A stretch of 61,288 bases of DNA, counting the filler. It is 4 parts of 4 records of this genome, joined end to end, with 100 filler letters (N's around TTAATTAATTAA, not from the genome) between each part and the next. Parts side by side here need not be neighbours in the genome. Positions count along the whole stretch, not along the records: positions 1 to 22,503 come from SRR31156797_11099; 3 more parts are not named here. One strand, given 5' to 3'. Below are positions 1 to 61,288 of this stretch, one piece after another. The stretch's first letter is position 1. Each line of letters begins with the position of its first letter. A program made the translations under genes and the position numbers. A model generated the notes under the pieces. It ran no database searches. It was not told where the DNA came from and saw only the letters and a program-made list of their open reading frames with translations.

Positions 1-28
1 CTGCTCTAGCCAGCTGAGCTACATCGGC
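1..28 (-). tRNA. tRNA 5' fragment, probably tRNA-Thr (cut by window edge)
   Basis: Reverse complement GCCGATGTAGCTCAGCTGGCTAGAGCAG is an acceptor-stem 5' strand plus D-arm. Isotype is inferred from the usual Bacteroidota rpsU-xer-hpf-tRNA(Thr)...tuf order; the anticodon is outside the window. Confidence 0.8.
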
Positions 29-80
29 AAAATGCAAACCACTTATTTAACAAGGCGTAGATTTCCCTGAAAATGGTCTG

Positions 81-88
81 CAAATGTA
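81..88 (-). promoter_or_regulatory. Bacteroidota -7 promoter element (TACATTTG) upstream of the tRNA
   Basis: Matches the TAnnTTTG consensus about 50 nt upstream of the tRNA 5' end. Confidence 0.65.
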
Positions 89-133
89 AAAATATTTTAA
101 ATTTATAACAAAATAATCATGTGTTTTTTACAA

Positions 134-433
134 TTATTTTGCGCGAAGCTTTTCTTTGTGTTTCACCACCTGTTTTCGTAGTGCCTCAATGGCAGAATCT
201 GTCGATTCTTCAAATGTCTTACTTTGCTTTTTCGCAAAAAAATCGCCACCCTTTACATTAAGACTAACTTCAACAATTTTATTTTCTGTACTCGCAGCTT
301 TCTCAACTTTAAGAAACACTTCAGCTCCAAGCACATCATCATTAAGCTTCATTATTTTCTCAAGCTTGTTCTCAATAAAATTCTCCAACTTTATATCAGC
401 TACAAAACCGATTGATTGAATATTTATATTCAT
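134..433 (-). CDS. hpf: Ribosome hibernation promoting factor / RaiA family protein
   Basis: 99 aa; MNINIQS start, 'FAKKQSKTFEESTDSAIEALRKQVVKHKEK' end typical of HPF; conserved position. Confidence 0.9.
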   Translation of the reverse strand: MNINIQSIGFVADIKLENFIENKLEKIMKLNDDVLGAEVFLKVEKAASTENKIVEVSLNVKGGDFFAKKQSKTFEESTDSAIEALRKQVVKHKEKLRAK

Positions 434-450
434 ACTTATTCCTCCAAAAT

Positions 451-1332
451 TTATGCTCTCGGATGAGCTTGTTTATATATATTATTTAAACGCTCGAATG
501 ATGTATGAGTATAAATCTGCGTTGCAGAAAGATTTGAATGACCCAGCAATTCCTTAACAGCATTTAATTCCGCACCATTATTTAACAAATGAGTTGCGAA
601 AGTATGCCTTAAGACATGCGGACTCCGCTTTGTCATTGTTGTAATCTTAGATAAATGTTTAACCACCACTCTATACAACAACTTTTCGTAAACAGGCACC
701 CCCTTTTTAGTTACAAAAAGAAAATCATTCCCGCGATCAAAAGCTTTTTGTTTCATTACAAGATATTCATCAAGAAGATCTCCTAAACTTTCACTTATCG
801 GAATGATTCTTTCCTTATTTCTTTTTCCTAATACTTTCACTAAAGATGTTCCACGATCGAAATCATTTTTCTTAAGATTCATCAATTCAGATAATCGCAT
901 ACCTGTTTGATAAAACAATTCAAGAATAAATCTATCTCGAACACCTTCAAAACCTTCACCAAAATCAATTTCTCGCAAGAGCAACATCGAATGCTCCCCA
1001 ACAAAACCTGGCAACTTCTTAGCTTGCTTGGGTCCCACCACTCGATCCATTGGATTGGACTCTATGAGTGATTCCCTCAACAGGTATTTAAAATATGATT
1101 TTAACGACGATAACTTCCTATTTACAGTACGTGAACTCTTTCCATCATTCATTAAAAAAACGATCCATTTCCGCACATCTTTAAAATTCACCTCTTCAAT
1201 TCCTGCAACCCTACCATTCTTTGATAAAAAATCATCAAATTGAGTCAAATCACAGTCATAAGACAGTATCGTATGTACAGAATATCGTTTTTCGTATTGC
1301 AAATAAGATAGAAAAGATTCCTTAAAACTCAT
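451..1332 (-). CDS. xerC: XerC/XerD-family tyrosine recombinase
   Basis: TGMRLSEL, GKRNKERIIP, SPHVLRHTFATHLL, LLGHSNLSATQIYTH, C-terminal AHPRA. Confidence 0.9.
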   Translation of the reverse strand: MSFKESFLSYLQYEKRYSVHTILSYDCDLTQFDDFLSKNGRVAGIEEVNFKDVRKWIVFLMNDGKSSRTVNRKLSSLKSYFKYLLRESLIESNPMDRVVGPKQAKKLPGFVGEHSMLLLREIDFGEGFEGVRDRFILELFYQTGMRLSELMNLKKNDFDRGTSLVKVLGKRNKERIIPISESLGDLLDEYLVMKQKAFDRGNDFLFVTKKGVPVYEKLLYRVVVKHLSKITTMTKRSPHVLRHTFATHLLNNGAELNAVKELLGHSNLSATQIYTHTSFERLNNIYKQAHPRA

Positions 1333-1409
1333 ACATCCGGGATATTTATCCGTCAGGATAATCCAAGATACAAAAAATTAAGATATCAAGGAACTAATCC
1401 AAAAAAAAA

Positions 1410-1601
1410 TCAATCTTCAGCTTGTTGCATTTGCTGAACGTAAATTGCGTGCAATTTCTCTTCTCTTCTCTTGATAGATGGCTTTTTATAAACCTGTCTT
1501 CCTCTAAGCTCTTTAATTACACCAGTTTTTTCGAATTTTCTTTTGAATTTTTTCAAGGCTCTTTCAATGTTTTCGCCTTCTTTCATAGGAATAACAATCA
1601 T
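1410..1601 (-). CDS. rpsU: 30S ribosomal protein S21
   Basis: KEGENIERALKKFKRKFEKTGVIKELR...YKKPS. Confidence 0.97.
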   Translation of the reverse strand: MIVIPMKEGENIERALKKFKRKFEKTGVIKELRGRQVYKKPSIKRREEKLHAIYVQQMQQAED

Positions 1602-1641
1602 AATTTTCTCCTTTAATATTTATGTTTTTCTAAGTGAGCCG

Positions 1642-1649
1642 CAAATTTA
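1642..1649 (-). promoter_or_regulatory. Bacteroidota -7 element (TAAATTTG) for rpsU-xerC-hpf
   Basis: TAnnTTTG match about 40 nt upstream of the rpsU start. Confidence 0.6.
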
Positions 1650-1784
1650 TCAATTCAATCAGTATAATTCAAATTTATTTGAATAAAAGTATCGAAATTC
1701 TCTCCAACTTAAGAAATTAGACTATAAATACGACTGTGCAAAGTTAGGAAATAAGCTATTCTTTCTCAAATATGTCTACTCATT

Positions 1785-2876
1785 TTAATTTAAGGAGAGA
1801 TATGGAGACAATTTTATAAATACTGAATCAGACATTAATCCCTTATCAATCAATTCCTCAAGAAGGTTAAATTTGCCCATTCTATATCTATATCGCACAA
1901 TATCATTTGCAATTCTATCTTTTATATAAGGATGACTTTTTAATTTATCTTTATTAAAAGAATTTATTCCCATTTTTATAATTAATGAAGAATCAACAGT
2001 AATTAATCCTGAAAACCGTAAATAACGTTCCTTTGAAATCCCATAAACTTCAATTAATTGTTCCTTATTTGAATAACCACCCAATAACTTCCGATATTTT
2101 ATAATTCGACCGGATAATACTTTTCCTATTCCTGGCAATTTTTTTAATTCACTAGTATCACTACTATTCAATTCAATCAATTTATATTCTTTATCAATTT
2201 TCTCAGGAATAACTAAATCGATATTTATATATGGCATCAGTACTGAAAGTTTAGCAGAATCAAAACCATATATCTTCTTAAGATCTTTAGCTTCTTTAAA
2301 ACTACCACCTTTCTTTATATACTTTAGAATCCGATTGGCAATTTTACTATCTACTCCTAAACTATCCCAACCAGAATAAGATAATGTATTGGGATCGAAT
2401 GGAAACAAATAAGATTTTGTCGGCACCATTTTAGGCTTATATTTGTTTACTTTTCGTATTTTCTTGAGAGTTATATACTCATCAAGAAGATTCAAATCTT
2501 CTTTTGTGATACCATAAATTTTAAGCAAATCACTCTTCTTGTAAAAAACACCACCTGCTTTTCTGTATCTAATTAAATTTTTTATTTGATACTTAGATAA
2601 GCCCAATTGATTTAGTTGAGTTTCTGTAACCGAATTTGGATCGAAAGAAAAGTAATTGTATTGATTCTGATCCGTTTTTGTTTGTTCGATAGAAGAAATT
2701 AATGATTGAATCTCATTTTTCTTATCCTTAACCAGAATTGTAGATTTAGAATTGGAAGAACTAAAAAAAACTGGCACAACATATACACCCAACAATACAA
2801 TTATAAGGATTAACAATCCTCTTTTTTCAGATGCTGAGTACGAAAAATATTCCTTTATGACTTTCCTTATTCTCAT
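1785..2876 (-). CDS. ComEA-like multi helix-hairpin-helix DNA-binding membrane protein
   Basis: N-terminal TM; repeated FDPN...LG...YRKAGG.F...DL.KIYG and 'LKKLPGIGKVLSGRIIKYRKLLGGY' HhH modules. Confidence 0.85.
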   Translation of the reverse strand: MRIRKVIKEYFSYSASEKRGLLILIIVLLGVYVVPVFFSSSNSKSTILVKDKKNEIQSLISSIEQTKTDQNQYNYFSFDPNSVTETQLNQLGLSKYQIKNLIRYRKAGGVFYKKSDLLKIYGITKEDLNLLDEYITLKKIRKVNKYKPKMVPTKSYLFPFDPNTLSYSGWDSLGVDSKIANRILKYIKKGGSFKEAKDLKKIYGFDSAKLSVLMPYINIDLVIPEKIDKEYKLIELNSSDTSELKKLPGIGKVLSGRIIKYRKLLGGYSNKEQLIEVYGISKERYLRFSGLITVDSSLIIKMGINSFNKDKLKSHPYIKDRIANDIVRYRYRMGKFNLLEELIDKGLMSDSVFIKLSPYLSLN

Positions 2877-2939
2877 AAATAAAAAAAAGTGTTATTTGAA
2901 AACAAATAACACTTAACAATATTATAAAAAAGTTTATAC

Positions 2940-4307
2940 TTAGCCAAAATTAAGTACTTCAATTCCATTTAGAAATACAATTGCAATTGCCGCGGGTGCA
3001 ATAAATCTTACCAGAAATATAAAAATATTCAAACCAGATTTTATCACAACCGAACCTTTTGATAACTCATCCTGAATTTTATCTTTGCCTAAATACCATC
3101 CAACAAATAAGGAAATAAATAATCCTCCCAACGGAAGGAGCATATTGGCTGAAATCCAATCGAGCAAATCGAAGAAATTTAAATTAAATAACTTGTATTC
3201 TCCTAAAATACCCATTGATAAGGAACAGAACAGCCCAACAATTGATATTAACACCGTACTAATAATAGTAGCTGTTCTTCGTTTGATCTTTAATTCCTCC
3301 TTAAAATAGGCAACAACGACTTCTAGTATAGAAATAGATGAAGTTAAAGCAGCCACCGTAAGTAATAAGAAGAACAGAATAGAAAAGAAGTATCCACCAG
3401 GCATTTGCTGAAATACATTGGGCAAGGTAATAAACACTAGACCTGCTCCTTTATCTGGCTCAATACCAAATGCAAAAACTGCAGGAAATATTGCAATTCC
3501 AGCGAGAATCGCAATAACAGTATCAGCAATTGTTACCTGTACAGCTGTTTTTGTAAGATTATTTTTATCACTCACATAAGAACCATACGTAATTAAAGTT
3601 CCCATTCCTAAGCTTAAAGAAAAGAAAGCATGACCTAATGCACTCAATACACCTTCAGCCGTTAACTTAGAAAAATCAGGATAAAACAAAAATTTTAATC
3701 CTTCTGAAGCACCCTCTAAAGTCACTGCTCGTAGACCTAAAACAATAATAATCAAAACAAGTAAAGGCATTAAAAATTTCGCATATTTTTCTATACCATC
3801 TTTAACACCAACAATTACAATTGCCATGGTTAAAATCATGAAGAACAATTGATACAAAACTGGTGTTAATGGCAATACAGTAAAATTAACAAACATGGTC
3901 TCTAGCTCGCCTGGACTTTTAGATGCAAAACTATTTGACAACGCTTTTATCACATAATCGATACTCCATCCAGCCACAACTCCATAGAAAGCTAAAATCA
4001 TAAATGCAGCTGCCACTCCAAGCATTCCAACAAATTTCCATGGAGATCCTGGAGCCAACTTTTTAAACGCACCAAAGGCATTACTTCTAGACCTACGACC
4101 AATAGTAAATTCAGATAGCATTACAGGTAAACCGATAAGGGCGATAAAACCTAGATATACGAATAAAAAAGCACCTCCACCATACACACCTGTTATATAT
4201 GGGAACTTCCATATATTTCCTAAGCCAACGGCTGATCCCGCAGCCGCCGCAATTACTCCAAATTTACTAGCAAACAGATCACGAGCTTGAGAGGGTTTAT
4301 TATTCAT
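2940..4307 (-). CDS. Sodium-dependent transporter, NSS/SNF family
   Basis: AAAGSAVGLGNIWKFPY, GGGAF, AFFSLSLGMG..TYGSY, AALTSSISILE. The ATG at 4307 is preferred over the TTG at 4316. Confidence 0.93.
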   Translation of the reverse strand: MNNKPSQARDLFASKFGVIAAAAGSAVGLGNIWKFPYITGVYGGGAFLFVYLGFIALIGLPVMLSEFTIGRRSRSNAFGAFKKLAPGSPWKFVGMLGVAAAFMILAFYGVVAGWSIDYVIKALSNSFASKSPGELETMFVNFTVLPLTPVLYQLFFMILTMAIVIVGVKDGIEKYAKFLMPLLVLIIIVLGLRAVTLEGASEGLKFLFYPDFSKLTAEGVLSALGHAFFSLSLGMGTLITYGSYVSDKNNLTKTAVQVTIADTVIAILAGIAIFPAVFAFGIEPDKGAGLVFITLPNVFQQMPGGYFFSILFFLLLTVAALTSSISILEVVVAYFKEELKIKRRTATIISTVLISIVGLFCSLSMGILGEYKLFNLNFFDLLDWISANMLLPLGGLFISLFVGWYLGKDKIQDELSKGSVVIKSGLNIFIFLVRFIAPAAIAIVFLNGIEVLNFG

Positions 4308-4404
4308 ACAAAACAATTTTTATTAGAAATTTTAGTGTAAGTCCAAATTTGCAAAATTAAAGTCCTATTTCCTAAAAGCTTCACAATTTTAGAACATCTA
4401 TAAA

Positions 4405-4437
4405 CAAAAAAGACCCGGATGATATCCGAGTCCTTTA
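4405..4437 (-). terminator. Intrinsic terminator after fbaA
   Basis: Imperfect GC hairpin followed by a T-run on the minus strand, just past the fbaA stop. Confidence 0.6.
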
Positions 4438-4455
4438 TAAAAATATTTTAATCGA

Positions 4456-5532
4456 TTAGTTACGACCAACTGCGTTCAAATCGTTGAATGCCTGAACAAG
4501 ACGATCCTTCATCGAAACTTCACCTGCACGCATCCAAACACGTGGGTCATAAAATTTCTTATTTGGCTTATCGTCTCCATCAGGATTACCAATCTGACCT
4601 TGTAAATAATCATGGTTCTTAGCTTCGAACTCACGAATACCATTCCAACATGCCCACTGAGTATCTGTATCGATATTCATTTTAATAACACCGTAAGAAA
4701 TAGCTTCACGAATTTCTTCTAAACTTGAACCTGATCCACCGTGGAAAACGAAATCAACAGTATTGTTTGCTACTGAATATTTCTCAGAAATAAATGACTG
4801 AGAATTCAATAAGATTTTTGGAGTCAAAACAACGTTTCCTGGCTTATAAACACCATGAACATTACCGAAAGAAGCGGCAATCGTAAAACGTGAAGATACT
4901 TTTAATAAAGTTTCATAAGCTAAAGCTACATCTTCTGGTTGAGTATACAACAATGAATTGTCCATATCTGTATTATCAACACCATCTTCCTCACCACCAG
5001 TACAACCCAATTCAATTTCAATTGTCATACCGATTTTATCCATACGCTCTAAATATTTAGCACATGTTCCGATATTCTCTTCTAAAGATTCTTCAGATAA
5101 ATCTAACATGTGAGAACTAAACAAAGGCTTACCGCATTGAGCAAAAAATTCTTCACCTGCAGTCAACAATCCGTCAATCCAAGGTAATAATTTTTTTGCA
5201 GCATGATCGGTATGAAGGATTACTGGAATACCATAGTGCTCCGCTACTGCATGTACATATTTAGCACCTGCAATTGCTCCAATAATAGCAGCATTTTGTC
5301 CTTCAGCTTTCATTCCTTTACCTGCAAAAAATGAAGCACCACCATTCGAGAACTGAATAATGATAGGAGAGTTCACCTCTTTAGCAGCTTCTAAAGCAGC
5401 ATTAATTGAGTTAGTTCCTACAACATTTACAGCTGGAATTGCAAAACCTTCTTCTTTAGCAACCTGAAATAACTTTTGTACATCATCACCGGTAACCACA
5501 CCCGGTTTAACAACATCTAATACTCGTTTCAT
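4456..5532 (-). CDS. fbaA: Class II fructose-bisphosphate aldolase
   Basis: ILHTDHAAKKLLPWIDG, SSHMLDLSEE, GNVHGVYKPGNV, VFHGGSGS, KMNIDTD. Confidence 0.97.
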   Translation of the reverse strand: MKRVLDVVKPGVVTGDDVQKLFQVAKEEGFAIPAVNVVGTNSINAALEAAKEVNSPIIIQFSNGGASFFAGKGMKAEGQNAAIIGAIAGAKYVHAVAEHYGIPVILHTDHAAKKLLPWIDGLLTAGEEFFAQCGKPLFSSHMLDLSEESLEENIGTCAKYLERMDKIGMTIEIELGCTGGEEDGVDNTDMDNSLLYTQPEDVALAYETLLKVSSRFTIAASFGNVHGVYKPGNVVLTPKILLNSQSFISEKYSVANNTVDFVFHGGSGSSLEEIREAISYGVIKMNIDTDTQWACWNGIREFEAKNHDYLQGQIGNPDGDDKPNKKFYDPRVWMRAGEVSMKDRLVQAFNDLNAVGRN

Positions 5533-5658
5533 AATAATATAATTTATCGGATAGTTCTAAAAAAATCTTCGGAAAGTTCAATTTTACCACGAAGTTAAAA
5601 AGAAATAATAGAATTTGCACCGTTTTGGCAATAAGAAAATTACGCAAACGAATGCAAT

Positions 5659-8049
5659 TTAAAAAGGATAACCAATACCAATATTAAATGTCAATTGAGA
5701 AAACTTAAACGGACGATTTCCTATAATCCATCTTTCACTCTCACCTAAAGAAGGATCACGTAATTTTAATCCTAAATCTAATCTGAAAAGAATAAAGTTT
5801 AAATCAACACGGGTACCAAAACCTGTCCCCAAAGCAATTTCTTTATAAAATCGATTAAATTGAAAATCAGCTCCCTCTCTATCGTCCTTTTCCGAAATAG
5901 CCCAAATATTTCCTGCATCAAGAAAAAGCGCGCCTTCTAATGCCCAAAATAATTTAAATCTATATTCAATATTCGCCTCCAACTTAAAGTCTGCCGTATT
6001 GTTTGGATAGGTTGCATCTTTATCTACATACGAACCTGGACCTAATGAACGTACTTGCCAAGCTCGAATACCATTAGCCCCACCTGAAAAATAACTTTTT
6101 TCAAATGGTAAAACTTTTAAATTTCCATAAGGATATCCAAGTCCGACAAATAAACGATATACCATTGTATTGGCACTATTAATATGCTTATTAAAACGGT
6201 ATTCTATGTCTCCTTTTAAATATTGTGCATATCTAATTCCTAAAAAGTCATGATAGGTTCCTTCCAATTCTCCATTTGAATTGTAATCATCTGTCTCCGA
6301 TCTACCAAGCAAATTATCTATAGCTTTAAGTGAATTTCCCGCCACTTCAAAATTAAGCCTTACGTAATTGTAATCTCTTGGTATATTGATATTCTGATCA
6401 TTATAAGTGTAAGAATATCGAGTGGTTGCGATTACGTGATCCGTAAATGAATTCTGAATGTATAAATTATCGATATCATCCAAAAAATCATCACTTAGAT
6501 CTTTTACATCCACAAAATTAAGCTCAACCAAATTTAAAGTATGTCTTGTATATTTTGATGATTTCCAAAAATACCCAAAACTCGCATCTGCAATAGTACG
6601 TGTATAATCTGGGCGCTTTTGATAATTATAAGACATTGAGAATACCGTCCGTGGATTATATGATTTTCGAAATTTCTCAACATTAAAAAAGGGCATCAAA
6701 AATTTAGGAATACTTAATTTAGACTCAACACCATATTCTGAAGAATTAAAATCTGTTTGCTCATTTGCTTTTACAGTCTCTCTGGCAGTTGAAAATTGCA
6801 CATCCAAAATTTCAGCTCCTCCAAACAAATTTTTATGCTGATAATTCAGATTTCCAGCAAATCCAATATTTCCAGAAGAATTTGTCCCCTCCAATTCAAA
6901 AGAATAATATTGTAAATTGTGTGGTGTTAACTGAATTACACAATTCAATTGACCATAAGTGCTATCAACATTATTCTTACTTTCTTCGAATTTTATATTT
7001 AAAAATTTAAATTGATTTAAAGTCTGCAGCCTACTATATGTCTGCTCTACAGAGGTTAAATTATAAGTATCCCCCTTTTTAATTAAAATTGATGATAAAA
7101 GAACTTCTGGTTTTATTTTTAATTTTTTTCTAAATATAAAATCTACTCCTTTATGCGATAAAGTATCCAACTCTAAAAGGTAAGTTGAATCATTCATTAA
7201 AACCATTTTAGGATCGTATTCGGTAAAGATTTGTACTTTGTTGATCTTATATTTTTTTATTGCCTTTTCATCTTTTGGAGTCTTTAACCCAACAAAAACA
7301 TCCATTTGTTGCTCTTTATTGGTACTGTCCATCATAAAATGAATGTACTCCCTTGAAAAATTAAAATATCCTTGATTTTTAAGCAGTTTAAAAATTCTCA
7401 TTCTCTCTTCACCTAAAACATCCGAATCAACTTTTCCTCCAGATTTTAACTCGGAATTCTTACTATCATCAGCAACATAGTTCCGAATCAAAGTTGAATC
7501 AGGCATCTCTTCATTTTCTTGCTGCGGAGATAAAAAATTATAAGGCACTTCTCCCGGTTTGTGATATACATTACGATATCTGTACGGTTCCTTAGCGGTA
7601 ATAGAGTAGTAAACTTTAGCTTTCTTTTTTCTGAAAACAACAGAATCTGTAACAACTGCATTATAATATCCTTTTTTCTTAAGATATAATTTCAACTGAG
7701 TTAATGATCTTTGAGTCTGAAAATCCTCATACACAACTGGCTCCTCACCAATCCTTTGCAGCCACTTATTGAAACCTTTTTCTTTATTTTTTCCTGATAA
7801 ATTATACAATCCTAAATGAAAGCGCCACATTCCCAAAATTTTCAAATTAGGCTTTTGCTTAATATTTCTCTTCAAATCACTAGTTGAGATGGAATTATCA
7901 TCTATTTTAACAACAACTTTATTTAACAGATATTCATTCTCGCCAACATATTTTGTAGTTGAACAAGAAGCCAAACCAAGAAGCAGGCTCAGCAATAAAA
8001 TTAAAATCGGGAAATTATAACTACTTTTGTATTTTAAAATTGATTCCAA
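5659..8049 (-). CDS. tamL: TamL-type Omp85/BamA-family lipoprotein
   Basis: Lipobox LASC, POTRA region, SGGANGIRAW motif, C-terminal IGIGYPF. Confidence 0.85.
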   Translation of the reverse strand: MESILKYKSSYNFPILILLLSLLLGLASCSTTKYVGENEYLLNKVVVKIDDNSISTSDLKRNIKQKPNLKILGMWRFHLGLYNLSGKNKEKGFNKWLQRIGEEPVVYEDFQTQRSLTQLKLYLKKKGYYNAVVTDSVVFRKKKAKVYYSITAKEPYRYRNVYHKPGEVPYNFLSPQQENEEMPDSTLIRNYVADDSKNSELKSGGKVDSDVLGEERMRIFKLLKNQGYFNFSREYIHFMMDSTNKEQQMDVFVGLKTPKDEKAIKKYKINKVQIFTEYDPKMVLMNDSTYLLELDTLSHKGVDFIFRKKLKIKPEVLLSSILIKKGDTYNLTSVEQTYSRLQTLNQFKFLNIKFEESKNNVDSTYGQLNCVIQLTPHNLQYYSFELEGTNSSGNIGFAGNLNYQHKNLFGGAEILDVQFSTARETVKANEQTDFNSSEYGVESKLSIPKFLMPFFNVEKFRKSYNPRTVFSMSYNYQKRPDYTRTIADASFGYFWKSSKYTRHTLNLVELNFVDVKDLSDDFLDDIDNLYIQNSFTDHVIATTRYSYTYNDQNINIPRDYNYVRLNFEVAGNSLKAIDNLLGRSETDDYNSNGELEGTYHDFLGIRYAQYLKGDIEYRFNKHINSANTMVYRLFVGLGYPYGNLKVLPFEKSYFSGGANGIRAWQVRSLGPGSYVDKDATYPNNTADFKLEANIEYRFKLFWALEGALFLDAGNIWAISEKDDREGADFQFNRFYKEIALGTGFGTRVDLNFILFRLDLGLKLRDPSLGESERWIIGNRPFKFSQLTFNIGIGYPF

Positions 8050-8155
8050 GAATATAGAGCGTATTTTCGTTTAAAATACCACAAAGATACTTAACTTCAG
8101 TGATATATTTTTGGACAAATCAGGCTTTCATTAACAAATTTTCAAATAAATTACC

Positions 8156-8926
8156 GTGCTGTCAAAAAATCAAATCAAGTTAATTAACAGTTTACAAAAG
8201 AAAAAATACCGAGATCAGCATCAACTTTTCGTTGCAGAGGGAGATAAACTGGTTATTGATTTGTTGCAATCAGGTATTAAAGCAAATTTTCTAATTTATT
8301 CTAAAGATTGGAAAAATACACATTCAAGCACTCATTTTAAAAATATTGAAACAAGAATTGAAACAGATTCATCTCAACTTAAAAAAATTAGCACACTTAA
8401 AACCCCATCACCTGTATTAGGTGTATTTAAAATACCTAAAATAGAACTGGATACTAAAACCATTTCAAATAGTTTATCAATTGTTTTAGATGACGTTCAA
8501 GATCCAGGAAATTTGGGAACTATCATTCGCATAGCTGATTGGTTTGGAATCAAAAATATCTTTTGTTCACCCAATACAGTTGATCTTTATAATTCCAAAG
8601 TAATACAAGCAACCATGGGCGCAATTGCCAGAATTAACCTGAGCTATACGCCACTTGATAAACTCATAGAAAAATACAAATCAGATCATTTTCCAATTTA
8701 TGGAACATTTCTGGAAGGAGAGACAATTTACAATTCCTCGTTAAAAAACAAAGGATTTATAGTAATGGGCAACGAGGGAAAAGGAATATCAGAAAGCATT
8801 GCAAAACAAGTAAGCAATAAGCTATTCATTCCCAATTTCCCAGCTAACCAAGAAACATCCGAATCATTAAATGTATCGGTTGCCACCTCAATAATTTGCT
8901 CTGAATTTCGTCGAAGGGAGTTTTAA
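8156..8926 (+). CDS. TrmH/SpoU family RNA methyltransferase
   Basis: VQDPGNLGTIIRIADWFG, MGNEGKGIS, ESLNVSVA SPOUT motifs. Confidence 0.93.
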   Translation: MLSKNQIKLINSLQKKKYRDQHQLFVAEGDKLVIDLLQSGIKANFLIYSKDWKNTHSSTHFKNIETRIETDSSQLKKISTLKTPSPVLGVFKIPKIELDTKTISNSLSIVLDDVQDPGNLGTIIRIADWFGIKNIFCSPNTVDLYNSKVIQATMGAIARINLSYTPLDKLIEKYKSDHFPIYGTFLEGETIYNSSLKNKGFIVMGNEGKGISESIAKQVSNKLFIPNFPANQETSESLNVSVATSIICSEFRRREF

Positions 8927-8928
8927 TT

Positions 8929-10518
8929 CTACTCTTCGGAATTTAAAAATCGATCTACTGCATTTGCACACTGTTCTCCATCCATAGCTGCTGATACTAT
9001 TCCTCCTGCATAACCTGCACCTTCTCCACATGGGAATAACCCTGCAATACTTATATGCTGTAAACTTTCTCGATCTCGCGGAATTCTAACCGGAGAAGAT
9101 GTTCTCGATTCCACACCAAGTATTACTGCTTTATTTGTTAAATATCCATTCGATTTTTTCCCAAAAGCTTTAAAACCTTCCTGCAGTCTATATCGAATGT
9201 GCTCGGGCAACCATTTGTGCATTTCGGATGATACAACACCTGGATGATAGGATGTTTTTGGCAATGAGTCACTTTTCTTTCCATCCACAAAATCAACCAT
9301 TCGCTGTGCCGGAGCTGTTAAATCTTCGCCTCCCTCCATGAATGCCTGTTCTTCCAGATCTTCCTGAAATTTTAAGCCTGCCAAATTTCCAAATTCAGAG
9401 TATTTTTCCAGATCTTCGGTTCGAATTTCAACTGCCATTCCCGAATTGGCATAAGCAGTATTTCTATTTGAAGAAGACATACCATTTACAACTTGTTGAT
9501 TTTTTCCTGTAGCTGCTGGAACAATGACTCCGCCAGGACACATGCAAAATGAATATACTCCTCTCTCTTTTACCTGATGAACAAAACTGTAACTCGCAGC
9601 AGGTAAATATTTTCCTCTACCGTTTGGATTGTGATATTGAATTTGATCGATTAACTCCTGAGGATGCTCTATACGCACACCCATTGCGAACGATTTTGCT
9701 TCAATATCAATACCCGACTCATCCAGTTTCCGATATACATCTCTTGCAGAATGACCTGTAGCTAAAACAACAGCTTCAGCCATAAAAGTATCTCCCGATT
9801 CCAGTTTTACACCAACAATATTCTTTCCATCCACAATGTAATCAACAACTTTTCTAGAGAAATAAACCTCTCCACCTGCTTTAATAATACTCTTTCGAAT
9901 ATTTACAATTACTTTAGGAAGAACATCTGTTCCAATATGTGGATGTGCATCAAACAAAATATCATCTTGAGCTCCATGAAAATGAAGAACATTTAATATC
10001 TTTTTTAGGTTGCCTCGTTTTTTTGATCGGGTATATAATTTCCCATCTGAAAAAGTTCCTGCTCCACCTTCTCCGAAAGAGTAGTTTGAATCAGGGTCAA
10101 CTTGGCGAGATCTATGAAGTTCACCTAAATCTTTTTTACGATCTTCAACACTCTTACCACGCTCTAAAACAATCGGACAAAAACCCAACTCAATTAAGCG
10201 AAGAGCCGCAAACAAACCTGCAGGTCCGGCACCAACCACAATAACTTTTCTCGAATTTTCGCAATTTTCATAAACGAAATCAGCTCCTTCAGAAACAGAC
10301 ATTTTTTCATCAATAGCAATTTTAAATCTCAAATTAACTTTGATATTTCTTCGTCTGGCATCAATAGATTTTCGTAGAATCTTAATTCCATTTATTCTTC
10401 CAGGTTTTACTTTCAATTTACTTGCCAATATTGGCTTATAAAAACACTCCTCAGAAGCCTCTTTAGGGCTCAACACAACATCAATCTCTGTAATCATTTC
10501 TGGAAAATTATAGGTCAA
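8929..10518 (-). CDS. FAD/NAD(P)-dependent oxidoreductase (uncharacterised conserved family)
   Basis: VVGAGPAGLFAA, FGEGGAGTFSDGKL, SFCMCPGG, GEGAGYAGGIVSAAMDG. Confidence 0.88.
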   Translation of the reverse strand: MTYNFPEMITEIDVVLSPKEASEECFYKPILASKLKVKPGRINGIKILRKSIDARRRNIKVNLRFKIAIDEKMSVSEGADFVYENCENSRKVIVVGAGPAGLFAALRLIELGFCPIVLERGKSVEDRKKDLGELHRSRQVDPDSNYSFGEGGAGTFSDGKLYTRSKKRGNLKKILNVLHFHGAQDDILFDAHPHIGTDVLPKVIVNIRKSIIKAGGEVYFSRKVVDYIVDGKNIVGVKLESGDTFMAEAVVLATGHSARDVYRKLDESGIDIEAKSFAMGVRIEHPQELIDQIQYHNPNGRGKYLPAASYSFVHQVKERGVYSFCMCPGGVIVPAATGKNQQVVNGMSSSNRNTAYANSGMAVEIRTEDLEKYSEFGNLAGLKFQEDLEEQAFMEGGEDLTAPAQRMVDFVDGKKSDSLPKTSYHPGVVSSEMHKWLPEHIRYRLQEGFKAFGKKSNGYLTNKAVILGVESRTSSPVRIPRDRESLQHISIAGLFPCGEGAGYAGGIVSAAMDGEQCANAVDRFLNSEE

Positions 10519-10525
10519 AAAAGTT

Positions 10526-11230
10526 CTATTCGAAATGAAAAGAAAGAGTAATTATCTTAGAATTCATTCCTCGTATGGCATCAGTATAGCCTTCGTAACC
10601 GGGGTTCTCTATGTCATATTTATGATTTAAAATATCTCTTAAACCAATTGCAAATTTCAATTCTGTTGCTAATTTAAAATATGGCAAATAAAAATCAACA
10701 CCAGCTCCTAATTCCAAATAAAAATCGGTAGTATTCAATCGAATCAACATGTTATTATCCGGATCTAAAGCATCCTGAGACTGAACGTCAATTTTATAGC
10801 TGGCGCCACCAATTAAATAAGGGCGATAATTATTTAACCTTCGAGCTCGATACTTTAATAGTAATGGAAGATTAACTAATACAGATTCCACTGTTACTTC
10901 ATCTTGAGGCAAGTTTGAATATTTTATTGTTCTTTCACCAAATTCTAATCCTGGTAAAAATCGTAGCGACCAATTTTCATGCAAACGTAAATCGGATACA
11001 ATCCCAACCGAAAAGCCAGGAGAAAATACTACTTGCTCAGCTCTGGCATTTGACAATCCAGAATTATACAGCGCAAAATCCATATTATTTATCGCCAAAG
11101 TAAATCCAAAATGCAACCATTTCTGATCTACCTTTTGATAATTCAAGATACTTTCAGGATTATACCTGCTCTGCGAAAAGGCAGAAGACATGCTAATTAC
11201 GCATATGAGTATTAAGAGTATTTTTTTCAA
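10526..11230 (-). CDS. porT: Type IX secretion/gliding motility beta-barrel protein PorT/SprT
   Basis: Signal peptide; DQKWLHFGF, GFSVGIVSDLRL, LRFLPG, PYLIGG, GVDFYLPYFK, terminal FE; conserved neighbourhood with menG, trmH and tamL. Confidence 0.85.
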   Translation of the reverse strand: MKKILLILICVISMSSAFSQSRYNPESILNYQKVDQKWLHFGFTLAINNMDFALYNSGLSNARAEQVVFSPGFSVGIVSDLRLHENWSLRFLPGLEFGERTIKYSNLPQDEVTVESVLVNLPLLLKYRARRLNNYRPYLIGGASYKIDVQSQDALDPDNNMLIRLNTTDFYLELGAGVDFYLPYFKLATELKFAIGLRDILNHKYDIENPGYEGYTDAIRGMNSKIITLSFHFE

Positions 11231-11273
11231 GCCAGAGAATTTGGTTTTTATTATTAACCTAAAAAGACAAATT

Positions 11274-12002
11274 TTATTGTACAGGTTTCGTTCCTATATA
11301 AATTGATGCAATTCCAAAACTCAATTTAATTTGTTTTGTATCAATGAAGCCACACTCATTATATATCTTCAAAAAATCAGCTCCATCAGGAAAAGCATCC
11401 ACTGATTCCGGCAAATAAGTATATGCCGAAGAATCCTTCGAAACCATTTTACCCCAAAAAGGTAATATCCTGAAAAAATAAAAATTATAAATCTGTTTTA
11501 TTGGAAAATTTCTAGGTTTCGAAAATTCAAGAATCACAACTTTTCCTCCGGGACGTACAACTCTATTCATCTCACTTAATCCCTTTTCAAGATTCTCAAA
11601 ATTACGTACACCAAAAGCCACTGTAATGGCATCAAAAGAGTTGTCTTCAAATTGGATATTTTCCGAATCACCTTCAAACAATTCGATCTTATCCGAAAGG
11701 TTTTTCTTCGCAATTTTTTCTCTCCCAACTGCAAGCATTTCAGTAGAAATATCAATACCTACAACTTTGTCAGGATTCAATTTTAAATTTGCAAGTGCAA
11801 AATCTCCAGTTCCCGTAGCAATATCTAATATTCTTTTGGGCTGCAATGGCTTAAGCAGTTTCACCGCTTTTTTTCGCCATAGTTTATCGATTCCCATAGA
11901 AAGAACATGATTCAGAAAATCGTACTTTCTAGCAATATTATTAAACATCAAGGCAACTTGAGCCTTCTTTCCTTTATCTAACTCTTTATACGGATTTACC
12001 AC
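11274..12002 (-). CDS. menG: Demethylmenaquinone methyltransferase UbiE/MenG
   Basis: [53 protein letters not shown]. Confidence 0.93.
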
Positions 12003-12080
12003 GGGTAAATTTTAATCGGTTACTAAAAAAAATAGCGATCGCGAATTTCTATCACGACCGCACAAATATAATGAATGAAA

Positions 12081-12109
12081 AACAAAGAACCATTAATCAG
12101 TTCTTTGTT
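12081..12109 (-). terminator. Hairpin terminator after the PurL-like gene
   Basis: aacaaagaac/gttctttgtt 10-bp inverted repeat just past the stop at 12138. Confidence 0.55.
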
Positions 12110-12137
12110 CTCTTATTAATCTGAAAACTAAAGTTAA

Positions 12138-14291
12138 TTAGTTCGTTGTATTCTTGTGGTAAATCTTTTTATATTCATCAATGTAACCATAGGAAATATC
12201 ATCAATTCTAAGTTCACTCTTGGTTACATGTCCTAAAGTTGAAAATGGTAATCCACTCTCCATCATGGCATCTACGAAATCATCTTCATTTTCCATCGAA
12301 ACAGATACAACTACACGTCCTTGAGCTTCTCCAAACAAAAAGGCATCCTTTCTAACTTCAGCAGGTGATGTAATATCAAATCCCAAACCTAATGGCATTG
12401 CTGATTCTATTAAATTAAAGAATAAACCACCTCTCTCCACACTATGAGCAGAACAAACTAGTTTTGAAGAAATTAATTTTTCCACAACAGCATTAATTGC
12501 TTTTTCTTCATTTAAATCAAAATGTGGCACTCCTACTTCACACTTTTTATGAAAAGAGCATAAATATTCAGAACCGGCTATATCATTTCTTGATTTCCCA
12601 ATTATAAAAATCATATCACCTTTATTTCTAAAAATATAGGACATGTGATTTTCTTTTGATGACAATAGTCCCATCATTGCAATAACCGGAGTTGGATTAA
12701 TAGCCTTTCTTTTTCCTAAAACAGAGCTCTCATTATAAAAGCTAACATTACCTCCAACAACCGGAGTTTTAAAGGAACTACTTGCTTTGGTAATCCCTTT
12801 AATCGTTTCAACAAACTGAGAATAAACATCCTCTTCAAGAGGACTTCCAAAATTCAAGCAATCATTAAAAGCCAAAGGTTTACCTCCCGAACAAATGATT
12901 CTACGAACCGCTCTGGCTACATTTATTTGTGCACCAACATACGGATCATTATACGCATACACTGAATTTCCGGATACTGTAAAACAAATTGATTTATTAT
13001 CCGATCCCAAAGATGATATCTGAGCATCGGAAGGAGAACTATGGCGTTCCTCAATTTGACCTTGATAGTATTCTTTTACAACCAAATTGGCATTGTTTAC
13101 CATCTTATTAATCACCTTCCAATAATTATCTGGCTCAGGTATATTTTCAAGGTAATTAATTGATGAATCATTCGTTAAAGAATGATATTTTCGTTCCACT
13201 TGAGGTGCTCCATAATCCATCACCAAATTTTCACCAAAAAACTCTGCAACCACCTCTGAATTCTCAAAAACACGTATGGTTTTCTTATCAGTTACAAAAC
13301 CAATTTCTTCACATAAAATATTAAATTCTTTAAAGGTGGAAGAAACCAAACTAGCATGTTCCTTATCAATTACCAACAAAAGCCTTTCCTGTGTCCGAGA
13401 CAACAATACTTGCTCAATTCTCATTCCCTCCTGACTTAGAGGGACCTTGTTCAAATCAATATCAAGTCCTGCTTTTGCAAATGCACTAATTTTAGAACAA
13501 GCACTAATAATACCTGCCACATCCATATTTTCAATTCGAACGATAGCATCCTGTTTATTAAGCTTAACAATTGCCTCAATTAAGGAATTACCCAAACTAG
13601 GATTTCCTTTTGGGATAGTGAAATTTTCATCCTGCCCCATAACCCCTTCCGATCCGGTAGGAGTTCCTACAATAAAAATCAGTTGACCTAGATTTACTTT
13701 TCTTTTATAAATTAATTTATCCCTATTAACAATCCCGGCAACCATTACATTTACCAATGGATTTGTATCGTAAGTTGAATTGTAAAAAATCTCACTTCCG
13801 ATATCTTCCATGTAAAGAACATTCGAATAATCATGAATTCCTTTTACAATTTCATCCATTAACCATTTAGTTCTATCCAAAGAGGCATCTCCAAATCGTA
13901 AAGAATTCATCACGACCATTGGTTTTGCACCAAGAGATACAACATCCCTACAAACATCTCCCACACACGTAGCAGCTCCCTGGTAAGGATCAATTCCTGA
14001 TGGATGATTGTGAGTTCCCATTTTAAAAACACATAATTCACCATTACCTAAATCAACAACACCAGCACTAGATTCTCTCGCACCAGAAATTATGTGATCT
14101 CCCTGATTTGGTAATGAATTAAGCCATGCCGAAGAGCTTTTATAGGATACATTCTCAGACCACATGACAGAATAAATTTGTAACTCAAGCAAATTTGGGG
14201 CTCTCCCCAACCCTTCAGCTATAATTTCAAATGCGTCTTTTGTAATTCCAAGATCCTCTGCTAATTGAATTGAAACCTCCTGTTTTTCCAT
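12138..14291 (-). CDS. PurL (FGAM synthase small-PurL type) paralogue with degenerate catalytic motifs
   Basis: Full-length PurL architecture (MWSE..SYKSS, HNHPS..DPYQGAAT, NSLRFG, DCLNFGSP, GGNVSFYNE, LFGE.QGR) but many active-site substitutions; see findings. Confidence 0.85.
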   Translation of the reverse strand: MEKQEVSIQLAEDLGITKDAFEIIAEGLGRAPNLLELQIYSVMWSENVSYKSSSAWLNSLPNQGDHIISGARESSAGVVDLGNGELCVFKMGTHNHPSGIDPYQGAATCVGDVCRDVVSLGAKPMVVMNSLRFGDASLDRTKWLMDEIVKGIHDYSNVLYMEDIGSEIFYNSTYDTNPLVNVMVAGIVNRDKLIYKRKVNLGQLIFIVGTPTGSEGVMGQDENFTIPKGNPSLGNSLIEAIVKLNKQDAIVRIENMDVAGIISACSKISAFAKAGLDIDLNKVPLSQEGMRIEQVLLSRTQERLLLVIDKEHASLVSSTFKEFNILCEEIGFVTDKKTIRVFENSEVVAEFFGENLVMDYGAPQVERKYHSLTNDSSINYLENIPEPDNYWKVINKMVNNANLVVKEYYQGQIEERHSSPSDAQISSLGSDNKSICFTVSGNSVYAYNDPYVGAQINVARAVRRIICSGGKPLAFNDCLNFGSPLEEDVYSQFVETIKGITKASSSFKTPVVGGNVSFYNESSVLGKRKAINPTPVIAMMGLLSSKENHMSYIFRNKGDMIFIIGKSRNDIAGSEYLCSFHKKCEVGVPHFDLNEEKAINAVVEKLISSKLVCSAHSVERGGLFFNLIESAMPLGLGFDITSPAEVRKDAFLFGEAQGRVVVSVSMENEDDFVDAMMESGLPFSTLGHVTKSELRIDDISYGYIDEYKKIYHKNTTN

Positions 14292-14446
14292 GGTGCAAGA
14301 TTTTAGGTAATGAATATTTTAAATTTAAAAAAAATTAGATAGGAACACGAATTATCACCTTAGTTTTTACCTTTACTAAGCGAATTAAAATCAATTTGAA
14401 ATTGATAAAATAGACTCAAACACATCATAAAAATCACAAAATACAA

Positions 14447-15205
14447 ATGAATAAAATTGCCTTTATAACAGGAGCTACAGCTGGCATTGGCGAGGCTTGT
14501 GCAATAAATCTTGCCAAAGCAGGATTTGATTTGATTATTTCTGGAAGAAGACAAGAAAATCTAGTTCAATTGGAAAAGAAACTTACTTCAGAAAACAATT
14601 GTAAGGTTTTTAGCTTAGTTTTAGATGTTCGAAACCAAGACGAAGTAGATCAAAAAATAAATTCGCTTCCTGAAGAATGGAAAAACATCGATTTACTTGT
14701 TAACAATGCTGGTCTGGCTGTTGGTGTTACAGCTATTCAGGATGGAATTATAGATGATTGGGAACGAATGATTGACACCAACATTAAAGGGTTACTATAC
14801 ATTACCCGTTCTGTTAGCCCATTAATGATTGAACGAAGTCAAGGTCATATTATTAATATCACTTCAATTGCAGGAAAGGAAGTATATCCTGGAGGAAATG
14901 TATACTGTGCAACCAAGCATGCAGTAGATGCCTTAACTAAAGGGATGAGAATAGATTTACTACCTCATAATATTAAGGTTTCTTCAATAGCTCCTGGCAT
15001 GGTAGAAACGGAATTCTCTCTTGTTCGATTTAAAGGTGATGAAAAAAAAGCGGATCAGGTTTACAAAGGGTTTACACCTTTATATGCAAAAGATATTGCC
15101 GAAACTGTTGAATTTGTTGCTACTCGTCCGGCTCATGTAAATATTAATGATATTTTGATAATGCCTACGGCACAAGCTTCAGCTCGTGATGTATTAAAAA
15201 AGTAA
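14447..15205 (+). CDS. Short-chain dehydrogenase/reductase, YdfG-like
   Basis: TGATAGIG, LVNNAG, YPGGNVYCATK, RPAHVNIN..MPTAQ. Confidence 0.9.
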   Translation: MNKIAFITGATAGIGEACAINLAKAGFDLIISGRRQENLVQLEKKLTSENNCKVFSLVLDVRNQDEVDQKINSLPEEWKNIDLLVNNAGLAVGVTAIQDGIIDDWERMIDTNIKGLLYITRSVSPLMIERSQGHIINITSIAGKEVYPGGNVYCATKHAVDALTKGMRIDLLPHNIKVSSIAPGMVETEFSLVRFKGDEKKADQVYKGFTPLYAKDIAETVEFVATRPAHVNINDILIMPTAQASARDVLKK

Positions 15206-15206
15206 A

Positions 15207-15857
15207 CTATTTAATCTTGGCTATTTCTTCCGATTCAACGATCCAACGTCCGGGACAAAATTGCTTTGATTTCTGGTGAATTATTTTCGATAATTGTTTA
15301 CCTGTAACGGCTACAATTCTATTTAATTTACCCACAAATAAAAATCTAAAATTTCGACTGATCCAGGCAGCAAAGCTCTCGAACAGTCGAAATTCTTTTC
15401 TACCTCCATATATAACTGATGGTCTGTAAATAACCACAGTTGGAAAATCAAGTGAATTAATGAAATTTTCAGCCTCTCCTTTTACCCTTTGATAAAAGAA
15501 ATAGGATTCCGGATTTGCTCCAATTGCACTAATTAGCTGAAAACTTTTCACTTCCCTTAATTCGCAGAACTTAGCAAATCGAGTAATGTATTCGAAATCT
15601 ACCTTGTAAAAATTTTCTTTGCTTTGAGCCTTCTTTATTGTCGTTCCAAGACAACAATAAGCAATATCAATATTTTCTGGAATATCTATTGAATCTAAAT
15701 GATCAAAATCTACAACAATTTGAATGAGCTTTTCGTGTTTTACATTCAAATGCTTACGAACCAATGCATAAATTTGGATACAATCATCATCGGCAATTAA
15801 CCTTTTAAGTAATTTTTTGCCTGTAAAACCTGTAGCGCCACCTATAACTGCATTCAT
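15207..15857 (-). CDS. NAD(P)-binding Rossmann protein (YraR/CC3-like atypical SDR)
   Basis: GGATGFTG, CCLGTTIKKAQS..F.KVDFEY, ISAIGAN...FFYQRVKGEAE, YRPS. Confidence 0.85.
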   Translation of the reverse strand: MNAVIGGATGFTGKKLLKRLIADDDCIQIYALVRKHLNVKHEKLIQIVVDFDHLDSIDIPENIDIAYCCLGTTIKKAQSKENFYKVDFEYITRFAKFCELREVKSFQLISAIGANPESYFFYQRVKGEAENFINSLDFPTVVIYRPSVIYGGRKEFRLFESFAAWISRNFRFLFVGKLNRIVAVTGKQLSKIIHQKSKQFCPGRWIVESEEIAKIK

Positions 15858-15880
15858 TTTAATATTTTAAGTGAATCGAT

Positions 15881-18796
15881 TTATAATTTTAAAAATAATT
15901 TGATTTTTTCAATTAATATGTCTTTTCGAATTGGTTTTGACACATAATCATCAAAACCTTGTTCTATCGCCTTATCTTTATCTCCATCCATTGCATAAGC
16001 GGTTTGTGCTATAATAGGTAAATTTGGTCGTAATTTTTTGATTTCTTTGGTGGCCTCCATACCATTCATTAAAGGCATTCGAATATCCATTAAAACCAAA
16101 TCAATACTTGTATTCTCAGCACACATATTGATTGCCTCTTCTCCATTCTCAGCTCTAATAACTTTATAATTATTTCTTTTTAAAATTGCCTGTATCAATC
16201 TATAATTTGAACTCTCATCTTCTGCAACTAAAATGGTTTTATCCACTTTAACTTCACCCTTCTCACCATACATTTTACTCACTGTTTTTTCCGTTTTAGA
16301 AATCACACAATTCAAAACAACAGAAAAAGTTGATCCTTCATTTGTTTCAGGCTCAACTTGAATCGTTCCTCCCAACATGTCAACAATTTTTTTAGATATT
16401 GCCAAACCCATTCCTGTTCCTCCAAACGTCCTTGTTATTGAATCATCAGCTTGTCGAAATCGATCAAAAATAACATCCTTCATTTTCTTATCAATTCCAA
16501 CTCCACTATCTTTTATATACAATTTAAGATTATCATCTTTCATTCTGTAACCAAATTCTACAAATCCTTCATTCGTAAATTTTAATCCGTTACCAAATAA
16601 ATTCAACATAACCTGCAATAACCTTTGAAAATCCGTTTTAACCAAAATTCTACTGTAATTGGGGTCAGGAGAAAATCTTAATTTTAATCTTTCTTTATTT
16701 TTCTGAATTTGCTTTTCTCGAGCCTGTTTTTTTATTTCTTCTAAAAAATTGATCATTAAAAATTCTTCCTCAACCAACTGCATACCACCACCTTCAATTA
16801 AGGTGAAACTTAAAATATCCTCAATAATTCCAAGCAACTGATTTCCACTTCTATTAATCAAATTTACAAACTCCATTAATTCTCCTATAGACATGGAATC
16901 ATTACACAAATTGGAAAATCCAATTACAGCATTCAATGGTGTTCTTAATTCATGAGACATATTTGCTAAAAAAGCTGTCTTTAATCTATCCGATTCCTCT
17001 GCTTTATTTTTAGCCTCTAATAAATCTTTCTCAAATTTCTTACTCTTACTAATATCTTCTTTTATTGCCAAATAATGAGTAATATTTCCAAACTCATCTT
17101 TTATTGCCGTAAAGGAAGCTCTTTCCCAATACAATTCTTTATTCTTTCTTACATTTAAAAATTCTCCTGTCCACTCGTTGCCTTTGCTAATGGTTGCCCA
17201 CATTTTTTCATACACCTCATTTGGTGTAAATCCTGATTTTAAAATTCTAGGATTTTTTCCTATTAATTCTTGGGAACTGTAGCCTGAAATCGAACAAAAC
17301 TTTGGATTTACATATTCAATATCACCATTAAGATCGGTAATGATAATTGAAGCAGGACTTTGCTCCATTGAACCATGAAGCATTTTTAATTCCAATTCAC
17401 TTTTCTTTTTTATTACTCCTGCAGCCAATTGCTTCGATAACACTTCAAGTAATTCCAAACTTTCCTTATTTAATTTGGTTGAACTTTTTAGAGAACATAC
17501 TCCAAATACACCTAATATTAGCCCTTTGTCAATCAAAGGAAACCCAAGCCACATTTTAGGGCAAGTACCAATTTTTAACCTATTTGACGATACCGAATCT
17601 TTTACTTCATCATCAACTATGTAGGTTTTTTCTTTCTCTTTAAGTACTATATAGCTCAATGACTCTCTAAATTGAATTTTTTTGTAATCATTTTCTCCTT
17701 GCTGGAAGGATCTAAAACCTTTTTTATTAGGAGAAATTAAATCCAAGAACAATTGTCCACTTCCTATTATCGGTTCCAATTGATCTCCAATTTTATATAT
17801 CATCTCTATTGATGTGGATGCAGAATTTAATATTTCCGAAACCTCCAGCATAATTTGCTGTCTTTTTTGATTCCAAACCTGTTCAGATAAATTTCGATAT
17901 ATCGCATGAACAGCGACCTGATTATCTCCCAAAAGAACTGGTTTACCCGAAACTTCTACGTGAATTTGTTTTCCAGATTTAGTCTGCCGAATTGTGGTAA
18001 GTTCAATTAACTTACCTTCTGCAGCATCTTTTGTAGCACCTTCTCCTTCACTCTTAAAATTTTCAGGCACTATTAAATCATTGATCAGTTTCGAATCAGC
18101 CTCTTCCCTGGTATACTCAAACAATCTCTCAAATTCACGATTTATTTTAATAACCCGATCTTTATTGTCTAAAATCACAATTGCATTCGGAGAATTTTCA
18201 AAAAGATTCTCGAAAAATGATTTCTGTAAATTTAATTCTTCGGTTGCTTTAATATTTTCCTTTATCTTCTCCTTCAAATCAAAAGTAGAATTCAATTGAG
18301 AAGATAAAATCTTAGTAAATCGAATAGCTCTATATTTATTAAGGTCGGCAATTTTTAACGTGATAGTCTTATCATCTTTTAAATCATCTGTATCTAAAAA
18401 ATACCCACCATACACAACAAATCCATATATTCTATTCTTAAGGAAAACAGGCAAACAAACTACTCTTGCTCCGGTTGATGACTTTAGTTCAAAAACTTCT
18501 TGCTTTGTACGTGCAAAATCGGTTGTATATATCTTTAATAATCCCTTAAATCCATCATCTAATTGTTCTATAAGATTCAAATCGTTCAAATCAGCACGTT
18601 TAGGTGCTGTATTATCAGAATAATCAATAAAAATACATGGAGAATTACTTAAATATGCAAAATCAGAAATCATACCTTCCAAATCAACAGCAAGATCTTC
18701 ATTCAATGAGCATTGTAAATTAACTGACTCAATTTCATGAACCGATATAGGGGATTTATCATTTATCATAGACAATGAAATGGTTTTTTTTATCAA
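15881..18796 (-). CDS. Cytoplasmic hybrid sensor kinase (PocR-like, PAS, GAF, PAS, HisKA, HATPase, REC)
   Basis: FLANMSHELRTPLNA H-box, NGLKFT, DSGVGI, GGTGMGLAI, LVAEDE..DLVLMDIRMP..KP receiver; no TM segments. Confidence 0.92.
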   Translation of the reverse strand: MIKKTISLSMINDKSPISVHEIESVNLQCSLNEDLAVDLEGMISDFAYLSNSPCIFIDYSDNTAPKRADLNDLNLIEQLDDGFKGLLKIYTTDFARTKQEVFELKSSTGARVVCLPVFLKNRIYGFVVYGGYFLDTDDLKDDKTITLKIADLNKYRAIRFTKILSSQLNSTFDLKEKIKENIKATEELNLQKSFFENLFENSPNAIVILDNKDRVIKINREFERLFEYTREEADSKLINDLIVPENFKSEGEGATKDAAEGKLIELTTIRQTKSGKQIHVEVSGKPVLLGDNQVAVHAIYRNLSEQVWNQKRQQIMLEVSEILNSASTSIEMIYKIGDQLEPIIGSGQLFLDLISPNKKGFRSFQQGENDYKKIQFRESLSYIVLKEKEKTYIVDDEVKDSVSSNRLKIGTCPKMWLGFPLIDKGLILGVFGVCSLKSSTKLNKESLELLEVLSKQLAAGVIKKKSELELKMLHGSMEQSPASIIITDLNGDIEYVNPKFCSISGYSSQELIGKNPRILKSGFTPNEVYEKMWATISKGNEWTGEFLNVRKNKELYWERASFTAIKDEFGNITHYLAIKEDISKSKKFEKDLLEAKNKAEESDRLKTAFLANMSHELRTPLNAVIGFSNLCNDSMSIGELMEFVNLINRSGNQLLGIIEDILSFTLIEGGGMQLVEEEFLMINFLEEIKKQAREKQIQKNKERLKLRFSPDPNYSRILVKTDFQRLLQVMLNLFGNGLKFTNEGFVEFGYRMKDDNLKLYIKDSGVGIDKKMKDVIFDRFRQADDSITRTFGGTGMGLAISKKIVDMLGGTIQVEPETNEGSTFSVVLNCVISKTEKTVSKMYGEKGEVKVDKTILVAEDESSNYRLIQAILKRNNYKVIRAENGEEAINMCAENTSIDLVLMDIRMPLMNGMEATKEIKKLRPNLPIIAQTAYAMDGDKDKAIEQGFDDYVSKPIRKDILIEKIKLFLKL

Positions 18797-19036
18797 TGGT
18801 TTCAGATTACTTATACATTAAAAATGATGATTGAGTTATGCTTTTAGCTCATTTTTTTTGCCCGCTGTGCAAGTAAAAATTATTATGCATATCAATAAGT
18901 AAAATTCAATTCATAAGCTTAATCAATTTTAAAAAAAACAATGCTAAATTCTCCTCACCTAATATCCTCATTATAATTCCAATTTTGAGACTGACTAAAA
19001 ATTTAATATTTTTGAGTATAGTATATACTTATTCAG

Positions 19037-19600
19037 ATGCATAAACTCATTGGTTTTAATATCAAACGAAACAAGAAACTCTTGGTTTCAGATATCATTA
19101 AGTTTTTCGAAGTAAGAGGCTACGAATTAACTGATGCTCATGCTGGGGGAATGACTTTTAAAAGAGGAAGTTTTCTAGGGAACATGACTTCGCTTACTCC
19201 TGAGAACTGGAAAACTAAGGTTGATCTCGAAATCATTAAGAAAGAACGTCTGGATTATAATATCTACGCAAATTATCATTTTAGTACATCCGGATTTTTC
19301 CGATCTAAGATAGAAGATAAGTATTACAATGAAGAAATTAATGCTTTTTCGAAAGCCATAGAAAACTTCGAAGTTGATTCAGAATATATTGAAGGTTTAG
19401 CTGTAAAAACAAATAAGAGCTATTTCAATCATATGCTCAGATCTCTAATATTTGGAATTCCTACAGCTTTTATTCTTGTATTTGCAATCAATCTATTAAT
19501 GAATGAAAGATTGCCAATTGTAGCTGCATTTTGCATTTCTATTTTTTCGATTCTGGTCTATTACGTTGTTTTTTCCAAATTTAGCTCGCCACAACAGTAA
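19037..19600 (+). CDS. Hypothetical membrane protein (soluble N-domain, two C-terminal TM helices)
   Basis: 187-aa ORF with two hydrophobic C-terminal segments; no family recognised. Confidence 0.7.
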   Translation: MHKLIGFNIKRNKKLLVSDIIKFFEVRGYELTDAHAGGMTFKRGSFLGNMTSLTPENWKTKVDLEIIKKERLDYNIYANYHFSTSGFFRSKIEDKYYNEEINAFSKAIENFEVDSEYIEGLAVKTNKSYFNHMLRSLIFGIPTAFILVFAINLLMNERLPIVAAFCISIFSILVYYVVFSKFSSPQQ

Positions 19601-19767
19601 ACCGAAACCACGTACCTTACTGTATTCATGAATCTTAACCCTTCACAAACAATACAGTATTCTCTTAATTTTAATGCAAATATATATTATTTTCAAACGT
19701 TTGCACCATGTTTTTAAACTTATTTCAAACGTATGCGTAATTCAAACTTTATTGATAGTTTTGAGGA

Positions 19768-19863
19768 ATCGATTAGAATCATAGTACTGATAAGAATCGC
19801 GACTAATAATTTGAAGTTTGATGTTTACAAAGACCGTTAGAACTCTGTTCTTCGGTCTTTTGT
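19768..19863 (+). ncRNA. Candidate ~95-nt small RNA
   Basis: TAGTTTTG (-7 consensus) at 19756-19763, no useful ORF, ends in the hairpin aaagaccg...cggtcttt plus T-run. The 5' end is estimated. Confidence 0.4.
19829..19863. terminator. Bidirectional intrinsic terminator
   Basis: aaagaccg-ttagaactctgttctt-cggtcttt with A/T runs on both sides; abuts the stop of the 19866..21617 gene. Confidence 0.7.
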
Positions 19864-19865
19864 TA

Positions 19866-21617
19866 TTAAAATCGACTTACGAAACCAAAGTGTATTTTTG
19901 CATTTTTAAAATCAAGATTCTGATTTTCTTGTTTCCCTAATGCATAATTCATCGAAAAAATTCCGGATTTAGTAGCAAAATTTAACCCAAATCCTATTCC
20001 CCATGGCGTATCACTAAATGAGTTGTTTAAGATTTGACTTTTATAGTACGTTCCATCCCAAAACAAATAAAAACTTGTATTTTTTTCTGGTATAAATCTC
20101 AATTCATTAGACAAAACAGTGTAAGTTGAAGCTAAAAATGAATTCTCGTTAAACCCTCTTACTGTTGATAAACCGCCAAGTTTAAATAAATCATTTGCAA
20201 ACAAATCCGGGGCATTAATTATACCACCTCTATTTTTTACACGATAACTTATTTTCTTGGATAAAGGAATATTGTACTCAAGATACCAATTGGCATTCAC
20301 CAATGAACCCGATAAATCAAGATCATCGTATAAGTTATCAGGAATTTTACTATTCTTTTTAATTTTATGCCTTCCAACTCCAAACTTTACATTCAGGACA
20401 TGACCATCCTTGGGATTAAATGGATAATCCAATTTGTTCATTTCGAAACCAATTCCAAAAATTTTTGACTTAATATCAGCATAATCAGGTAACACAGTAA
20501 TTCCACTCAAATGCTTAGTGGATATTAAAGACGATGAATTGGATTGATAATACAATCTCACAAAATTATTTCCTCGTTGTAAAACTCGTACTCCTAAATT
20601 TAAATCCGTTGTTAAATAAGTGCTGTCCTGCTTTTTAATTCCCAAATCGAAATCAAATCCCATCTTACCTATTAAATAGGGAAATCCTAATCCAATATTT
20701 AAATCCTGACTTTCAGATTCATATTTTTTCCAGTTCAATTTTAATTGTTCACCAGAGCGTAGTGCATTCTCCAAGAATAAATTAATTTCTCCGGTTAACT
20801 CTAATTTATCCTTCTCACCTGAATTGTTCTGCAAACCTAAAATGCCATCAAACCTGTTTGATTTCTCTTTGTTTAAGTAGGCATATACTTTAGCTTTGCT
20901 TCCTATGAATTCAACCTCAGAAGATTTTAGTTCACTCATAAAATTTAAGGAATTAATCTTATCCGAAACAGAAGTGAGGGTTATCTCTTTGTAAGTTTTT
21001 CCTTTCGAAACTCCCAAAAATTTAGAAATAAACTTATGAGATATTTTAATATTTCCCTTCACCAAAATTGTATCCCAAACTACAGATTTTCCAGATTGCA
21101 CATTCCACGAACTTTTAATACTTTTTCCGTTAACATCTATACTATCAATTTCAATCTTGGCAAATGGATATCCATTATTATTATAATCTTTCAGAATCGA
21201 TTCCTGAATTAACTTCACATCATCCAAATTCGAATGTCTTTCTTCAATTGATCTTTTAGTTATATAAGCAGATTCTTTTTCTTCCTGATCAAACTTCCAA
21301 TAAGCTTCCATGTTGTATTTTTTACCAATATGCACAAATGCCAATAGGGTATCATTCTGAAGTTTTAGAGAATCAATATTTGCTTCCCAATAGCCTCTCT
21401 TCCGGATTTTTTCAATTTTACGATTTAAATGAAAACTTGCCTTAGTCTGATCCACATAATCATCATCCAACCTTTTAAAAACTTTTGTTACGGATTTTAC
21501 TGGTTTATCGATACGAACATTCAGGTATATCTTTTTACCTTGCGAATAGCAATTCGCACTTATCGTTATCAAAAGGCAATACAAAAAGAATAATTTCCTC
21601 ATATTATTAAATATCAA
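19866..21617 (-). CDS. Omp85/BamA-TamA family outer-membrane protein with POTRA domains
   Basis: Signal peptide, NNGYPFAKI POTRA, LGGLSTVRGFNE loop-6 motif, C-terminal KIHFGFVSRF. Confidence 0.85.
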   Translation of the reverse strand: MIFNNMRKLFFLYCLLITISANCYSQGKKIYLNVRIDKPVKSVTKVFKRLDDDYVDQTKASFHLNRKIEKIRKRGYWEANIDSLKLQNDTLLAFVHIGKKYNMEAYWKFDQEEKESAYITKRSIEERHSNLDDVKLIQESILKDYNNNGYPFAKIEIDSIDVNGKSIKSSWNVQSGKSVVWDTILVKGNIKISHKFISKFLGVSKGKTYKEITLTSVSDKINSLNFMSELKSSEVEFIGSKAKVYAYLNKEKSNRFDGILGLQNNSGEKDKLELTGEINLFLENALRSGEQLKLNWKKYESESQDLNIGLGFPYLIGKMGFDFDLGIKKQDSTYLTTDLNLGVRVLQRGNNFVRLYYQSNSSSLISTKHLSGITVLPDYADIKSKIFGIGFEMNKLDYPFNPKDGHVLNVKFGVGRHKIKKNSKIPDNLYDDLDLSGSLVNANWYLEYNIPLSKKISYRVKNRGGIINAPDLFANDLFKLGGLSTVRGFNENSFLASTYTVLSNELRFIPEKNTSFYLFWDGTYYKSQILNNSFSDTPWGIGFGLNFATKSGIFSMNYALGKQENQNLDFKNAKIHFGFVSRF

Positions 21618-21765
21618 TAACTTTTTTCTGTAAAATCAGTATTAACTTTTATTAATTGGCAATATTAGCTATTTCAAGCATTAATAGTTTACCATGAATT
21701 ACTAGATTTTTTATATCTTTTCCGAAATTTTAAAATTTATTTCTTGACCCTTAATTTATTTACCC

Positions 21766-21894
21766 ATGAAAAAAACACTTTATGCTTTGGCCGTAATTTT
21801 TCTTTTAGGAATTGTTGCAAGTTCATGTGCAGTTGATAAAAGATGTCCTGCATACACCAAATCAGATACAACAAGTACAAGCAAAAATGCTTAA
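21766..21894 (+). CDS. Small 42-aa lipoprotein (not in ORF track)
   Basis: Hand-translated MKKTLYALAVIFLLGIVASSCAVDKRCPAYTKSDTTSTSKNA: basic N-terminus, h-region, lipobox ASSC; followed by a hairpin terminator. Confidence 0.8.
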   Translation: MKKTLYALAVIFLLGIVASSCAVDKRCPAYTKSDTTSTSKNA

Positions 21895-21901
21895 TCCTAA
21901 T

Positions 21902-21932
21902 AAAAAAATCTCAATTTTTGAGATTTTTTTTT
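21902..21932 (+). terminator. Terminator after the small lipoprotein
   Basis: aaaaaaatctca-attt-ttgagatttttt hairpin with T-run. Confidence 0.65.
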
Positions 21933-22065
21933 GTTTATGGAGGGCAATTGCAATCGTTTTAATCGACACCAACAAACTGTAATAGTGCCAATTAAACACA
22001 CATATCACTTTGAAAATATCTTGATTTTTTTTCATTTTTTATATACAAAATATTTTTAAATTACA

Positions 22066-22073
22066 TACTTTTG
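22066..22073 (+). promoter_or_regulatory. Bacteroidota -7 element (TACTTTTG) for gap
   Basis: TAnnTTTG match about 45 nt upstream of the ATG. Confidence 0.65.
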
Positions 22074-22116
22074 CCATTGAGAAACAAAGGGTTTAAACAT
22101 TAAAACTTTATACACA

Positions 22117-22503
22117 ATGTCAAAGATTAAAATTGGTATCAATGGATTTGGTCGTATCGGACGTTTCGTTTTCCGTCAGGCTGTAGCAAAAGGTAACATC
22201 GAAGTAGTTGCAATTAACGACCTTATTGATGTAGATTACATGGCTTACATGTTAAAATATGATTCTACTCACGGAAAATTCAACGGTACTGTTGAAGTTA
22301 AAGATGGTCAATTAGTTGTAAATGGTAACGTTGTTCGCGTTTCTGCTGAAAGAAATCCAGCTGATATTAACTGGGGTGCTGTAGAAGCTGAGTACGTTGT
22401 TGAGTCTACTGGTCTTTTCTTAACTAAAGAATCGGCTCAAGGTCACATCGATGCTGGTGCTAAAAAAGTTGTTATGTCTGCTCCTTCAAAAGACGATACT
22501 CCA
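22117..22503 (+). CDS. gap: Type I glyceraldehyde-3-phosphate dehydrogenase (5' part, cut by contig end)
   Basis: [42 protein letters not shown]. Confidence 0.97.
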
Positions 22504-22603
22504 NNNNNNNNNNNNNNNNNNNNNNNNNNNNNNNNNNNNNNNNNNNNTTAATTAATTAANNNNNNNNNNNNNNNNNNNNNNNNNNNNNNNNNNNNNNNNN
22601 NNN
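22504..22603. other. Artificial contig linker
   Basis: N44-TTAATTAATTAA-N44; the 12-mer gives stops in all six frames. Confidence 0.97.
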
Positions 22604-22967
22604 GAATGCAGTATTTTTTCGGGGGGATTACCCGATCAGCGATTACCTGGAACAGGAGAGGGCAGGAGATCAGGAAAAATGGCAATCCCATGCCCTTTTT
22701 CTCTCGCCAGCAACAAATCCCCATGGGGACGGTCGCTTAACCCCTAAGGTTATCAATACGGTATGGAATCAAGTGCGGGATTTTGCCGGGGTGGATAAAA
22801 ACAAAACTCCCCATTCGGCCAGGCACGGTATGGGGGTCTTCATCATGGAGAAAACCGGCAATGTGGCTGCGGTGCAGCGGCAGTTGGGCCACAAGAACGC
22901 CTCTTTTTCTCTGCAGTATTCCCGAATAACCAACGATGAACTGAAGCAGATTCTGGATGAAAGATAG
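22604..22967 (+). CDS. Tyrosine recombinase/integrase, C-terminal part (5' end lost at contig start)
   Basis: The frame of ORF 22773..22967 stays open upstream (..SDYLEQER...ALFLS...GRLT..). Catalytic motifs TPHSARH, QLGH and QY. Confidence 0.85.
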
Positions 22968-23393
22968 GGGAAGTCAGGTTTTCTCTCCCGCATTTTGCAG
23001 GGATTGACTACATTTAAACAACGGCTATTGATTCAATTTGATGCACTCCAACCAGTGGGGATCAGGATTGTTGATTTTCTGGAAACATTACTGAACTTAA
23101 AACTATGAGTCTCAAATCGTGGCTTATAGGAGAGTTAGCACATTGTAAACAAACAATTTGAGCCATTTATATACGAGATGAATCAAGCAAAGATCTGCCC
23201 CCTATGTCTTGCTCAAGTGTAATTCAGGGGGCATCATTTTATGAGTCAGAAGAATTAACCCAATCAACAAACGGCAGCCTTGGTTTCACTATTACGGTGC
23301 AACGGCTGAGCATAGGATTCGTTGTTGTGTGGTTTTTCGATAAATAGTTAAAATGTTGCGTATTTTCTTAAGCATTTATTGCCGTTATTATAA

Positions 23394-24695
23394 TCAGTTT
23401 GACAAAAAACAGTCTTCTTTGATTAGCAAACGATCAGCATCAAGGGACAAGTCAAAAGGCACAACAAACAACCGAAAATTATCAGCATACTCAAAAGCAG
23501 GCAGAGGCTTGGTAAAAATGTCTGACTTTGGATATATTAAATAGACTTCTTTTACTTCTTGGTCGAGAAGGTACTTTTTGCCATAAGCAAACATCTGATA
23601 TAAATCCGATTGTCCAATGGAATTATTAATTGATGAAGAGCTATTCTGTCCCAATAATTTCCATTTTGTATCTGCTACAAAGGTTATATCATCTCTACAG
23701 AGAAGAAGGTCAGGCTTCATGAGAAACTGTTTCTTTCCCTCCTGTTGCAACAAATAATGCTTTCTGGCTTGCGTTTTTATCTGCCAGTCTGGATAGAGAA
23801 CCCGAAGCCTTGCTGCGACATAATCTTCAAAGATTCTCTCCATGGGAAAGAGTAACGATATTGAGCGGGTATCACCAGCTGTTCCAATAGGACTTTGATC
23901 AAGGAGGATGATGCGGCACCAGTCAAGAACGTGCTGATAGTAGCCGATGCTTCTGTCTTTAGAGCAGCGACTGAGATCATGACGAACATCACAAGCTGGC
24001 GGTACATCGTCAAATGCGAAAAGCAGTTCCCTACATAAACGCTGATTCCTGCTTTCAACAATAAAGAAACTAATCTTTTCAAGTGCACTTCGAATGAGAC
24101 GGTTTTCCGGTCTGTTCACCTGAAACTCATCATACTCCGCATAAAAACGGTGCTGATTAACCAAATTATGCCGAATCTGCTCTGCAAGCAACAGTTTCCC
24201 TTTCACGAAGGAAAGGTTGTCCCTGGTTGCAACATAGTCCGAGCGAATACCACGCTTCACGAGCGTATTCACCTGATTTAGGAAATAACTTACAAAAATT
24301 TCAATGAGAGGCAAAGAAACATCAGCAAGCAAAGCACGTTCGCTTTGCCGAAAGGGGGAGTTGCGAAGATGACTTAACATACGAATCAGGATACTTCTGA
24401 CCTGACTATGACCTAACTCATGGCCAGGTCCGCTATATATTTTCGGAAGAATCTCAATCTGAGTACCAGAAGAAGTTTGAAGCACCCCGACATAGTTTTG
24501 CACCTGCAATGAACGCTTCCCTTTATACATGGAGGGCTGTAGGGAGAAGCGACTTTCGTTATCAGAAGATATCGAAAAAAGATGGGTCTCAAGAAAATCA
24601 AAATCAGAAGCAGGAATGGACAACACTTTTTCTTCATCTACAGACACAGGCTGTGCCCTTACCAAGTGTCCATATTCCCTTATCAGAAGAGGCAT
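23394..24695 (-). CDS. mcrC: McrC family restriction endonuclease subunit
   Basis: QNYVGVL..IEILPK, NRPENRLI, LLFPMERIFEDYV, KPDLL, ADTKWK, DLYQMFAYG; directly downstream of mcrB. Confidence 0.92.
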   Translation of the reverse strand: MPLLIREYGHLVRAQPVSVDEEKVLSIPASDFDFLETHLFSISSDNESRFSLQPSMYKGKRSLQVQNYVGVLQTSSGTQIEILPKIYSGPGHELGHSQVRSILIRMLSHLRNSPFRQSERALLADVSLPLIEIFVSYFLNQVNTLVKRGIRSDYVATRDNLSFVKGKLLLAEQIRHNLVNQHRFYAEYDEFQVNRPENRLIRSALEKISFFIVESRNQRLCRELLFAFDDVPPACDVRHDLSRCSKDRSIGYYQHVLDWCRIILLDQSPIGTAGDTRSISLLFPMERIFEDYVAARLRVLYPDWQIKTQARKHYLLQQEGKKQFLMKPDLLLCRDDITFVADTKWKLLGQNSSSSINNSIGQSDLYQMFAYGKKYLLDQEVKEVYLIYPKSDIFTKPLPAFEYADNFRLFVVPFDLSLDADRLLIKEDCFLSN

Positions 24696-24701
24696 ATTTT
24701 T

Positions 24702-27668
24702 CTATTCCTCTTTCAATGCAGCACTGTCATAAACACCTATATATGCTTTTGGATCGGTTAGAGCATCTTCATTACGTCTGTACTGTTTTACCCTGTCCAA
24801 TCCATACATTGTCAGATCAGTGGAGTTGCCAAACAATACATTGCCGCCATCTTCAAGCTCGTCCTCTAAAATAAACTGGGCTTCAGGGGTATCCTGCTTC
24901 TGATTATCCCCCAGCACCAGCCTGATTTTCTGCCAGTCCTCAAAAAAATACTCAGCCAACAAAGGAATAATTTTATTGGCAAAAATAGACGAAAGGTTTT
25001 CAATACTAGGGTCATTAATGAGAGGAATAAAAAAGGCATGACCAATGCTATGTTCCCTATCGTACAATGCCTCGACCCTCAGATTCATTGCCTGAAGCAG
25101 TTTATCAATTTTTATCTCACCCACCGCTACGTCTTTAAGCAGGTCGCAATCCGGCATCATCTCTTCAAACTCAAAGCGTCTTCTCAAGGCAGTATCCATC
25201 AAGGCAAGAGAACGATCTGCAGTATTCATGGTACCCACAATATGCAGATTAGCAGGTATACCAAACTCATCTCTTGAATAGGGTAGTTTGACGGTGACTT
25301 CATTGGCCATGCCCAGACGTTTATCCGGTTCAAGCAGGGTGATAAGTTCACCAAGGACCTTACTTATATTGGCCCTGTTGATCTCATCAATGATCAGAAC
25401 ATATCGTTCTGTTTCGTTAGATTGCTCCTCTTCTCTTCTGCCACCAAGCAATTTTTCTAGATATGTCATATTGAGATGCGCAGGCCGAAGAGTATAGATT
25501 GTTTGTTGTGAAAACTGCTTACCCCATATCTTTTCAACTGGAATTGCGGCATCCTTTATCAACCATTTCACTCTACGGAAATGTTCATATCCAAGTCCTG
25601 GCAGAAGATCAGGTTTGTACTCATATTCGCCTTTCACCTGACCTATGGCCTGTACCTGGCTAAGCCCTTTGGGGACAATAACAATATCCCCAACATCAAC
25701 ATGATTTTTAAACCAGAACATTGCTTGGGTGGCGAATCTCTTCTCAGCATAATCAGAGCCGTGTTCAACCATGAGATTCTTTATGGCATCACGAGCGGGC
25801 TCCCAATTTTTCTCTTTAGGGAGCTTTGAGAAGTCGACATCACCACCCCATCCAAGCGCTAGGTAATCATTTTCGAAGCAGAACGATTCCACTTCAGGAT
25901 CATATTTTCCCCCAACTGACATTTTGTAGAATTTCTTTCCTTTCAAATCGACACTGGCAGATGCAGTGCGATACAAGTCAGCAATTGCAGTCTGGGCCAT
26001 TGAGCAGATCTTTTTAAATATTCCATCCTCAACCCTATAAATGAGCTGTTCCTGCTCCGAATCAGACTGGCTTGAAAGATCAGGGCGGATTCCTTCTATA
26101 AACTCTTCGTAACTGAAGGATTGGTGAAAGGACACAAAACTGATCCTTTTATCAGCAACAAGTTCCTTATATCTCCTCATAAGAGCAGCCCTGTCAACGG
26201 GACTGTTGCCATCGCAGATCTGGACTGCACGCTGCGCTGTTTTATAAGTTTTACCTGTACCTGGCGGGCCATAAAGAATCTGATTGAGAGGATACGAGGT
26301 CATCACAATATTTGGTTGTTTTTCATCGGTTGGATTAAGCTCCTTGTCTGGCGGGGTATTTCCATCTGAAGTTTCTGGGTTATAGTGCAAGGCTGACCAG
26401 AAGAAACTCTGTACATCAATCTTATCCTGAGGGGCCAGGCCATCTTTTTCCAGAAACTCAAACACCTCTTCGGCCAGCCGCTGGACACGATAATACTCTT
26501 CTGATACAAGGCTTTCGTTTGCAAAGGTATCAAGGTTAAACAACTTGAGAATTTTGTTTACCTCATCGGTCTTGATAAAAAAATGAGTCCTGGGGTCACT
26601 GATAAAGAGAAAAAAAGTGGTCACGCTCCGTGTTGCTGCAGGGCTACATTTCCCTTCAGGTGCGTATTTTTGTAAAAATCTGATGAAATCAGGGATTCTT
26701 TCATCAAGGCTGCGCTCAGCATCTATCAAACCTGATACAGCCCTTGCAAAATCAATATACCCCTCCCTGGACATTTTATTGGCAAACTCAAAGTATCGCC
26801 ATCCCACAAGGTTCTGTGGCGCATTCTCACTTTCCAGCTTTCGCTTAAAAAGCATTGCCAGGTCTCTGCCAAGCTGCAACACTTGTTCTTCGCCAGATAC
26901 CAATGGCCGCAACCTTGATACAAACTCATGAGCAAAGATATCGCATAGTTCCTTTTTGTAATTACGCTCATCTTGCAAATATTTTTTCGGAGGATTAACA
27001 AATGAGATGAATCCAGGGTAGTAATCGAGAAAATTCTTTTTAATCTGGTTATATGCTTGGCGAAGGCTTCCCTCTTGCCAGACGGTCGGACCAAATTCCA
27101 GCAGGCTTGCACCTTCTCTATGACGCATAATCTCAGGATACAAGTTAGAAAAAGTAGACTTTTTGGGATGGGCAGGCGTGCCTTTTGCTTGCAAATAAGA
27201 CACCAACCATTCTTTTTTGAAGGTATTGATAACTGATGGATTCTCTCTGTTCTGGTAGAGAAAAGCCACCTTCCATTTATAGATAGGATATAGATCTATC
27301 TTTTCTATCGTTTCCAGCTCACCAGCATATGCTGCCTTTGCTATCTTCACGATAGCGTCCCTGACAAAATGAAATGCTTCCTCTCTTGTGGAGCCGTACT
27401 TTTTAAACCAGGCGTATTGACCATCTCCCTGGTATTGTTTTTGGTACACCTTATCTGGACTTTTCGATGCAAATATTCCGAATTTAAAGGCAACCGTCCC
27501 TCTTATACGCCCCAAGCTATCCAGCTCTCGCTCCACCCACCAGGTAAAGGTATCTTTTGAGCCAACCTGGCTATATTGCTCTAATGTCAACGATGACAAT
27601 TTTTCCAATGGGAACCGCTCTAAAAATTTATCCCAAAGTTGGTATTCTTTCTGTGTTGATAGGTCCAT
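24702..27668 (-). CDS. mcrB: McrB family AAA+ GTPase with long N-terminal region and an inserted domain
   Basis: NQILYGPPGTGKT, FHQSFSYEEFIEG, IIDEINRAN, GTMNTADRSLALMDTALRRRF, IGHAFF, IIPLLAEYFFEDW. Confidence 0.92.
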   Translation of the reverse strand: MDLSTQKEYQLWDKFLERFPLEKLSSLTLEQYSQVGSKDTFTWWVERELDSLGRIRGTVAFKFGIFASKSPDKVYQKQYQGDGQYAWFKKYGSTREEAFHFVRDAIVKIAKAAYAGELETIEKIDLYPIYKWKVAFLYQNRENPSVINTFKKEWLVSYLQAKGTPAHPKKSTFSNLYPEIMRHREGASLLEFGPTVWQEGSLRQAYNQIKKNFLDYYPGFISFVNPPKKYLQDERNYKKELCDIFAHEFVSRLRPLVSGEEQVLQLGRDLAMLFKRKLESENAPQNLVGWRYFEFANKMSREGYIDFARAVSGLIDAERSLDERIPDFIRFLQKYAPEGKCSPAATRSVTTFFLFISDPRTHFFIKTDEVNKILKLFNLDTFANESLVSEEYYRVQRLAEEVFEFLEKDGLAPQDKIDVQSFFWSALHYNPETSDGNTPPDKELNPTDEKQPNIVMTSYPLNQILYGPPGTGKTYKTAQRAVQICDGNSPVDRAALMRRYKELVADKRISFVSFHQSFSYEEFIEGIRPDLSSQSDSEQEQLIYRVEDGIFKKICSMAQTAIADLYRTASASVDLKGKKFYKMSVGGKYDPEVESFCFENDYLALGWGGDVDFSKLPKEKNWEPARDAIKNLMVEHGSDYAEKRFATQAMFWFKNHVDVGDIVIVPKGLSQVQAIGQVKGEYEYKPDLLPGLGYEHFRRVKWLIKDAAIPVEKIWGKQFSQQTIYTLRPAHLNMTYLEKLLGGRREEEQSNETERYVLIIDEINRANISKVLGELITLLEPDKRLGMANEVTVKLPYSRDEFGIPANLHIVGTMNTADRSLALMDTALRRRFEFEEMMPDCDLLKDVAVGEIKIDKLLQAMNLRVEALYDREHSIGHAFFIPLINDPSIENLSSIFANKIIPLLAEYFFEDWQKIRLVLGDNQKQDTPEAQFILEDELEDGGNVLFGNSTDLTMYGLDRVKQYRRNEDALTDPKAYIGVYDSAALKEE

Positions 27669-27696
27669 GATTGTTTGGGAGAAATATGGCTGCTGG

Positions 27697-29439
27697 TTAA
27701 TGGTTAACTGCCTTTGCCACTATGGCGTTTGCTAATTGCAATTGATTAGCTTGGGCCTCTACCATTCGAGCTTGGAGTTTGTCACATATGGCCATGAGTT
27801 CATCGACTTTAGCGACTATTAGGTATTGTTCGGACAGTGGGGGAAGGGGTATTATCATCAATCCCAAATCCCCTAAACGAAAGCTGTTTTTCAGCCCTCT
27901 TTGTGGAGCATTAAACTGACAAGCCGCTAAAGGAGATCTCATAAGCTCAGGAAAATACCTGTTTCGACAATCGGGCATAAATCTTAATAAACATGTATGT
28001 TGGTTTATATATGCCTCACCAAAATTATCTGGTATTAAACCAAGATTTCCGACATCTCCTGTAATTGAAATTAGTAGATCTTTTGCTTGTAACTTTGTTC
28101 GAGAACCTTCCCCTTTCACAGGAGGAGCAACATATCTCAGGTTGTCTAATCTCAATTGATAACTGCCACGTGAAAGGTTACCCATTGTTACAAAAACCGC
28201 ACCTTGATCTGAATAATATTTAGCCCATCCTCTGGAACCAGAAGTTATTAGTAAAGCAACATCCCAAACCCGAACCCACTCCCATCCATCTGGAATTTCA
28301 AACGGCTTTTCACCTGCACTAATTTCTGGCAATTTCTTTTGTTTTTTGATTTTCCCCTGTTTGATGAGTTTAGTTTTCTCAGCAGCAATTTTCTCAAGCA
28401 ACACGCTTGCTGGCTCATCGTTTGGATCTTGGGGGACAAGTTTACCCATGATGGCAAGTTGGAGGATAGTTTGTTTGAGGTGGTCGATGGATTGTTCGGT
28501 AGTGAATAGGCAGTCAAAGTGGTCTGCGATGCGTTGCCATGTATCGTTGAACTCTGTTTGATCGGCGGCATTGGTGAGGACGGAGAGTAGGGTTTCTACC
28601 AGGGCTTGGTGGGTAGCGTTGCTGTCTGTTTGCTGCTGCTCCAGTTTATCGCAAAGGATCATGAGTTCATCGACTTTGGCTACTATACGGTGTTGTTCTG
28701 CTAAAGGTGGTAAGGTAATGACATAATTTAACAGTTGATCCTGTCGTATACCAGCAACGGTTGTACCAGTCCCTTTGATCTTCAATGTGGAAAAAAACAG
28801 CAAAAAGAAATTAACATCTAAATTAGAAGTCAATTTAACAGCCTTTAGATCTTGGTTAATTGCGACTTTTATTTTGGATATAGCAATTTTCCCTAACCCC
28901 ATACGAGTGCAAATGATGACATCATTAACTCCAGCAAGCTTGCTTCCTGTTTTTAGTCCTTTTTCAGTAATAGTATCTTGAGTTCTTTTTAGATATTTTT
29001 CTGTTCCAAGATCCTTTACACTTGCCCAAGGAATGTCACCATTCCAATACTCAGGGTTTCTCTTACTAGGAGTACCGCCACTAATTATGGAATTTATTAA
29101 AGTACCTAATCGACATACCTCCCACCCTAAAGGCATCTCAAAATGTTTTTCTTCCTCACTAACCTCAGATAATTTTTTCGGTCTTTTTATTCTCCTTTCT
29201 TTGATCAGCCTGGCTTTTTCTTTTTCTATTTTTTCCAACAACACACTTGCAGGTTCATCATTCGGATCTTGAGGTACCAACTTCCCCCGAACAGCCAACT
29301 CTAAAATTAATTCACGCAGCTTCTTAATCCCATAAATTGACTGGTCGTTCGCTCCCTTACTGCGTCCCCTCCCACCATTCTTCTTTTGAAACTGTGCTGA
29401 GGTCCAAACATCAATATGCTCAGTAATCAAATCCATCAT
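27697..29439 (-). CDS. hsdS: Type I R-M specificity subunit, EcoAI-like (type IB)
   Basis: Two copies of LAxxGKLVPQDPNDEPASVLLEKI and PPLxEQxxIVAKVDELM flanking two TRDs. Confidence 0.95.
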   Translation of the reverse strand: MMDLITEHIDVWTSAQFQKKNGGRGRSKGANDQSIYGIKKLRELILELAVRGKLVPQDPNDEPASVLLEKIEKEKARLIKERRIKRPKKLSEVSEEEKHFEMPLGWEVCRLGTLINSIISGGTPSKRNPEYWNGDIPWASVKDLGTEKYLKRTQDTITEKGLKTGSKLAGVNDVIICTRMGLGKIAISKIKVAINQDLKAVKLTSNLDVNFFLLFFSTLKIKGTGTTVAGIRQDQLLNYVITLPPLAEQHRIVAKVDELMILCDKLEQQQTDSNATHQALVETLLSVLTNAADQTEFNDTWQRIADHFDCLFTTEQSIDHLKQTILQLAIMGKLVPQDPNDEPASVLLEKIAAEKTKLIKQGKIKKQKKLPEISAGEKPFEIPDGWEWVRVWDVALLITSGSRGWAKYYSDQGAVFVTMGNLSRGSYQLRLDNLRYVAPPVKGEGSRTKLQAKDLLISITGDVGNLGLIPDNFGEAYINQHTCLLRFMPDCRNRYFPELMRSPLAACQFNAPQRGLKNSFRLGDLGLMIIPLPPLSEQYLIVAKVDELMAICDKLQARMVEAQANQLQLANAIVAKAVNH

Positions 29440-29441
29440 GA

Positions 29442-31313
29442 CTATGCTGTGCCCCCATTACTCAGAGCATCAGCCAGAATACTTTTCAGCTGGTCACGTA
29501 GGCTGGATATCTCCTGTTGCTGGCTGACATATTTTTGCAGCAACTCATCAGGATCGTAGTTGATCTGCTCAGCTACATGAGGATTTTTGATATCAAGATT
29601 ATAAATGGGCCAATAATGACCATCTCCGGTTGACTTTACTTCTTTGGCCTTGGCAACCAATTTATCTGCGTTGTTCTTTAAAGCCTGGATTGAAAGTTCT
29701 AGACTTTTTGCCACTTTCAATTGTGTTGAACACTCAACAGCATCTTCTAAAGATTGGATAAGTACTTCATTGAAATCTCGTTGTTCCTGCTGTTTTTCAT
29801 CGGTCCTTAAATCCTCCAGTTGATCTAGTAGATATGTTTTAAGCTCTTTATCTTTTTTCCTACCAACAAGAGAATCTTGTAAACATTTTGCTTGTCTTCT
29901 AATCAATGAGGCCTGATTATTAAGCTCTTCAGCCTCATCCCAATGTGGTTGTGCCTTGGCGAGGGCATCCTCTCTCAGCTGTTTAAAATCAATTTTCCAA
30001 GCCTGTTCTGTCTCCTTCCGATCTTTAAACCCATTGGACTCATTGCCCCACCAATCTGCTATGGGCTGGAGCTCTTCGATACGTAACGGTTTCGTTTTAG
30101 AATAACTTTTTACTCCTTGAGGATAATGATGCTCGTAGAACCAGATGGTATCTGTTGGTTTCCCTTTAGTAAAAAAGAGAAGATTGGTTTTTATGCCGGT
30201 ATATGGGTTGAAAACACCATTTGGTAAACGAATAATGGTATGCAGATGACATTCCCGCATTAAAAGTTTCTTGATTTTGGCCTTTACCCCTTCACCAAAA
30301 AGAGTACCGTCAGGCAAAACAATGGCACCACGTCCGCCGTTGTCCTTGAGTAATTTCTTGATGATGAGCACAAGGAACATATCTGCTGTCTCACGGGTTT
30401 GGACGTCTGAAGGGAAATCAGTTCCCACTCCGTCGTCTTCCATCCCACCGAAAGGTGGATTGGTGATAACGCAATCAACCCGCTCTGGAAGCTTCCAATC
30501 ATTCCACCCCTTACCTAAGGTGTTACGATGTTTAATCATGCTTGGCACCTCAATACCGTGGAGCAGCATATTGGTCGTACACAGTAAATGGGGGAGCTGT
30601 TTTTTCTCTATCCCGCGAATACACTCGGCAATAGCCTTTCTATCCTCCGCACTTGATTTTTCGGTAAGTTGTTGTTCAAAATGTTCTATGGTTGCAGTAA
30701 GAAACCCGCCAGTTCCGCAGGCAGGGTCGAGAACAACCTCACGTTTTTTGAGGTTAGGATTAACCATCTGCACCATAAATTCAGTTACTGCTCGTGGGGT
30801 GTAGAATTCGCCAGCATTTCCGGCGCTACGCAAATCACTTAGTATCTGTTCGTAGATTGCACCAAGTTGACCACGGGTTTTGATGTCATGAAAGTTGATG
30901 GCTTCGTCAAGCTTCTCAATAATTCCAAGCATTAATGTGCCAGATTTCATAAAATTATTGGCATCAACAAAAACTTCCTGAACGACTTTGGCTTTTGGGT
31001 CATTCTCGATATTTAATTCTTTGAGGCTAGGAAAAACGATATTATTGACGTGTTGGATTAATCCACTCGCAGGGACCTGTGGTTTTCCATCTTTGAAAGC
31101 AGCCCAATTTCGCCACCGGCAATTATCAGGAAGTGAGGAAAGGAAAATTTCACCCCTATCTTCTGCGTCATCCTCCCATGTTTCTTCGCACTGATCAAAA
31201 ATCTTGAGAAAAAGCATCCAGGCGAGCTGACCGATACGCTGAGCATCCCCGTCAACGCCATCGTCTTTGCGCATAATATCCTGAATAGTTTTTATGGTAC
31301 TGCTGAGATTCAT
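29442..31313 (-). CDS. hsdM: Type I R-M N6-adenine methyltransferase with a large C-terminal helical insertion
   Basis: IQDIMRKDDGVDGDAQRI, GEFYTPR, DPACGTGGFL, TNPPFGG, YNLDIKNPH. Confidence 0.95.
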   Translation of the reverse strand: MNLSSTIKTIQDIMRKDDGVDGDAQRIGQLAWMLFLKIFDQCEETWEDDAEDRGEIFLSSLPDNCRWRNWAAFKDGKPQVPASGLIQHVNNIVFPSLKELNIENDPKAKVVQEVFVDANNFMKSGTLMLGIIEKLDEAINFHDIKTRGQLGAIYEQILSDLRSAGNAGEFYTPRAVTEFMVQMVNPNLKKREVVLDPACGTGGFLTATIEHFEQQLTEKSSAEDRKAIAECIRGIEKKQLPHLLCTTNMLLHGIEVPSMIKHRNTLGKGWNDWKLPERVDCVITNPPFGGMEDDGVGTDFPSDVQTRETADMFLVLIIKKLLKDNGGRGAIVLPDGTLFGEGVKAKIKKLLMRECHLHTIIRLPNGVFNPYTGIKTNLLFFTKGKPTDTIWFYEHHYPQGVKSYSKTKPLRIEELQPIADWWGNESNGFKDRKETEQAWKIDFKQLREDALAKAQPHWDEAEELNNQASLIRRQAKCLQDSLVGRKKDKELKTYLLDQLEDLRTDEKQQEQRDFNEVLIQSLEDAVECSTQLKVAKSLELSIQALKNNADKLVAKAKEVKSTGDGHYWPIYNLDIKNPHVAEQINYDPDELLQKYVSQQQEISSLRDQLKSILADALSNGGTA

Positions 31314-31340
31314 TTAATAATTCCTGTGTTCACAAGTGCA

Positions 31341-33797
31341 TCATGCACATATATCTTCATAAATTGCTTGTTCCAGTTCTGTGAGAGCTTGAGAATATTT
31401 ATCGTTTCCACCAAAGATTGTACGGCGAATCTGTGTCTTAGTTCCGAGATTATTAAAGGGCGGCAATTCAAGAATCTTTGGATCTTCAATATCAGCAATC
31501 CCGTGATCGGCATATTTTTCCAGCAGGGCATCAAGAACAATGCGAGCTTGGTCACCATATTTCGCAAAGTAATTTCTTTTTATTACCTTATCGGCACGCT
31601 CCTTCCGGGTAAGAGGTGGTTGGTCAAAAGCAATATGAGCAATGAGATCAAAAACATCAATTACAGCTCCAGAAGGAACAGCTTCACGAAGCACTGCAAG
31701 GGAAACTCCTTGCTCTTTTAACTCATCGAGAACCACTTTCTTTCGTTCAGCCTCACTCCAGCGTCGGAGAAAATCTTTCATAGAAACAAATTCTCGTCGT
31801 AGTGTTTTCTTAATTTCCTCTTTAAGAAGTACACGATAGTCTTCGGTTATGAGTTTTCCGTCCTTATCAAGGTATTGAGATCGCTCAATGGCTGTTGTTA
31901 CATCAACATCATCAATGACGTAACGAGTGCGTTCTTCTGTTTCGCCACCCCCACTTTCATCCTCTCCTCCGCTCTCCTCTTTTTTAGTTTCTTCACCAGG
32001 CGCTGGCTCCATACCGCATTCTTCATCATTTGCTGATTCATCATCGACCGGCGGGAGAATGGGATCGTCAGGACTTGGTTCATACACAGTGGCAGGCTCA
32101 CCATCAAAATCTTTGTCTTGGAAAAGACGGGTTGCCCCCTTAAAATCCATTATGGTGAAATAAAGTTTATTATAATCCTCACGTATACGGGTTCCCCTGC
32201 CTATAATTTGCTTAAACTGAGTCATTGATTTAATGTTTTGATCAAGGACAATCAGCTTACAAGTTTTCGCATCAACACCAGTGGACAGCAGCTTTGATGT
32301 GGTAGCAATCACGGGGTAAGGTTCGTCGTTGTCTATAAAATAGGATAATTGTGCTTTGCCCTCTTTATCGTCACCGGTCATGCGAACAACATAGCGCCGA
32401 TTGTTTGCAGCTTCGGGAATAAGTTTAACAAGCTCTTGCCTCATTCGTTCAGCATGTGGCTGATCATCACAAAAGATAATGGTCTTAGCTTTTGGATCAG
32501 TACCTTTGAGATATTCCCATACCCGTGTTGCTACGTATTGGGTCCGATTCGTAAGAATCATTTCACGATCAAAATCTTTTGTTGTGTATTGCCGTTGCTC
32601 TACAAGTTGTCCATGTTTATCCGTCTTTCCCTTTTCCGGTGTATAACCCAGAGCATCGACATCAGTCACTACCCGAATGACCTTATAGGGAGCGAGAAAA
32701 CCGTCTTCTATACCCTGTTTCAGGGAGTATGTGTAAATGGGATTTCCAAAATATTTGAGATTGTATTCAGGCTCCAGAATCTTTGTCTCACCTTTTTTAG
32801 GCTTTTTTTCCTTGGGAGTAGCTGTCATTCCAATATGAGTTGCTTCTGTGAAATAGTCTAACACCTCTCGCCATGCCGAGTCTTTGTTAGCACTTCCACG
32901 GTGGCACTCGTCAATAACTACAAGATCAAAAAAGTCTTTTTCAAATTGACGGTAAATTTGTTTCCATTCCTCTTTACCTGTAACTGCCTGATAGAGGCAG
33001 AGGTAGACCTCGTAGTTCTTTTTAACTGTACGGTTGGTGATTTTATGCATCACTTCACCAAACGGAGCAAAGTCCTGCTGGATAGTCTGATCAATCAAAA
33101 TATTACGATCAGCAAGAAAGAGAATACGTTTCTTTTTTTGGGCCTTCCAAAGTCGCCAGATAATTTGAAAAGCTGTGTAAGTCTTGCCTGTACCGGTCGC
33201 CATGACGAGAAGAATACGCTGTTGCCCTTTAGCAATTGCCTCAATGGTTCGATTTATAGCAACACGTTGGTAATAACGTGGTTCCATTCCACTACCATCT
33301 GAGTGGTATGGTTGGGTGAATAGTTCATTCTGTTCAGGCTGATTTATTCCTTTCCATTCTTTATAAATAGCCCAGAGGTCATCATAGCTTGGGAATTCGT
33401 CTAAGGTGAGTTCTCGTTCAGTTGGACTGGTAATTCCACTGGAATCATGTAGGAGAAATCCATCACCATTTGAACTGATTGCTATTGGGACATCGAGCAT
33501 ATCTGCGTAGACAAGTGCCTGTTGCATTCCTTGTCCCACTTCAAAGATATTTCTTTTGGCCTCAATGACCGCTATCGGAATATTAGCTTTTGCATATAAA
33601 ATGTAATCAGCCCGTTTCGGCCCACCTTTTGCTTTCGGACTCTTAAGCCGACGAGCTAAATTGCCACGCACAAGGATTCGGCCATCAGTTAGGCTGACTT
33701 CTTCACGGAACTGATTTTGTTGCCAGCCGGCAGCTTGAATAGCCGGAGTTATGAACTTAGTACAAATATCACGTTCACTGAGCTCTTTTTTATTCAT
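31341..33797 (-). CDS. hsdR: Type I R-M restriction subunit, EcoAI-like
   Basis: LSERDICTKFITPA, ADY..VIEAK, MATGTGKT, DECHRGSA, TATP, QIIGRGTR, EcoEI-type C-terminus. Confidence 0.95.
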   Translation of the reverse strand: MNKKELSERDICTKFITPAIQAAGWQQNQFREEVSLTDGRILVRGNLARRLKSPKAKGGPKRADYILYAKANIPIAVIEAKRNIFEVGQGMQQALVYADMLDVPIAISSNGDGFLLHDSSGITSPTERELTLDEFPSYDDLWAIYKEWKGINQPEQNELFTQPYHSDGSGMEPRYYQRVAINRTIEAIAKGQQRILLVMATGTGKTYTAFQIIWRLWKAQKKKRILFLADRNILIDQTIQQDFAPFGEVMHKITNRTVKKNYEVYLCLYQAVTGKEEWKQIYRQFEKDFFDLVVIDECHRGSANKDSAWREVLDYFTEATHIGMTATPKEKKPKKGETKILEPEYNLKYFGNPIYTYSLKQGIEDGFLAPYKVIRVVTDVDALGYTPEKGKTDKHGQLVEQRQYTTKDFDREMILTNRTQYVATRVWEYLKGTDPKAKTIIFCDDQPHAERMRQELVKLIPEAANNRRYVVRMTGDDKEGKAQLSYFIDNDEPYPVIATTSKLLSTGVDAKTCKLIVLDQNIKSMTQFKQIIGRGTRIREDYNKLYFTIMDFKGATRLFQDKDFDGEPATVYEPSPDDPILPPVDDESANDEECGMEPAPGEETKKEESGGEDESGGGETEERTRYVIDDVDVTTAIERSQYLDKDGKLITEDYRVLLKEEIKKTLRREFVSMKDFLRRWSEAERKKVVLDELKEQGVSLAVLREAVPSGAVIDVFDLIAHIAFDQPPLTRKERADKVIKRNYFAKYGDQARIVLDALLEKYADHGIADIEDPKILELPPFNNLGTKTQIRRTIFGGNDKYSQALTELEQAIYEDICA

Positions 33798-34227
33798 AGA
33801 TAAACCCTCAATCTTTCTTAGGATCTATTAATAATAATTTCAACCCCATAGCGTCATCCTCAGTATGAGCCTAATACGTCACAATTATTTGAAAAATTAA
33901 AATTTTGGTTATTTTAATAAAAACCCTTTCCATAAAACCCCACAACGTAACACCGAAAAATTATTACAAATCAATACTATACGTGATGGTACCATGGAAG
34001 TGAAATGTAGGGTATTTATAAGGGAATTTTTACGTTTTCTACACCAATAAGGTGCTTGGAGGGCCTTCACCTGTCTGCTAATCTAACAGAAAGCCTCAGA
34101 ACCGGACCCTTTAACCTTTTTAGCCCAGTCGGGGCGGCCTAGATCTCCCCCAGGAAAACATCTAAAAGAGATCTGATTCACTTCTTTGGTCATAATCAAG
34201 AATAGTATCAAAACTTGAAAGTAAAAA

Positions 34228-34270
34228 ACAACAACATTGCATTGCGCATGTTGTTGTGTATGTGTATAGT
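34228..34270 (+). promoter_or_regulatory. Sigma70-type promoter overlapped by a 10-bp inverted repeat
   Basis: TTGCGC (34242-47)-N17-TATAGT (34265-70); ACAACAACAT/ATGTTGTTGT perfect IR at 34228-37 and 34248-57. Confidence 0.55.
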
Positions 34271-34313
34271 TTGTCAAGAGGCACAGGCAAACTCTTACTA
34301 ACGAGGTATACAC

Positions 34314-34583
34314 ATGCAAGGCACTGAAAACTTAGTTCGTAAACAATATTTGATAGCTCCGCACCAAGTAGAAAAACTTCAACTCCTAGCCAAAAAGCAA
34401 AAAACTTCCGCAGCCGAAGTTGTACGTATGGCCATTGATGCATTTAACCCTGATATACCGGAAGAGTTGAATGAATCTGAATTGTTTGATCTGGTATCAG
34501 CAAGAGTTAAAGAAGCGATAGCAGACACCAAAACAACACGTAAACGCTTGAAAAAGACACTCGTTGCATTAGGGGAAAAATAA
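34314..34583 (+). CDS. Ribbon-helix-helix (CopG-like) protein
   Basis: VRKQYLI-x6-EKLQLLAKKQKTSAAEVVRMAIDAF beta-alpha-alpha pattern; GAGG RBS. Confidence 0.75.
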   Translation: MQGTENLVRKQYLIAPHQVEKLQLLAKKQKTSAAEVVRMAIDAFNPDIPEELNESELFDLVSARVKEAIADTKTTRKRLKKTLVALGEK

Positions 34584-34768
34584 TGGCTGGTTGGAAAGAA
34601 TTGCTAATCGATGTTTTAAAACTTACAGACGAAACTAAACGTTTAAACCAAGATATCGACAAACTACAATCCCATGTTGTTGATGTAGATAAAAGAGTTG
34701 TTCGCTTAGAAACCTTGGTTGAAGTAGCAAAATACAATACCGCCCAAGATAAAATTACTGGCGCTTAA
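34583..34768 (+). CDS. Small coiled-coil hypothetical protein
   Basis: TAATG stop/start overlap with the RHH gene; heptad pattern LNQDIDKLQSHVVDVDKRVVRLETLVE. Confidence 0.7.
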   Translation: MAGWKELLIDVLKLTDETKRLNQDIDKLQSHVVDVDKRVVRLETLVEVAKYNTAQDKITGA

Positions 34769-34893
34769 AACAGATAGTTTTGATTCAATGGAATATAAGC
34801 CTCCAGGAAAAAGAATAGAGGAATCAGGCACTGAGTTTATTCTAGACAACCCGGCATTATTTTTTCATATAAAATATTTAAAGCGGAAGTATA

Positions 34894-35127
34894 ATGTTGA
34901 TTAAAAATATCTCTATCGCTCTAACATTTATTGTTTTTTTGCAATTGTTGCCTTCTAATTCATGGGCTATCGTAGAGTATTCTTTAGATCTTAAAGGTGA
35001 TTTCCCCAAAGGTGACTCAAAGGAGTATTACATAGAATTCGTAGTTAGAAAAGGTAAGGATAAGTGGTTTATGGACGTTGGGCACGCATATGTCGTCTTG
35101 TACTGGTTCAGCGTGAATTGGAATTTT
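34894..35127 (+). pseudogene. Secreted hypothetical protein, apparently interrupted by an IS
   Basis: Signal peptide MLIKNISIALTFIVFLQLLPSNSWA; the frame runs into an IS-end-like sequence at 35128. Confidence 0.5.
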
Positions 35128-35157
35128 TGTCAATCAGCTTCCAATATTGACCCCTTG
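35128..35157. mobile_element. Probable IS21-family terminal inverted repeat
   Basis: TGTCAATCAGCTTCCAATATTGACCCC resembles IS21-family ends as recalled (TGTCAATCGGCGTnCAAnnnTGACCCC) and sits exactly at a contig break. Confidence 0.55.
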
Positions 35158-35257
35158 NNNNNNNNNNNNNNNNNNNNNNNNNNNNNNNNNNNNNNNNNNN
35201 NTTAATTAATTAANNNNNNNNNNNNNNNNNNNNNNNNNNNNNNNNNNNNNNNNNNNN
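35158..35257. other. Artificial contig linker
   Basis: N-run + TTAATTAATTAA + N-run. Confidence 0.97.
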
Positions 35258-35258
35258 A

Positions 35259-35777
35259 CAAACTAATTTATTAGCACTAAATGCAGCTATTGAAGCGGCA
35301 AGAGCAGGAGAAGCTGGTAGAGGTTTCGCAGTTGTTGCTGATGAGATTAGAAAACTTGCAGAGGGTACAGGACAGGAAACTAAAAAAATCGAGAAAATCA
35401 TTACTGAAATTCAAACTGAAGTTGAAAATGTTAAGCAATCTGGAGAAGCATCGTCAGAAAAAGTTATTGAAGGATTAGATTTAATGAAAATCTCTGAAGA
35501 AAACACAGTAAAGATTTCTGATTTAACTATTCAAAATAATACTCAAATAAACGAAATCATGAATGCATCACATGAACAGAGTTTAGCATCAAAAGAGATC
35601 ACTCTGGCAATCACAACTATTACAGAGAGTTCAACTGAAATAGAGTCATTGAGCCATGATACATCAGAAATTTCTGAAGAAATTCAAAAAATTCTAATGG
35701 AAAGACAACAAACTGTTGAAGAATTAGCTGAAATGGCTAAAGAACTGAAAAAAGATTTAGAGTTCTTCAAAGTTTAA
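35259..35777 (+). CDS. Methyl-accepting chemotaxis protein, C-terminal part
   Basis: [34 protein letters not shown] in frame with ORF 35484..35777. Confidence 0.95.
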
Positions 35778-35809
35778 TATTATTTATAAAATAAATATTT
35801 TCTAATATC

Positions 35810-35838
35810 AAAAAAGCAGGAGATAATTCCTGCTTTTT
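35810..35838. terminator. Bidirectional terminator
   Basis: aaaaaagcagga-gataat-tcctgcttttt between convergent genes. Confidence 0.8.
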
Positions 35839-35868
35839 ACTTATATATAGTTTTTATTTAATCAATCT

Positions 35869-37014
35869 TTACTCAACTTGGCTTTTCATAATCCAGCCAA
35901 ACTCTTCTCCATATTTTATTAATATACAGTCTTCAAAAACAAGGCATACTTCAACTACATCACCTTTTTTCAGATCAAAAAAATTATTAACAAAACTTGT
36001 CTTAAGTTTGAAATTTCCACCATCTTCTTCGATTAAAGAATTAAAAACTGTGAACTTCTTACCACTTTCTATATGTTTGCACAAAGTCATGGCACTGCCT
36101 TTTTTTATGATTTCAAACTCATAATGTGGATAATTAACATATATTTTTTCTTCCATAGGAAATCTCTTACTTTTAGTTATTTCCATCTTAACAAAATTAT
36201 TTTCCTGTATATAGTCATAGGAAATTTCGCCGTTTCTTTTTTCAACTATAAAAGCATTTAATTCTCCGGCTGACTTTACTCCTAGACCACCATCTATTGA
36301 GATAATATTTTTTTCATCATTAAAAAACGGAATATTACTATGAGAATCATTTCTTAAATTACATGTCGGCCAATGGCCAACTACAACTTTTTTCTTTTGA
36401 ATTTCAGCCAATCTATTATAGTCATCAAATTTTAGAAATTTCCCCTCATCTTTTTTAATATTAAACTCACTATTATAACCACCGTGGACAAATATAAAAT
36501 CATCATTTTCAGCTATAATTGGCAGGTGTTTAATATATTCCAGAAATTCAGAGTGTTTTTCATTTACATGTTTTTGAAACTCTTCCCCTGTCTCAAAAGA
36601 CTCTAATTTTAGATCCGAAAACTCAAGTAACTCCTCAAGTACTGTTGAAAAGTTTTCCTCCTTTAGGAAATCTAAAAACATATCAGAAAACTCATGATTA
36701 GTTGTCCCAAAGTGGATAAAGAATTCATGGTTTCCTTTTAGAATAATCGTTCTCTCTCTTTTTTCAATTTCTCTAATATATTCATAAGTTTCAAAACTTC
36801 CAGGCCCTTTATTTATAAAATCACCAAGTATTATCAGGTAATCTCTCTCTTGCAAATCAACTTTAGCTATCAGCCTTTTTAATATATCAAGATGCCCGTG
36901 AACATCACTAATGGCAACTATTCTATAATTATCATTTTCAGCAATTTCAACTACTCTTCTTCGCACTATTATCATCCCTTTATTTACTAAAACTTTTAAA
37001 TATTTTATCACCAT
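35869..37014 (-). CDS. Calcineurin-like metallophosphoesterase with C-terminal extension (true start probably a few codons downstream)
   Basis: SDVHGH, LGDFINKG, KGNHE, FVHGG, VVGHWP, IDGG. Confidence 0.88.
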   Translation of the reverse strand: MVIKYLKVLVNKGMIIVRRRVVEIAENDNYRIVAISDVHGHLDILKRLIAKVDLQERDYLIILGDFINKGPGSFETYEYIREIEKRERTIILKGNHEFFIHFGTTNHEFSDMFLDFLKEENFSTVLEELLEFSDLKLESFETGEEFQKHVNEKHSEFLEYIKHLPIIAENDDFIFVHGGYNSEFNIKKDEGKFLKFDDYNRLAEIQKKKVVVGHWPTCNLRNDSHSNIPFFNDEKNIISIDGGLGVKSAGELNAFIVEKRNGEISYDYIQENNFVKMEITKSKRFPMEEKIYVNYPHYEFEIIKKGSAMTLCKHIESGKKFTVFNSLIEEDGGNFKLKTSFVNNFFDLKKGDVVEVCLVFEDCILIKYGEEFGWIMKSQVE

Positions 37015-38186
37015 TAACTCTCATTTACAAGTTCTTTCCCTAATACTCCAAAATAATCCTGATCCTCTTTCATGAAATGATCTAAGATTAATCTATGCGA
37101 TATAAATTTTAAAAGTTCTACATTGCTAAATTCACCTAATTTATATTTTATTAAATGTCTCTCAAGTTCAAATAATAAATTAAAGTGAGATTTTTTATGT
37201 TTATCATAATTTTCGTATTTATACTTTAATAGTATTTCCTCTTCATTTTTAAAATGCTCTTTGGTTTTTGATTTAATTTCATCCAGTTTTTTCTCAATTT
37301 CATGATATTCGGATTTTGATAAAATTAAATCAATAAGTTTATTCGTCAAATTATATAGCTCCATATGCTGCGAATCAATCAGTTCGTTATTTGACATATA
37401 ATTTTTTGACCATTTAAGTCTCAACTCATTTATCTCTTCATTTATATCTCTCGGGAAATCTTTTGCAATAACTTGATTTCTTCCATTTTCTTTTGCATCT
37501 TTTAATGCTTCCTCAGTTCTGTTATTAAGTGTTTCAAATTTTTCACCTTTATTGTATTCACTTACACCTATACTCACTGTCACATAGCCAATATTTTCAA
37601 ACTCAAATTTCGAAATAATTCCTCTCAGTTTTTCTGCTAGTTCAATCGCATTTGTTAAATCAGTATTATTTGCTAATATTAAGAATTCTTTTCCTCCCCA
37701 TCTTGCTGAAATATCAATTGCACGTGTATTCTTATTTATTAATTTTGCTATTTGTTGAAGTACAAAATCTCCAACTGAACTCCCAAATTTCTCGTTTATA
37801 TTTTTGAAATAATCTATATCTATAAGTAAGATACTAAAAGGAGTTTCATACCTTTTATTCCTTATTAACTCCTCTTCTATTTTTTGATTAATCGTTCTTC
37901 TATTAATTAGTCCTGTTAAACTATCTCTGGTACTTAGTTCTTCAAGTTCATTGTTTTTTTCCGCAAGTTCAGCTCTTAATGATTCTACTTCCATTTTCAT
38001 TTTATGCAAAATGTGTCTTCTATAAAGCAAAAATATTACTACTTTTAAGATAAATATTAATGCAACTGAAATTAATATATGCCATTTATATTGATTTAAA
38101 TCGAAAATATTATTTTGATCTGAAGCATCAGCCAAAGATGTTATAATCATTAGTAGCAGTAAAATCAACTTTTTCATTGAAATCAA
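37014..38186 (-). CDS. Membrane-anchored GGDEF-domain (GGKEF variant) plus hemerythrin protein
   Basis: DSLTGLINRR, IDIDYFKNIN, RAID-x5-GGKEF, VTVSIGV, AKENGRN; hemerythrin ligands DSQH, HFKNEE, HKKSH, HFMKED. Confidence 0.9.
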   Translation of the reverse strand: MISMKKLILLLLMIITSLADASDQNNIFDLNQYKWHILISVALIFILKVVIFLLYRRHILHKMKMEVESLRAELAEKNNELEELSTRDSLTGLINRRTINQKIEEELIRNKRYETPFSILLIDIDYFKNINEKFGSSVGDFVLQQIAKLINKNTRAIDISARWGGKEFLILANNTDLTNAIELAEKLRGIISKFEFENIGYVTVSIGVSEYNKGEKFETLNNRTEEALKDAKENGRNQVIAKDFPRDINEEINELRLKWSKNYMSNNELIDSQHMELYNLTNKLIDLILSKSEYHEIEKKLDEIKSKTKEHFKNEEEILLKYKYENYDKHKKSHFNLLFELERHLIKYKLGEFSNVELLKFISHRLILDHFMKEDQDYFGVLGKELVNES

Positions 38187-38253
38187 ACCCCTTTCAACTA
38201 TTCAGTCCTATATTAATATTTTACTTATTTTATGCTTAATTTCCTTGCATTAT

Positions 38254-38634
38254 CTATATCCACTCACGCTCTTTATATAGTTTATATCCAATTTCCAAAG
38301 CTTCTTTCAGCTGTTGTTCCAAAGTTTCATCATATTTTTTTATATGAAAACATGATTTTCCTTTTAGTAATTTGAGTAGTTCTGCTCCAAACACTTCTTT
38401 CAAATCACTATCAGAGTAAACCGGCATATAATAAAATCCAACATAATTTTTCTGAATAATTATACCAGCAAAATAAACCTCTTTTCTTTTTCTATCAGCT
38501 ATTACTAAATCCTTTTCTGACCACAAATGATACTCTCTTTTAGCTTCAATTTTTGATCTTACTACTAATGGATTCTCATACTTCTTTAATAGGTCCTGTA
38601 TTTTTTCAAAAATTTCATTTAAGTCCTGTTTCAT
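38254..38634 (-). CDS. DUF1801/YdhG-like protein
   Basis: YFAGIIIQKNYVGFYYMPVY, LKGKSCFHIKK. Confidence 0.7.
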   Translation of the reverse strand: MKQDLNEIFEKIQDLLKKYENPLVVRSKIEAKREYHLWSEKDLVIADRKRKEVYFAGIIIQKNYVGFYYMPVYSDSDLKEVFGAELLKLLKGKSCFHIKKYDETLEQQLKEALEIGYKLYKEREWI

Positions 38635-38703
38635 TTTAACTCCTCCTGATAATAAAAAGAAAATTCCCTATTGCTAGAGAATTCTACTCAATGATTTTTT
38701 TAT

Positions 38704-39261
38704 CTACTCTTCACTAAATTTCAATCCCTTTGTGAATAGCCATATAGCCAGAAAAATCTCATTTGTAATTATTAATACTAAAAAATAATCAATAATTTGA
38801 AAATTAATTTTTAGTAATTTAAAGAAAGTTGATATAGTTAATGCAATAATTCCTGCCATTCCCCATATAGAGATAAATTTGGGTACTATTTTTCCTTTTA
38901 AAAGTAAGTCATAAAATATAAATGCGCTTATAATAAAAATATAAAGGTGAAAATACTTATACAAAATATTTCGAAATGTTTCTCCATTTGGTAATAAAAT
39001 AATAAAGCCACTTAGAACCATTAAACTGCCTTCAATATACTTCAAAATTAAATAAGTAATAGACATTGTTCTTTTTAATTTGCTGGAGAAAATCGGATAC
39101 ATTAAAGCAGCTATTCCAATTACAGCCAGACCACTAATAACATCAGATATTAATACCACAAATTTTGACTTAAAAACTTCACCCAGAAGAACTCCATAAG
39201 CTATCAATATGAAGGCTCCAACTAAATTAGAACGCATTTTCAAAGAAATATTATCAAACAT
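38704..39261 (-). CDS. DUF4386-like membrane protein
   Basis: Multiple TMs; AVIGIAALMYP, VPKFISIWG, NEIFLAIWLFTKG. Confidence 0.7.
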   Translation of the reverse strand: MFDNISLKMRSNLVGAFILIAYGVLLGEVFKSKFVVLISDVISGLAVIGIAALMYPIFSSKLKRTMSITYLILKYIEGSLMVLSGFIILLPNGETFRNILYKYFHLYIFIISAFIFYDLLLKGKIVPKFISIWGMAGIIALTISTFFKLLKINFQIIDYFLVLIITNEIFLAIWLFTKGLKFSEE

Positions 39262-39351
39262 GATTTCCCCTCCTCAAGCTAATTATAGCACCTAATTCTT
39301 TCCAAATCAAAAAAATCAAACCCTCTTCACAATTTGAAGAGGGTTTTTACT

Positions 39352-39930
39352 TTATGATATTTTATATTTTTTATTTAATTGTTGATAAAATGCTCTCTTA
39401 TTCTGATTGCTTACTCCAAACAAAATTTCAAGTTCTCGTTTTTCTTTAACGATAGTTAAGATTACTTGATTTTTTCTTTCACGCAAAGCAATGGTTTTGA
39501 TCTCTTCTAGAGTAAACTCCGTCATCACTCTTTTTCTGAGTACTTGTTTAAGCCAATTTGAAACAACTAAGATATTTAGCTCAACTTTCATTGGAGGAAT
39601 ACCCGAATCATAAGCTAAATTATTAGTATTAAATTGTATTTCTACCGGCTCCACTTCTTTCTTTACTCTCATAATTGAGTAAACGGCAAAAACTGAAACT
39701 ACAGCTATTAAACTTGCAAAATTAAGATACGACATCCAACCAATGTTAATTGACTCAATTCCCTGAAACAGTAGTTTTGCTGTGGCATATAGAAACACAA
39801 GTAAGAATGGAGACAGAAATACAGCTTGAATCCAAGCATAAATTTTTGCCGAGTTATTTACAGCTTCAAAAGGGTAAGTAATAATGTTTTTCCTTGATTT
39901 TTTCACTTTTCTTTTTCCCAACACAATCAC
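39352..39930 (-). CDS. Hypothetical membrane protein (two TMs plus soluble domain)
   Basis: GAGGTG RBS; two hydrophobic segments; hairpin terminator at about 39318-39348. Confidence 0.7.
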   Translation of the reverse strand: MIVLGKRKVKKSRKNIITYPFEAVNNSAKIYAWIQAVFLSPFLLVFLYATAKLLFQGIESINIGWMSYLNFASLIAVVSVFAVYSIMRVKKEVEPVEIQFNTNNLAYDSGIPPMKVELNILVVSNWLKQVLRKRVMTEFTLEEIKTIALRERKNQVILTIVKEKRELEILFGVSNQNKRAFYQQLNKKYKIS

Positions 39931-39987
39931 CTCATATAATTTTATAATAATAAATTATACCACTTTCAACCTGTATATACAAGTGTT

Positions 39988-40149
39988 CTATTTTTCTTTT
40001 GTTATAATAATAAACTCTTTTCCATCACTGTTTCTTATAAATGAGCTTAATCTAGCAAAACCAAGCTTTTTATATAAATTAATTGCTCTAACATTAAATG
40101 AAGCTACAGTAAATCTAAACTTGTTTTTCTTATATTTCTCATCTTTACT
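39988..40149 (-). pseudogene. GNAT acetyltransferase C-terminal remnant
   Basis: Start-less frame reading ..KFRFTVASFNVRAINLYKKLGFARLSSF..KEK* (motif B, N.RAI.LY.KLGF) immediately after the methyltransferase stop. Confidence 0.7.
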
Positions 40150-40150
40150 C

Positions 40151-40777
40151 CTATTTTTTCTCAGATACTGCTACAAATAATGAATAATCTATCTTCTCCT
40201 GCTCTATTTCTTTTGAATCATGATAAAAAGTATTAATTTGAATTTTTTTCATTTCATTCTCCAAAAGTATTTTTTCAAATTCTACATGAGAAAAGCCATT
40301 ATGCCCATCGAAGCCTTCTTCACTTTTGTGAAAGCCTCCATCTTCCTCATCAATTTCAATAATAATAAGTTTTCCATTTTCATTTAAAAGTGAAGATAAT
40401 TTCTTTAAAATTAACTTAACATCTTTTATATGATGAAGTACCATAGAACTATATATCACATCAAATTTTATATTTAAATCAGCTTTTGTAAGATCAAGTT
40501 GAATCCCTTGCATGAAACCTATATTCTGACTTTTAATTTTTTCATTAACCACTTCTATCATTCCAGCGGAATAATCAATTAAAGTAATTTTGCCAAATTT
40601 ATCTTTTAGATTAAAGCTCATTAGTCCGGTTCCACAACCGAATTCCATTGCACTTAAATTTTCTCTTTCAGGTATATATTTACCTATTTCATTAGAAATA
40701 GTTTTAGCTCTTTTAATTCTCTTTTCAGTATCCCAAATTTTAGCTTGTTCATCAAAATGCATAATTCTTACCTCCAC
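40151..40777 (-). CDS. Class I SAM-dependent methyltransferase
   Basis: MEFGCGTG, LIDYSAGM, FDVIYSSMVLHHI, EDGGFH..HNGF. Confidence 0.9.
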   Translation of the reverse strand: MEVRIMHFDEQAKIWDTEKRIKRAKTISNEIGKYIPERENLSAMEFGCGTGLMSFNLKDKFGKITLIDYSAGMIEVVNEKIKSQNIGFMQGIQLDLTKADLNIKFDVIYSSMVLHHIKDVKLILKKLSSLLNENGKLIIIEIDEEDGGFHKSEEGFDGHNGFSHVEFEKILLENEMKKIQINTFYHDSKEIEQEKIDYSLFVAVSEKK

Positions 40778-40839
40778 TATTTAGATAACTTAATTATAAC
40801 ATAAAAAGGCTTCCTTTTTCTCAGGAAGCCAGATACTAC

Positions 40840-41100
40840 TTATATTAGATTATTTTCTTTTAGATTTTTTCTGATCTCTTTTCTCATTTCAACAAATTCA
40901 GGATATTCATAAAAGAATTTTATTTTTTGTTTCTTAATAGAATTTCCAATTGGTTTTCTTTTCAGAATAAAATCAACATAAGTTTCAGCAAAATCCTCTA
41001 CAGGATCTTTTGATGCATATTGACTTACAAATTGTACTTTGTATTTATTATAAAATTCTTTATTTCCATACTCTCTCCTTATAGGCTTTTTTTTGCAAAT
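40840..41100 (-). pseudogene. Remnant of a putative zinc-binding metallopeptidase (C-terminal part)
   Basis: Start-less frame ..FYNKYKVQFVSQYASKDPVEDFAETYVDFIL...KIKFFYEYPEFVEMRKEIRKNL..*; the HExxH-bearing N-terminus is absent. Confidence 0.6.
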
Positions 41101-41354
41101 TTACCAGCAATTAGGAATGGAAGTCAAAAAAGAGCTAAAAACAGAATTAATCTCATTTATGATGATTATAAGTGTAGTTACTATAAGAATAAAATAACAA
41201 GGTTAGAAAAAATTAGAAAAGACTTCCAGTTCAGGAAGTCCTACTTAGAGCATATTTAGGCATGATATAAATTTAATCTTAGTATTTACTAAGAAATCTC
41301 CAAAAAATAAACAAAGGAGTAAGTTAATTAAAATCATCAACTTACTCCCATCTA

Positions 41355-41882
41355 TTATTTTAATACTCTAAGTTCATCCTCTTCAAAGTTTTGAATTAAA
41401 TTCAAAATATGATTCTCTCTTGCTGTCCAGATTACTTTTGAATCAGGTTTAGCTATAAACTTTTCATTTTCCTTTATAGCTGCATTTGCCGCTATCCAAA
41501 GTGGTTCAAATCCAAGTTCAGCTTCATAATGATCAAGTTCTTGATCTCCTTCACCTTCATGAACTTCAGCTAGATAATAATACGATGTCATTTCAAATAT
41601 TTTATCCGGTTCAAAAAAATCAATTTTTCTCTCAAAAACTTTTCCGATCAAAGGACTTACCTGTTTACACAAATAACCTGTCTCTTCAGTTATCTCTCTT
41701 GACAAAGCCTCTTCATGTGATTCACCTACGTTTATTCCTCCACCAGGTAATTTATGATCACCCTTTTCAGATTTTATCATAAGTAGTTTTCCATCTTTCA
41801 AAATTATGGCTCTTACAGCTTCCCTTGTTATTATTTCCATTCCCTCAATAATATCGATCGCTAATGATTCATTAAATAACAT
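41355..41882 (-). CDS. NUDIX hydrolase
   Basis: LPGGGINVGESHEEALSREITEETG Nudix box. Confidence 0.9.
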   Translation of the reverse strand: MLFNESLAIDIIEGMEIITREAVRAIILKDGKLLMIKSEKGDHKLPGGGINVGESHEEALSREITEETGYLCKQVSPLIGKVFERKIDFFEPDKIFEMTSYYYLAEVHEGEGDQELDHYEAELGFEPLWIAANAAIKENEKFIAKPDSKVIWTARENHILNLIQNFEEDELRVLK

Positions 41883-41898
41883 GTCAGTCCCCTTTCAT

Positions 41899-43659
41899 CT
41901 AAGATTTCTCTATTTCATCAGGGATAAAGCCTTTATACTGCGCTTTATATAGTGAGTTATATATCCCCTTTATCTCCAGAAGTTCCTCGTGACTTCCTCT
42001 TTCCTTTATTCCATCTTTATCAATTACTATTATTTCATCTGCATGCTTTATCGTTGTTAATCTATGTGCAATTACCAGACTTGTTCTACCGGCAGATAAT
42101 CTTTCTAAAGCTTTTTGAATTTTAAACTCTGTTTCATTATCAAGTGCTGAAGTCGCTTCATCTAATATAAGTATTGGAGGATTTTTTAGAAACACTCTTG
42201 CAATACTTATTCTTTGTTTTTGACCACCTGAAAGTTTTATTCCTCTTTCACCTACATCAGTATCATAAGCTTTTTCAAGACTCATAATAAAATCATGTAT
42301 TTCTGCATTTTTAGCTGCTTTTATCATCTCTTCTTCGCTGGCATTGATTTTTCCATACATAATGTTATCTCTTATTGTTCCTGCAAATAAAAATACATCC
42401 TGTGAAACAAGTCCGATGTTTTTACGTAAACTACTGATTTTAATATCTTTAATATTTATATCATCAAGTAAAAGCTCTCCTGAATCCACTTCATAAAATC
42501 TAGGTATCAAATGGCAAAGTGTTGTTTTCCCTCCACCGGAAGGCCCTACCAGAGCGATAACTTTTCCGGCGTGAATATCCATATTTATATCTGATACTAT
42601 ATTATGATTTTCATTATATGCAAAACTTACGTTTTTAAAACTAATTTTACCTTTACAATTCTCTATATCAACAGCATTCTCAGAGTCTTTTATAAGAGGT
42701 TCAACTTGCATTATTTCCTGAAATCTCGTAAAACCTGTCATTCCGGATTCAAACTGTTGCACAGAGTTTGTAAGTCTTCTAATAGGAACTAAAAACGCGT
42801 TAACATATAAGGTAAAAGCAATTAGGTCGGCAAAATCCATTTGCTTATAATAGATTAACATTCCACCTAATCCAAGTACCATTACGTTTAGCAGACTTAC
42901 AAAAAAGTGTACTCCTCCAAGAAAAAGAGCCATCTGCTTATATGCTTCATCTTTGGAATATTTAAAATTAGTGTTACTATCATTAAATTTCATTATCTCA
43001 AACTCTTCATTTGCAAAGGATTTTGAGACTCTTATTCCTGATATACTACTTTCAAGTTGCGCATTAACTCCTGATATCTTTTCTTTTACCTGCTTAAAGC
43101 CCTGCGACATCTTCTTTCTTCTCTTAACAGCAAATATTGCCATCATAGGAACAATTGTATAAACTCCAAGCGCAAGTTTCCAGTTAACTATTAACATAGC
43201 AAAAAAGGAACCTACTAACATCACCAAAGATAAGAATACATCTTCCGGTACATGATGAGCCATCTCAGTCATTTCATTCAGGTCATTTATCATTCTTGAC
43301 ATAATATGACCAACTCTTGTTCGGTCATAAAAACGAAATGATAACTTCTGTAGATGAAGAAATAACTCTTTTCTCAGATCATACTCGATTCTTACACCTA
43401 AAATATGACCCCAATAATCATTTACAAACTGAAATCCCATTCTTGCCATATACATTACAACTAAAACTGAAATAAATATAAAATAACCTCTAAACTCGTT
43501 TTTAGGAAGTAGATCATTTAAAGCATATCTTGCAAGCATTGGATATGATAAATCAATAAATGCTACTCCAAATGCGCAAAACATATCGATAGCAAATAAC
43601 TTCTTATGAGGTTTATAAAACCTCGCAAACATTCCAATCATTTGAAAACTTTTTTTCAT
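41899..43659 (-). CDS. ABC exporter, fused TMD-NBD half transporter
   Basis: GPSGGGKTT, LSGGQKQR, ILDEATSALD, IAHRL; six TM segments. Confidence 0.95.
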   Translation of the reverse strand: MKKSFQMIGMFARFYKPHKKLFAIDMFCAFGVAFIDLSYPMLARYALNDLLPKNEFRGYFIFISVLVVMYMARMGFQFVNDYWGHILGVRIEYDLRKELFLHLQKLSFRFYDRTRVGHIMSRMINDLNEMTEMAHHVPEDVFLSLVMLVGSFFAMLIVNWKLALGVYTIVPMMAIFAVKRRKKMSQGFKQVKEKISGVNAQLESSISGIRVSKSFANEEFEIMKFNDSNTNFKYSKDEAYKQMALFLGGVHFFVSLLNVMVLGLGGMLIYYKQMDFADLIAFTLYVNAFLVPIRRLTNSVQQFESGMTGFTRFQEIMQVEPLIKDSENAVDIENCKGKISFKNVSFAYNENHNIVSDINMDIHAGKVIALVGPSGGGKTTLCHLIPRFYEVDSGELLLDDINIKDIKISSLRKNIGLVSQDVFLFAGTIRDNIMYGKINASEEEMIKAAKNAEIHDFIMSLEKAYDTDVGERGIKLSGGQKQRISIARVFLKNPPILILDEATSALDNETEFKIQKALERLSAGRTSLVIAHRLTTIKHADEIIVIDKDGIKERGSHEELLEIKGIYNSLYKAQYKGFIPDEIEKS

Positions 43660-43900
43660 AACTTTTGATATCTTACGAAAAACACTCCTTGTTTTTTAAC
43701 GTAAGAATCTAACACCTCCTTGTTTTTTCTTCTACATTTGCCATTTATGAGGGCATTATATTTTATGTAAAAATATTTATATGTGAAGTTTATTTTGACA
43801 TTTTTATATATAACTATTCTATTTTTGAAACACATAAAAAAGGCACTTCATATTTTACCATAAAGTGCCTTCAAAATTAAATAAATTTTATTGATCATAA

Positions 43901-44677
43901 TTATTCAAAAATTTTATCGAAAAACACTAACATTGCAGCCCATGCCATATTAGCTTCATCTTCAAAATATGAACGGCCGCCAGGATTAGTAAAATTATGT
44001 GCAGGTAAATTACCATACACTATATATGAGAAATCAACTTCAGCATCTTTCATCTCTTTGATAAATGCCTGCTGTTTTTCATATGGTGCTGCAGGATCCA
44101 TATCTCCCTGTATTGCAAGTACTTTAGTTTTAATATCTCCTTTTTTTGCATTAAGTCCGGTATTTATAGATGAATGGAATCCCACTACTCCATCAATTTC
44201 CGTTCCCAATCTTGCCATATTCAGAACAATTCCTCCACCAAAACAATAACCTATAGCGCCAACATTTGAACTTTCTACATATTTTGATTTTTTAAGTATC
44301 TTAAGTGCAGCATTAAATCTGGTTTTTACCAACATATAATCTGTTCCTATTTTTCTCGACATAGTTCTCGCTTCACTCATTGCTATCTCTTTACCTTCAC
44401 CATACATATCAAGTGCAAAAGCAACATAACCCTCTTTTGCCAAGTCAACTGCACGTTTTTTAGCGTAGTCATTTATTCCACGCCATTCATGAACTACTAA
44501 TATTCCCGGACGTGAATTTGTAATACTCTTGTCATAAGCAAGCAATCCAACTAATTTTTGTCCATTCACTTCATAAATTATCTCTTCTGTATGAATTTTA
44601 TTCTCATGATGCATAGTAAAAGCAAACGAAACAAGCATTAAAAAAATTGCATAAGTTAAAAAGATTCTAATTTTCAT
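43901..44677 (-). CDS. Secreted dienelactone hydrolase family protein
   Basis: VHEWRG, GYCFGG nucleophile elbow, GDMDP, HNFTNP. Start placed at the ATG at 44677 (purine-rich RBS, signal peptide). Confidence 0.88.
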   Translation of the reverse strand: MKIRIFLTYAIFLMLVSFAFTMHHENKIHTEEIIYEVNGQKLVGLLAYDKSITNSRPGILVVHEWRGINDYAKKRAVDLAKEGYVAFALDMYGEGKEIAMSEARTMSRKIGTDYMLVKTRFNAALKILKKSKYVESSNVGAIGYCFGGGIVLNMARLGTEIDGVVGFHSSINTGLNAKKGDIKTKVLAIQGDMDPAAPYEKQQAFIKEMKDAEVDFSYIVYGNLPAHNFTNPGGRSYFEDEANMAWAAMLVFFDKIFE

Positions 44678-44867
44678 TTTTTTCCCCCTTAAAATTTTAT
44701 TTAATTCTAATATAAGCTTTTTTATCAATAATTTGAATATTTTGACTCGGAGGAAATCCATAACCATTGACATTATACTCTCTTTTTATATAAAAAACAT
44801 AAAAAAGTCGGACTTTAAAAAAATATTCAAGTATACACTTTCCCAATACATATAAAAAGAGAGCAAC

Positions 44868-46076
44868 TTAATAGTCACTCTCATTAATAATCAATTTACT
44901 TTGCTGCGCAAAACCGCTGGATTTAATATTTTTAAGTATTACTTTATAACTTCCTTTTTCTCCTGACATAGTCTCATTAAGTACAGGAGCAATTGAAGGC
45001 CCTGAATAACTTTCACCATCAATATTAGTTTCCTTCGCTACTAATTTTCGTAAAGATACCGGAATGTAGTTAAAATGAGTAGTTTTAATTTGGGCTCTAG
45101 TTCCGTAAATCGCTAAAACATTGCTAATTGACGAACCTTTAGCAAAACTTCCGGGTTTTAATTTACTTCTTCTGAATTCTTTCTTGACATACCCCTTCGT
45201 TATTTTAACAGCGAAACCACAACCTGCTGAATAAACTTCATCAATTGTAAATTTTCCATTCTTTTTACTATGTGGTGATATTATTACCGCTGCATTTCCA
45301 TCAGTGCAAGATATATTTTTAGCGTATACACCATCTATTCTCTGACCTTTTAGTGAATTAAGCTTCTTTGAACTGGATTCTAATCGAAGAGTAACTCCTC
45401 CCTGACCATTTAAGTTTTCCAGATAAATATTTTTACCTGTCTGAATATGAACTAGTCCATATCCATAATGTCCTTTAAACATAGTTCCATTTTTTATAAC
45501 ACCATTTTGGGGTGAAAAATACTTCCCCTTTAATTCACTTGCTTCAAGTGATATTGTTGGCAATTTGGTATAATTATCGTGAATCATAAAATTTTCAATT
45601 TTGAAATTTTTGACATTTCGTAATTTAAACACAGTAACATTTTTATTTTTAGCTTTTGCTAAGTTTACGTTAAATTTGCCATCTATTCCACGAATACTCA
45701 CATTTTTAACTGCTCCCAAAGAGCTGTCAAAATTAAAAATTGAATAACTCTTCCATGGATTTACTTTTGTTGGTACTATCGATGTTCCGGCTTCTATTTC
45801 AATATGCACATTTGATTTCATCTCTATATTTGCAAGATAATATCTTCCAAACGGAATAAATATAATTCCTCCCTTTGGATGTAAAGATATATCATTAATT
45901 GCATTCTGAAGAAAAATACTATCATCTAGTTCGTCTTCTCCATTTGCTCCATATGTTGTAACAAGATTCTCGTATGAAATATTTTTATAAGTTGCTTTGT
46001 AATATTTTTCCTCTAAATTAGCAAAACAAAATACAGAGTAGAAAGTCAAAAGAATTAATAACATGATCTTTTTCAA
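44868..46076 (-). CDS. Iota-carrageenase-like beta-helix glycoside hydrolase (GH82)
   Basis: Signal peptide; YGANG.D..DDS..LQ.AI, IP.GRY, MKSNVH, HYGYGLV, GGVTLRLE, NISC..G.AAV..SPH..KNG, CGFAV motifs as in CgiA-type iota-carrageenases. Confidence 0.8.
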   Translation of the reverse strand: MKKIMLLILLTFYSVFCFANLEEKYYKATYKNISYENLVTTYGANGEDELDDSIFLQNAINDISLHPKGGIIFIPFGRYYLANIEMKSNVHIEIEAGTSIVPTKVNPWKSYSIFNFDSSLGAVKNVSIRGIDGKFNVNLAKAKNKNVTVFKLRNVKNFKIENFMIHDNYTKLPTISLEASELKGKYFSPQNGVIKNGTMFKGHYGYGLVHIQTGKNIYLENLNGQGGVTLRLESSSKKLNSLKGQRIDGVYAKNISCTDGNAAVIISPHSKKNGKFTIDEVYSAGCGFAVKITKGYVKKEFRRSKLKPGSFAKGSSISNVLAIYGTRAQIKTTHFNYIPVSLRKLVAKETNIDGESYSGPSIAPVLNETMSGEKGSYKVILKNIKSSGFAQQSKLIINESDY

Positions 46077-46624
46077 GACAGATCTCCTTTACTCTCTTTT
46101 TTAAATATACTTTTATGCAATAAAAAACATCATAGCTCGTTAAAGAGTTGACATTTTATTTATTGTTTTGGTTTTTAATTCTATCTTTTATAAAAAAACA
46201 TCATTATTCTAACACATTTATGCTAAATTGTAAATATTAATATCTATAAATCTGTATAAATTTCGAACGTCTCTATTCAGTTTTTTTAGAATCTAAACAA
46301 TCACATCTGCATAAATCAAAATAACAACTCTAAATCAATTTAATTCTTATTATCTAATAACTCTATTATTAGTTTTTTCATTAATATTAATACTTTATTT
46401 AAGATATTTAATTCTTCTATTAATATTTTTAAGTTTATGTTTTTTTACAGTTCTCTATTTCATCTTCTTTATTCTCCTTTTCAACTATATTTTATTGAAA
46501 TTATTCTATTTTTAGAATATTTTTTAGATTTTCACATTATTAATATAATAAACACCATGTTTAATATATTTAAACTTAGAATTAATATTTTTAATTTTAT
46601 TTTAAAAAAATATTCAAAAAAGGG

Positions 46625-46653
46625 TTGACTCGATTAATTTTATCGAGTATATT
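46625..46653 (+). promoter_or_regulatory. Sigma70/A promoter with a 7-7-7 palindromic operator
   Basis: TTGACT-N17-TATATT; ACTCGAT-N7-ATCGAGT at 46628-46648. Confidence 0.7.
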
Positions 46654-46756
46654 AATAGTGAGGTTAAAGATATTAATTCAAACTTTAAGATATTTAATTA
46701 TAAGTTTGATAATCTTAATATATATTTCAAATATAATAATTTATGGAGGTGAAAAT

Positions 46757-47125
46757 ATGAAAAAAGAAGTTTTAAGTAAATGTCCTGTATGTTCATCAAA
46801 AATGATTGTAACAAATCTTGAGTGTACTCATTGTGGAACTGGCGTTTCAGGAAAATTTGAATTAACTAAATTTGATTATTTAACAAAAGAACAGCGTTAC
46901 TTCGTTGAAGTATTCATAAAAAATAGAGGAAACATAAAAGAAATTGAAAAAGAGTTAGGCATCTCTTATCCAACAGTTAGGCGTACTCTGGATAATGTAA
47001 TTGAAGCTCTTGGATACAAAACTGAGCCTCAAGAGCCAAAAGTTAATAAAAAAGAGGTTCTTGAAAAACTTAGCAAAGGTGAAATAACTGCTGATGAAGC
47101 ATTATCATTATTAAAAGAAAGATAA
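46757..47125 (+). CDS. DUF2089 family Zn-ribbon/HTH protein with C-terminal SHOCT-like motif
   Basis: CPVC...CTHC, RGNIKEIEKELGISYPTVR, LEKLSKGEITADEA; GGAGGTG RBS before the ATG at 46757. Confidence 0.88.
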   Translation: MKKEVLSKCPVCSSKMIVTNLECTHCGTGVSGKFELTKFDYLTKEQRYFVEVFIKNRGNIKEIEKELGISYPTVRRTLDNVIEALGYKTEPQEPKVNKKEVLEKLSKGEITADEALSLLKER

Positions 47126-47153
47126 ATCATAACTTTTAGAAAGGAGAAAAAAA

Positions 47154-48515
47154 GTGAGTGAAGAAAAAAGAAAGATTTTAGAAATGATAGAAAGTGGAAA
47201 AATAACTGCAGAAGAAGGAATGGAACTTCTTGAAGCACTTGATGATACAGAATATGATGAATTCGTAAATGACAATATGTTTGATGAAGAGAACTCAAGT
47301 CAAGAAGAATTTAATCAAACTGAAAAAACAAAAAAAACTACTGATAAAAAAGATAATAATAACTTTGATGAAGAAAAGGCCAGAAAAAAAAGAAAATTTG
47401 ATAAAAATTTTGATAAGTTTTCTGAAAAATTTGATAATTGGGACGATAAATTCAGCGAAAGATTTTCTTTTTTAGGTGAAGAGATAGCTAAAAAAACACA
47501 AGTTTTCTCAGAAAAGGTTCTTGATAAAGTTGAAAAAATATTGGATGGTAATCCCTTTGAAAATTTTTGGGAAACTCCTGAAAAACAAATGACTACAGAA
47601 ATTATTGAAATCCCTTCTGAGGGAATTGAAAGTTTAGATTTTCATGCAGTAAACGGAAAAATCATAATTAAAGAAGCTACAGATAACCAAATTAAATTGG
47701 ATGTAAAATATGCTGTTAAAAATACAAAAGAAACTCTTGTAAATGAACCATTTAGTTACAGCATTAATGAAGGTACATTAACATTTAATCCAACAATGAG
47801 AGATAATATCTCACTAAATCTATATGCAGCTCTTCCTATTAAAACTTTTAACAAGATTAGTGTCAACTCAAAAAATGGAAGAATAGAAGTTAAGGATATG
47901 AGAGCTGAAATTCTAAATTGTAATACTAAAAATGCAGGAATTAAAATTATTGATTCTACATTTAAAAAAATCAATTCCAATACTAAAAACGGAAAAATAT
48001 ATATTGAAGATGTAAAAGCAGAAAATATTATCTTAACAACAGCGAATTCATCTATAACTCTTAATGATGTGAATAGCCAAAAGATAGAATCTTTTACTCA
48101 AAATGGTTTAATTACATTAAACGATGTAGTTTGTGCAAATGTTGGTGGAAAAACAACTAATGCTCCAATTAAGCTAAATGACTGTAAATGTGCGTATATT
48201 AATTATGAAACTTCAAACGGGAAGATTATTCTATCTGATTTAAGCACTGCAGGACTTAAGGATTTAACATTACACACATCTAATGCAGCTATTAATACTA
48301 AATTTGCTAATAACAATAAATATTTCTACATTAATGCTTTTACAACACAAGGTGAGATCAATCTTAATATTCCTGATATTGAGTATGTCGAATCAAATAA
48401 AACATTACAAGGAAATAAAAAAGTTATTGGTAAAAATTACGATGATCATATCTCTGAGGATCAAATAATAAATATTACTACAAGCACAAGTAATGGAAAT
48501 ATAAATATACAGTAA
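47154..48515 (+). CDS. YvlB/LiaX-like protein: SHOCT-like N-terminus plus DUF4097 beta-strand repeats
   Basis: EEKRKILEMIESGKITAEEG; many T.NG.I repeats. Confidence 0.85.
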   Translation: MSEEKRKILEMIESGKITAEEGMELLEALDDTEYDEFVNDNMFDEENSSQEEFNQTEKTKKTTDKKDNNNFDEEKARKKRKFDKNFDKFSEKFDNWDDKFSERFSFLGEEIAKKTQVFSEKVLDKVEKILDGNPFENFWETPEKQMTTEIIEIPSEGIESLDFHAVNGKIIIKEATDNQIKLDVKYAVKNTKETLVNEPFSYSINEGTLTFNPTMRDNISLNLYAALPIKTFNKISVNSKNGRIEVKDMRAEILNCNTKNAGIKIIDSTFKKINSNTKNGKIYIEDVKAENIILTTANSSITLNDVNSQKIESFTQNGLITLNDVVCANVGGKTTNAPIKLNDCKCAYINYETSNGKIILSDLSTAGLKDLTLHTSNAAINTKFANNNKYFYINAFTTQGEINLNIPDIEYVESNKTLQGNKKVIGKNYDDHISEDQIINITTSTSNGNINIQ

Positions 48516-48562
48516 TTTATTAATAAATTTTAATTTCTACATGTAGCAAGGGAGGGGACATC

Positions 48563-48721
48563 ATGAAAACATTTAGTGGAATTGCACTTATCATATTTGG
48601 TTTAACAATTGCTATTGGCATTAACCTTTTTCACTTAATCATACCAGCTATTCTAATTTATTTTGGCTTAAAACTGGTTGTCAGAAATAGAAGTGAAAGA
48701 TGTGATATTAACAGATATTAA
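48563..48721 (+). CDS. Small 52-aa two-TM protein, LiaI/LiaF-TM-like (not in ORF track)
   Basis: GGAGGGG RBS; MKTFSGIALIIFGLTIAIGINLFHLIIPAILIYFGLKLVVRNRSERCDINRY. Confidence 0.75.
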   Translation: MKTFSGIALIIFGLTIAIGINLFHLIIPAILIYFGLKLVVRNRSERCDINRY

Positions 48722-48736
48722 AAAGGGGGAAGTATC

Positions 48737-49276
48737 ATGAAATTTGGATTCTTTGCAGGTTTAGTTTTAATTCTTATTGGTTTATCTATGATTTTACCTA
48801 TTGGTTTACCAATTTTTAGAATTGTGATTGCAATTGCATTCTTATTATTAGGTATCAAAATTCTTGTTGGAAATAGTTCTAATTTTACTAAACATAAAAA
48901 TGTAGGTAACTTTAGCAGGGAGTTTGGAGAAAATAACTCTATTTTCCAAAAAAGAAAAATAAAAGTAACTGAAAAACAGTCTGAGTATAATATAATTTTT
49001 GGCGGCGGAGAAATAGATCTTAGAGAAATAAGTCCAAATAACTATAAAGGAATTGACGTAAATGTAGTTTTTGGAGACGGTAAATTGGTACTAGATAAAA
49101 ACACTCCAATTAAACTTGAAATCACCTCTATTCTTTCAGGAGTTCAATTAGCAGATGGTGAAGTTTCTGTTATTGGAAGAAGAGTTATTAAAACGCCTAC
49201 ATATGACGACTCAAACGAAAGAATAAAAGTTAAAGTCAACGTTGTTTTTGGAAGTTTACGAATAGAAGAATATTAA
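48737..49276 (+). CDS. LiaF-like membrane protein (TM hairpin plus beta-rich C-domain)
   Basis: Two N-terminal TMs; IFGGGEIDLR, VNVVFGDGKLV, VNVVFGSLRI. Confidence 0.75.
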   Translation: MKFGFFAGLVLILIGLSMILPIGLPIFRIVIAIAFLLLGIKILVGNSSNFTKHKNVGNFSREFGENNSIFQKRKIKVTEKQSEYNIIFGGGEIDLREISPNNYKGIDVNVVFGDGKLVLDKNTPIKLEITSILSGVQLADGEVSVIGRRVIKTPTYDDSNERIKVKVNVVFGSLRIEEY

Positions 49277-49302
49277 CACTTTTTATATTGCGGGGGTATG
49301 AA

Positions 49303-49452
49303 ATGAGTAAAAATATTGACGGGAAAAATTTGATTGCTCTACTTTTATTCAATGACTGGTTAGTTCCACAATCATTAGAACAAAGTCAGGGTGAAAGTGA
49401 AAATTCAAAAGAAACTCCTGAAGAAAATGATAAAAAAAGTTACTTTATTTAA
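49303..49452 (+). CDS. Small 49-aa acidic hypothetical protein (not in ORF track)
   Basis: GGGGG RBS; MSKNIDGKNLIALLLFNDWLVPQSLEQSQGESENSKETPEENDKKSYFI; fills the gap in the operon. Confidence 0.55.
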   Translation: MSKNIDGKNLIALLLFNDWLVPQSLEQSQGESENSKETPEENDKKSYFI

Positions 49453-49479
49453 TAATTTAATTATTATGGGAGGCTTAAA

Positions 49480-49854
49480 ATGGAAGACGAAAAATTAAAA
49501 ATTCTTGAAATGATAAAAGAGGGCACTATCTCATCAGCTGAAGGACTAAAACTTTTGGAAGCATTGGAAGCAAAGGAAAATGCTCTATCTACTGACATGA
49601 TTCCTACAGGAAAAGCAAAGTGGCTTAGAGTTAGAGTATTTGATCCAAATGATGGAGTTAAAGCAAAAGTTAATATCCCTATTGCTATTGTAAAAATCGC
49701 ATTAAACTTAGGGGTTAAATATTCAAAAGATCTAAAGGATATTGAAGGTATCGATGCAAATGAAATCATTGAATTAATACAAAATGGTGCTGAAGGAAAA
49801 ATTGTTGATGTTGAGCAAGAGGACGGTACCAGAGTTGAAGTAACGGTAGAGTAA
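49480..49854 (+). CDS. SHOCT-like domain protein typical of DUF2089 operons
   Basis: DEKLKILEMIKEGTISSAEG, KWLRVRV, KVNIPI, GKIVDVE...RVEVTVE. Confidence 0.8.
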   Translation: MEDEKLKILEMIKEGTISSAEGLKLLEALEAKENALSTDMIPTGKAKWLRVRVFDPNDGVKAKVNIPIAIVKIALNLGVKYSKDLKDIEGIDANEIIELIQNGAEGKIVDVEQEDGTRVEVTVE

Positions 49855-49869
49855 ATCTCTACCGTTTTT
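49842..49869. terminator. Bidirectional terminator spanning two convergent stop codons
   Basis: aacggtagag-taaat-ctctaccgtt followed by T-run. Confidence 0.7.
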
Positions 49870-50623
49870 CATTAATGTATTTTTTATATATTTTATCATA
49901 CTCACCAATTTTCTTCATTCTATCTAGTGAGTTCTGCCATTTTTTCACTTCAAAATCAGAAATATCTTTACTTGCTGCAATATAGAGACTATACTCTAAA
50001 ATTCCTAACTCAGTTCTCACTAGAATATCAGCCGGCTGCTTAAGTTTATTTAGCATATAGGCTACACCAACTGGTGTTTCAGCTATTCCTAGATCTACTC
50101 TTCCAGCTATTAATTTCAAGTATATACTCTCATTATTGATTGAAACATCTAAGTTTTCAAAGCCATTTTGAATTAAATAATCATATACTAACCCTGTACT
50201 TCTTGATGATATTTTTTTAACTTTTTTGGCATCCTCTAAACTAGTTATTTGAATTGTATTTCCCCTTTTTTTGTAAAAGTAAAACTTATCTTTAGTCAAA
50301 GGACCTATCCACTTATACTTTTTCTCTCTTCGAGGAGTTCTAAACATGCTAAAAAACATTACTCGCTTTTCTGAATCTAACATTTTAGCACTTCTATTTC
50401 CTGGAAAAACTTTAACATCATCGTTTATATTCAAATCTTTCATTATATATCTTACTATTTCTACAGAAAAACCGGTTAGTTCATTATCTTCTAAATAATT
50501 ATACGGAGGCCATTCCTCAGTTACTAAACTCAAGTTATGATTACCATAATTTAATTCATAAGAAAAGAAATAAGTTAAAAAAATAAGTAGTAGGTTTATT
50601 TTTTGAAATTTCACTACAATCAC
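49859..50623 (-). CDS. Solute-binding protein, family 3 type (orphan)
   Basis: TEEWPPYNY, GFSVEIV, RTPRREKKYKWIGP, KLIAGRVDL, GEYDKIYKKY. Confidence 0.82.
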   Translation of the reverse strand: MIVVKFQKINLLLIFLTYFFSYELNYGNHNLSLVTEEWPPYNYLEDNELTGFSVEIVRYIMKDLNINDDVKVFPGNRSAKMLDSEKRVMFFSMFRTPRREKKYKWIGPLTKDKFYFYKKRGNTIQITSLEDAKKVKKISSRSTGLVYDYLIQNGFENLDVSINNESIYLKLIAGRVDLGIAETPVGVAYMLNKLKQPADILVRTELGILEYSLYIAASKDISDFEVKKWQNSLDRMKKIGEYDKIYKKYINEKR

Positions 50624-50682
50624 CTCGTATAATTCTATTATATTATAATTATACGATATTTATTTTTCTCTTTCTATTTTGT

Positions 50683-50745
50683 TTATTCCGCTGTTATTTT
50701 ATTTCTTCCGGTTTCTTTGGATTTATAAGCCTTTCTCCTGATCTT
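50683..50745 (-). pseudogene. GGDEF C-terminal remnant
   Basis: Short frame KAYKSKETGRNKITAE* matches the ALYxAKxxGRNxV tail of GGDEF domains. Confidence 0.4.
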
Positions 50746-50802
50746 CTAATTGATGACTTCAATATCGAAACCAAACTTTTCAAAGTTTCCTATCCTATTA
50801 TA

Positions 50803-51819
50803 TTATATTATTCCCAAGCCAGCGAAAATAATATAAAGCAAAAATACGCCATAACTTATTGCCATATATATTCCGCTTTTTTTATTAAGTCCTTTTTTAT
50901 TCAAGAGAACAAATGCAGTTGTAAAGAGAGAAAGAGTTAAAAAGAAAATTATTCCCAAATTTTCTCCTAAATCAACAAGAACAGGTTCTTTTACTAATAG
51001 AAGAGGTACTCCTAAACAAATACTTAGATCAAATATATTTGAACCTACAGCATTTGATAAAGCTCCGTCTATATCTCCACGTTTTGATGATTTTACTGAT
51101 AGAAGAGTGTCAGGTATAGATGTTGCTGATGCTAATACAATCAAAGATACAATAATAGTAGGAATATTCAAAACATCAGCTGTTACAATTGCAGCACTTA
51201 CAATTATTTCAACTAAAAAATAGATCCCAAACAAGCAAATCGCTGTAATCCCTAATAAAATCGGATAAGATTTATCCCCAACTTTTTCTAATTCATGCTG
51301 TCTACCTTCACTGCTGTCTTGATGTAACTTTGTTTCCAGATATAATTTAACTAGATATACTAAATATACTGATACTAATAATATCCCTGTTAAAAAAGTA
51401 TATTCTCCTTTAAAAGTAAATACTATTAATATTAAAATCGCAACCATATAAAAAAGCATGTCTCTGTAAACACTTTTTTTATCTAAATGAAGATTTAAGT
51501 TCCCCTTAAAAAACCAAAGAGAAAGCATCGGAATAACTAAAATATTAAATATTCCACTCCCGGCAACAGTACCAAATCCTATTTCATTAAATTGATGATG
51601 TACTAACACTGCTACTAATGCTGTAAATAACTCCGGCAACGAGCTCGCTACTGCATCAAACGTAGCTCCTCTCACACTATCCGGCATATTTAACTTCAAA
51701 CCAATTATATGCAAAGCATCAGATAAATTATCTGCAACAATATTTAGAGCATATGAGCCTAATATAATTACAATTATTGCGATATAAATATTATTAATCA
51801 TTCCTGTAATATGTTCCAA
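50803..51819 (-). CDS. Sodium:calcium antiporter (CaCA/YrbG family)
   Basis: AVASSLPEL...GSGIFNIL and ASATSIPD...AVGSNIFD alpha repeats. Confidence 0.9.
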   Translation of the reverse strand: MEHITGMINNIYIAIIVIILGSYALNIVADNLSDALHIIGLKLNMPDSVRGATFDAVASSLPELFTALVAVLVHHQFNEIGFGTVAGSGIFNILVIPMLSLWFFKGNLNLHLDKKSVYRDMLFYMVAILILIVFTFKGEYTFLTGILLVSVYLVYLVKLYLETKLHQDSSEGRQHELEKVGDKSYPILLGITAICLFGIYFLVEIIVSAAIVTADVLNIPTIIVSLIVLASATSIPDTLLSVKSSKRGDIDGALSNAVGSNIFDLSICLGVPLLLVKEPVLVDLGENLGIIFFLTLSLFTTAFVLLNKKGLNKKSGIYMAISYGVFLLYIIFAGLGII

Positions 51820-52088
51820 TTTTCCACCTCATAAAGTTTTCTTTCTAAATTTTGTATTTTAAAATACTTTTTGATTATATCTTAACACCAAAGCAAAGTC
51901 AAATAGAATCAAGTAATCTTAAAAATGATTAATTTATATATTAAAAATACGTGATAAACCTAAATATTTTTATTAATATTTTTTTATTACTATCTTTAAA
52001 TTCAATTTTTTTCATATTTTATCAAACATTGAAAATCAAAGGGTAAAGATTTAAATTAAAATTTTATTTACTTTTTTATAAAAAAGTA

Positions 52089-52117
52089 TTGACTTATCTA
52101 TATTCTCATGATATACT
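52089..52117 (+). promoter_or_regulatory. Strong sigma70/A promoter for the tRNA
   Basis: TTGACT-N17-TATACT with extended TG and an upstream A-tract. Confidence 0.8.
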
Positions 52118-52132
52118 TATTCTCGTGCCTGA

Positions 52133-52149
52133 GGGGGTGTAGCTCAGTT
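52133..52149 (+). tRNA. tRNA 5' fragment, possibly tRNA-Ala (cut by contig end)
   Basis: GGGGGTGTAGCTCAGTT just after a consensus promoter; isotype cannot be confirmed. Confidence 0.7.
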
Positions 52150-52249
52150 NNNNNNNNNNNNNNNNNNNNNNNNNNNNNNNNNNNNNNNNNNNNTTAATTA
52201 ATTAANNNNNNNNNNNNNNNNNNNNNNNNNNNNNNNNNNNNNNNNNNNN
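52150..52249. other. Artificial contig linker
   Basis: N-run + TTAATTAATTAA + N-run. Confidence 0.97.
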
Positions 52250-52320
52250 ATATAGAATATTTTTTAGATCTAAGTCAAATTGATTCATTTTGACTTAAAA
52301 AAATATATAAGGGGAGAGTA

Positions 52321-52947
52321 ATGGAATATATCGGGTATGCATTTTCAGGAATGAATATTTTACCATCAGTTTTATTATTAATTGTAATTTTTTACTGGCT
52401 AATGACTATTTTTGGTTTCTTTTCAATTGATGGAAATTTCCTTGACTTTGATCTGGGGATTGATTTTGACGGAGATATGGATGCAGATGTATCTGGTACT
52501 CAAGGCCAAGCATTAGGAAAAATAGTTGAATTTTTAAACTTGAATTCAATACCGTTTATGATTTATTTTACAATACTTGTTTTGGTTTGGTGGATTGCAA
52601 GTATGTTAACTTATTACTTAAATATAGCAACTATAAGTTTGATAGCAGTATTATTGTTAATAGTGAATATAATTATTGCATTTGTAGTTACGAAATTAGT
52701 TACTCAACCAATGAAAAAGTTCTTTAAATCATTCGAAAATGAAAGTGATATAGAAATTGTCGGAAAAACATGTATATTAAAAAATGATATTTCAAATGAG
52801 ATGATAGGACAAGGGGAAATATTGATAAATGGTTATCCAATAATAATAAGTGTGAAAACAGATGAAAATTTCATTTTAAAGGGAATGGAAGTATTAATTG
52901 TAGAGTTTGAACCTGAAAAAAATATTTATAATGTGATGAGTATATAA
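52321..52947 (+). CDS. YqiJ/NfeD-like membrane protein with C-terminal OB fold (flotillin partner)
   Basis: TM1, acidic D-rich linker, LNLNSIPFMI, further TMs, then IVGKTC...GQGEI...KGMEVLIVEF. Confidence 0.8.
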   Translation: MEYIGYAFSGMNILPSVLLLIVIFYWLMTIFGFFSIDGNFLDFDLGIDFDGDMDADVSGTQGQALGKIVEFLNLNSIPFMIYFTILVLVWWIASMLTYYLNIATISLIAVLLLIVNIIIAFVVTKLVTQPMKKFFKSFENESDIEIVGKTCILKNDISNEMIGQGEILINGYPIIISVKTDENFILKGMEVLIVEFEPEKNIYNVMSI

Positions 52948-53028
52948 ATTTATATATATAAAAAGCTCTAATAAAAGGCATTAAAAGCAAGACAAAATAG
53001 ATTACTAAAACGAGGAGGGAAATATTTA

Positions 53029-55146
53029 ATGGATTTCGGGATGATTGAAACGACACTTTATATTGCTGGAGGTGTTATATTTTTAGTATTTATAGGTATT
53101 CCTATATTACTTTCTTTGTTCTACAAAAAGGTAAATCAAGGAACAGCAATTGTTAGAAATGGGATAGGTGGAGCGAAAGTTTCATTTTCTGGAATATGGG
53201 CAATTCCAATTTTCCACAAATGGGAGTACATGGATGTATCAGTTAAAAGGGTAGAAATAGCAAGAGAAGGTACAGAGGGACTTATTTGTATGGATAACTT
53301 AAGAGCTGACATAAGGGTTGCTTTTTTCGTAAGAGTAAATCATACAGAGCAAGATGTACTTAGAGTAGCAAAATCATTAGGTACAAAAAAAGCTTCTGAT
53401 TCAGAAACGCTAATGACTTTCTTTGATGCTAAATTTTCAGAAGCATTAAAAACAGTAGGTAAAAAGTTTGATTTCGTACAACTATATACAGAGAGAGATA
53501 AATTCAAAGAAGGTATCTTACAAGTAATTGGTACTGACTTAAATGGATATGCACTTGATGATGCAGCTATTGACTATCTTGAGCAAACGGATTTGGAGTT
53601 TTTAAATCCTGATAACGTTCTTGATTCAGAAGGTATTAAAAAAATCACTGATTTAACTGCTATACAAGCTATTAAGTCAAATCAGATAAAAAGAGATAAA
53701 GAAAAAACTATTGTTGAGCAAGATGTAAGTACGAGAGAAACTATTCTGGAGTTAGAAAAACAACAAGCTGAAGCTGAACAAAAACAAAGAAGAGAAATTG
53801 AGAATATAACTGCTAGAGAGACTTCTCAAATAGATGTAGTAAACGAAGAAGAAAGATTAAAGGCACAAAATGCAAAAATCAGAACTGATGAAGAATTAGC
53901 TATTGCAAATGAAAATAAGGAAAGACAAGTAATTATTGCACAAAGGGCAAAAGAAGCTACATCGCAAGTAGAGAAAGAAAGAGTAGAAAAGCAGAAACTA
54001 TTAGAAGAAACTGAAAAAGAAAGATTGTATTCACTTGCACAAATTGAAAAAGATAAACAACTTGAAGCGGAAAAGAAAACAATGCAAGAAGTAGTTAGAG
54101 AAAGAGTAGTGGTAGAGAAGGCAGTCGCAGAAGAAGAGGAAAAGATAAAAGATACTCGTGAATTTGCCGAAGCAGACAGATCAAAATCAGTTAATATTAC
54201 TAATGCTGAAAGAGATGCTCAAGTACAAGTTATAAGTAAAGTAAAATTAGCAGAAGCGGATAAAACAAGTGCAGAGATACTTGCTGAGAAAGATATAGTT
54301 TTAGCTGAAACTGAACTAAAAACATCATATAAAAAAGCTGAATCAACTAAAATAATGGCAGATGCAGAAGCAGAACAAGAAGCTGTAAAAGGTCTATCTG
54401 ACGCAAGAGTAATGAAAGCTCAAGCTGAAGCTTATGAAGCTGACGGGGCATCAAAAGCGAAAGTAGTTGAACTACATGCAGTTGCTAAAGCAAAAGAGAT
54501 CGAATTAGAAGCACTGGCAATAGCAAAAGGAACACAGGAAAAAGGTAATGCAGAAGCAACTGTTATCCAAAGTACCGGACTTGCAGAAGCAAAAGTAATC
54601 AAAGAAAAATCATCAGCAGAAGCAAAAGGTATCGATGAAAAAGCCGCTGCAATGAAGAAATTTGATGCAGTTGGTAAAGAGCATGAAGAGTTTAAATTAA
54701 AACTAAATAAAGATAAAGAGATCGACCTTGCAGAAATAAATATTCAAGCTGAGATAGCAAAAGCTCAAGCTGAAATAATGAAAGAAGGATTAAGAAACGC
54801 AAATGTTGATATCGTTGGCGGAGAATCTATGTTCTTTGATAAGTTAGTAAACTCGATAACAAAAGGAAAACAAGTTGATAGAATGATAAAAGGATCTGAA
54901 GTATTAACTGACGTTAAAGAGACTTTCTTTAACGGAGACAGCGAAAATTTTAAAGTTCAATTAAAAAATATGATTGATAACTTTAACATTAATACAGATG
55001 ATATAAAAAATCTAACAGTCTCAGCTGCAATTATGCAATTGATGAAGTATTCTGATAAAACAGAAAAATCAGTTTTAGGAAGTATACTTGATAATGTTAA
55101 AAAGTTTGGATTAGAAAATGAAACTGTTGAAAAACTTTTAGACTAA
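53029..55146 (+). CDS. Flotillin/SPFH family protein (YqiK-like)
   Basis: N-terminal TM, EGLICMDNLRADIRVAFFVRV, AKFSEALKTVGK, IDYLEQT, long Ala/Glu-rich coiled coil. Confidence 0.92.
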   Translation: MDFGMIETTLYIAGGVIFLVFIGIPILLSLFYKKVNQGTAIVRNGIGGAKVSFSGIWAIPIFHKWEYMDVSVKRVEIAREGTEGLICMDNLRADIRVAFFVRVNHTEQDVLRVAKSLGTKKASDSETLMTFFDAKFSEALKTVGKKFDFVQLYTERDKFKEGILQVIGTDLNGYALDDAAIDYLEQTDLEFLNPDNVLDSEGIKKITDLTAIQAIKSNQIKRDKEKTIVEQDVSTRETILELEKQQAEAEQKQRREIENITARETSQIDVVNEEERLKAQNAKIRTDEELAIANENKERQVIIAQRAKEATSQVEKERVEKQKLLEETEKERLYSLAQIEKDKQLEAEKKTMQEVVRERVVVEKAVAEEEEKIKDTREFAEADRSKSVNITNAERDAQVQVISKVKLAEADKTSAEILAEKDIVLAETELKTSYKKAESTKIMADAEAEQEAVKGLSDARVMKAQAEAYEADGASKAKVVELHAVAKAKEIELEALAIAKGTQEKGNAEATVIQSTGLAEAKVIKEKSSAEAKGIDEKAAAMKKFDAVGKEHEEFKLKLNKDKEIDLAEINIQAEIAKAQAEIMKEGLRNANVDIVGGESMFFDKLVNSITKGKQVDRMIKGSEVLTDVKETFFNGDSENFKVQLKNMIDNFNINTDDIKNLTVSAAIMQLMKYSDKTEKSVLGSILDNVKKFGLENETVEKLLD

Positions 55147-55157
55147 GGTGGTAGCAG

Positions 55158-58100
55158 ATGACAACTGATGTGAGTGAAGATAAAAAAGAAGATAAAATAG
55201 AGAAGAAAAGCGAAAGCTTTTCTTCTTATAATGTAATAAGAAATAGACTTCTGGATAAATCAAAAGAACTGAAAGAAAAACTAGATAAAATAGACCAAGA
55301 AAGAGTTGGCATATTTGGCGAAAGCAAAAATACTCTATTAAAAAGTGAAGCTTTGATTACTGAAAACAGTTGTATTCCAAGGGATATTGTGCAAGTTGGA
55401 AACAAAGTAATACTTGGCTATAATGTTCATATTGGACTAAAAACCCAAACGAAGTTAAGTGATATTTTTGCCATATATGAATATGCTGATGATACATTTA
55501 AACTTTGTGATTATTTAGATATCGAAGATAGTAAATTTGTAGCAGAGTTTAAAGACTTATTTAAATATTATAAAAAGAGTTTTTTCTCAAAATTCCATGA
55601 AAAAGATGGATTTATTTATATGGTTTTTCAGAATGGATCTGACGTTCAGGATATTAAAACTTTTAAATGGTTAGTAAAAGATAATAAAATTGAATATGTT
55701 GGAAATAGATTTTCTCATGAAGTAGTCTATCCGAGCCAACATGAGCTTGAATGGATAAGGGCTACAAGAGAAGACCAAGTAAATGGATTACATCCTCATG
55801 TTTCGATAAAAGATAAGTTATTCGTTGAGTCTATAGGTGGAGATGTTACATTTAAAATTGAGAATAATACAAACTCAGGTAAAGGTATATATTCTGAAGA
55901 AGTTGAGGATAAGGATCAGACACTTGATGATGGAGAAATACTTTACGCTTTTGTAGGGAATATTATACTATTAAAGATTAGACCGTACAAAGAAAATGAC
56001 TATAGATATTTTGCATTTAATGAAAAAACAAAAGAAGTAAAAAAAGTTGATTCTATTGGAAAGGCAGTAGTTATTTTACCTGAAAATCATGGAATTATAT
56101 TTCCTGATGGAATATTTTTACAATCAGGTGGCTTTCAAGTATTTGAAATTGATTATGAAAATATTGTATTCCAGAATAGAAAATCATCTTCAAACGGAGA
56201 GGATTTTCAGTATATTTTCTATAATGAAGTAAGTGGAGAGTACTATATTCACAACTATAATATAATCAGACAAAATGTAGATACTCCACTATTATGCAAC
56301 GGATATTCTCATTTTGATAATGGTGAAATGTTAGTTTTCCAAGCCGACAATGAACCCAAAAGAAATCATACTATGCAGATTTGGCAGACGTCTTTTGGAA
56401 GTGATGATTATATAGATGATAATATAAACAAGGATTCTTTTTACTACAAAATTGGAAATAAAGAGATAGTAAGATTAATGTCTGACTGTTACTCCCTGTA
56501 TAATCTAATTAAAAAAGAGGATAATTATTTTGGACTATACGTTGATATAGTTAGAGATTCGGAAAAAATCGCAAATAATTATTTTTGGGTAGATAAAGAA
56601 GAGGTTTTTAAACTAAAAGAAACTTTAAAAGGAATAAAAGAAGCTGGATCAATTGCAATAAAAGAGTTTGATAAAGTTAATAAAATAAAGGAAAACTCAG
56701 CAAAACAATTTGAAGAAGTAAAGAGTAAAGTTGAAAAACTCCTTAAAGATATAGGATATGCTACATTTGAAAATATTAATGATTTTGTAAAATATCTTAC
56801 TAAAATTAGAAAAGTAAGAGGAGAAATTGCCGGATTAAAAGAGTTACAGTTCATTGACTTAGAAACAGTTGAAAAACTCAATAATAATCTAAAAGAAAAG
56901 AATAATAAATTATCTGAAGATTGTGTAACTTTCCTTCTTAATGACGAAGCATTATTACCATATATTGAACAAGTAGAAGAGATAGAAAAGAAACTACCGA
57001 CTATTCAAAAAGTAGTAGATGGAAATGATCTCAATGATAAAATTATAGAAGTATCAGAAGAATTGGAATTACTTATAAATATTGTTAGTAATCTAAAAAT
57101 AGAAGATGCTACTAAAACAGCTGAAATAATTGATAAAATATCAGTATTATTTGCTAAGTTAAATCAGAATAAATCGAAACTCTCAAATATTATTAAAAAT
57201 CTTGATTCAAAAGAGAGAAAAGCTGAATTTTATTCAAAAATGAACCTGATTACACATTCTGTTTCAAACTATCTAGATCTATCAGCTGAAATAGATAAAG
57301 TAGAAAGTTACATGTCAAAAATCATAGTTCAAATTGATGAACTTGAGAGTAAGTTTTCTGATTATGATGAGTTTATTCCATTATTAACTGAAAAAAGAGA
57401 AGAAGTTCTTTCAACTTTTGAGACTAAAAAACAACAGTTAATGGAAAAAAGAAGTAAAAAAATTGATTCATTAGGAAGTGCAGCAGATAGAATATTTAAG
57501 GGTATCGAAAACAGAATAAAGAGTTTAGAAGATACTAATCAGATAAATGAACTGTTTTCCACAGATTTAATGATTGATAAGCTGAGAGATATTATTGATC
57601 GATTGATTAATCTGGGTGATAGTACAAAAGCTGATGATATTGAAAACAGATTAAAAAGTTTAAAAGAAAACAGTATTAGACAGCTAAAAGATAAAAAAGA
57701 GTTATTCATTGATGGGAATACAATTAAACTCGGAAATCATCAATTTTTAGTAAATAATCAAAAAGCTGAAATAAGTTTTTTACAAAGAGAAAAAGGATTT
57801 TTCTTTCATATTTCCGGGACAGAGTTTTGGGAAAAAGTTCCAAATGATGATTTATTGGAATATGAAGAGGTTTGGAATCAAGAAGTTGTTTCTGAAAATT
57901 CAGACGTGTATAGAGGAGAGTTTTTAACTTACAATATATTAAAAGAGTATAAAAATAATAATAAGCTAAAAGAACTATATGATATTTCTGATGAAAACAT
58001 TAAAAAAATCGTAAAAGAGTATGTGGAAAATCATTCAAGTGAATATTACACTAAAGGTGTCCACGATTTTGATGGAGCTAAGATATTAAAATCGATAGTT

Positions 58101-60041
58101 AATACTTTTGTTGAACTTGAGTTAGCTGCATATAGCCCGCAAACAAGATCTGTTGCGAATTTATTCTGGGAATATGGACTAAATAATGATGAAAAATTGA
58201 AAATGAGCAGAAGGCTAAAATCAATAAGTCTTATCTCTAAATATTCAGATACTGGAATGTCAAAAGGATTTATACCTGAAATAGCAGAATTGATAAGAGA
58301 ATTCATTATTAACAGACCGTGGATTAACTCTGATGATTATAATGAAATAGCTGGTTATTTAGTAAAAGAAATTGGATTTAATGATAATTTCGTGATAAGT
58401 GCGGAAGCTTTTGATTTATACAAGGGATTTAACGAGTTTCTTATCTCGATAAATGCCAAAGCTGATTTTACTAACTCAATAGAAAAATTAGAAAATGATA
58501 TTGAGGGTAAATATATTGTTATTAGTGAATGGATAAGAGCTTTTTACGAAAAAGAAAATTTCGAACTTAATAACTTTACAGATGAATTATGCTCCGTAAT
58601 ATTAATAGGAGATTATGATAAAAGAAGAGTTATATCAAAAGAATCTAAAATCGTAATCAAAGAATTAGTAGGAGTTCATGAAATAATAGATAATGGTAAA
58701 TATGAAATTAATATTATCGATTTCATGACAAAAATGGACAGATTCACTAATGAAACTGTTGAAAAGTATAAAGAGTTTAACAAGTTTAAATTTGAAAAGA
58801 TGGCTGAACTAAGAGAAAGATTAAAATTTAAAGAATTAACTCCAAGTGTATTAACGTCTTTTGTTAGAAATAAACTGATTGATAAAGTTTATCTTCCGTT
58901 AATTGGAGATAACTTTGCGAAACAAATAGGTGCTGCCGGAGCAGGAAAAAGAACTGATAACATGGGACTTCTACTTATGATATCTCCACCTGGATATGGT
59001 AAAACAACTTTGGTAGAGTATGTTGCTAGTAGACTAAATATGATGTTAGTTAAAATAAACTGCCCTACGATTGGACATTCTGTAACCTCTCTTGATCCAG
59101 ATCAAGCTGATAATGCAAATGCTAAAGAAGAATTGAAAAAATTAAATTTGGCATTTGAAATTGGAAATAACGTTATGATTTACTTAGATGATATTCAACA
59201 TTCAAATCCTGAGTTTTTACAAAAGTTCATATCTCTATGTGATGGAACTAGAAAAATTGAAGGAATATATGAAGGAAAGAGTAAAACATATGAATTCAGA
59301 GGTAAAAAAGTCGCAGTAGTGATGGCAGGAAATCCATACACTGAAAGTGGAGATAAATTCAATATACCTGACATGCTGTCAAACAGAGCTGACGTTTATA
59401 ATTTAGGTGATATGCTTCATGAAAATGAGGATGCGTTTAAACTGAGTTATATTGAAAATGCAATTACTTCCAACTCTGTATTAAACAATGTATTCTTAAG
59501 AAATTCAGAAGATATCTATGGTTTCCTTAATTGTGTAGAAACAGGCGATAGAGAAAATATTGAGTTAAAAGAAAACTATACAGAGCAGGAAATAGAAGAA
59601 GTATTAACTGTTATGAAGAGCATGAATAATATAAGAGAAGAGATTCTTACTGTAAATATGGAGTATATCTATTCAGCATCTCAAAATGATGAGTATAGGA
59701 CTGAGCCGCCATTTAAACTACAGGGATCATATCGTAATATGAACAAGATTGCTGAAAAAGTAGTGGCTGTTATGAATCAACAGGAGATAAGAAAACTAGT
59801 TGAAAGCAGTTATGAAAATGATGCGCAAACCCTTGCAAGTGATGCGGAAGCAAGTGTTCTAAAATTCAGAGAGATTACTGATAGAATGACTGATGAAAAG
59901 AGATCAAGATGGGAAGAGATCAAAACTATTTATATGAAAAACAAATCTGGTGATGATTCAAATAAAGTAGAAATGTTATTAGAGGGGCTTAATAACATTG
60001 GTGAAAGTATTTCTAATATAGGTAGAAAATTAATTAAATAA
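55158..60041 (+). CDS. Giant coiled-coil AAA+ ATPase (DUF3686-containing; often labelled 'DNA repair ATPase')
   Basis: HPHVSI.D.LFVE.IGGD.T.KIENNT, helical middle, SPPGYGKTT Walker A, IYLDDIQH Walker B, AGNPYTESG, EPPFKLQGSYRNMNK. Confidence 0.88.
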   Translation: MTTDVSEDKKEDKIEKKSESFSSYNVIRNRLLDKSKELKEKLDKIDQERVGIFGESKNTLLKSEALITENSCIPRDIVQVGNKVILGYNVHIGLKTQTKLSDIFAIYEYADDTFKLCDYLDIEDSKFVAEFKDLFKYYKKSFFSKFHEKDGFIYMVFQNGSDVQDIKTFKWLVKDNKIEYVGNRFSHEVVYPSQHELEWIRATREDQVNGLHPHVSIKDKLFVESIGGDVTFKIENNTNSGKGIYSEEVEDKDQTLDDGEILYAFVGNIILLKIRPYKENDYRYFAFNEKTKEVKKVDSIGKAVVILPENHGIIFPDGIFLQSGGFQVFEIDYENIVFQNRKSSSNGEDFQYIFYNEVSGEYYIHNYNIIRQNVDTPLLCNGYSHFDNGEMLVFQADNEPKRNHTMQIWQTSFGSDDYIDDNINKDSFYYKIGNKEIVRLMSDCYSLYNLIKKEDNYFGLYVDIVRDSEKIANNYFWVDKEEVFKLKETLKGIKEAGSIAIKEFDKVNKIKENSAKQFEEVKSKVEKLLKDIGYATFENINDFVKYLTKIRKVRGEIAGLKELQFIDLETVEKLNNNLKEKNNKLSEDCVTFLLNDEALLPYIEQVEEIEKKLPTIQKVVDGNDLNDKIIEVSEELELLINIVSNLKIEDATKTAEIIDKISVLFAKLNQNKSKLSNIIKNLDSKERKAEFYSKMNLITHSVSNYLDLSAEIDKVESYMSKIIVQIDELESKFSDYDEFIPLLTEKREEVLSTFETKKQQLMEKRSKKIDSLGSAADRIFKGIENRIKSLEDTNQINELFSTDLMIDKLRDIIDRLINLGDSTKADDIENRLKSLKENSIRQLKDKKELFIDGNTIKLGNHQFLVNNQKAEISFLQREKGFFFHISGTEFWEKVPNDDLLEYEEVWNQEVVSENSDVYRGEFLTYNILKEYKNNNKLKELYDISDENIKKIVKEYVENHSSEYYTKGVHDFDGAKILKSIVNTFVELELAAYSPQTRSVANLFWEYGLNNDEKLKMSRRLKSISLISKYSDTGMSKGFIPEIAELIREFIINRPWINSDDYNEIAGYLVKEIGFNDNFVISAEAFDLYKGFNEFLISINAKADFTNSIEKLENDIEGKYIVISEWIRAFYEKENFELNNFTDELCSVILIGDYDKRRVISKESKIVIKELVGVHEIIDNGKYEINIIDFMTKMDRFTNETVEKYKEFNKFKFEKMAELRERLKFKELTPSVLTSFVRNKLIDKVYLPLIGDNFAKQIGAAGAGKRTDNMGLLLMISPPGYGKTTLVEYVASRLNMMLVKINCPTIGHSVTSLDPDQADNANAKEELKKLNLAFEIGNNVMIYLDDIQHSNPEFLQKFISLCDGTRKIEGIYEGKSKTYEFRGKKVAVVMAGNPYTESGDKFNIPDMLSNRADVYNLGDMLHENEDAFKLSYIENAITSNSVLNNVFLRNSEDIYGFLNCVETGDRENIELKENYTEQEIEEVLTVMKSMNNIREEILTVNMEYIYSASQNDEYRTEPPFKLQGSYRNMNKIAEKVVAVMNQQEIRKLVESSYENDAQTLASDAEASVLKFREITDRMTDEKRSRWEEIKTIYMKNKSGDDSNKVEMLLEGLNNIGESISNIGRKLIK

Positions 60042-60051
60042 GAGTTTTACA

Positions 60052-60089
60052 ATAAATTCGTGAGTGAATATTGCTCACGAATTTGTTTT
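60052..60089 (+). terminator. Terminator of the flotillin/ATPase operon
   Basis: aaattcgtgag-tgaatattg-ctcacgaattt followed by gtttt. Confidence 0.8.
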
Positions 60090-60253
60090 AGTAAATATTA
60101 ATCTAAAGCTTCTAAAAAATACTCTATTTCTGCCTGGGTAAATATTAAATTTACCTCTACAATTTTTATATTTTGCCAAAATTTACACGCATCATTATAA
60201 TTAAATAATTGAAAGAACAAAAAAATATCGTATACTATGTGTAGGAGGTGTGT

Positions 60254-60547
60254 ATGATGGGTTTAGCTAAAAAAAGACATAATATCTTTTATTCAGATTT
60301 TGAATGGCAAACAATTCAAGATTACGCAAAAAAAGTTGGTAAAAGCGCCAGTGAATTAGTTAGAGAGCTTAGTTTGAAAGCATTATACGAAGAGGAAAAA
60401 ATTGATTTATTAACATATATTAACAATAATTGCGACAACGTTTCTGAAGAAGAGCAAAAGGAAATTATTAATAAATTAGAAAAAATAAATTATGAATCTT
60501 TGAATAATGATGACTTTGAGGAGTTAACTATAGATGAGCTTTTATAA
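60254..60547 (+). CDS. Putative antitoxin with RHH-like N-terminus and acidic C-terminus
   Basis: AGGAGGTG RBS; KRHNIFYSD.EW..IQDYAKK.GKSASELVRE; overlaps the downstream toxin gene. Confidence 0.75.
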   Translation: MMGLAKKRHNIFYSDFEWQTIQDYAKKVGKSASELVRELSLKALYEEEKIDLLTYINNNCDNVSEEEQKEIINKLEKINYESLNNDDFEELTIDELL

Positions 60548-60806
60548 AGTTAAATATAGTAAACTTAGCAAGAAGTTTATTAAAAGTCATAAAATAGAAG
60601 GAATCAAATTTTTTCGAGCTTTTGAGGAAATTGTAAAAGATGTTAATAATGTTGAAAAATATGATATCAAAAATTTAGTAGGAAAAAAAGATTTAAAGAA
60701 ATTAAGAATTGGAAAATATAGAGCAGTATTTAGAATTGTAAATGACGTCCTTGAGATTTTAGTTTTAGATATTGATTTTAGAGGAGAAATTTATAAGAGG
60801 TTATAG
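60534..60806 (+). CDS. relE: RelE/ParE family toxin
   Basis: YKVKYSKLSKKFIK, DIKNLVG, LRIGKYRAVF, VLDIDFRGEIYK. Confidence 0.88.
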   Translation: MSFYKVKYSKLSKKFIKSHKIEGIKFFRAFEEIVKDVNNVEKYDIKNLVGKKDLKKLRIGKYRAVFRIVNDVLEILVLDIDFRGEIYKRL

Positions 60807-60817
60807 ATATAAAATGT

Positions 60818-60845
60818 AAAAACGAACTCAATGAGTTCGTTTTTG
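60818..60845 (+). terminator. Terminator after the TA pair
   Basis: aaaacgaactc-aat-gagttcgtttt. Confidence 0.8.
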
Positions 60846-60896
60846 TGTTCTACTAAAAAATTATATTGATGATGTATTGAAATAATAAATAGAATT

Positions 60897-61004
60897 GTAG
60901 AGGCAGGCTCCTGTGTTATACTTGAAAACATTGCTTTTAAGCCCGTGTCTGTCTTCATAATTTAGGTGTGCCCAACCAGGGCGAACACAGGGATTCGCCC
61001 GTAC
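60897..61004. repeat. REP/REPIN-like element (inverted GTAG-type hairpin units)
   Basis: GTAGAGGCAGGC.. on the plus strand and GTACGGGCGAATCCCTGTGTTCGCCCT on the minus strand (hairpin gggcgaa/ttcgccc); a GC-rich patch in AT-rich DNA. Confidence 0.55.
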
Positions 61005-61127
61005 AGATGAGTAGACTCTACAATAATAAACTTCTCCTTCAAAACACTAACTATTTAAGTTATAATAAAGTATTGCGGGTCAAGAAAAAATATATGAAGT
61101 CATCTTAAATAAAAAGGGGTAGTAAAT

Positions 61128-61288
61128 ATGAAAACTAACATAGATTTTTTACCTGAACATAAACAGGAAGAACTTAGAAGAATAGTTGAATATGTTGCAA
61201 ACGATGAAAATATACCAGTTCATATGATTATTTTATTCGGTAGCTATGCTCGTGGTACATGGGTGGAAGATACCTACCAAGATGAAAG
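61128..61288 (+). CDS. Minimal nucleotidyltransferase protein, probably an MNT-HEPN fusion (5' part)
   Basis: MKTNIDFLPEHKQEELRRIVE...MIILFGSYARGTWVED; GS(Y)ARG MNT motif; cut by window end. Confidence 0.8.
   Translation, partial: MKTNIDFLPEHKQEELRRIVEYVANDENIPVHMIILFGSYARGTWVEDTYQDE

Follow-up and report, generated by a model that had tools for sequence, protein, structure and literature searches.

FGAM synthesis is step 4 of purine synthesis. The active-site residues of T. maritima PurL are presumably His32, Lys68, Glu70, His72, His74, Asp94, and Asp236, and the roles of His32, His72, Glu70, Asp94, and Asp236 reportedly go back to work of Morar et al. in 2006. Structures of small PurL come from T. 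thermophilus (3VIU) and T. maritima (2HS0/3D54). The C-loop of PurL caps FGAR and signals to the N-terminal domain, according to PMC7124931. What the auxiliary half of PurL does has been an open question, and this half has been called structural or vestigial (PMC13013826), as has the auxiliary ADP site in the human and Salmonella enzymes (PMC13013826 and PMC3815217). The vGAT/ORF75/v-FGAM-synthase proteins of gammaherpesviruses are described in PMC7605207 as PurL/PFAS homologues that are pseudoenzymes in purine synthesis, are kept for another role, and bind cellular PFAS. No published description of a dead small PurL in bacteria was found among titles and abstract openings.

The window analysed here is a stretch of 61,288 nucleotides, consisting of four parts joined by filler. 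The initial annotation had placed an intact PurL-like ORF of 717 aa at 12138..14291. The intact reading frame stands, with a correction of the strand: the gene lies on the minus strand, and the plus strand of the same interval contains stops throughout. This gene, referred to below as pseudo-purL, and its surroundings are laid out as follows.

10526-11230, minus strand: porT/sprT, conserved downstream neighbour and marker of the orthologous locus
11274-12002, minus strand: ubiE/menG, conserved downstream neighbour and marker of the orthologous locus
12035..12112, minus strand: pair of terminator-like hairpins (12112-12078, 12061-12035) that separates the pseudo-purL stop from the ubiE start
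12138..14291, minus strand: intact ORF derived from small PurL, 717 aa, ATG start, stop codon at 12138-12140
12141..12656, minus strand: B2 subdomain, aa 546-717
12657..13001, minus strand: A2 subdomain, aa 431-545, approximate bounds
13002..13256, minus strand: connecting region between the halves, aa 346-430, with low confidence at aa 408-416
13257..13706, minus strand: B1 subdomain, aa 196-345, approximate bounds, holding IPKGNP, ENMDVAG, and SRTQER
13632..13637, minus strand: junction of a 12-residue deletion (Gly219/Gln220) located from alignments, most of the catalytic C-loop gone
13707..14111, minus strand: A1 subdomain, aa 61-195, approximate bounds
14112..14291, minus strand: N-terminal linker helices, aa 1-60 (Pfam PF18072 at aa 9-51)
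14292..14446: divergent intergenic region of 155 bp between pseudo-purL and the SDR gene
14447-15205, divergent from pseudo-purL: SDR (YdfG-like) gene

The gene order SDR, purL, ubiE, porT is common to canonical and degenerate forms. Pseudo-purL sits where other Bacteroidales have their canonical small purL and is therefore an orthologous relic and not a fresh paralogue, which corrects the earlier label of a PurL paralogue. As first noted, neither purQ nor purS is found among the neighbouring genes. Rfam gave no match in 14292..14446, whether to a purine riboswitch or to anything else, and the intergenic spaces flanking the gene contain no ORF of at least 80 aa. The two hairpins before ubiE suggest that pseudo-purL is its own transcription unit (terminator-like sites: 7 found versus 1.5 expected). 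Four RNA libraries, drawn from three studies, contain contigs that span parts of the gene, some of them without differences; such contigs are not proof of transcription, and these libraries may contain DNA. The DUF3686 cluster gave no PADLOC match.

The 717-aa protein shows the architecture of small PurL, with a linker followed by A1, B1, A2, and B2, and the PurL fold. Pfam detected the FGAR-AT linker, AIRS, and AIRS_C domains. The protein scores 557.3 bits on the PurL equivalog TIGR01736, above the cut-off of 525.75, where canonical Bacteroidales small PurL proteins score 841-890. On a second PurL equivalog, NF002290, it scores 603.4 bits, under the cut-off of 648. Its AlphaFold model (pLDDT 89.5, pTM 0.91) has 3VIU as the best Foldseek match (TM 0.90, predicted structure); HypE, SelD, ThiL, and PurM were also matched, as distant relatives in fold. 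With small PurL it shares 31% identity in the structural alignment (phmmer E 1.6e-110), and its N-half and C-half align with each other at E 6e-09. B2 carries the motifs KGDMIFxIG, SEYL, SAHSVERGGL, GFDIT, DAFLFGEAQGR, and LGHVTKxELRIDD; used alone as a query in the ESM Atlas, it retrieved AIRS_C clusters only. Databases name the protein 'phosphoribosylformylglycinamidine synthase subunit PurL'.

Residues were aligned with the PurL of T. thermophilus (3VIU) and T. maritima (2HS0), and canonical positions in the N-half are numbered as in T. maritima, from the 2HS0 row. All six active-site changes that had been read from the motifs are seen in this alignment. SEH has become SEN at aa 45-47, so that catalytic His32 is gone; KIESHNHP has become KMGTHNHP, with Glu70 gone; QDMGAAG has become ENMDVAG, with Asp236 gone. 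Asn47, Gly92, and Asn255 stand in for His32, Glu70, and Asp236, respectively. GAATGVGG now reads GAATCVGD and SESQER reads SRTQER. The stretch TGRDGIxGAxFAS...VQVGDP is shortened by the 12-residue deletion and now reads TGSEGVMG/QDENFTIPKGNP. As a result the C-loop stretch at aa 216-231 has 15 residues versus 27 in canonical proteins, and the full-length FGAR-capping C-loop of small PurL is not present. The model has pLDDT <50 at the junction (aa 219-222). Altogether 8 of 12 scored active-site positions are changed. Equivalents of Lys68, His72, His74, and Asp94 are kept, as are the GAAT and NPLVN motifs, and some ATP binding may remain through these four residues. For the C-terminal half, the reported retention of DCLNFGSP and GGNVSFYNE was borne out, but the half is not untouched, carrying D440S, N464R, and D617S. 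These three are auxiliary-site positions that mirror Mg ligands, and those of D440S and N464R in A2 mirror Glu70 and Asp94.

The genome-level statements about the clade come from relatives of the source genome, the closest with 97% protein identity. Orthologues with the same substitutions, whose existence the initial annotation had proposed to check, occur in Marinifilum, Labilibaculum, and Ancylomarina. Because the substitutions are common to 12 other aligned clade members that are 52-96% identical, the active-site changes are not due to chance. Position 47 varies in the clade (N/T/R/S/A, top-residue frequency 0.62). The A1 motifs KMG[TS]HNHP and GAATCVGD..RD, the latter with Asp94 kept, are clade-invariant though remodelled, and the remodelled N-half motifs have a conservation of 0.80-0.97 versus 0.66 for the rest of A1+B1. 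Cys109, Asp112, Lys228, Glu254, Asp257, and Arg299 are newly invariant, and acidic residues have shifted, with Glu92 and Asp255 lost and Asp112, Glu254, and Asp257 gained. B1 is the most relaxed part: 48% of its canonical-conserved positions vary here, and its mean top-residue frequency is 0.63 versus 0.87. The stem branch of the clade measures 0.66 substitutions per site versus 0.2-0.3 for canonical tips. The conserved, remodelled N-half motifs and the new invariant residues would fit a working, changed N-site, with another ligand or other chemistry, as well as a scaffold.

The dN/dS test that had been suggested gave 0.040-0.080 in seven orthologue pairs at dS 0.13-0.58 (N-half 0.043-0.093, C-half 0.021-0.057). 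The neighbouring housekeeping genes give similar values, such as 0.043-0.078 for tamL in the same seven pairs. A small-form frame is present in 22 of the 61 genomes of the Marinifilaceae family sample, and all 22 copies are free of internal stops. The low dN/dS and the open frames agree with the original view that the fold is kept under selection for another role rather than simply decaying. The other 39 family genomes have no small-form frame, and the gene is therefore dispensable in some lifestyles.

A second canonical FGAM synthase was looked for in the nearest genomes and found as a large PurL (NF003672, 1,474.9 bits versus a cut-off of 783). All five related Marinifilaceae genomes encode this protein, with 1,229-1,233 aa and canonical motifs, and pseudo-purL is not needed for purine synthesis in them. 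PurS was found in none of these five genomes, and every PurQ-like match in them falls within the large PurL frame, with the exception of one 22-bit match in G005; the partners that go with a small PurL are thus not present. Because neither partner was found in these five genomes, the suggested role as a regulatory partner of PurQ/PurS is unlikely. In a wider set, a search for PurS found it in 6 of 6 genomes whose small PurL is canonical and in 0 of 14 whose small PurL is degenerate; stand-alone PurQ was found in 0 of 9 tested genomes with a degenerate form and was found in G009.

Degenerate small PurL proteins were also retrieved from other Bacteroidales, and these relatives show every grade of decay. 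Among 136 related cluster representatives, 88 are canonical at all 12 scored sites and 29 have at least four of the 12 active-site residues changed, so relics of this kind are common. Three of the residues replaced in the 717-aa protein are shared without exception by the 88 fully canonical representatives. Other degenerate lineages have unrelated N-site states and show no convergence towards those of the Marinifilaceae clade. Conservation is inverted across the degenerate relatives: the catalytic half decays and the C-terminal A2-B2 is kept, B2 most. In 104 canonical outgroup proteins, the positions at least 80% conserved number 52/135 in A1, 39/150 in B1, 28/115 in A2, and 9/172 in B2, and in 39 degenerate proteins 5/135, 5/150, 20/115, and 39/172, respectively. 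At the same locus, G082 encodes a 345-aa protein that corresponds to the C-half alone and is 37% identical to aa 381-706; its gene and the SDR gene are 109 bp apart. G082 is the stand-alone C-half whose genomic context was checked. Other candidates came from a search for shorter proteins (1,342 matches) and were read as fragments or split gene calls: the 12 inspected mostly have canonical motifs and odd internal Met starts, and most of the 120 listed of the 1,342 lie on short contigs. A single clade for all 39 degenerate rows was rejected (p-AU 2.5e-41), and one for 37 rows, with P0246 and L065 left out, was not (p-AU 0.41). The best trees need four to six changes; we claim no number of origins because the grouping was made with the trees already in view and long branches attract. 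G072 has a 213-bit match in a 943-aa frame and no tblastn match to P0001, and was left unclassified.

Because the catalytic residues are lost, the gene is under selection, and purines are made by a different PurL in these marine Bacteroidales, this active-site-dead homologue probably has another job. It combines homology and fold without the catalytic residues with purifying selection, and relatives of the source genome contain a working enzyme for FGAM synthesis. Our preferred reading, to which we give a probability of about 0.55, is a PurL-derived pseudoenzyme that would act by binding through its C-terminal half. The orthologue of the small-subunit purL would have stopped being an FGAM synthetase; in the relatives, step 4 of purine synthesis is the work of the single-chain large PurL, and PurQ and PurS, once its partners, are gone. 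The protein still folds as a PurM-type pseudo-dimer and is under strong purifying selection. Across the relics, selection keeps A2-B2, above all B2, and not the catalytic A1-B1; since A2-B2 is the home of the auxiliary nucleotide site, non-catalytic binding via A2-B2 seems most likely. Within A2-B2, a polar pocket or surface that is conserved may bind a small anionic ligand, for example a nucleotide, or a protein partner. Any nucleotide would probably be bound without Mg, because Asp>Ser and Asn>Arg changes occupy the mirrored metal positions. The N-half would be mainly a structural partner of the A2-B2 unit, and in Marinifilaceae it may also keep a remodelled, FGAR-incompetent pocket. We infer that FGAM synthetase activity is absent and that binding is the function, with the A2-B2 pocket as its site.

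A bolder extension, offered tentatively and in our view rather less probable, is that the 'vestigial' auxiliary half A2-B2 carries a lineage-specific second function in Bacteroidales, and that this function is the sole reason why the gene survived the takeover by the large PurL, down to the stand-alone C-half. Candidate site residues are N442, Y445, R463, H616, D639, R647, D649, E655, Q657, and R659, and such a site might be ligand-binding, regulatory, or even catalytic. The second function could have preserved the gene on several occasions or through a very long period, and the 717-aa protein would then capture a moment in the transfer of function between the halves of a pseudo-dimeric enzyme.

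A repurposed enzyme appears unlikely as an alternative, although several features of the N-half suit it. The remodelled A1-B1 pocket would bind ATP or another nucleotide and activate a substrate other than FGAR. Other members of the PurM superfamily (ThiL, SelD, HypE, and PurM) activate other substrates likewise, and the Foldseek matches to these same families agree with this idea. The pocket residues would be Gly92, His94, His96, Cys109, Asp112, Asp116, Lys228, Glu254, Asn255, Asp257, and Arg299, all at least 90% conserved across the 52-96% identical clade. The better conservation of the motif windows than of the rest of A1+B1, the relocation rather than simple loss of acidic residues, and the N-half dN/dS of 0.04-0.09 point in the same direction. 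However, B1, which forms one cleft wall, is the most relaxed domain, and position 47 is free to vary. Moreover, other degenerate lineages differ at the N-site and one has no N-half, and pseudo-purL has no substrate-pathway genes beside it, its neighbours being those of canonical purL.

By analogy with vGAT/ORF75, the protein might instead dock on the active large PurL or another amidotransferase and modulate it, which we regard as quite improbable. Pseudo-PurL proteins acting through an active enzyme are a known precedent (PMC7605207). A large-type PurL frame is present in all 61 family genomes and so accompanies the small form in all 22 that have one, and of the 11 genomes in the order sample whose small form scores low, 10 have large PurL. 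Against this, the glutaminase and N-terminal domains of large PurL are already engaged in the same chain (PMC13013826 and PMC7124931). The two genes are unlinked, lying in G001 on contigs C1 and C3, and a search at E 1e-20 found no large PurL in G068, which has a degenerate small form.

That the protein is still a working, ammonia-dependent FGAM synthetase with substitute residues is very improbable. Such activity would account for the TIGR01736 score over the cut-off, the database name, and the retained GAAT, NPLVN, and equivalents of Lys68, His72, His74, and Asp94, but the protein has replaced three residues that are invariant in 88/88 canonical representatives and lacks 12 residues of the FGAR-capping loop. 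PurQ and PurS were not found in the five relatives, all of which have a complete large PurL, the NF002290 score is under its cut-off, and the stem branch is long. Finally, a decaying pseudogene, or an ORF maintained for something other than its protein, such as regulatory signals of ubiE/porT, is scarcely credible: 39 of 61 family genomes lost the gene and its relatives show all grades of decay, but full-length dN/dS is 0.04-0.08 and is low in each half, the frames are open in 22/22 copies, terminator-like hairpins separate it from ubiE, and the fold is predicted with confidence.

The PurL name in databases is probably wrong functionally. Because the protein passes a PurL equivalog model and databases name it PurL, metabolic reconstructions of Marinifilaceae and of many Bacteroidota MAGs would count a PurL subunit that almost certainly does not perform FGAM synthesis, and the same annotation may also lead to a false inference of missing PurQ/PurS. 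The locus offers a natural series, from full PurLQS through coexistence with large PurL (G009) and dead relics to the C-half only, and with it a rare step-by-step view of how a multi-subunit enzyme is replaced by a fused one and of the fate of the leftover subunit. The relics show that the auxiliary half is what selection keeps in one lineage, and they provide a simple, catalysis-free system for finding what this half binds.

Among known systems, small PurL (TIGR01736) shares with pseudo-PurL the length class, domain order, fold, and, in other Bacteroidales, the locus. Pseudo-PurL differs in having lost His32, Glu70, Asp236, and 12 aa of the C-loop, in its changed SESQER motif, in that PurQ and PurS were not found and relatives have a separate large PurL, and in that B2 is its best and B1 its worst conserved part. 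The auxiliary ADP site of active PurL has Asp, Asn, and Asp where pseudo-PurL has Ser440, Arg464, and Ser617; because these stand at the metal-mirroring positions, the usual Mg-ADP auxiliary site is unlikely in pseudo-PurL, whereas the surroundings of the site are more conserved in the relics than in active enzymes. PurM, ThiL, SelD, HypE, sll0787-type, and methanogenesis-marker-2 proteins have the same AIRS/AIRS_C unit and gave weak HMM and Foldseek matches, and the C-half protein of G082 has the single-unit size of PurM-superfamily proteins. The HMM scores of the 717-aa protein are, however, far below the cut-offs of those families, and it descends from PurL. On TIGR01739 (v-FGAM-synthase), aa 560-691 match with 45.8 bits versus a cut-off of 716.1, in the context of a bacterial chromosome. 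The vGAT/ORF75 proteins derive from a eukaryotic large PurL and serve viral structure and immune evasion, whereas pseudo-PurL is a chromosomal relic of a small PurL.

The ORF under study is intact, as the initial annotation had stated:

12138..14291, minus strand: the small-PurL relic, 717 aa, ATG start

The plus strand of this interval is full of stops. FGAR-AT linker, AIRS and AIRS_C domains were identified in the protein by Pfam. It scores 557.3 bits against the NCBI small-PurL equivalog TIGR01736 (cut-off 525.75) and 603.4 bits against a second small-PurL equivalog, NF002290 (cut-off 648); lying above one cut-off and below the other, it is a borderline small PurL by score. Canonical Bacteroidales small PurLs, with active-site residues kept, reach 841-890 bits on TIGR01736. 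NCBIfam contains no dedicated model for degenerate small PurL-type proteins (active-site residues changed), and their source names, where given, are 'PurL' or 'AIR synthase-related protein'. Public records give the label 'phosphoribosylformylglycinamidine synthase subunit PurL' to proteins in which 8-9 of the 12 active-site residues differ, and 'AIR synthase-related protein' to others. The naming of degenerate proteins is inconsistent and, functionally, probably wrong.

Every motif change described in the initial annotation was seen in phmmer alignments to the PurLs of T. thermophilus (3VIU; E 1.6e-110) and T. maritima (2HS0). In 2HS0 numbering, three residues are lost (His32 to Asn47, Glu70 to Gly92, Asp236 to Asn255), and Lys68, His72, His74 and Asp94 are retained. 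In the T. maritima enzyme, we take His32 and His72 to be catalytic and Glu70, Asp94 and Asp236 to bind Mg. Twelve residues of the loop between TG..G and ..GDP are absent. This loop is the catalytic 'C-loop', described as capping bound FGAR and signalling to the N-terminal (PurS-like) domain (PMC7124931). The AlphaFold model (64 sequences) is confident (pLDDT 89.5, pTM 0.91); the loop remnant (aa 219-222) and aa 408-416 are the only stretches below pLDDT 50, and Foldseek superposes the model on 3VIU with a TM of 0.90.

Homologues of 717-720 aa sharing 52-96% identity are present in Marinifilum, Labilibaculum, Ancylomarina and unnamed metagenome contigs. Orthologues with the same substitutions thus exist: the 12 aligned members of this clade carry Gly92, Cys109, Asp112, the 12-residue deletion, ENMD and SRTQER, and the former His32 position drifts among them (N/T/R/S/A). 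A 41-row tree recovers the clade as monophyletic (support 100); its stem measures 0.66 substitutions per site, compared with 0.2-0.3 for canonical tip branches. Rapid change early in the history of the clade gave way to constraint. Among 61 genomes of the family (GTDB), the gene occurs in 22, with TIGR01736 scores of 504-560 bits, and a canonical small PurL was found in none of these 22. Using the Nei-Gojobori method on codon alignments of fetched loci (seven pairs, dS 0.13-0.58), dN/dS of the relic is 0.040-0.080 (N-half 0.043-0.093, C-half 0.021-0.057); the same pairs give 0.043-0.078 for tamL, 0.038-0.154 for the FAD protein and 0.048-0.175 for the histidine kinase. Together with frames open in 22/22 genomes, the dN/dS values support, with corrections, the initial proposal that the fold is under selection for another role rather than in simple decay.

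The window also encodes TamL, PorT/SprT, UbiE/MenG, a hybrid histidine kinase and restriction systems. At its nearest locus, L001 of an uncultured Marinifilum (G001), the relic protein is 97% identical and collinearity extends over 22 kb. The order SDR / purL > ubiE > porT, where SDR is a YdfG-like gene, flanks canonical genes (e.g., loci L045, L047, L050 and L062) and is the same at degenerate genes (L064, L065, L066, L072 and all Marinifilaceae loci). This makes the gene the positional orthologue of the canonical small purL and not a new duplicate, which corrects the term 'paralogue' used initially. Two terminator-like hairpins lie between the stop of the relic and ubiE, and terminator-like sites number 7 in 2.7 kb against 1.5 expected. 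An Rfam scan of the entire window matched no family, purine riboswitches included. Parts of the relic gene are covered by RNA-library contigs, which alone do not amount to transcription.

Several other features were observed in the window. An ORF of 144 aa at 22117-22551 (+) is a truncated gene, since its match to GAPDH stops after the N-terminal ~130 residues (model positions 3-129 of 331). Beside it, the region 23394-33797 has a GC content of 0.42-0.43 versus 0.28-0.34 elsewhere, encodes McrC-like and McrB-like (988 aa) proteins together with all parts of a type I R-M system (S, M, R), and looks like an inserted defence island. At 35869-37014 (-), a calcineurin-like metallophosphoesterase gene follows immediately, with stop/start overlap, that of a GGDEF diguanylate-cyclase-domain protein at 37014-38186 (-). 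The trio at 46625-49276 (+), comprising a DUF2089 zinc-ribbon/HTH protein, a SHOCT-like protein with a DUF4097 'toastrack' and a LiaF-C-like protein, is likely an envelope-stress type module. The sign of the GC skew flips near 52 kb. The interval 52321-60041 (+) holds three ORFs in the same direction (208, 705 and 1,627 aa); the largest contains an AAA domain as well as DUF3686 ('ATPase involved in DNA repair') and DUF7902, the other two have no Pfam match, and PADLOC identified none of the three.

Among 1.84 billion cluster representatives, 9,314 matched at E 0.001 or better. Twelve active-site positions were scored in 136 of the best 150 matches (640-800 aa; the set includes proteins P0047 and P0125): 88 are canonical at 12/12, 19 differ at 1-2 positions and 29 at 4 or more. 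With the root placed on a canonical outgroup of good support, the trees need 4-6 state changes. A single clade of all 39 degenerate rows was rejected (p-AU 2.5e-41). Once P0246 (placed within the outgroup) and L065 were removed, one clade of 37 rows was not rejected (p-AU 0.41), a grouping that long-branch attraction favours; the groups were named after the trees were seen. Whether read as several independent deaths or as one ancient dead lineage, the trees imply long-term retention.

Relatives' genomes provide the view of the rest of the genome. A second PurL-family match, the large PurL (a frame of 1,232-1,233 aa that includes a glutaminase domain by fusion), is present in 5/5 related Marinifilaceae genomes, which answers, for relatives, the initial question of a second canonical purL. 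That of G001 carries NSEHCRH, KAETHNFP, GAATGTGGEIRD, HDHGAGG and NESQER, and reaches 1,474.9 bits against NF003672 (cut-off 783). PurS was found in none of the five, and PurQ-like matches lie only inside the large PurL, except for one 22-bit match (G005). The large-type frame occurs in 61/61 genomes of the family sample, 39 of them without the small one. The small-PurL relic is almost certainly not the cell's FGAM synthase.

Across an order sample of 81 genomes, 22 have a single match of 841-890 bits (743-776-aa frame) without a large-type match, and 11 have a lower-scoring small-type frame (805, 642, 560, 542, 464, 364, 227, 218, 196, 166 and 138 bits), accompanied by a large-type frame in 10 (exception G068). 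Most of the remainder have the large type only; G072 has an unclassifiable 213-bit match and four genomes have no match. Motif decay tracks score. PurS is present in 6/6 genomes with canonical small PurL (G057, G036, G073, G079, G038 and G009) and was found in 0/14 with a degenerate one, and stand-alone PurQ (243 aa, 288 bits) occurs only in G009 among G009, G034, G077, G020 and G013. The presence of partner genes thus goes with the state of small PurL. G009 encodes a near-canonical small PurL (805 bits), stand-alone PurQ, PurS and a large-type PurL frame:

G009, L064; C223:28619-29299; C13:20653-20892; C77: both complete PurL systems

G009 may represent a transitional state in the replacement of small by large PurL.

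Conservation was compared by subdomain (A1, aa 61-195; B1, 196-345; A2, 431-545; B2, 546-717; A1, B1 and A2 bounds approximate), counting positions at least 80% conserved. In 104 canonical outgroup proteins these number 52/135 (A1), 39/150 (B1), 28/115 (A2) and 9/172 (B2); in 39 degenerate proteins, near-duplicates dropped, 5/135, 5/150, 20/115 and 39/172. Thirty of the 39 B2 positions lack conservation in the outgroup. Identity of B2 to the canonical Bacteroidales consensus is 26% for the outgroup and 43-70% for degenerate proteins, whose A1 and B1 share 16-54% and 12-49%. Motifs such as KGDMIFLIG, SEYL, GFDIT, DAFLFGExQxR and LGHVTKGExRIDD persist despite an unrecognisable N-half. One genome, G082, has only the C-half at this conserved locus:

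L077 (G082:C56) 3986-5023: C-half-only protein, 345 aa, at the SDR / purL > ubiE locus

This protein shares 37% identity with aa 381-706 of the relic in the window. Its gene lies 109 bp from SDR and is followed by ubiE, a beta-barrel OMP gene and the FAD protein gene; large PurL is present in G082 and PurS was not found there.

The two halves of the window's protein align internally (E 6e-09), with Asp116 (= Asp94) mirroring position 464; from motif likeness, positions 440 and 617 would also mirror N-half sites. The canonical Asp/Asn/Asp at 440/464/617 is Ser/Arg/Ser here, and Lys/Arg at 464 and Ser/Thr at 617 recur in other degenerate lineages, a pattern that makes a Mg-ADP auxiliary site of the usual type unlikely. 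This site is described as structural in large PurL (PMC13013826). Polar residues around it (N442, Y445, R463, H616, D639, R647, D649, E655, Q657 and R659) are conserved across the degenerate set.

The gene is best read as an orthologous relic that probably lost FGAM-synthetase competence once small purL had been displaced by large PurL, and purifying selection maintains it. Non-catalytic binding through the conserved A2-B2 half is the best-supported predicted mechanism, with a probability of roughly 55%. The old N-site has been remodelled, not erased, in the MARINIFILACEAE clade: its motif windows have top-residue frequencies of 0.80-0.97 (loop remnant, 0.67) versus 0.66 for the rest of A1+B1, and Cys109, Asp112, Lys228, Glu254, Asp257 and Arg299 are new clade-invariant residues. 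These features would suit a repurposed enzyme whose N-site has acquired another ligand or chemistry; however, B1 is the most relaxed domain, and other lineages have unrelated N-site states or no N-half at the same locus, so that this reading is unlikely. The other main rival, that the relic modulates the large PurL, is quite improbable. The literature searched contained no description of bacterial dead small PurLs; among known proteins, the herpesvirus vGAT/ORF75 pseudo-PurLs (PMC7605207) are the nearest analogues.
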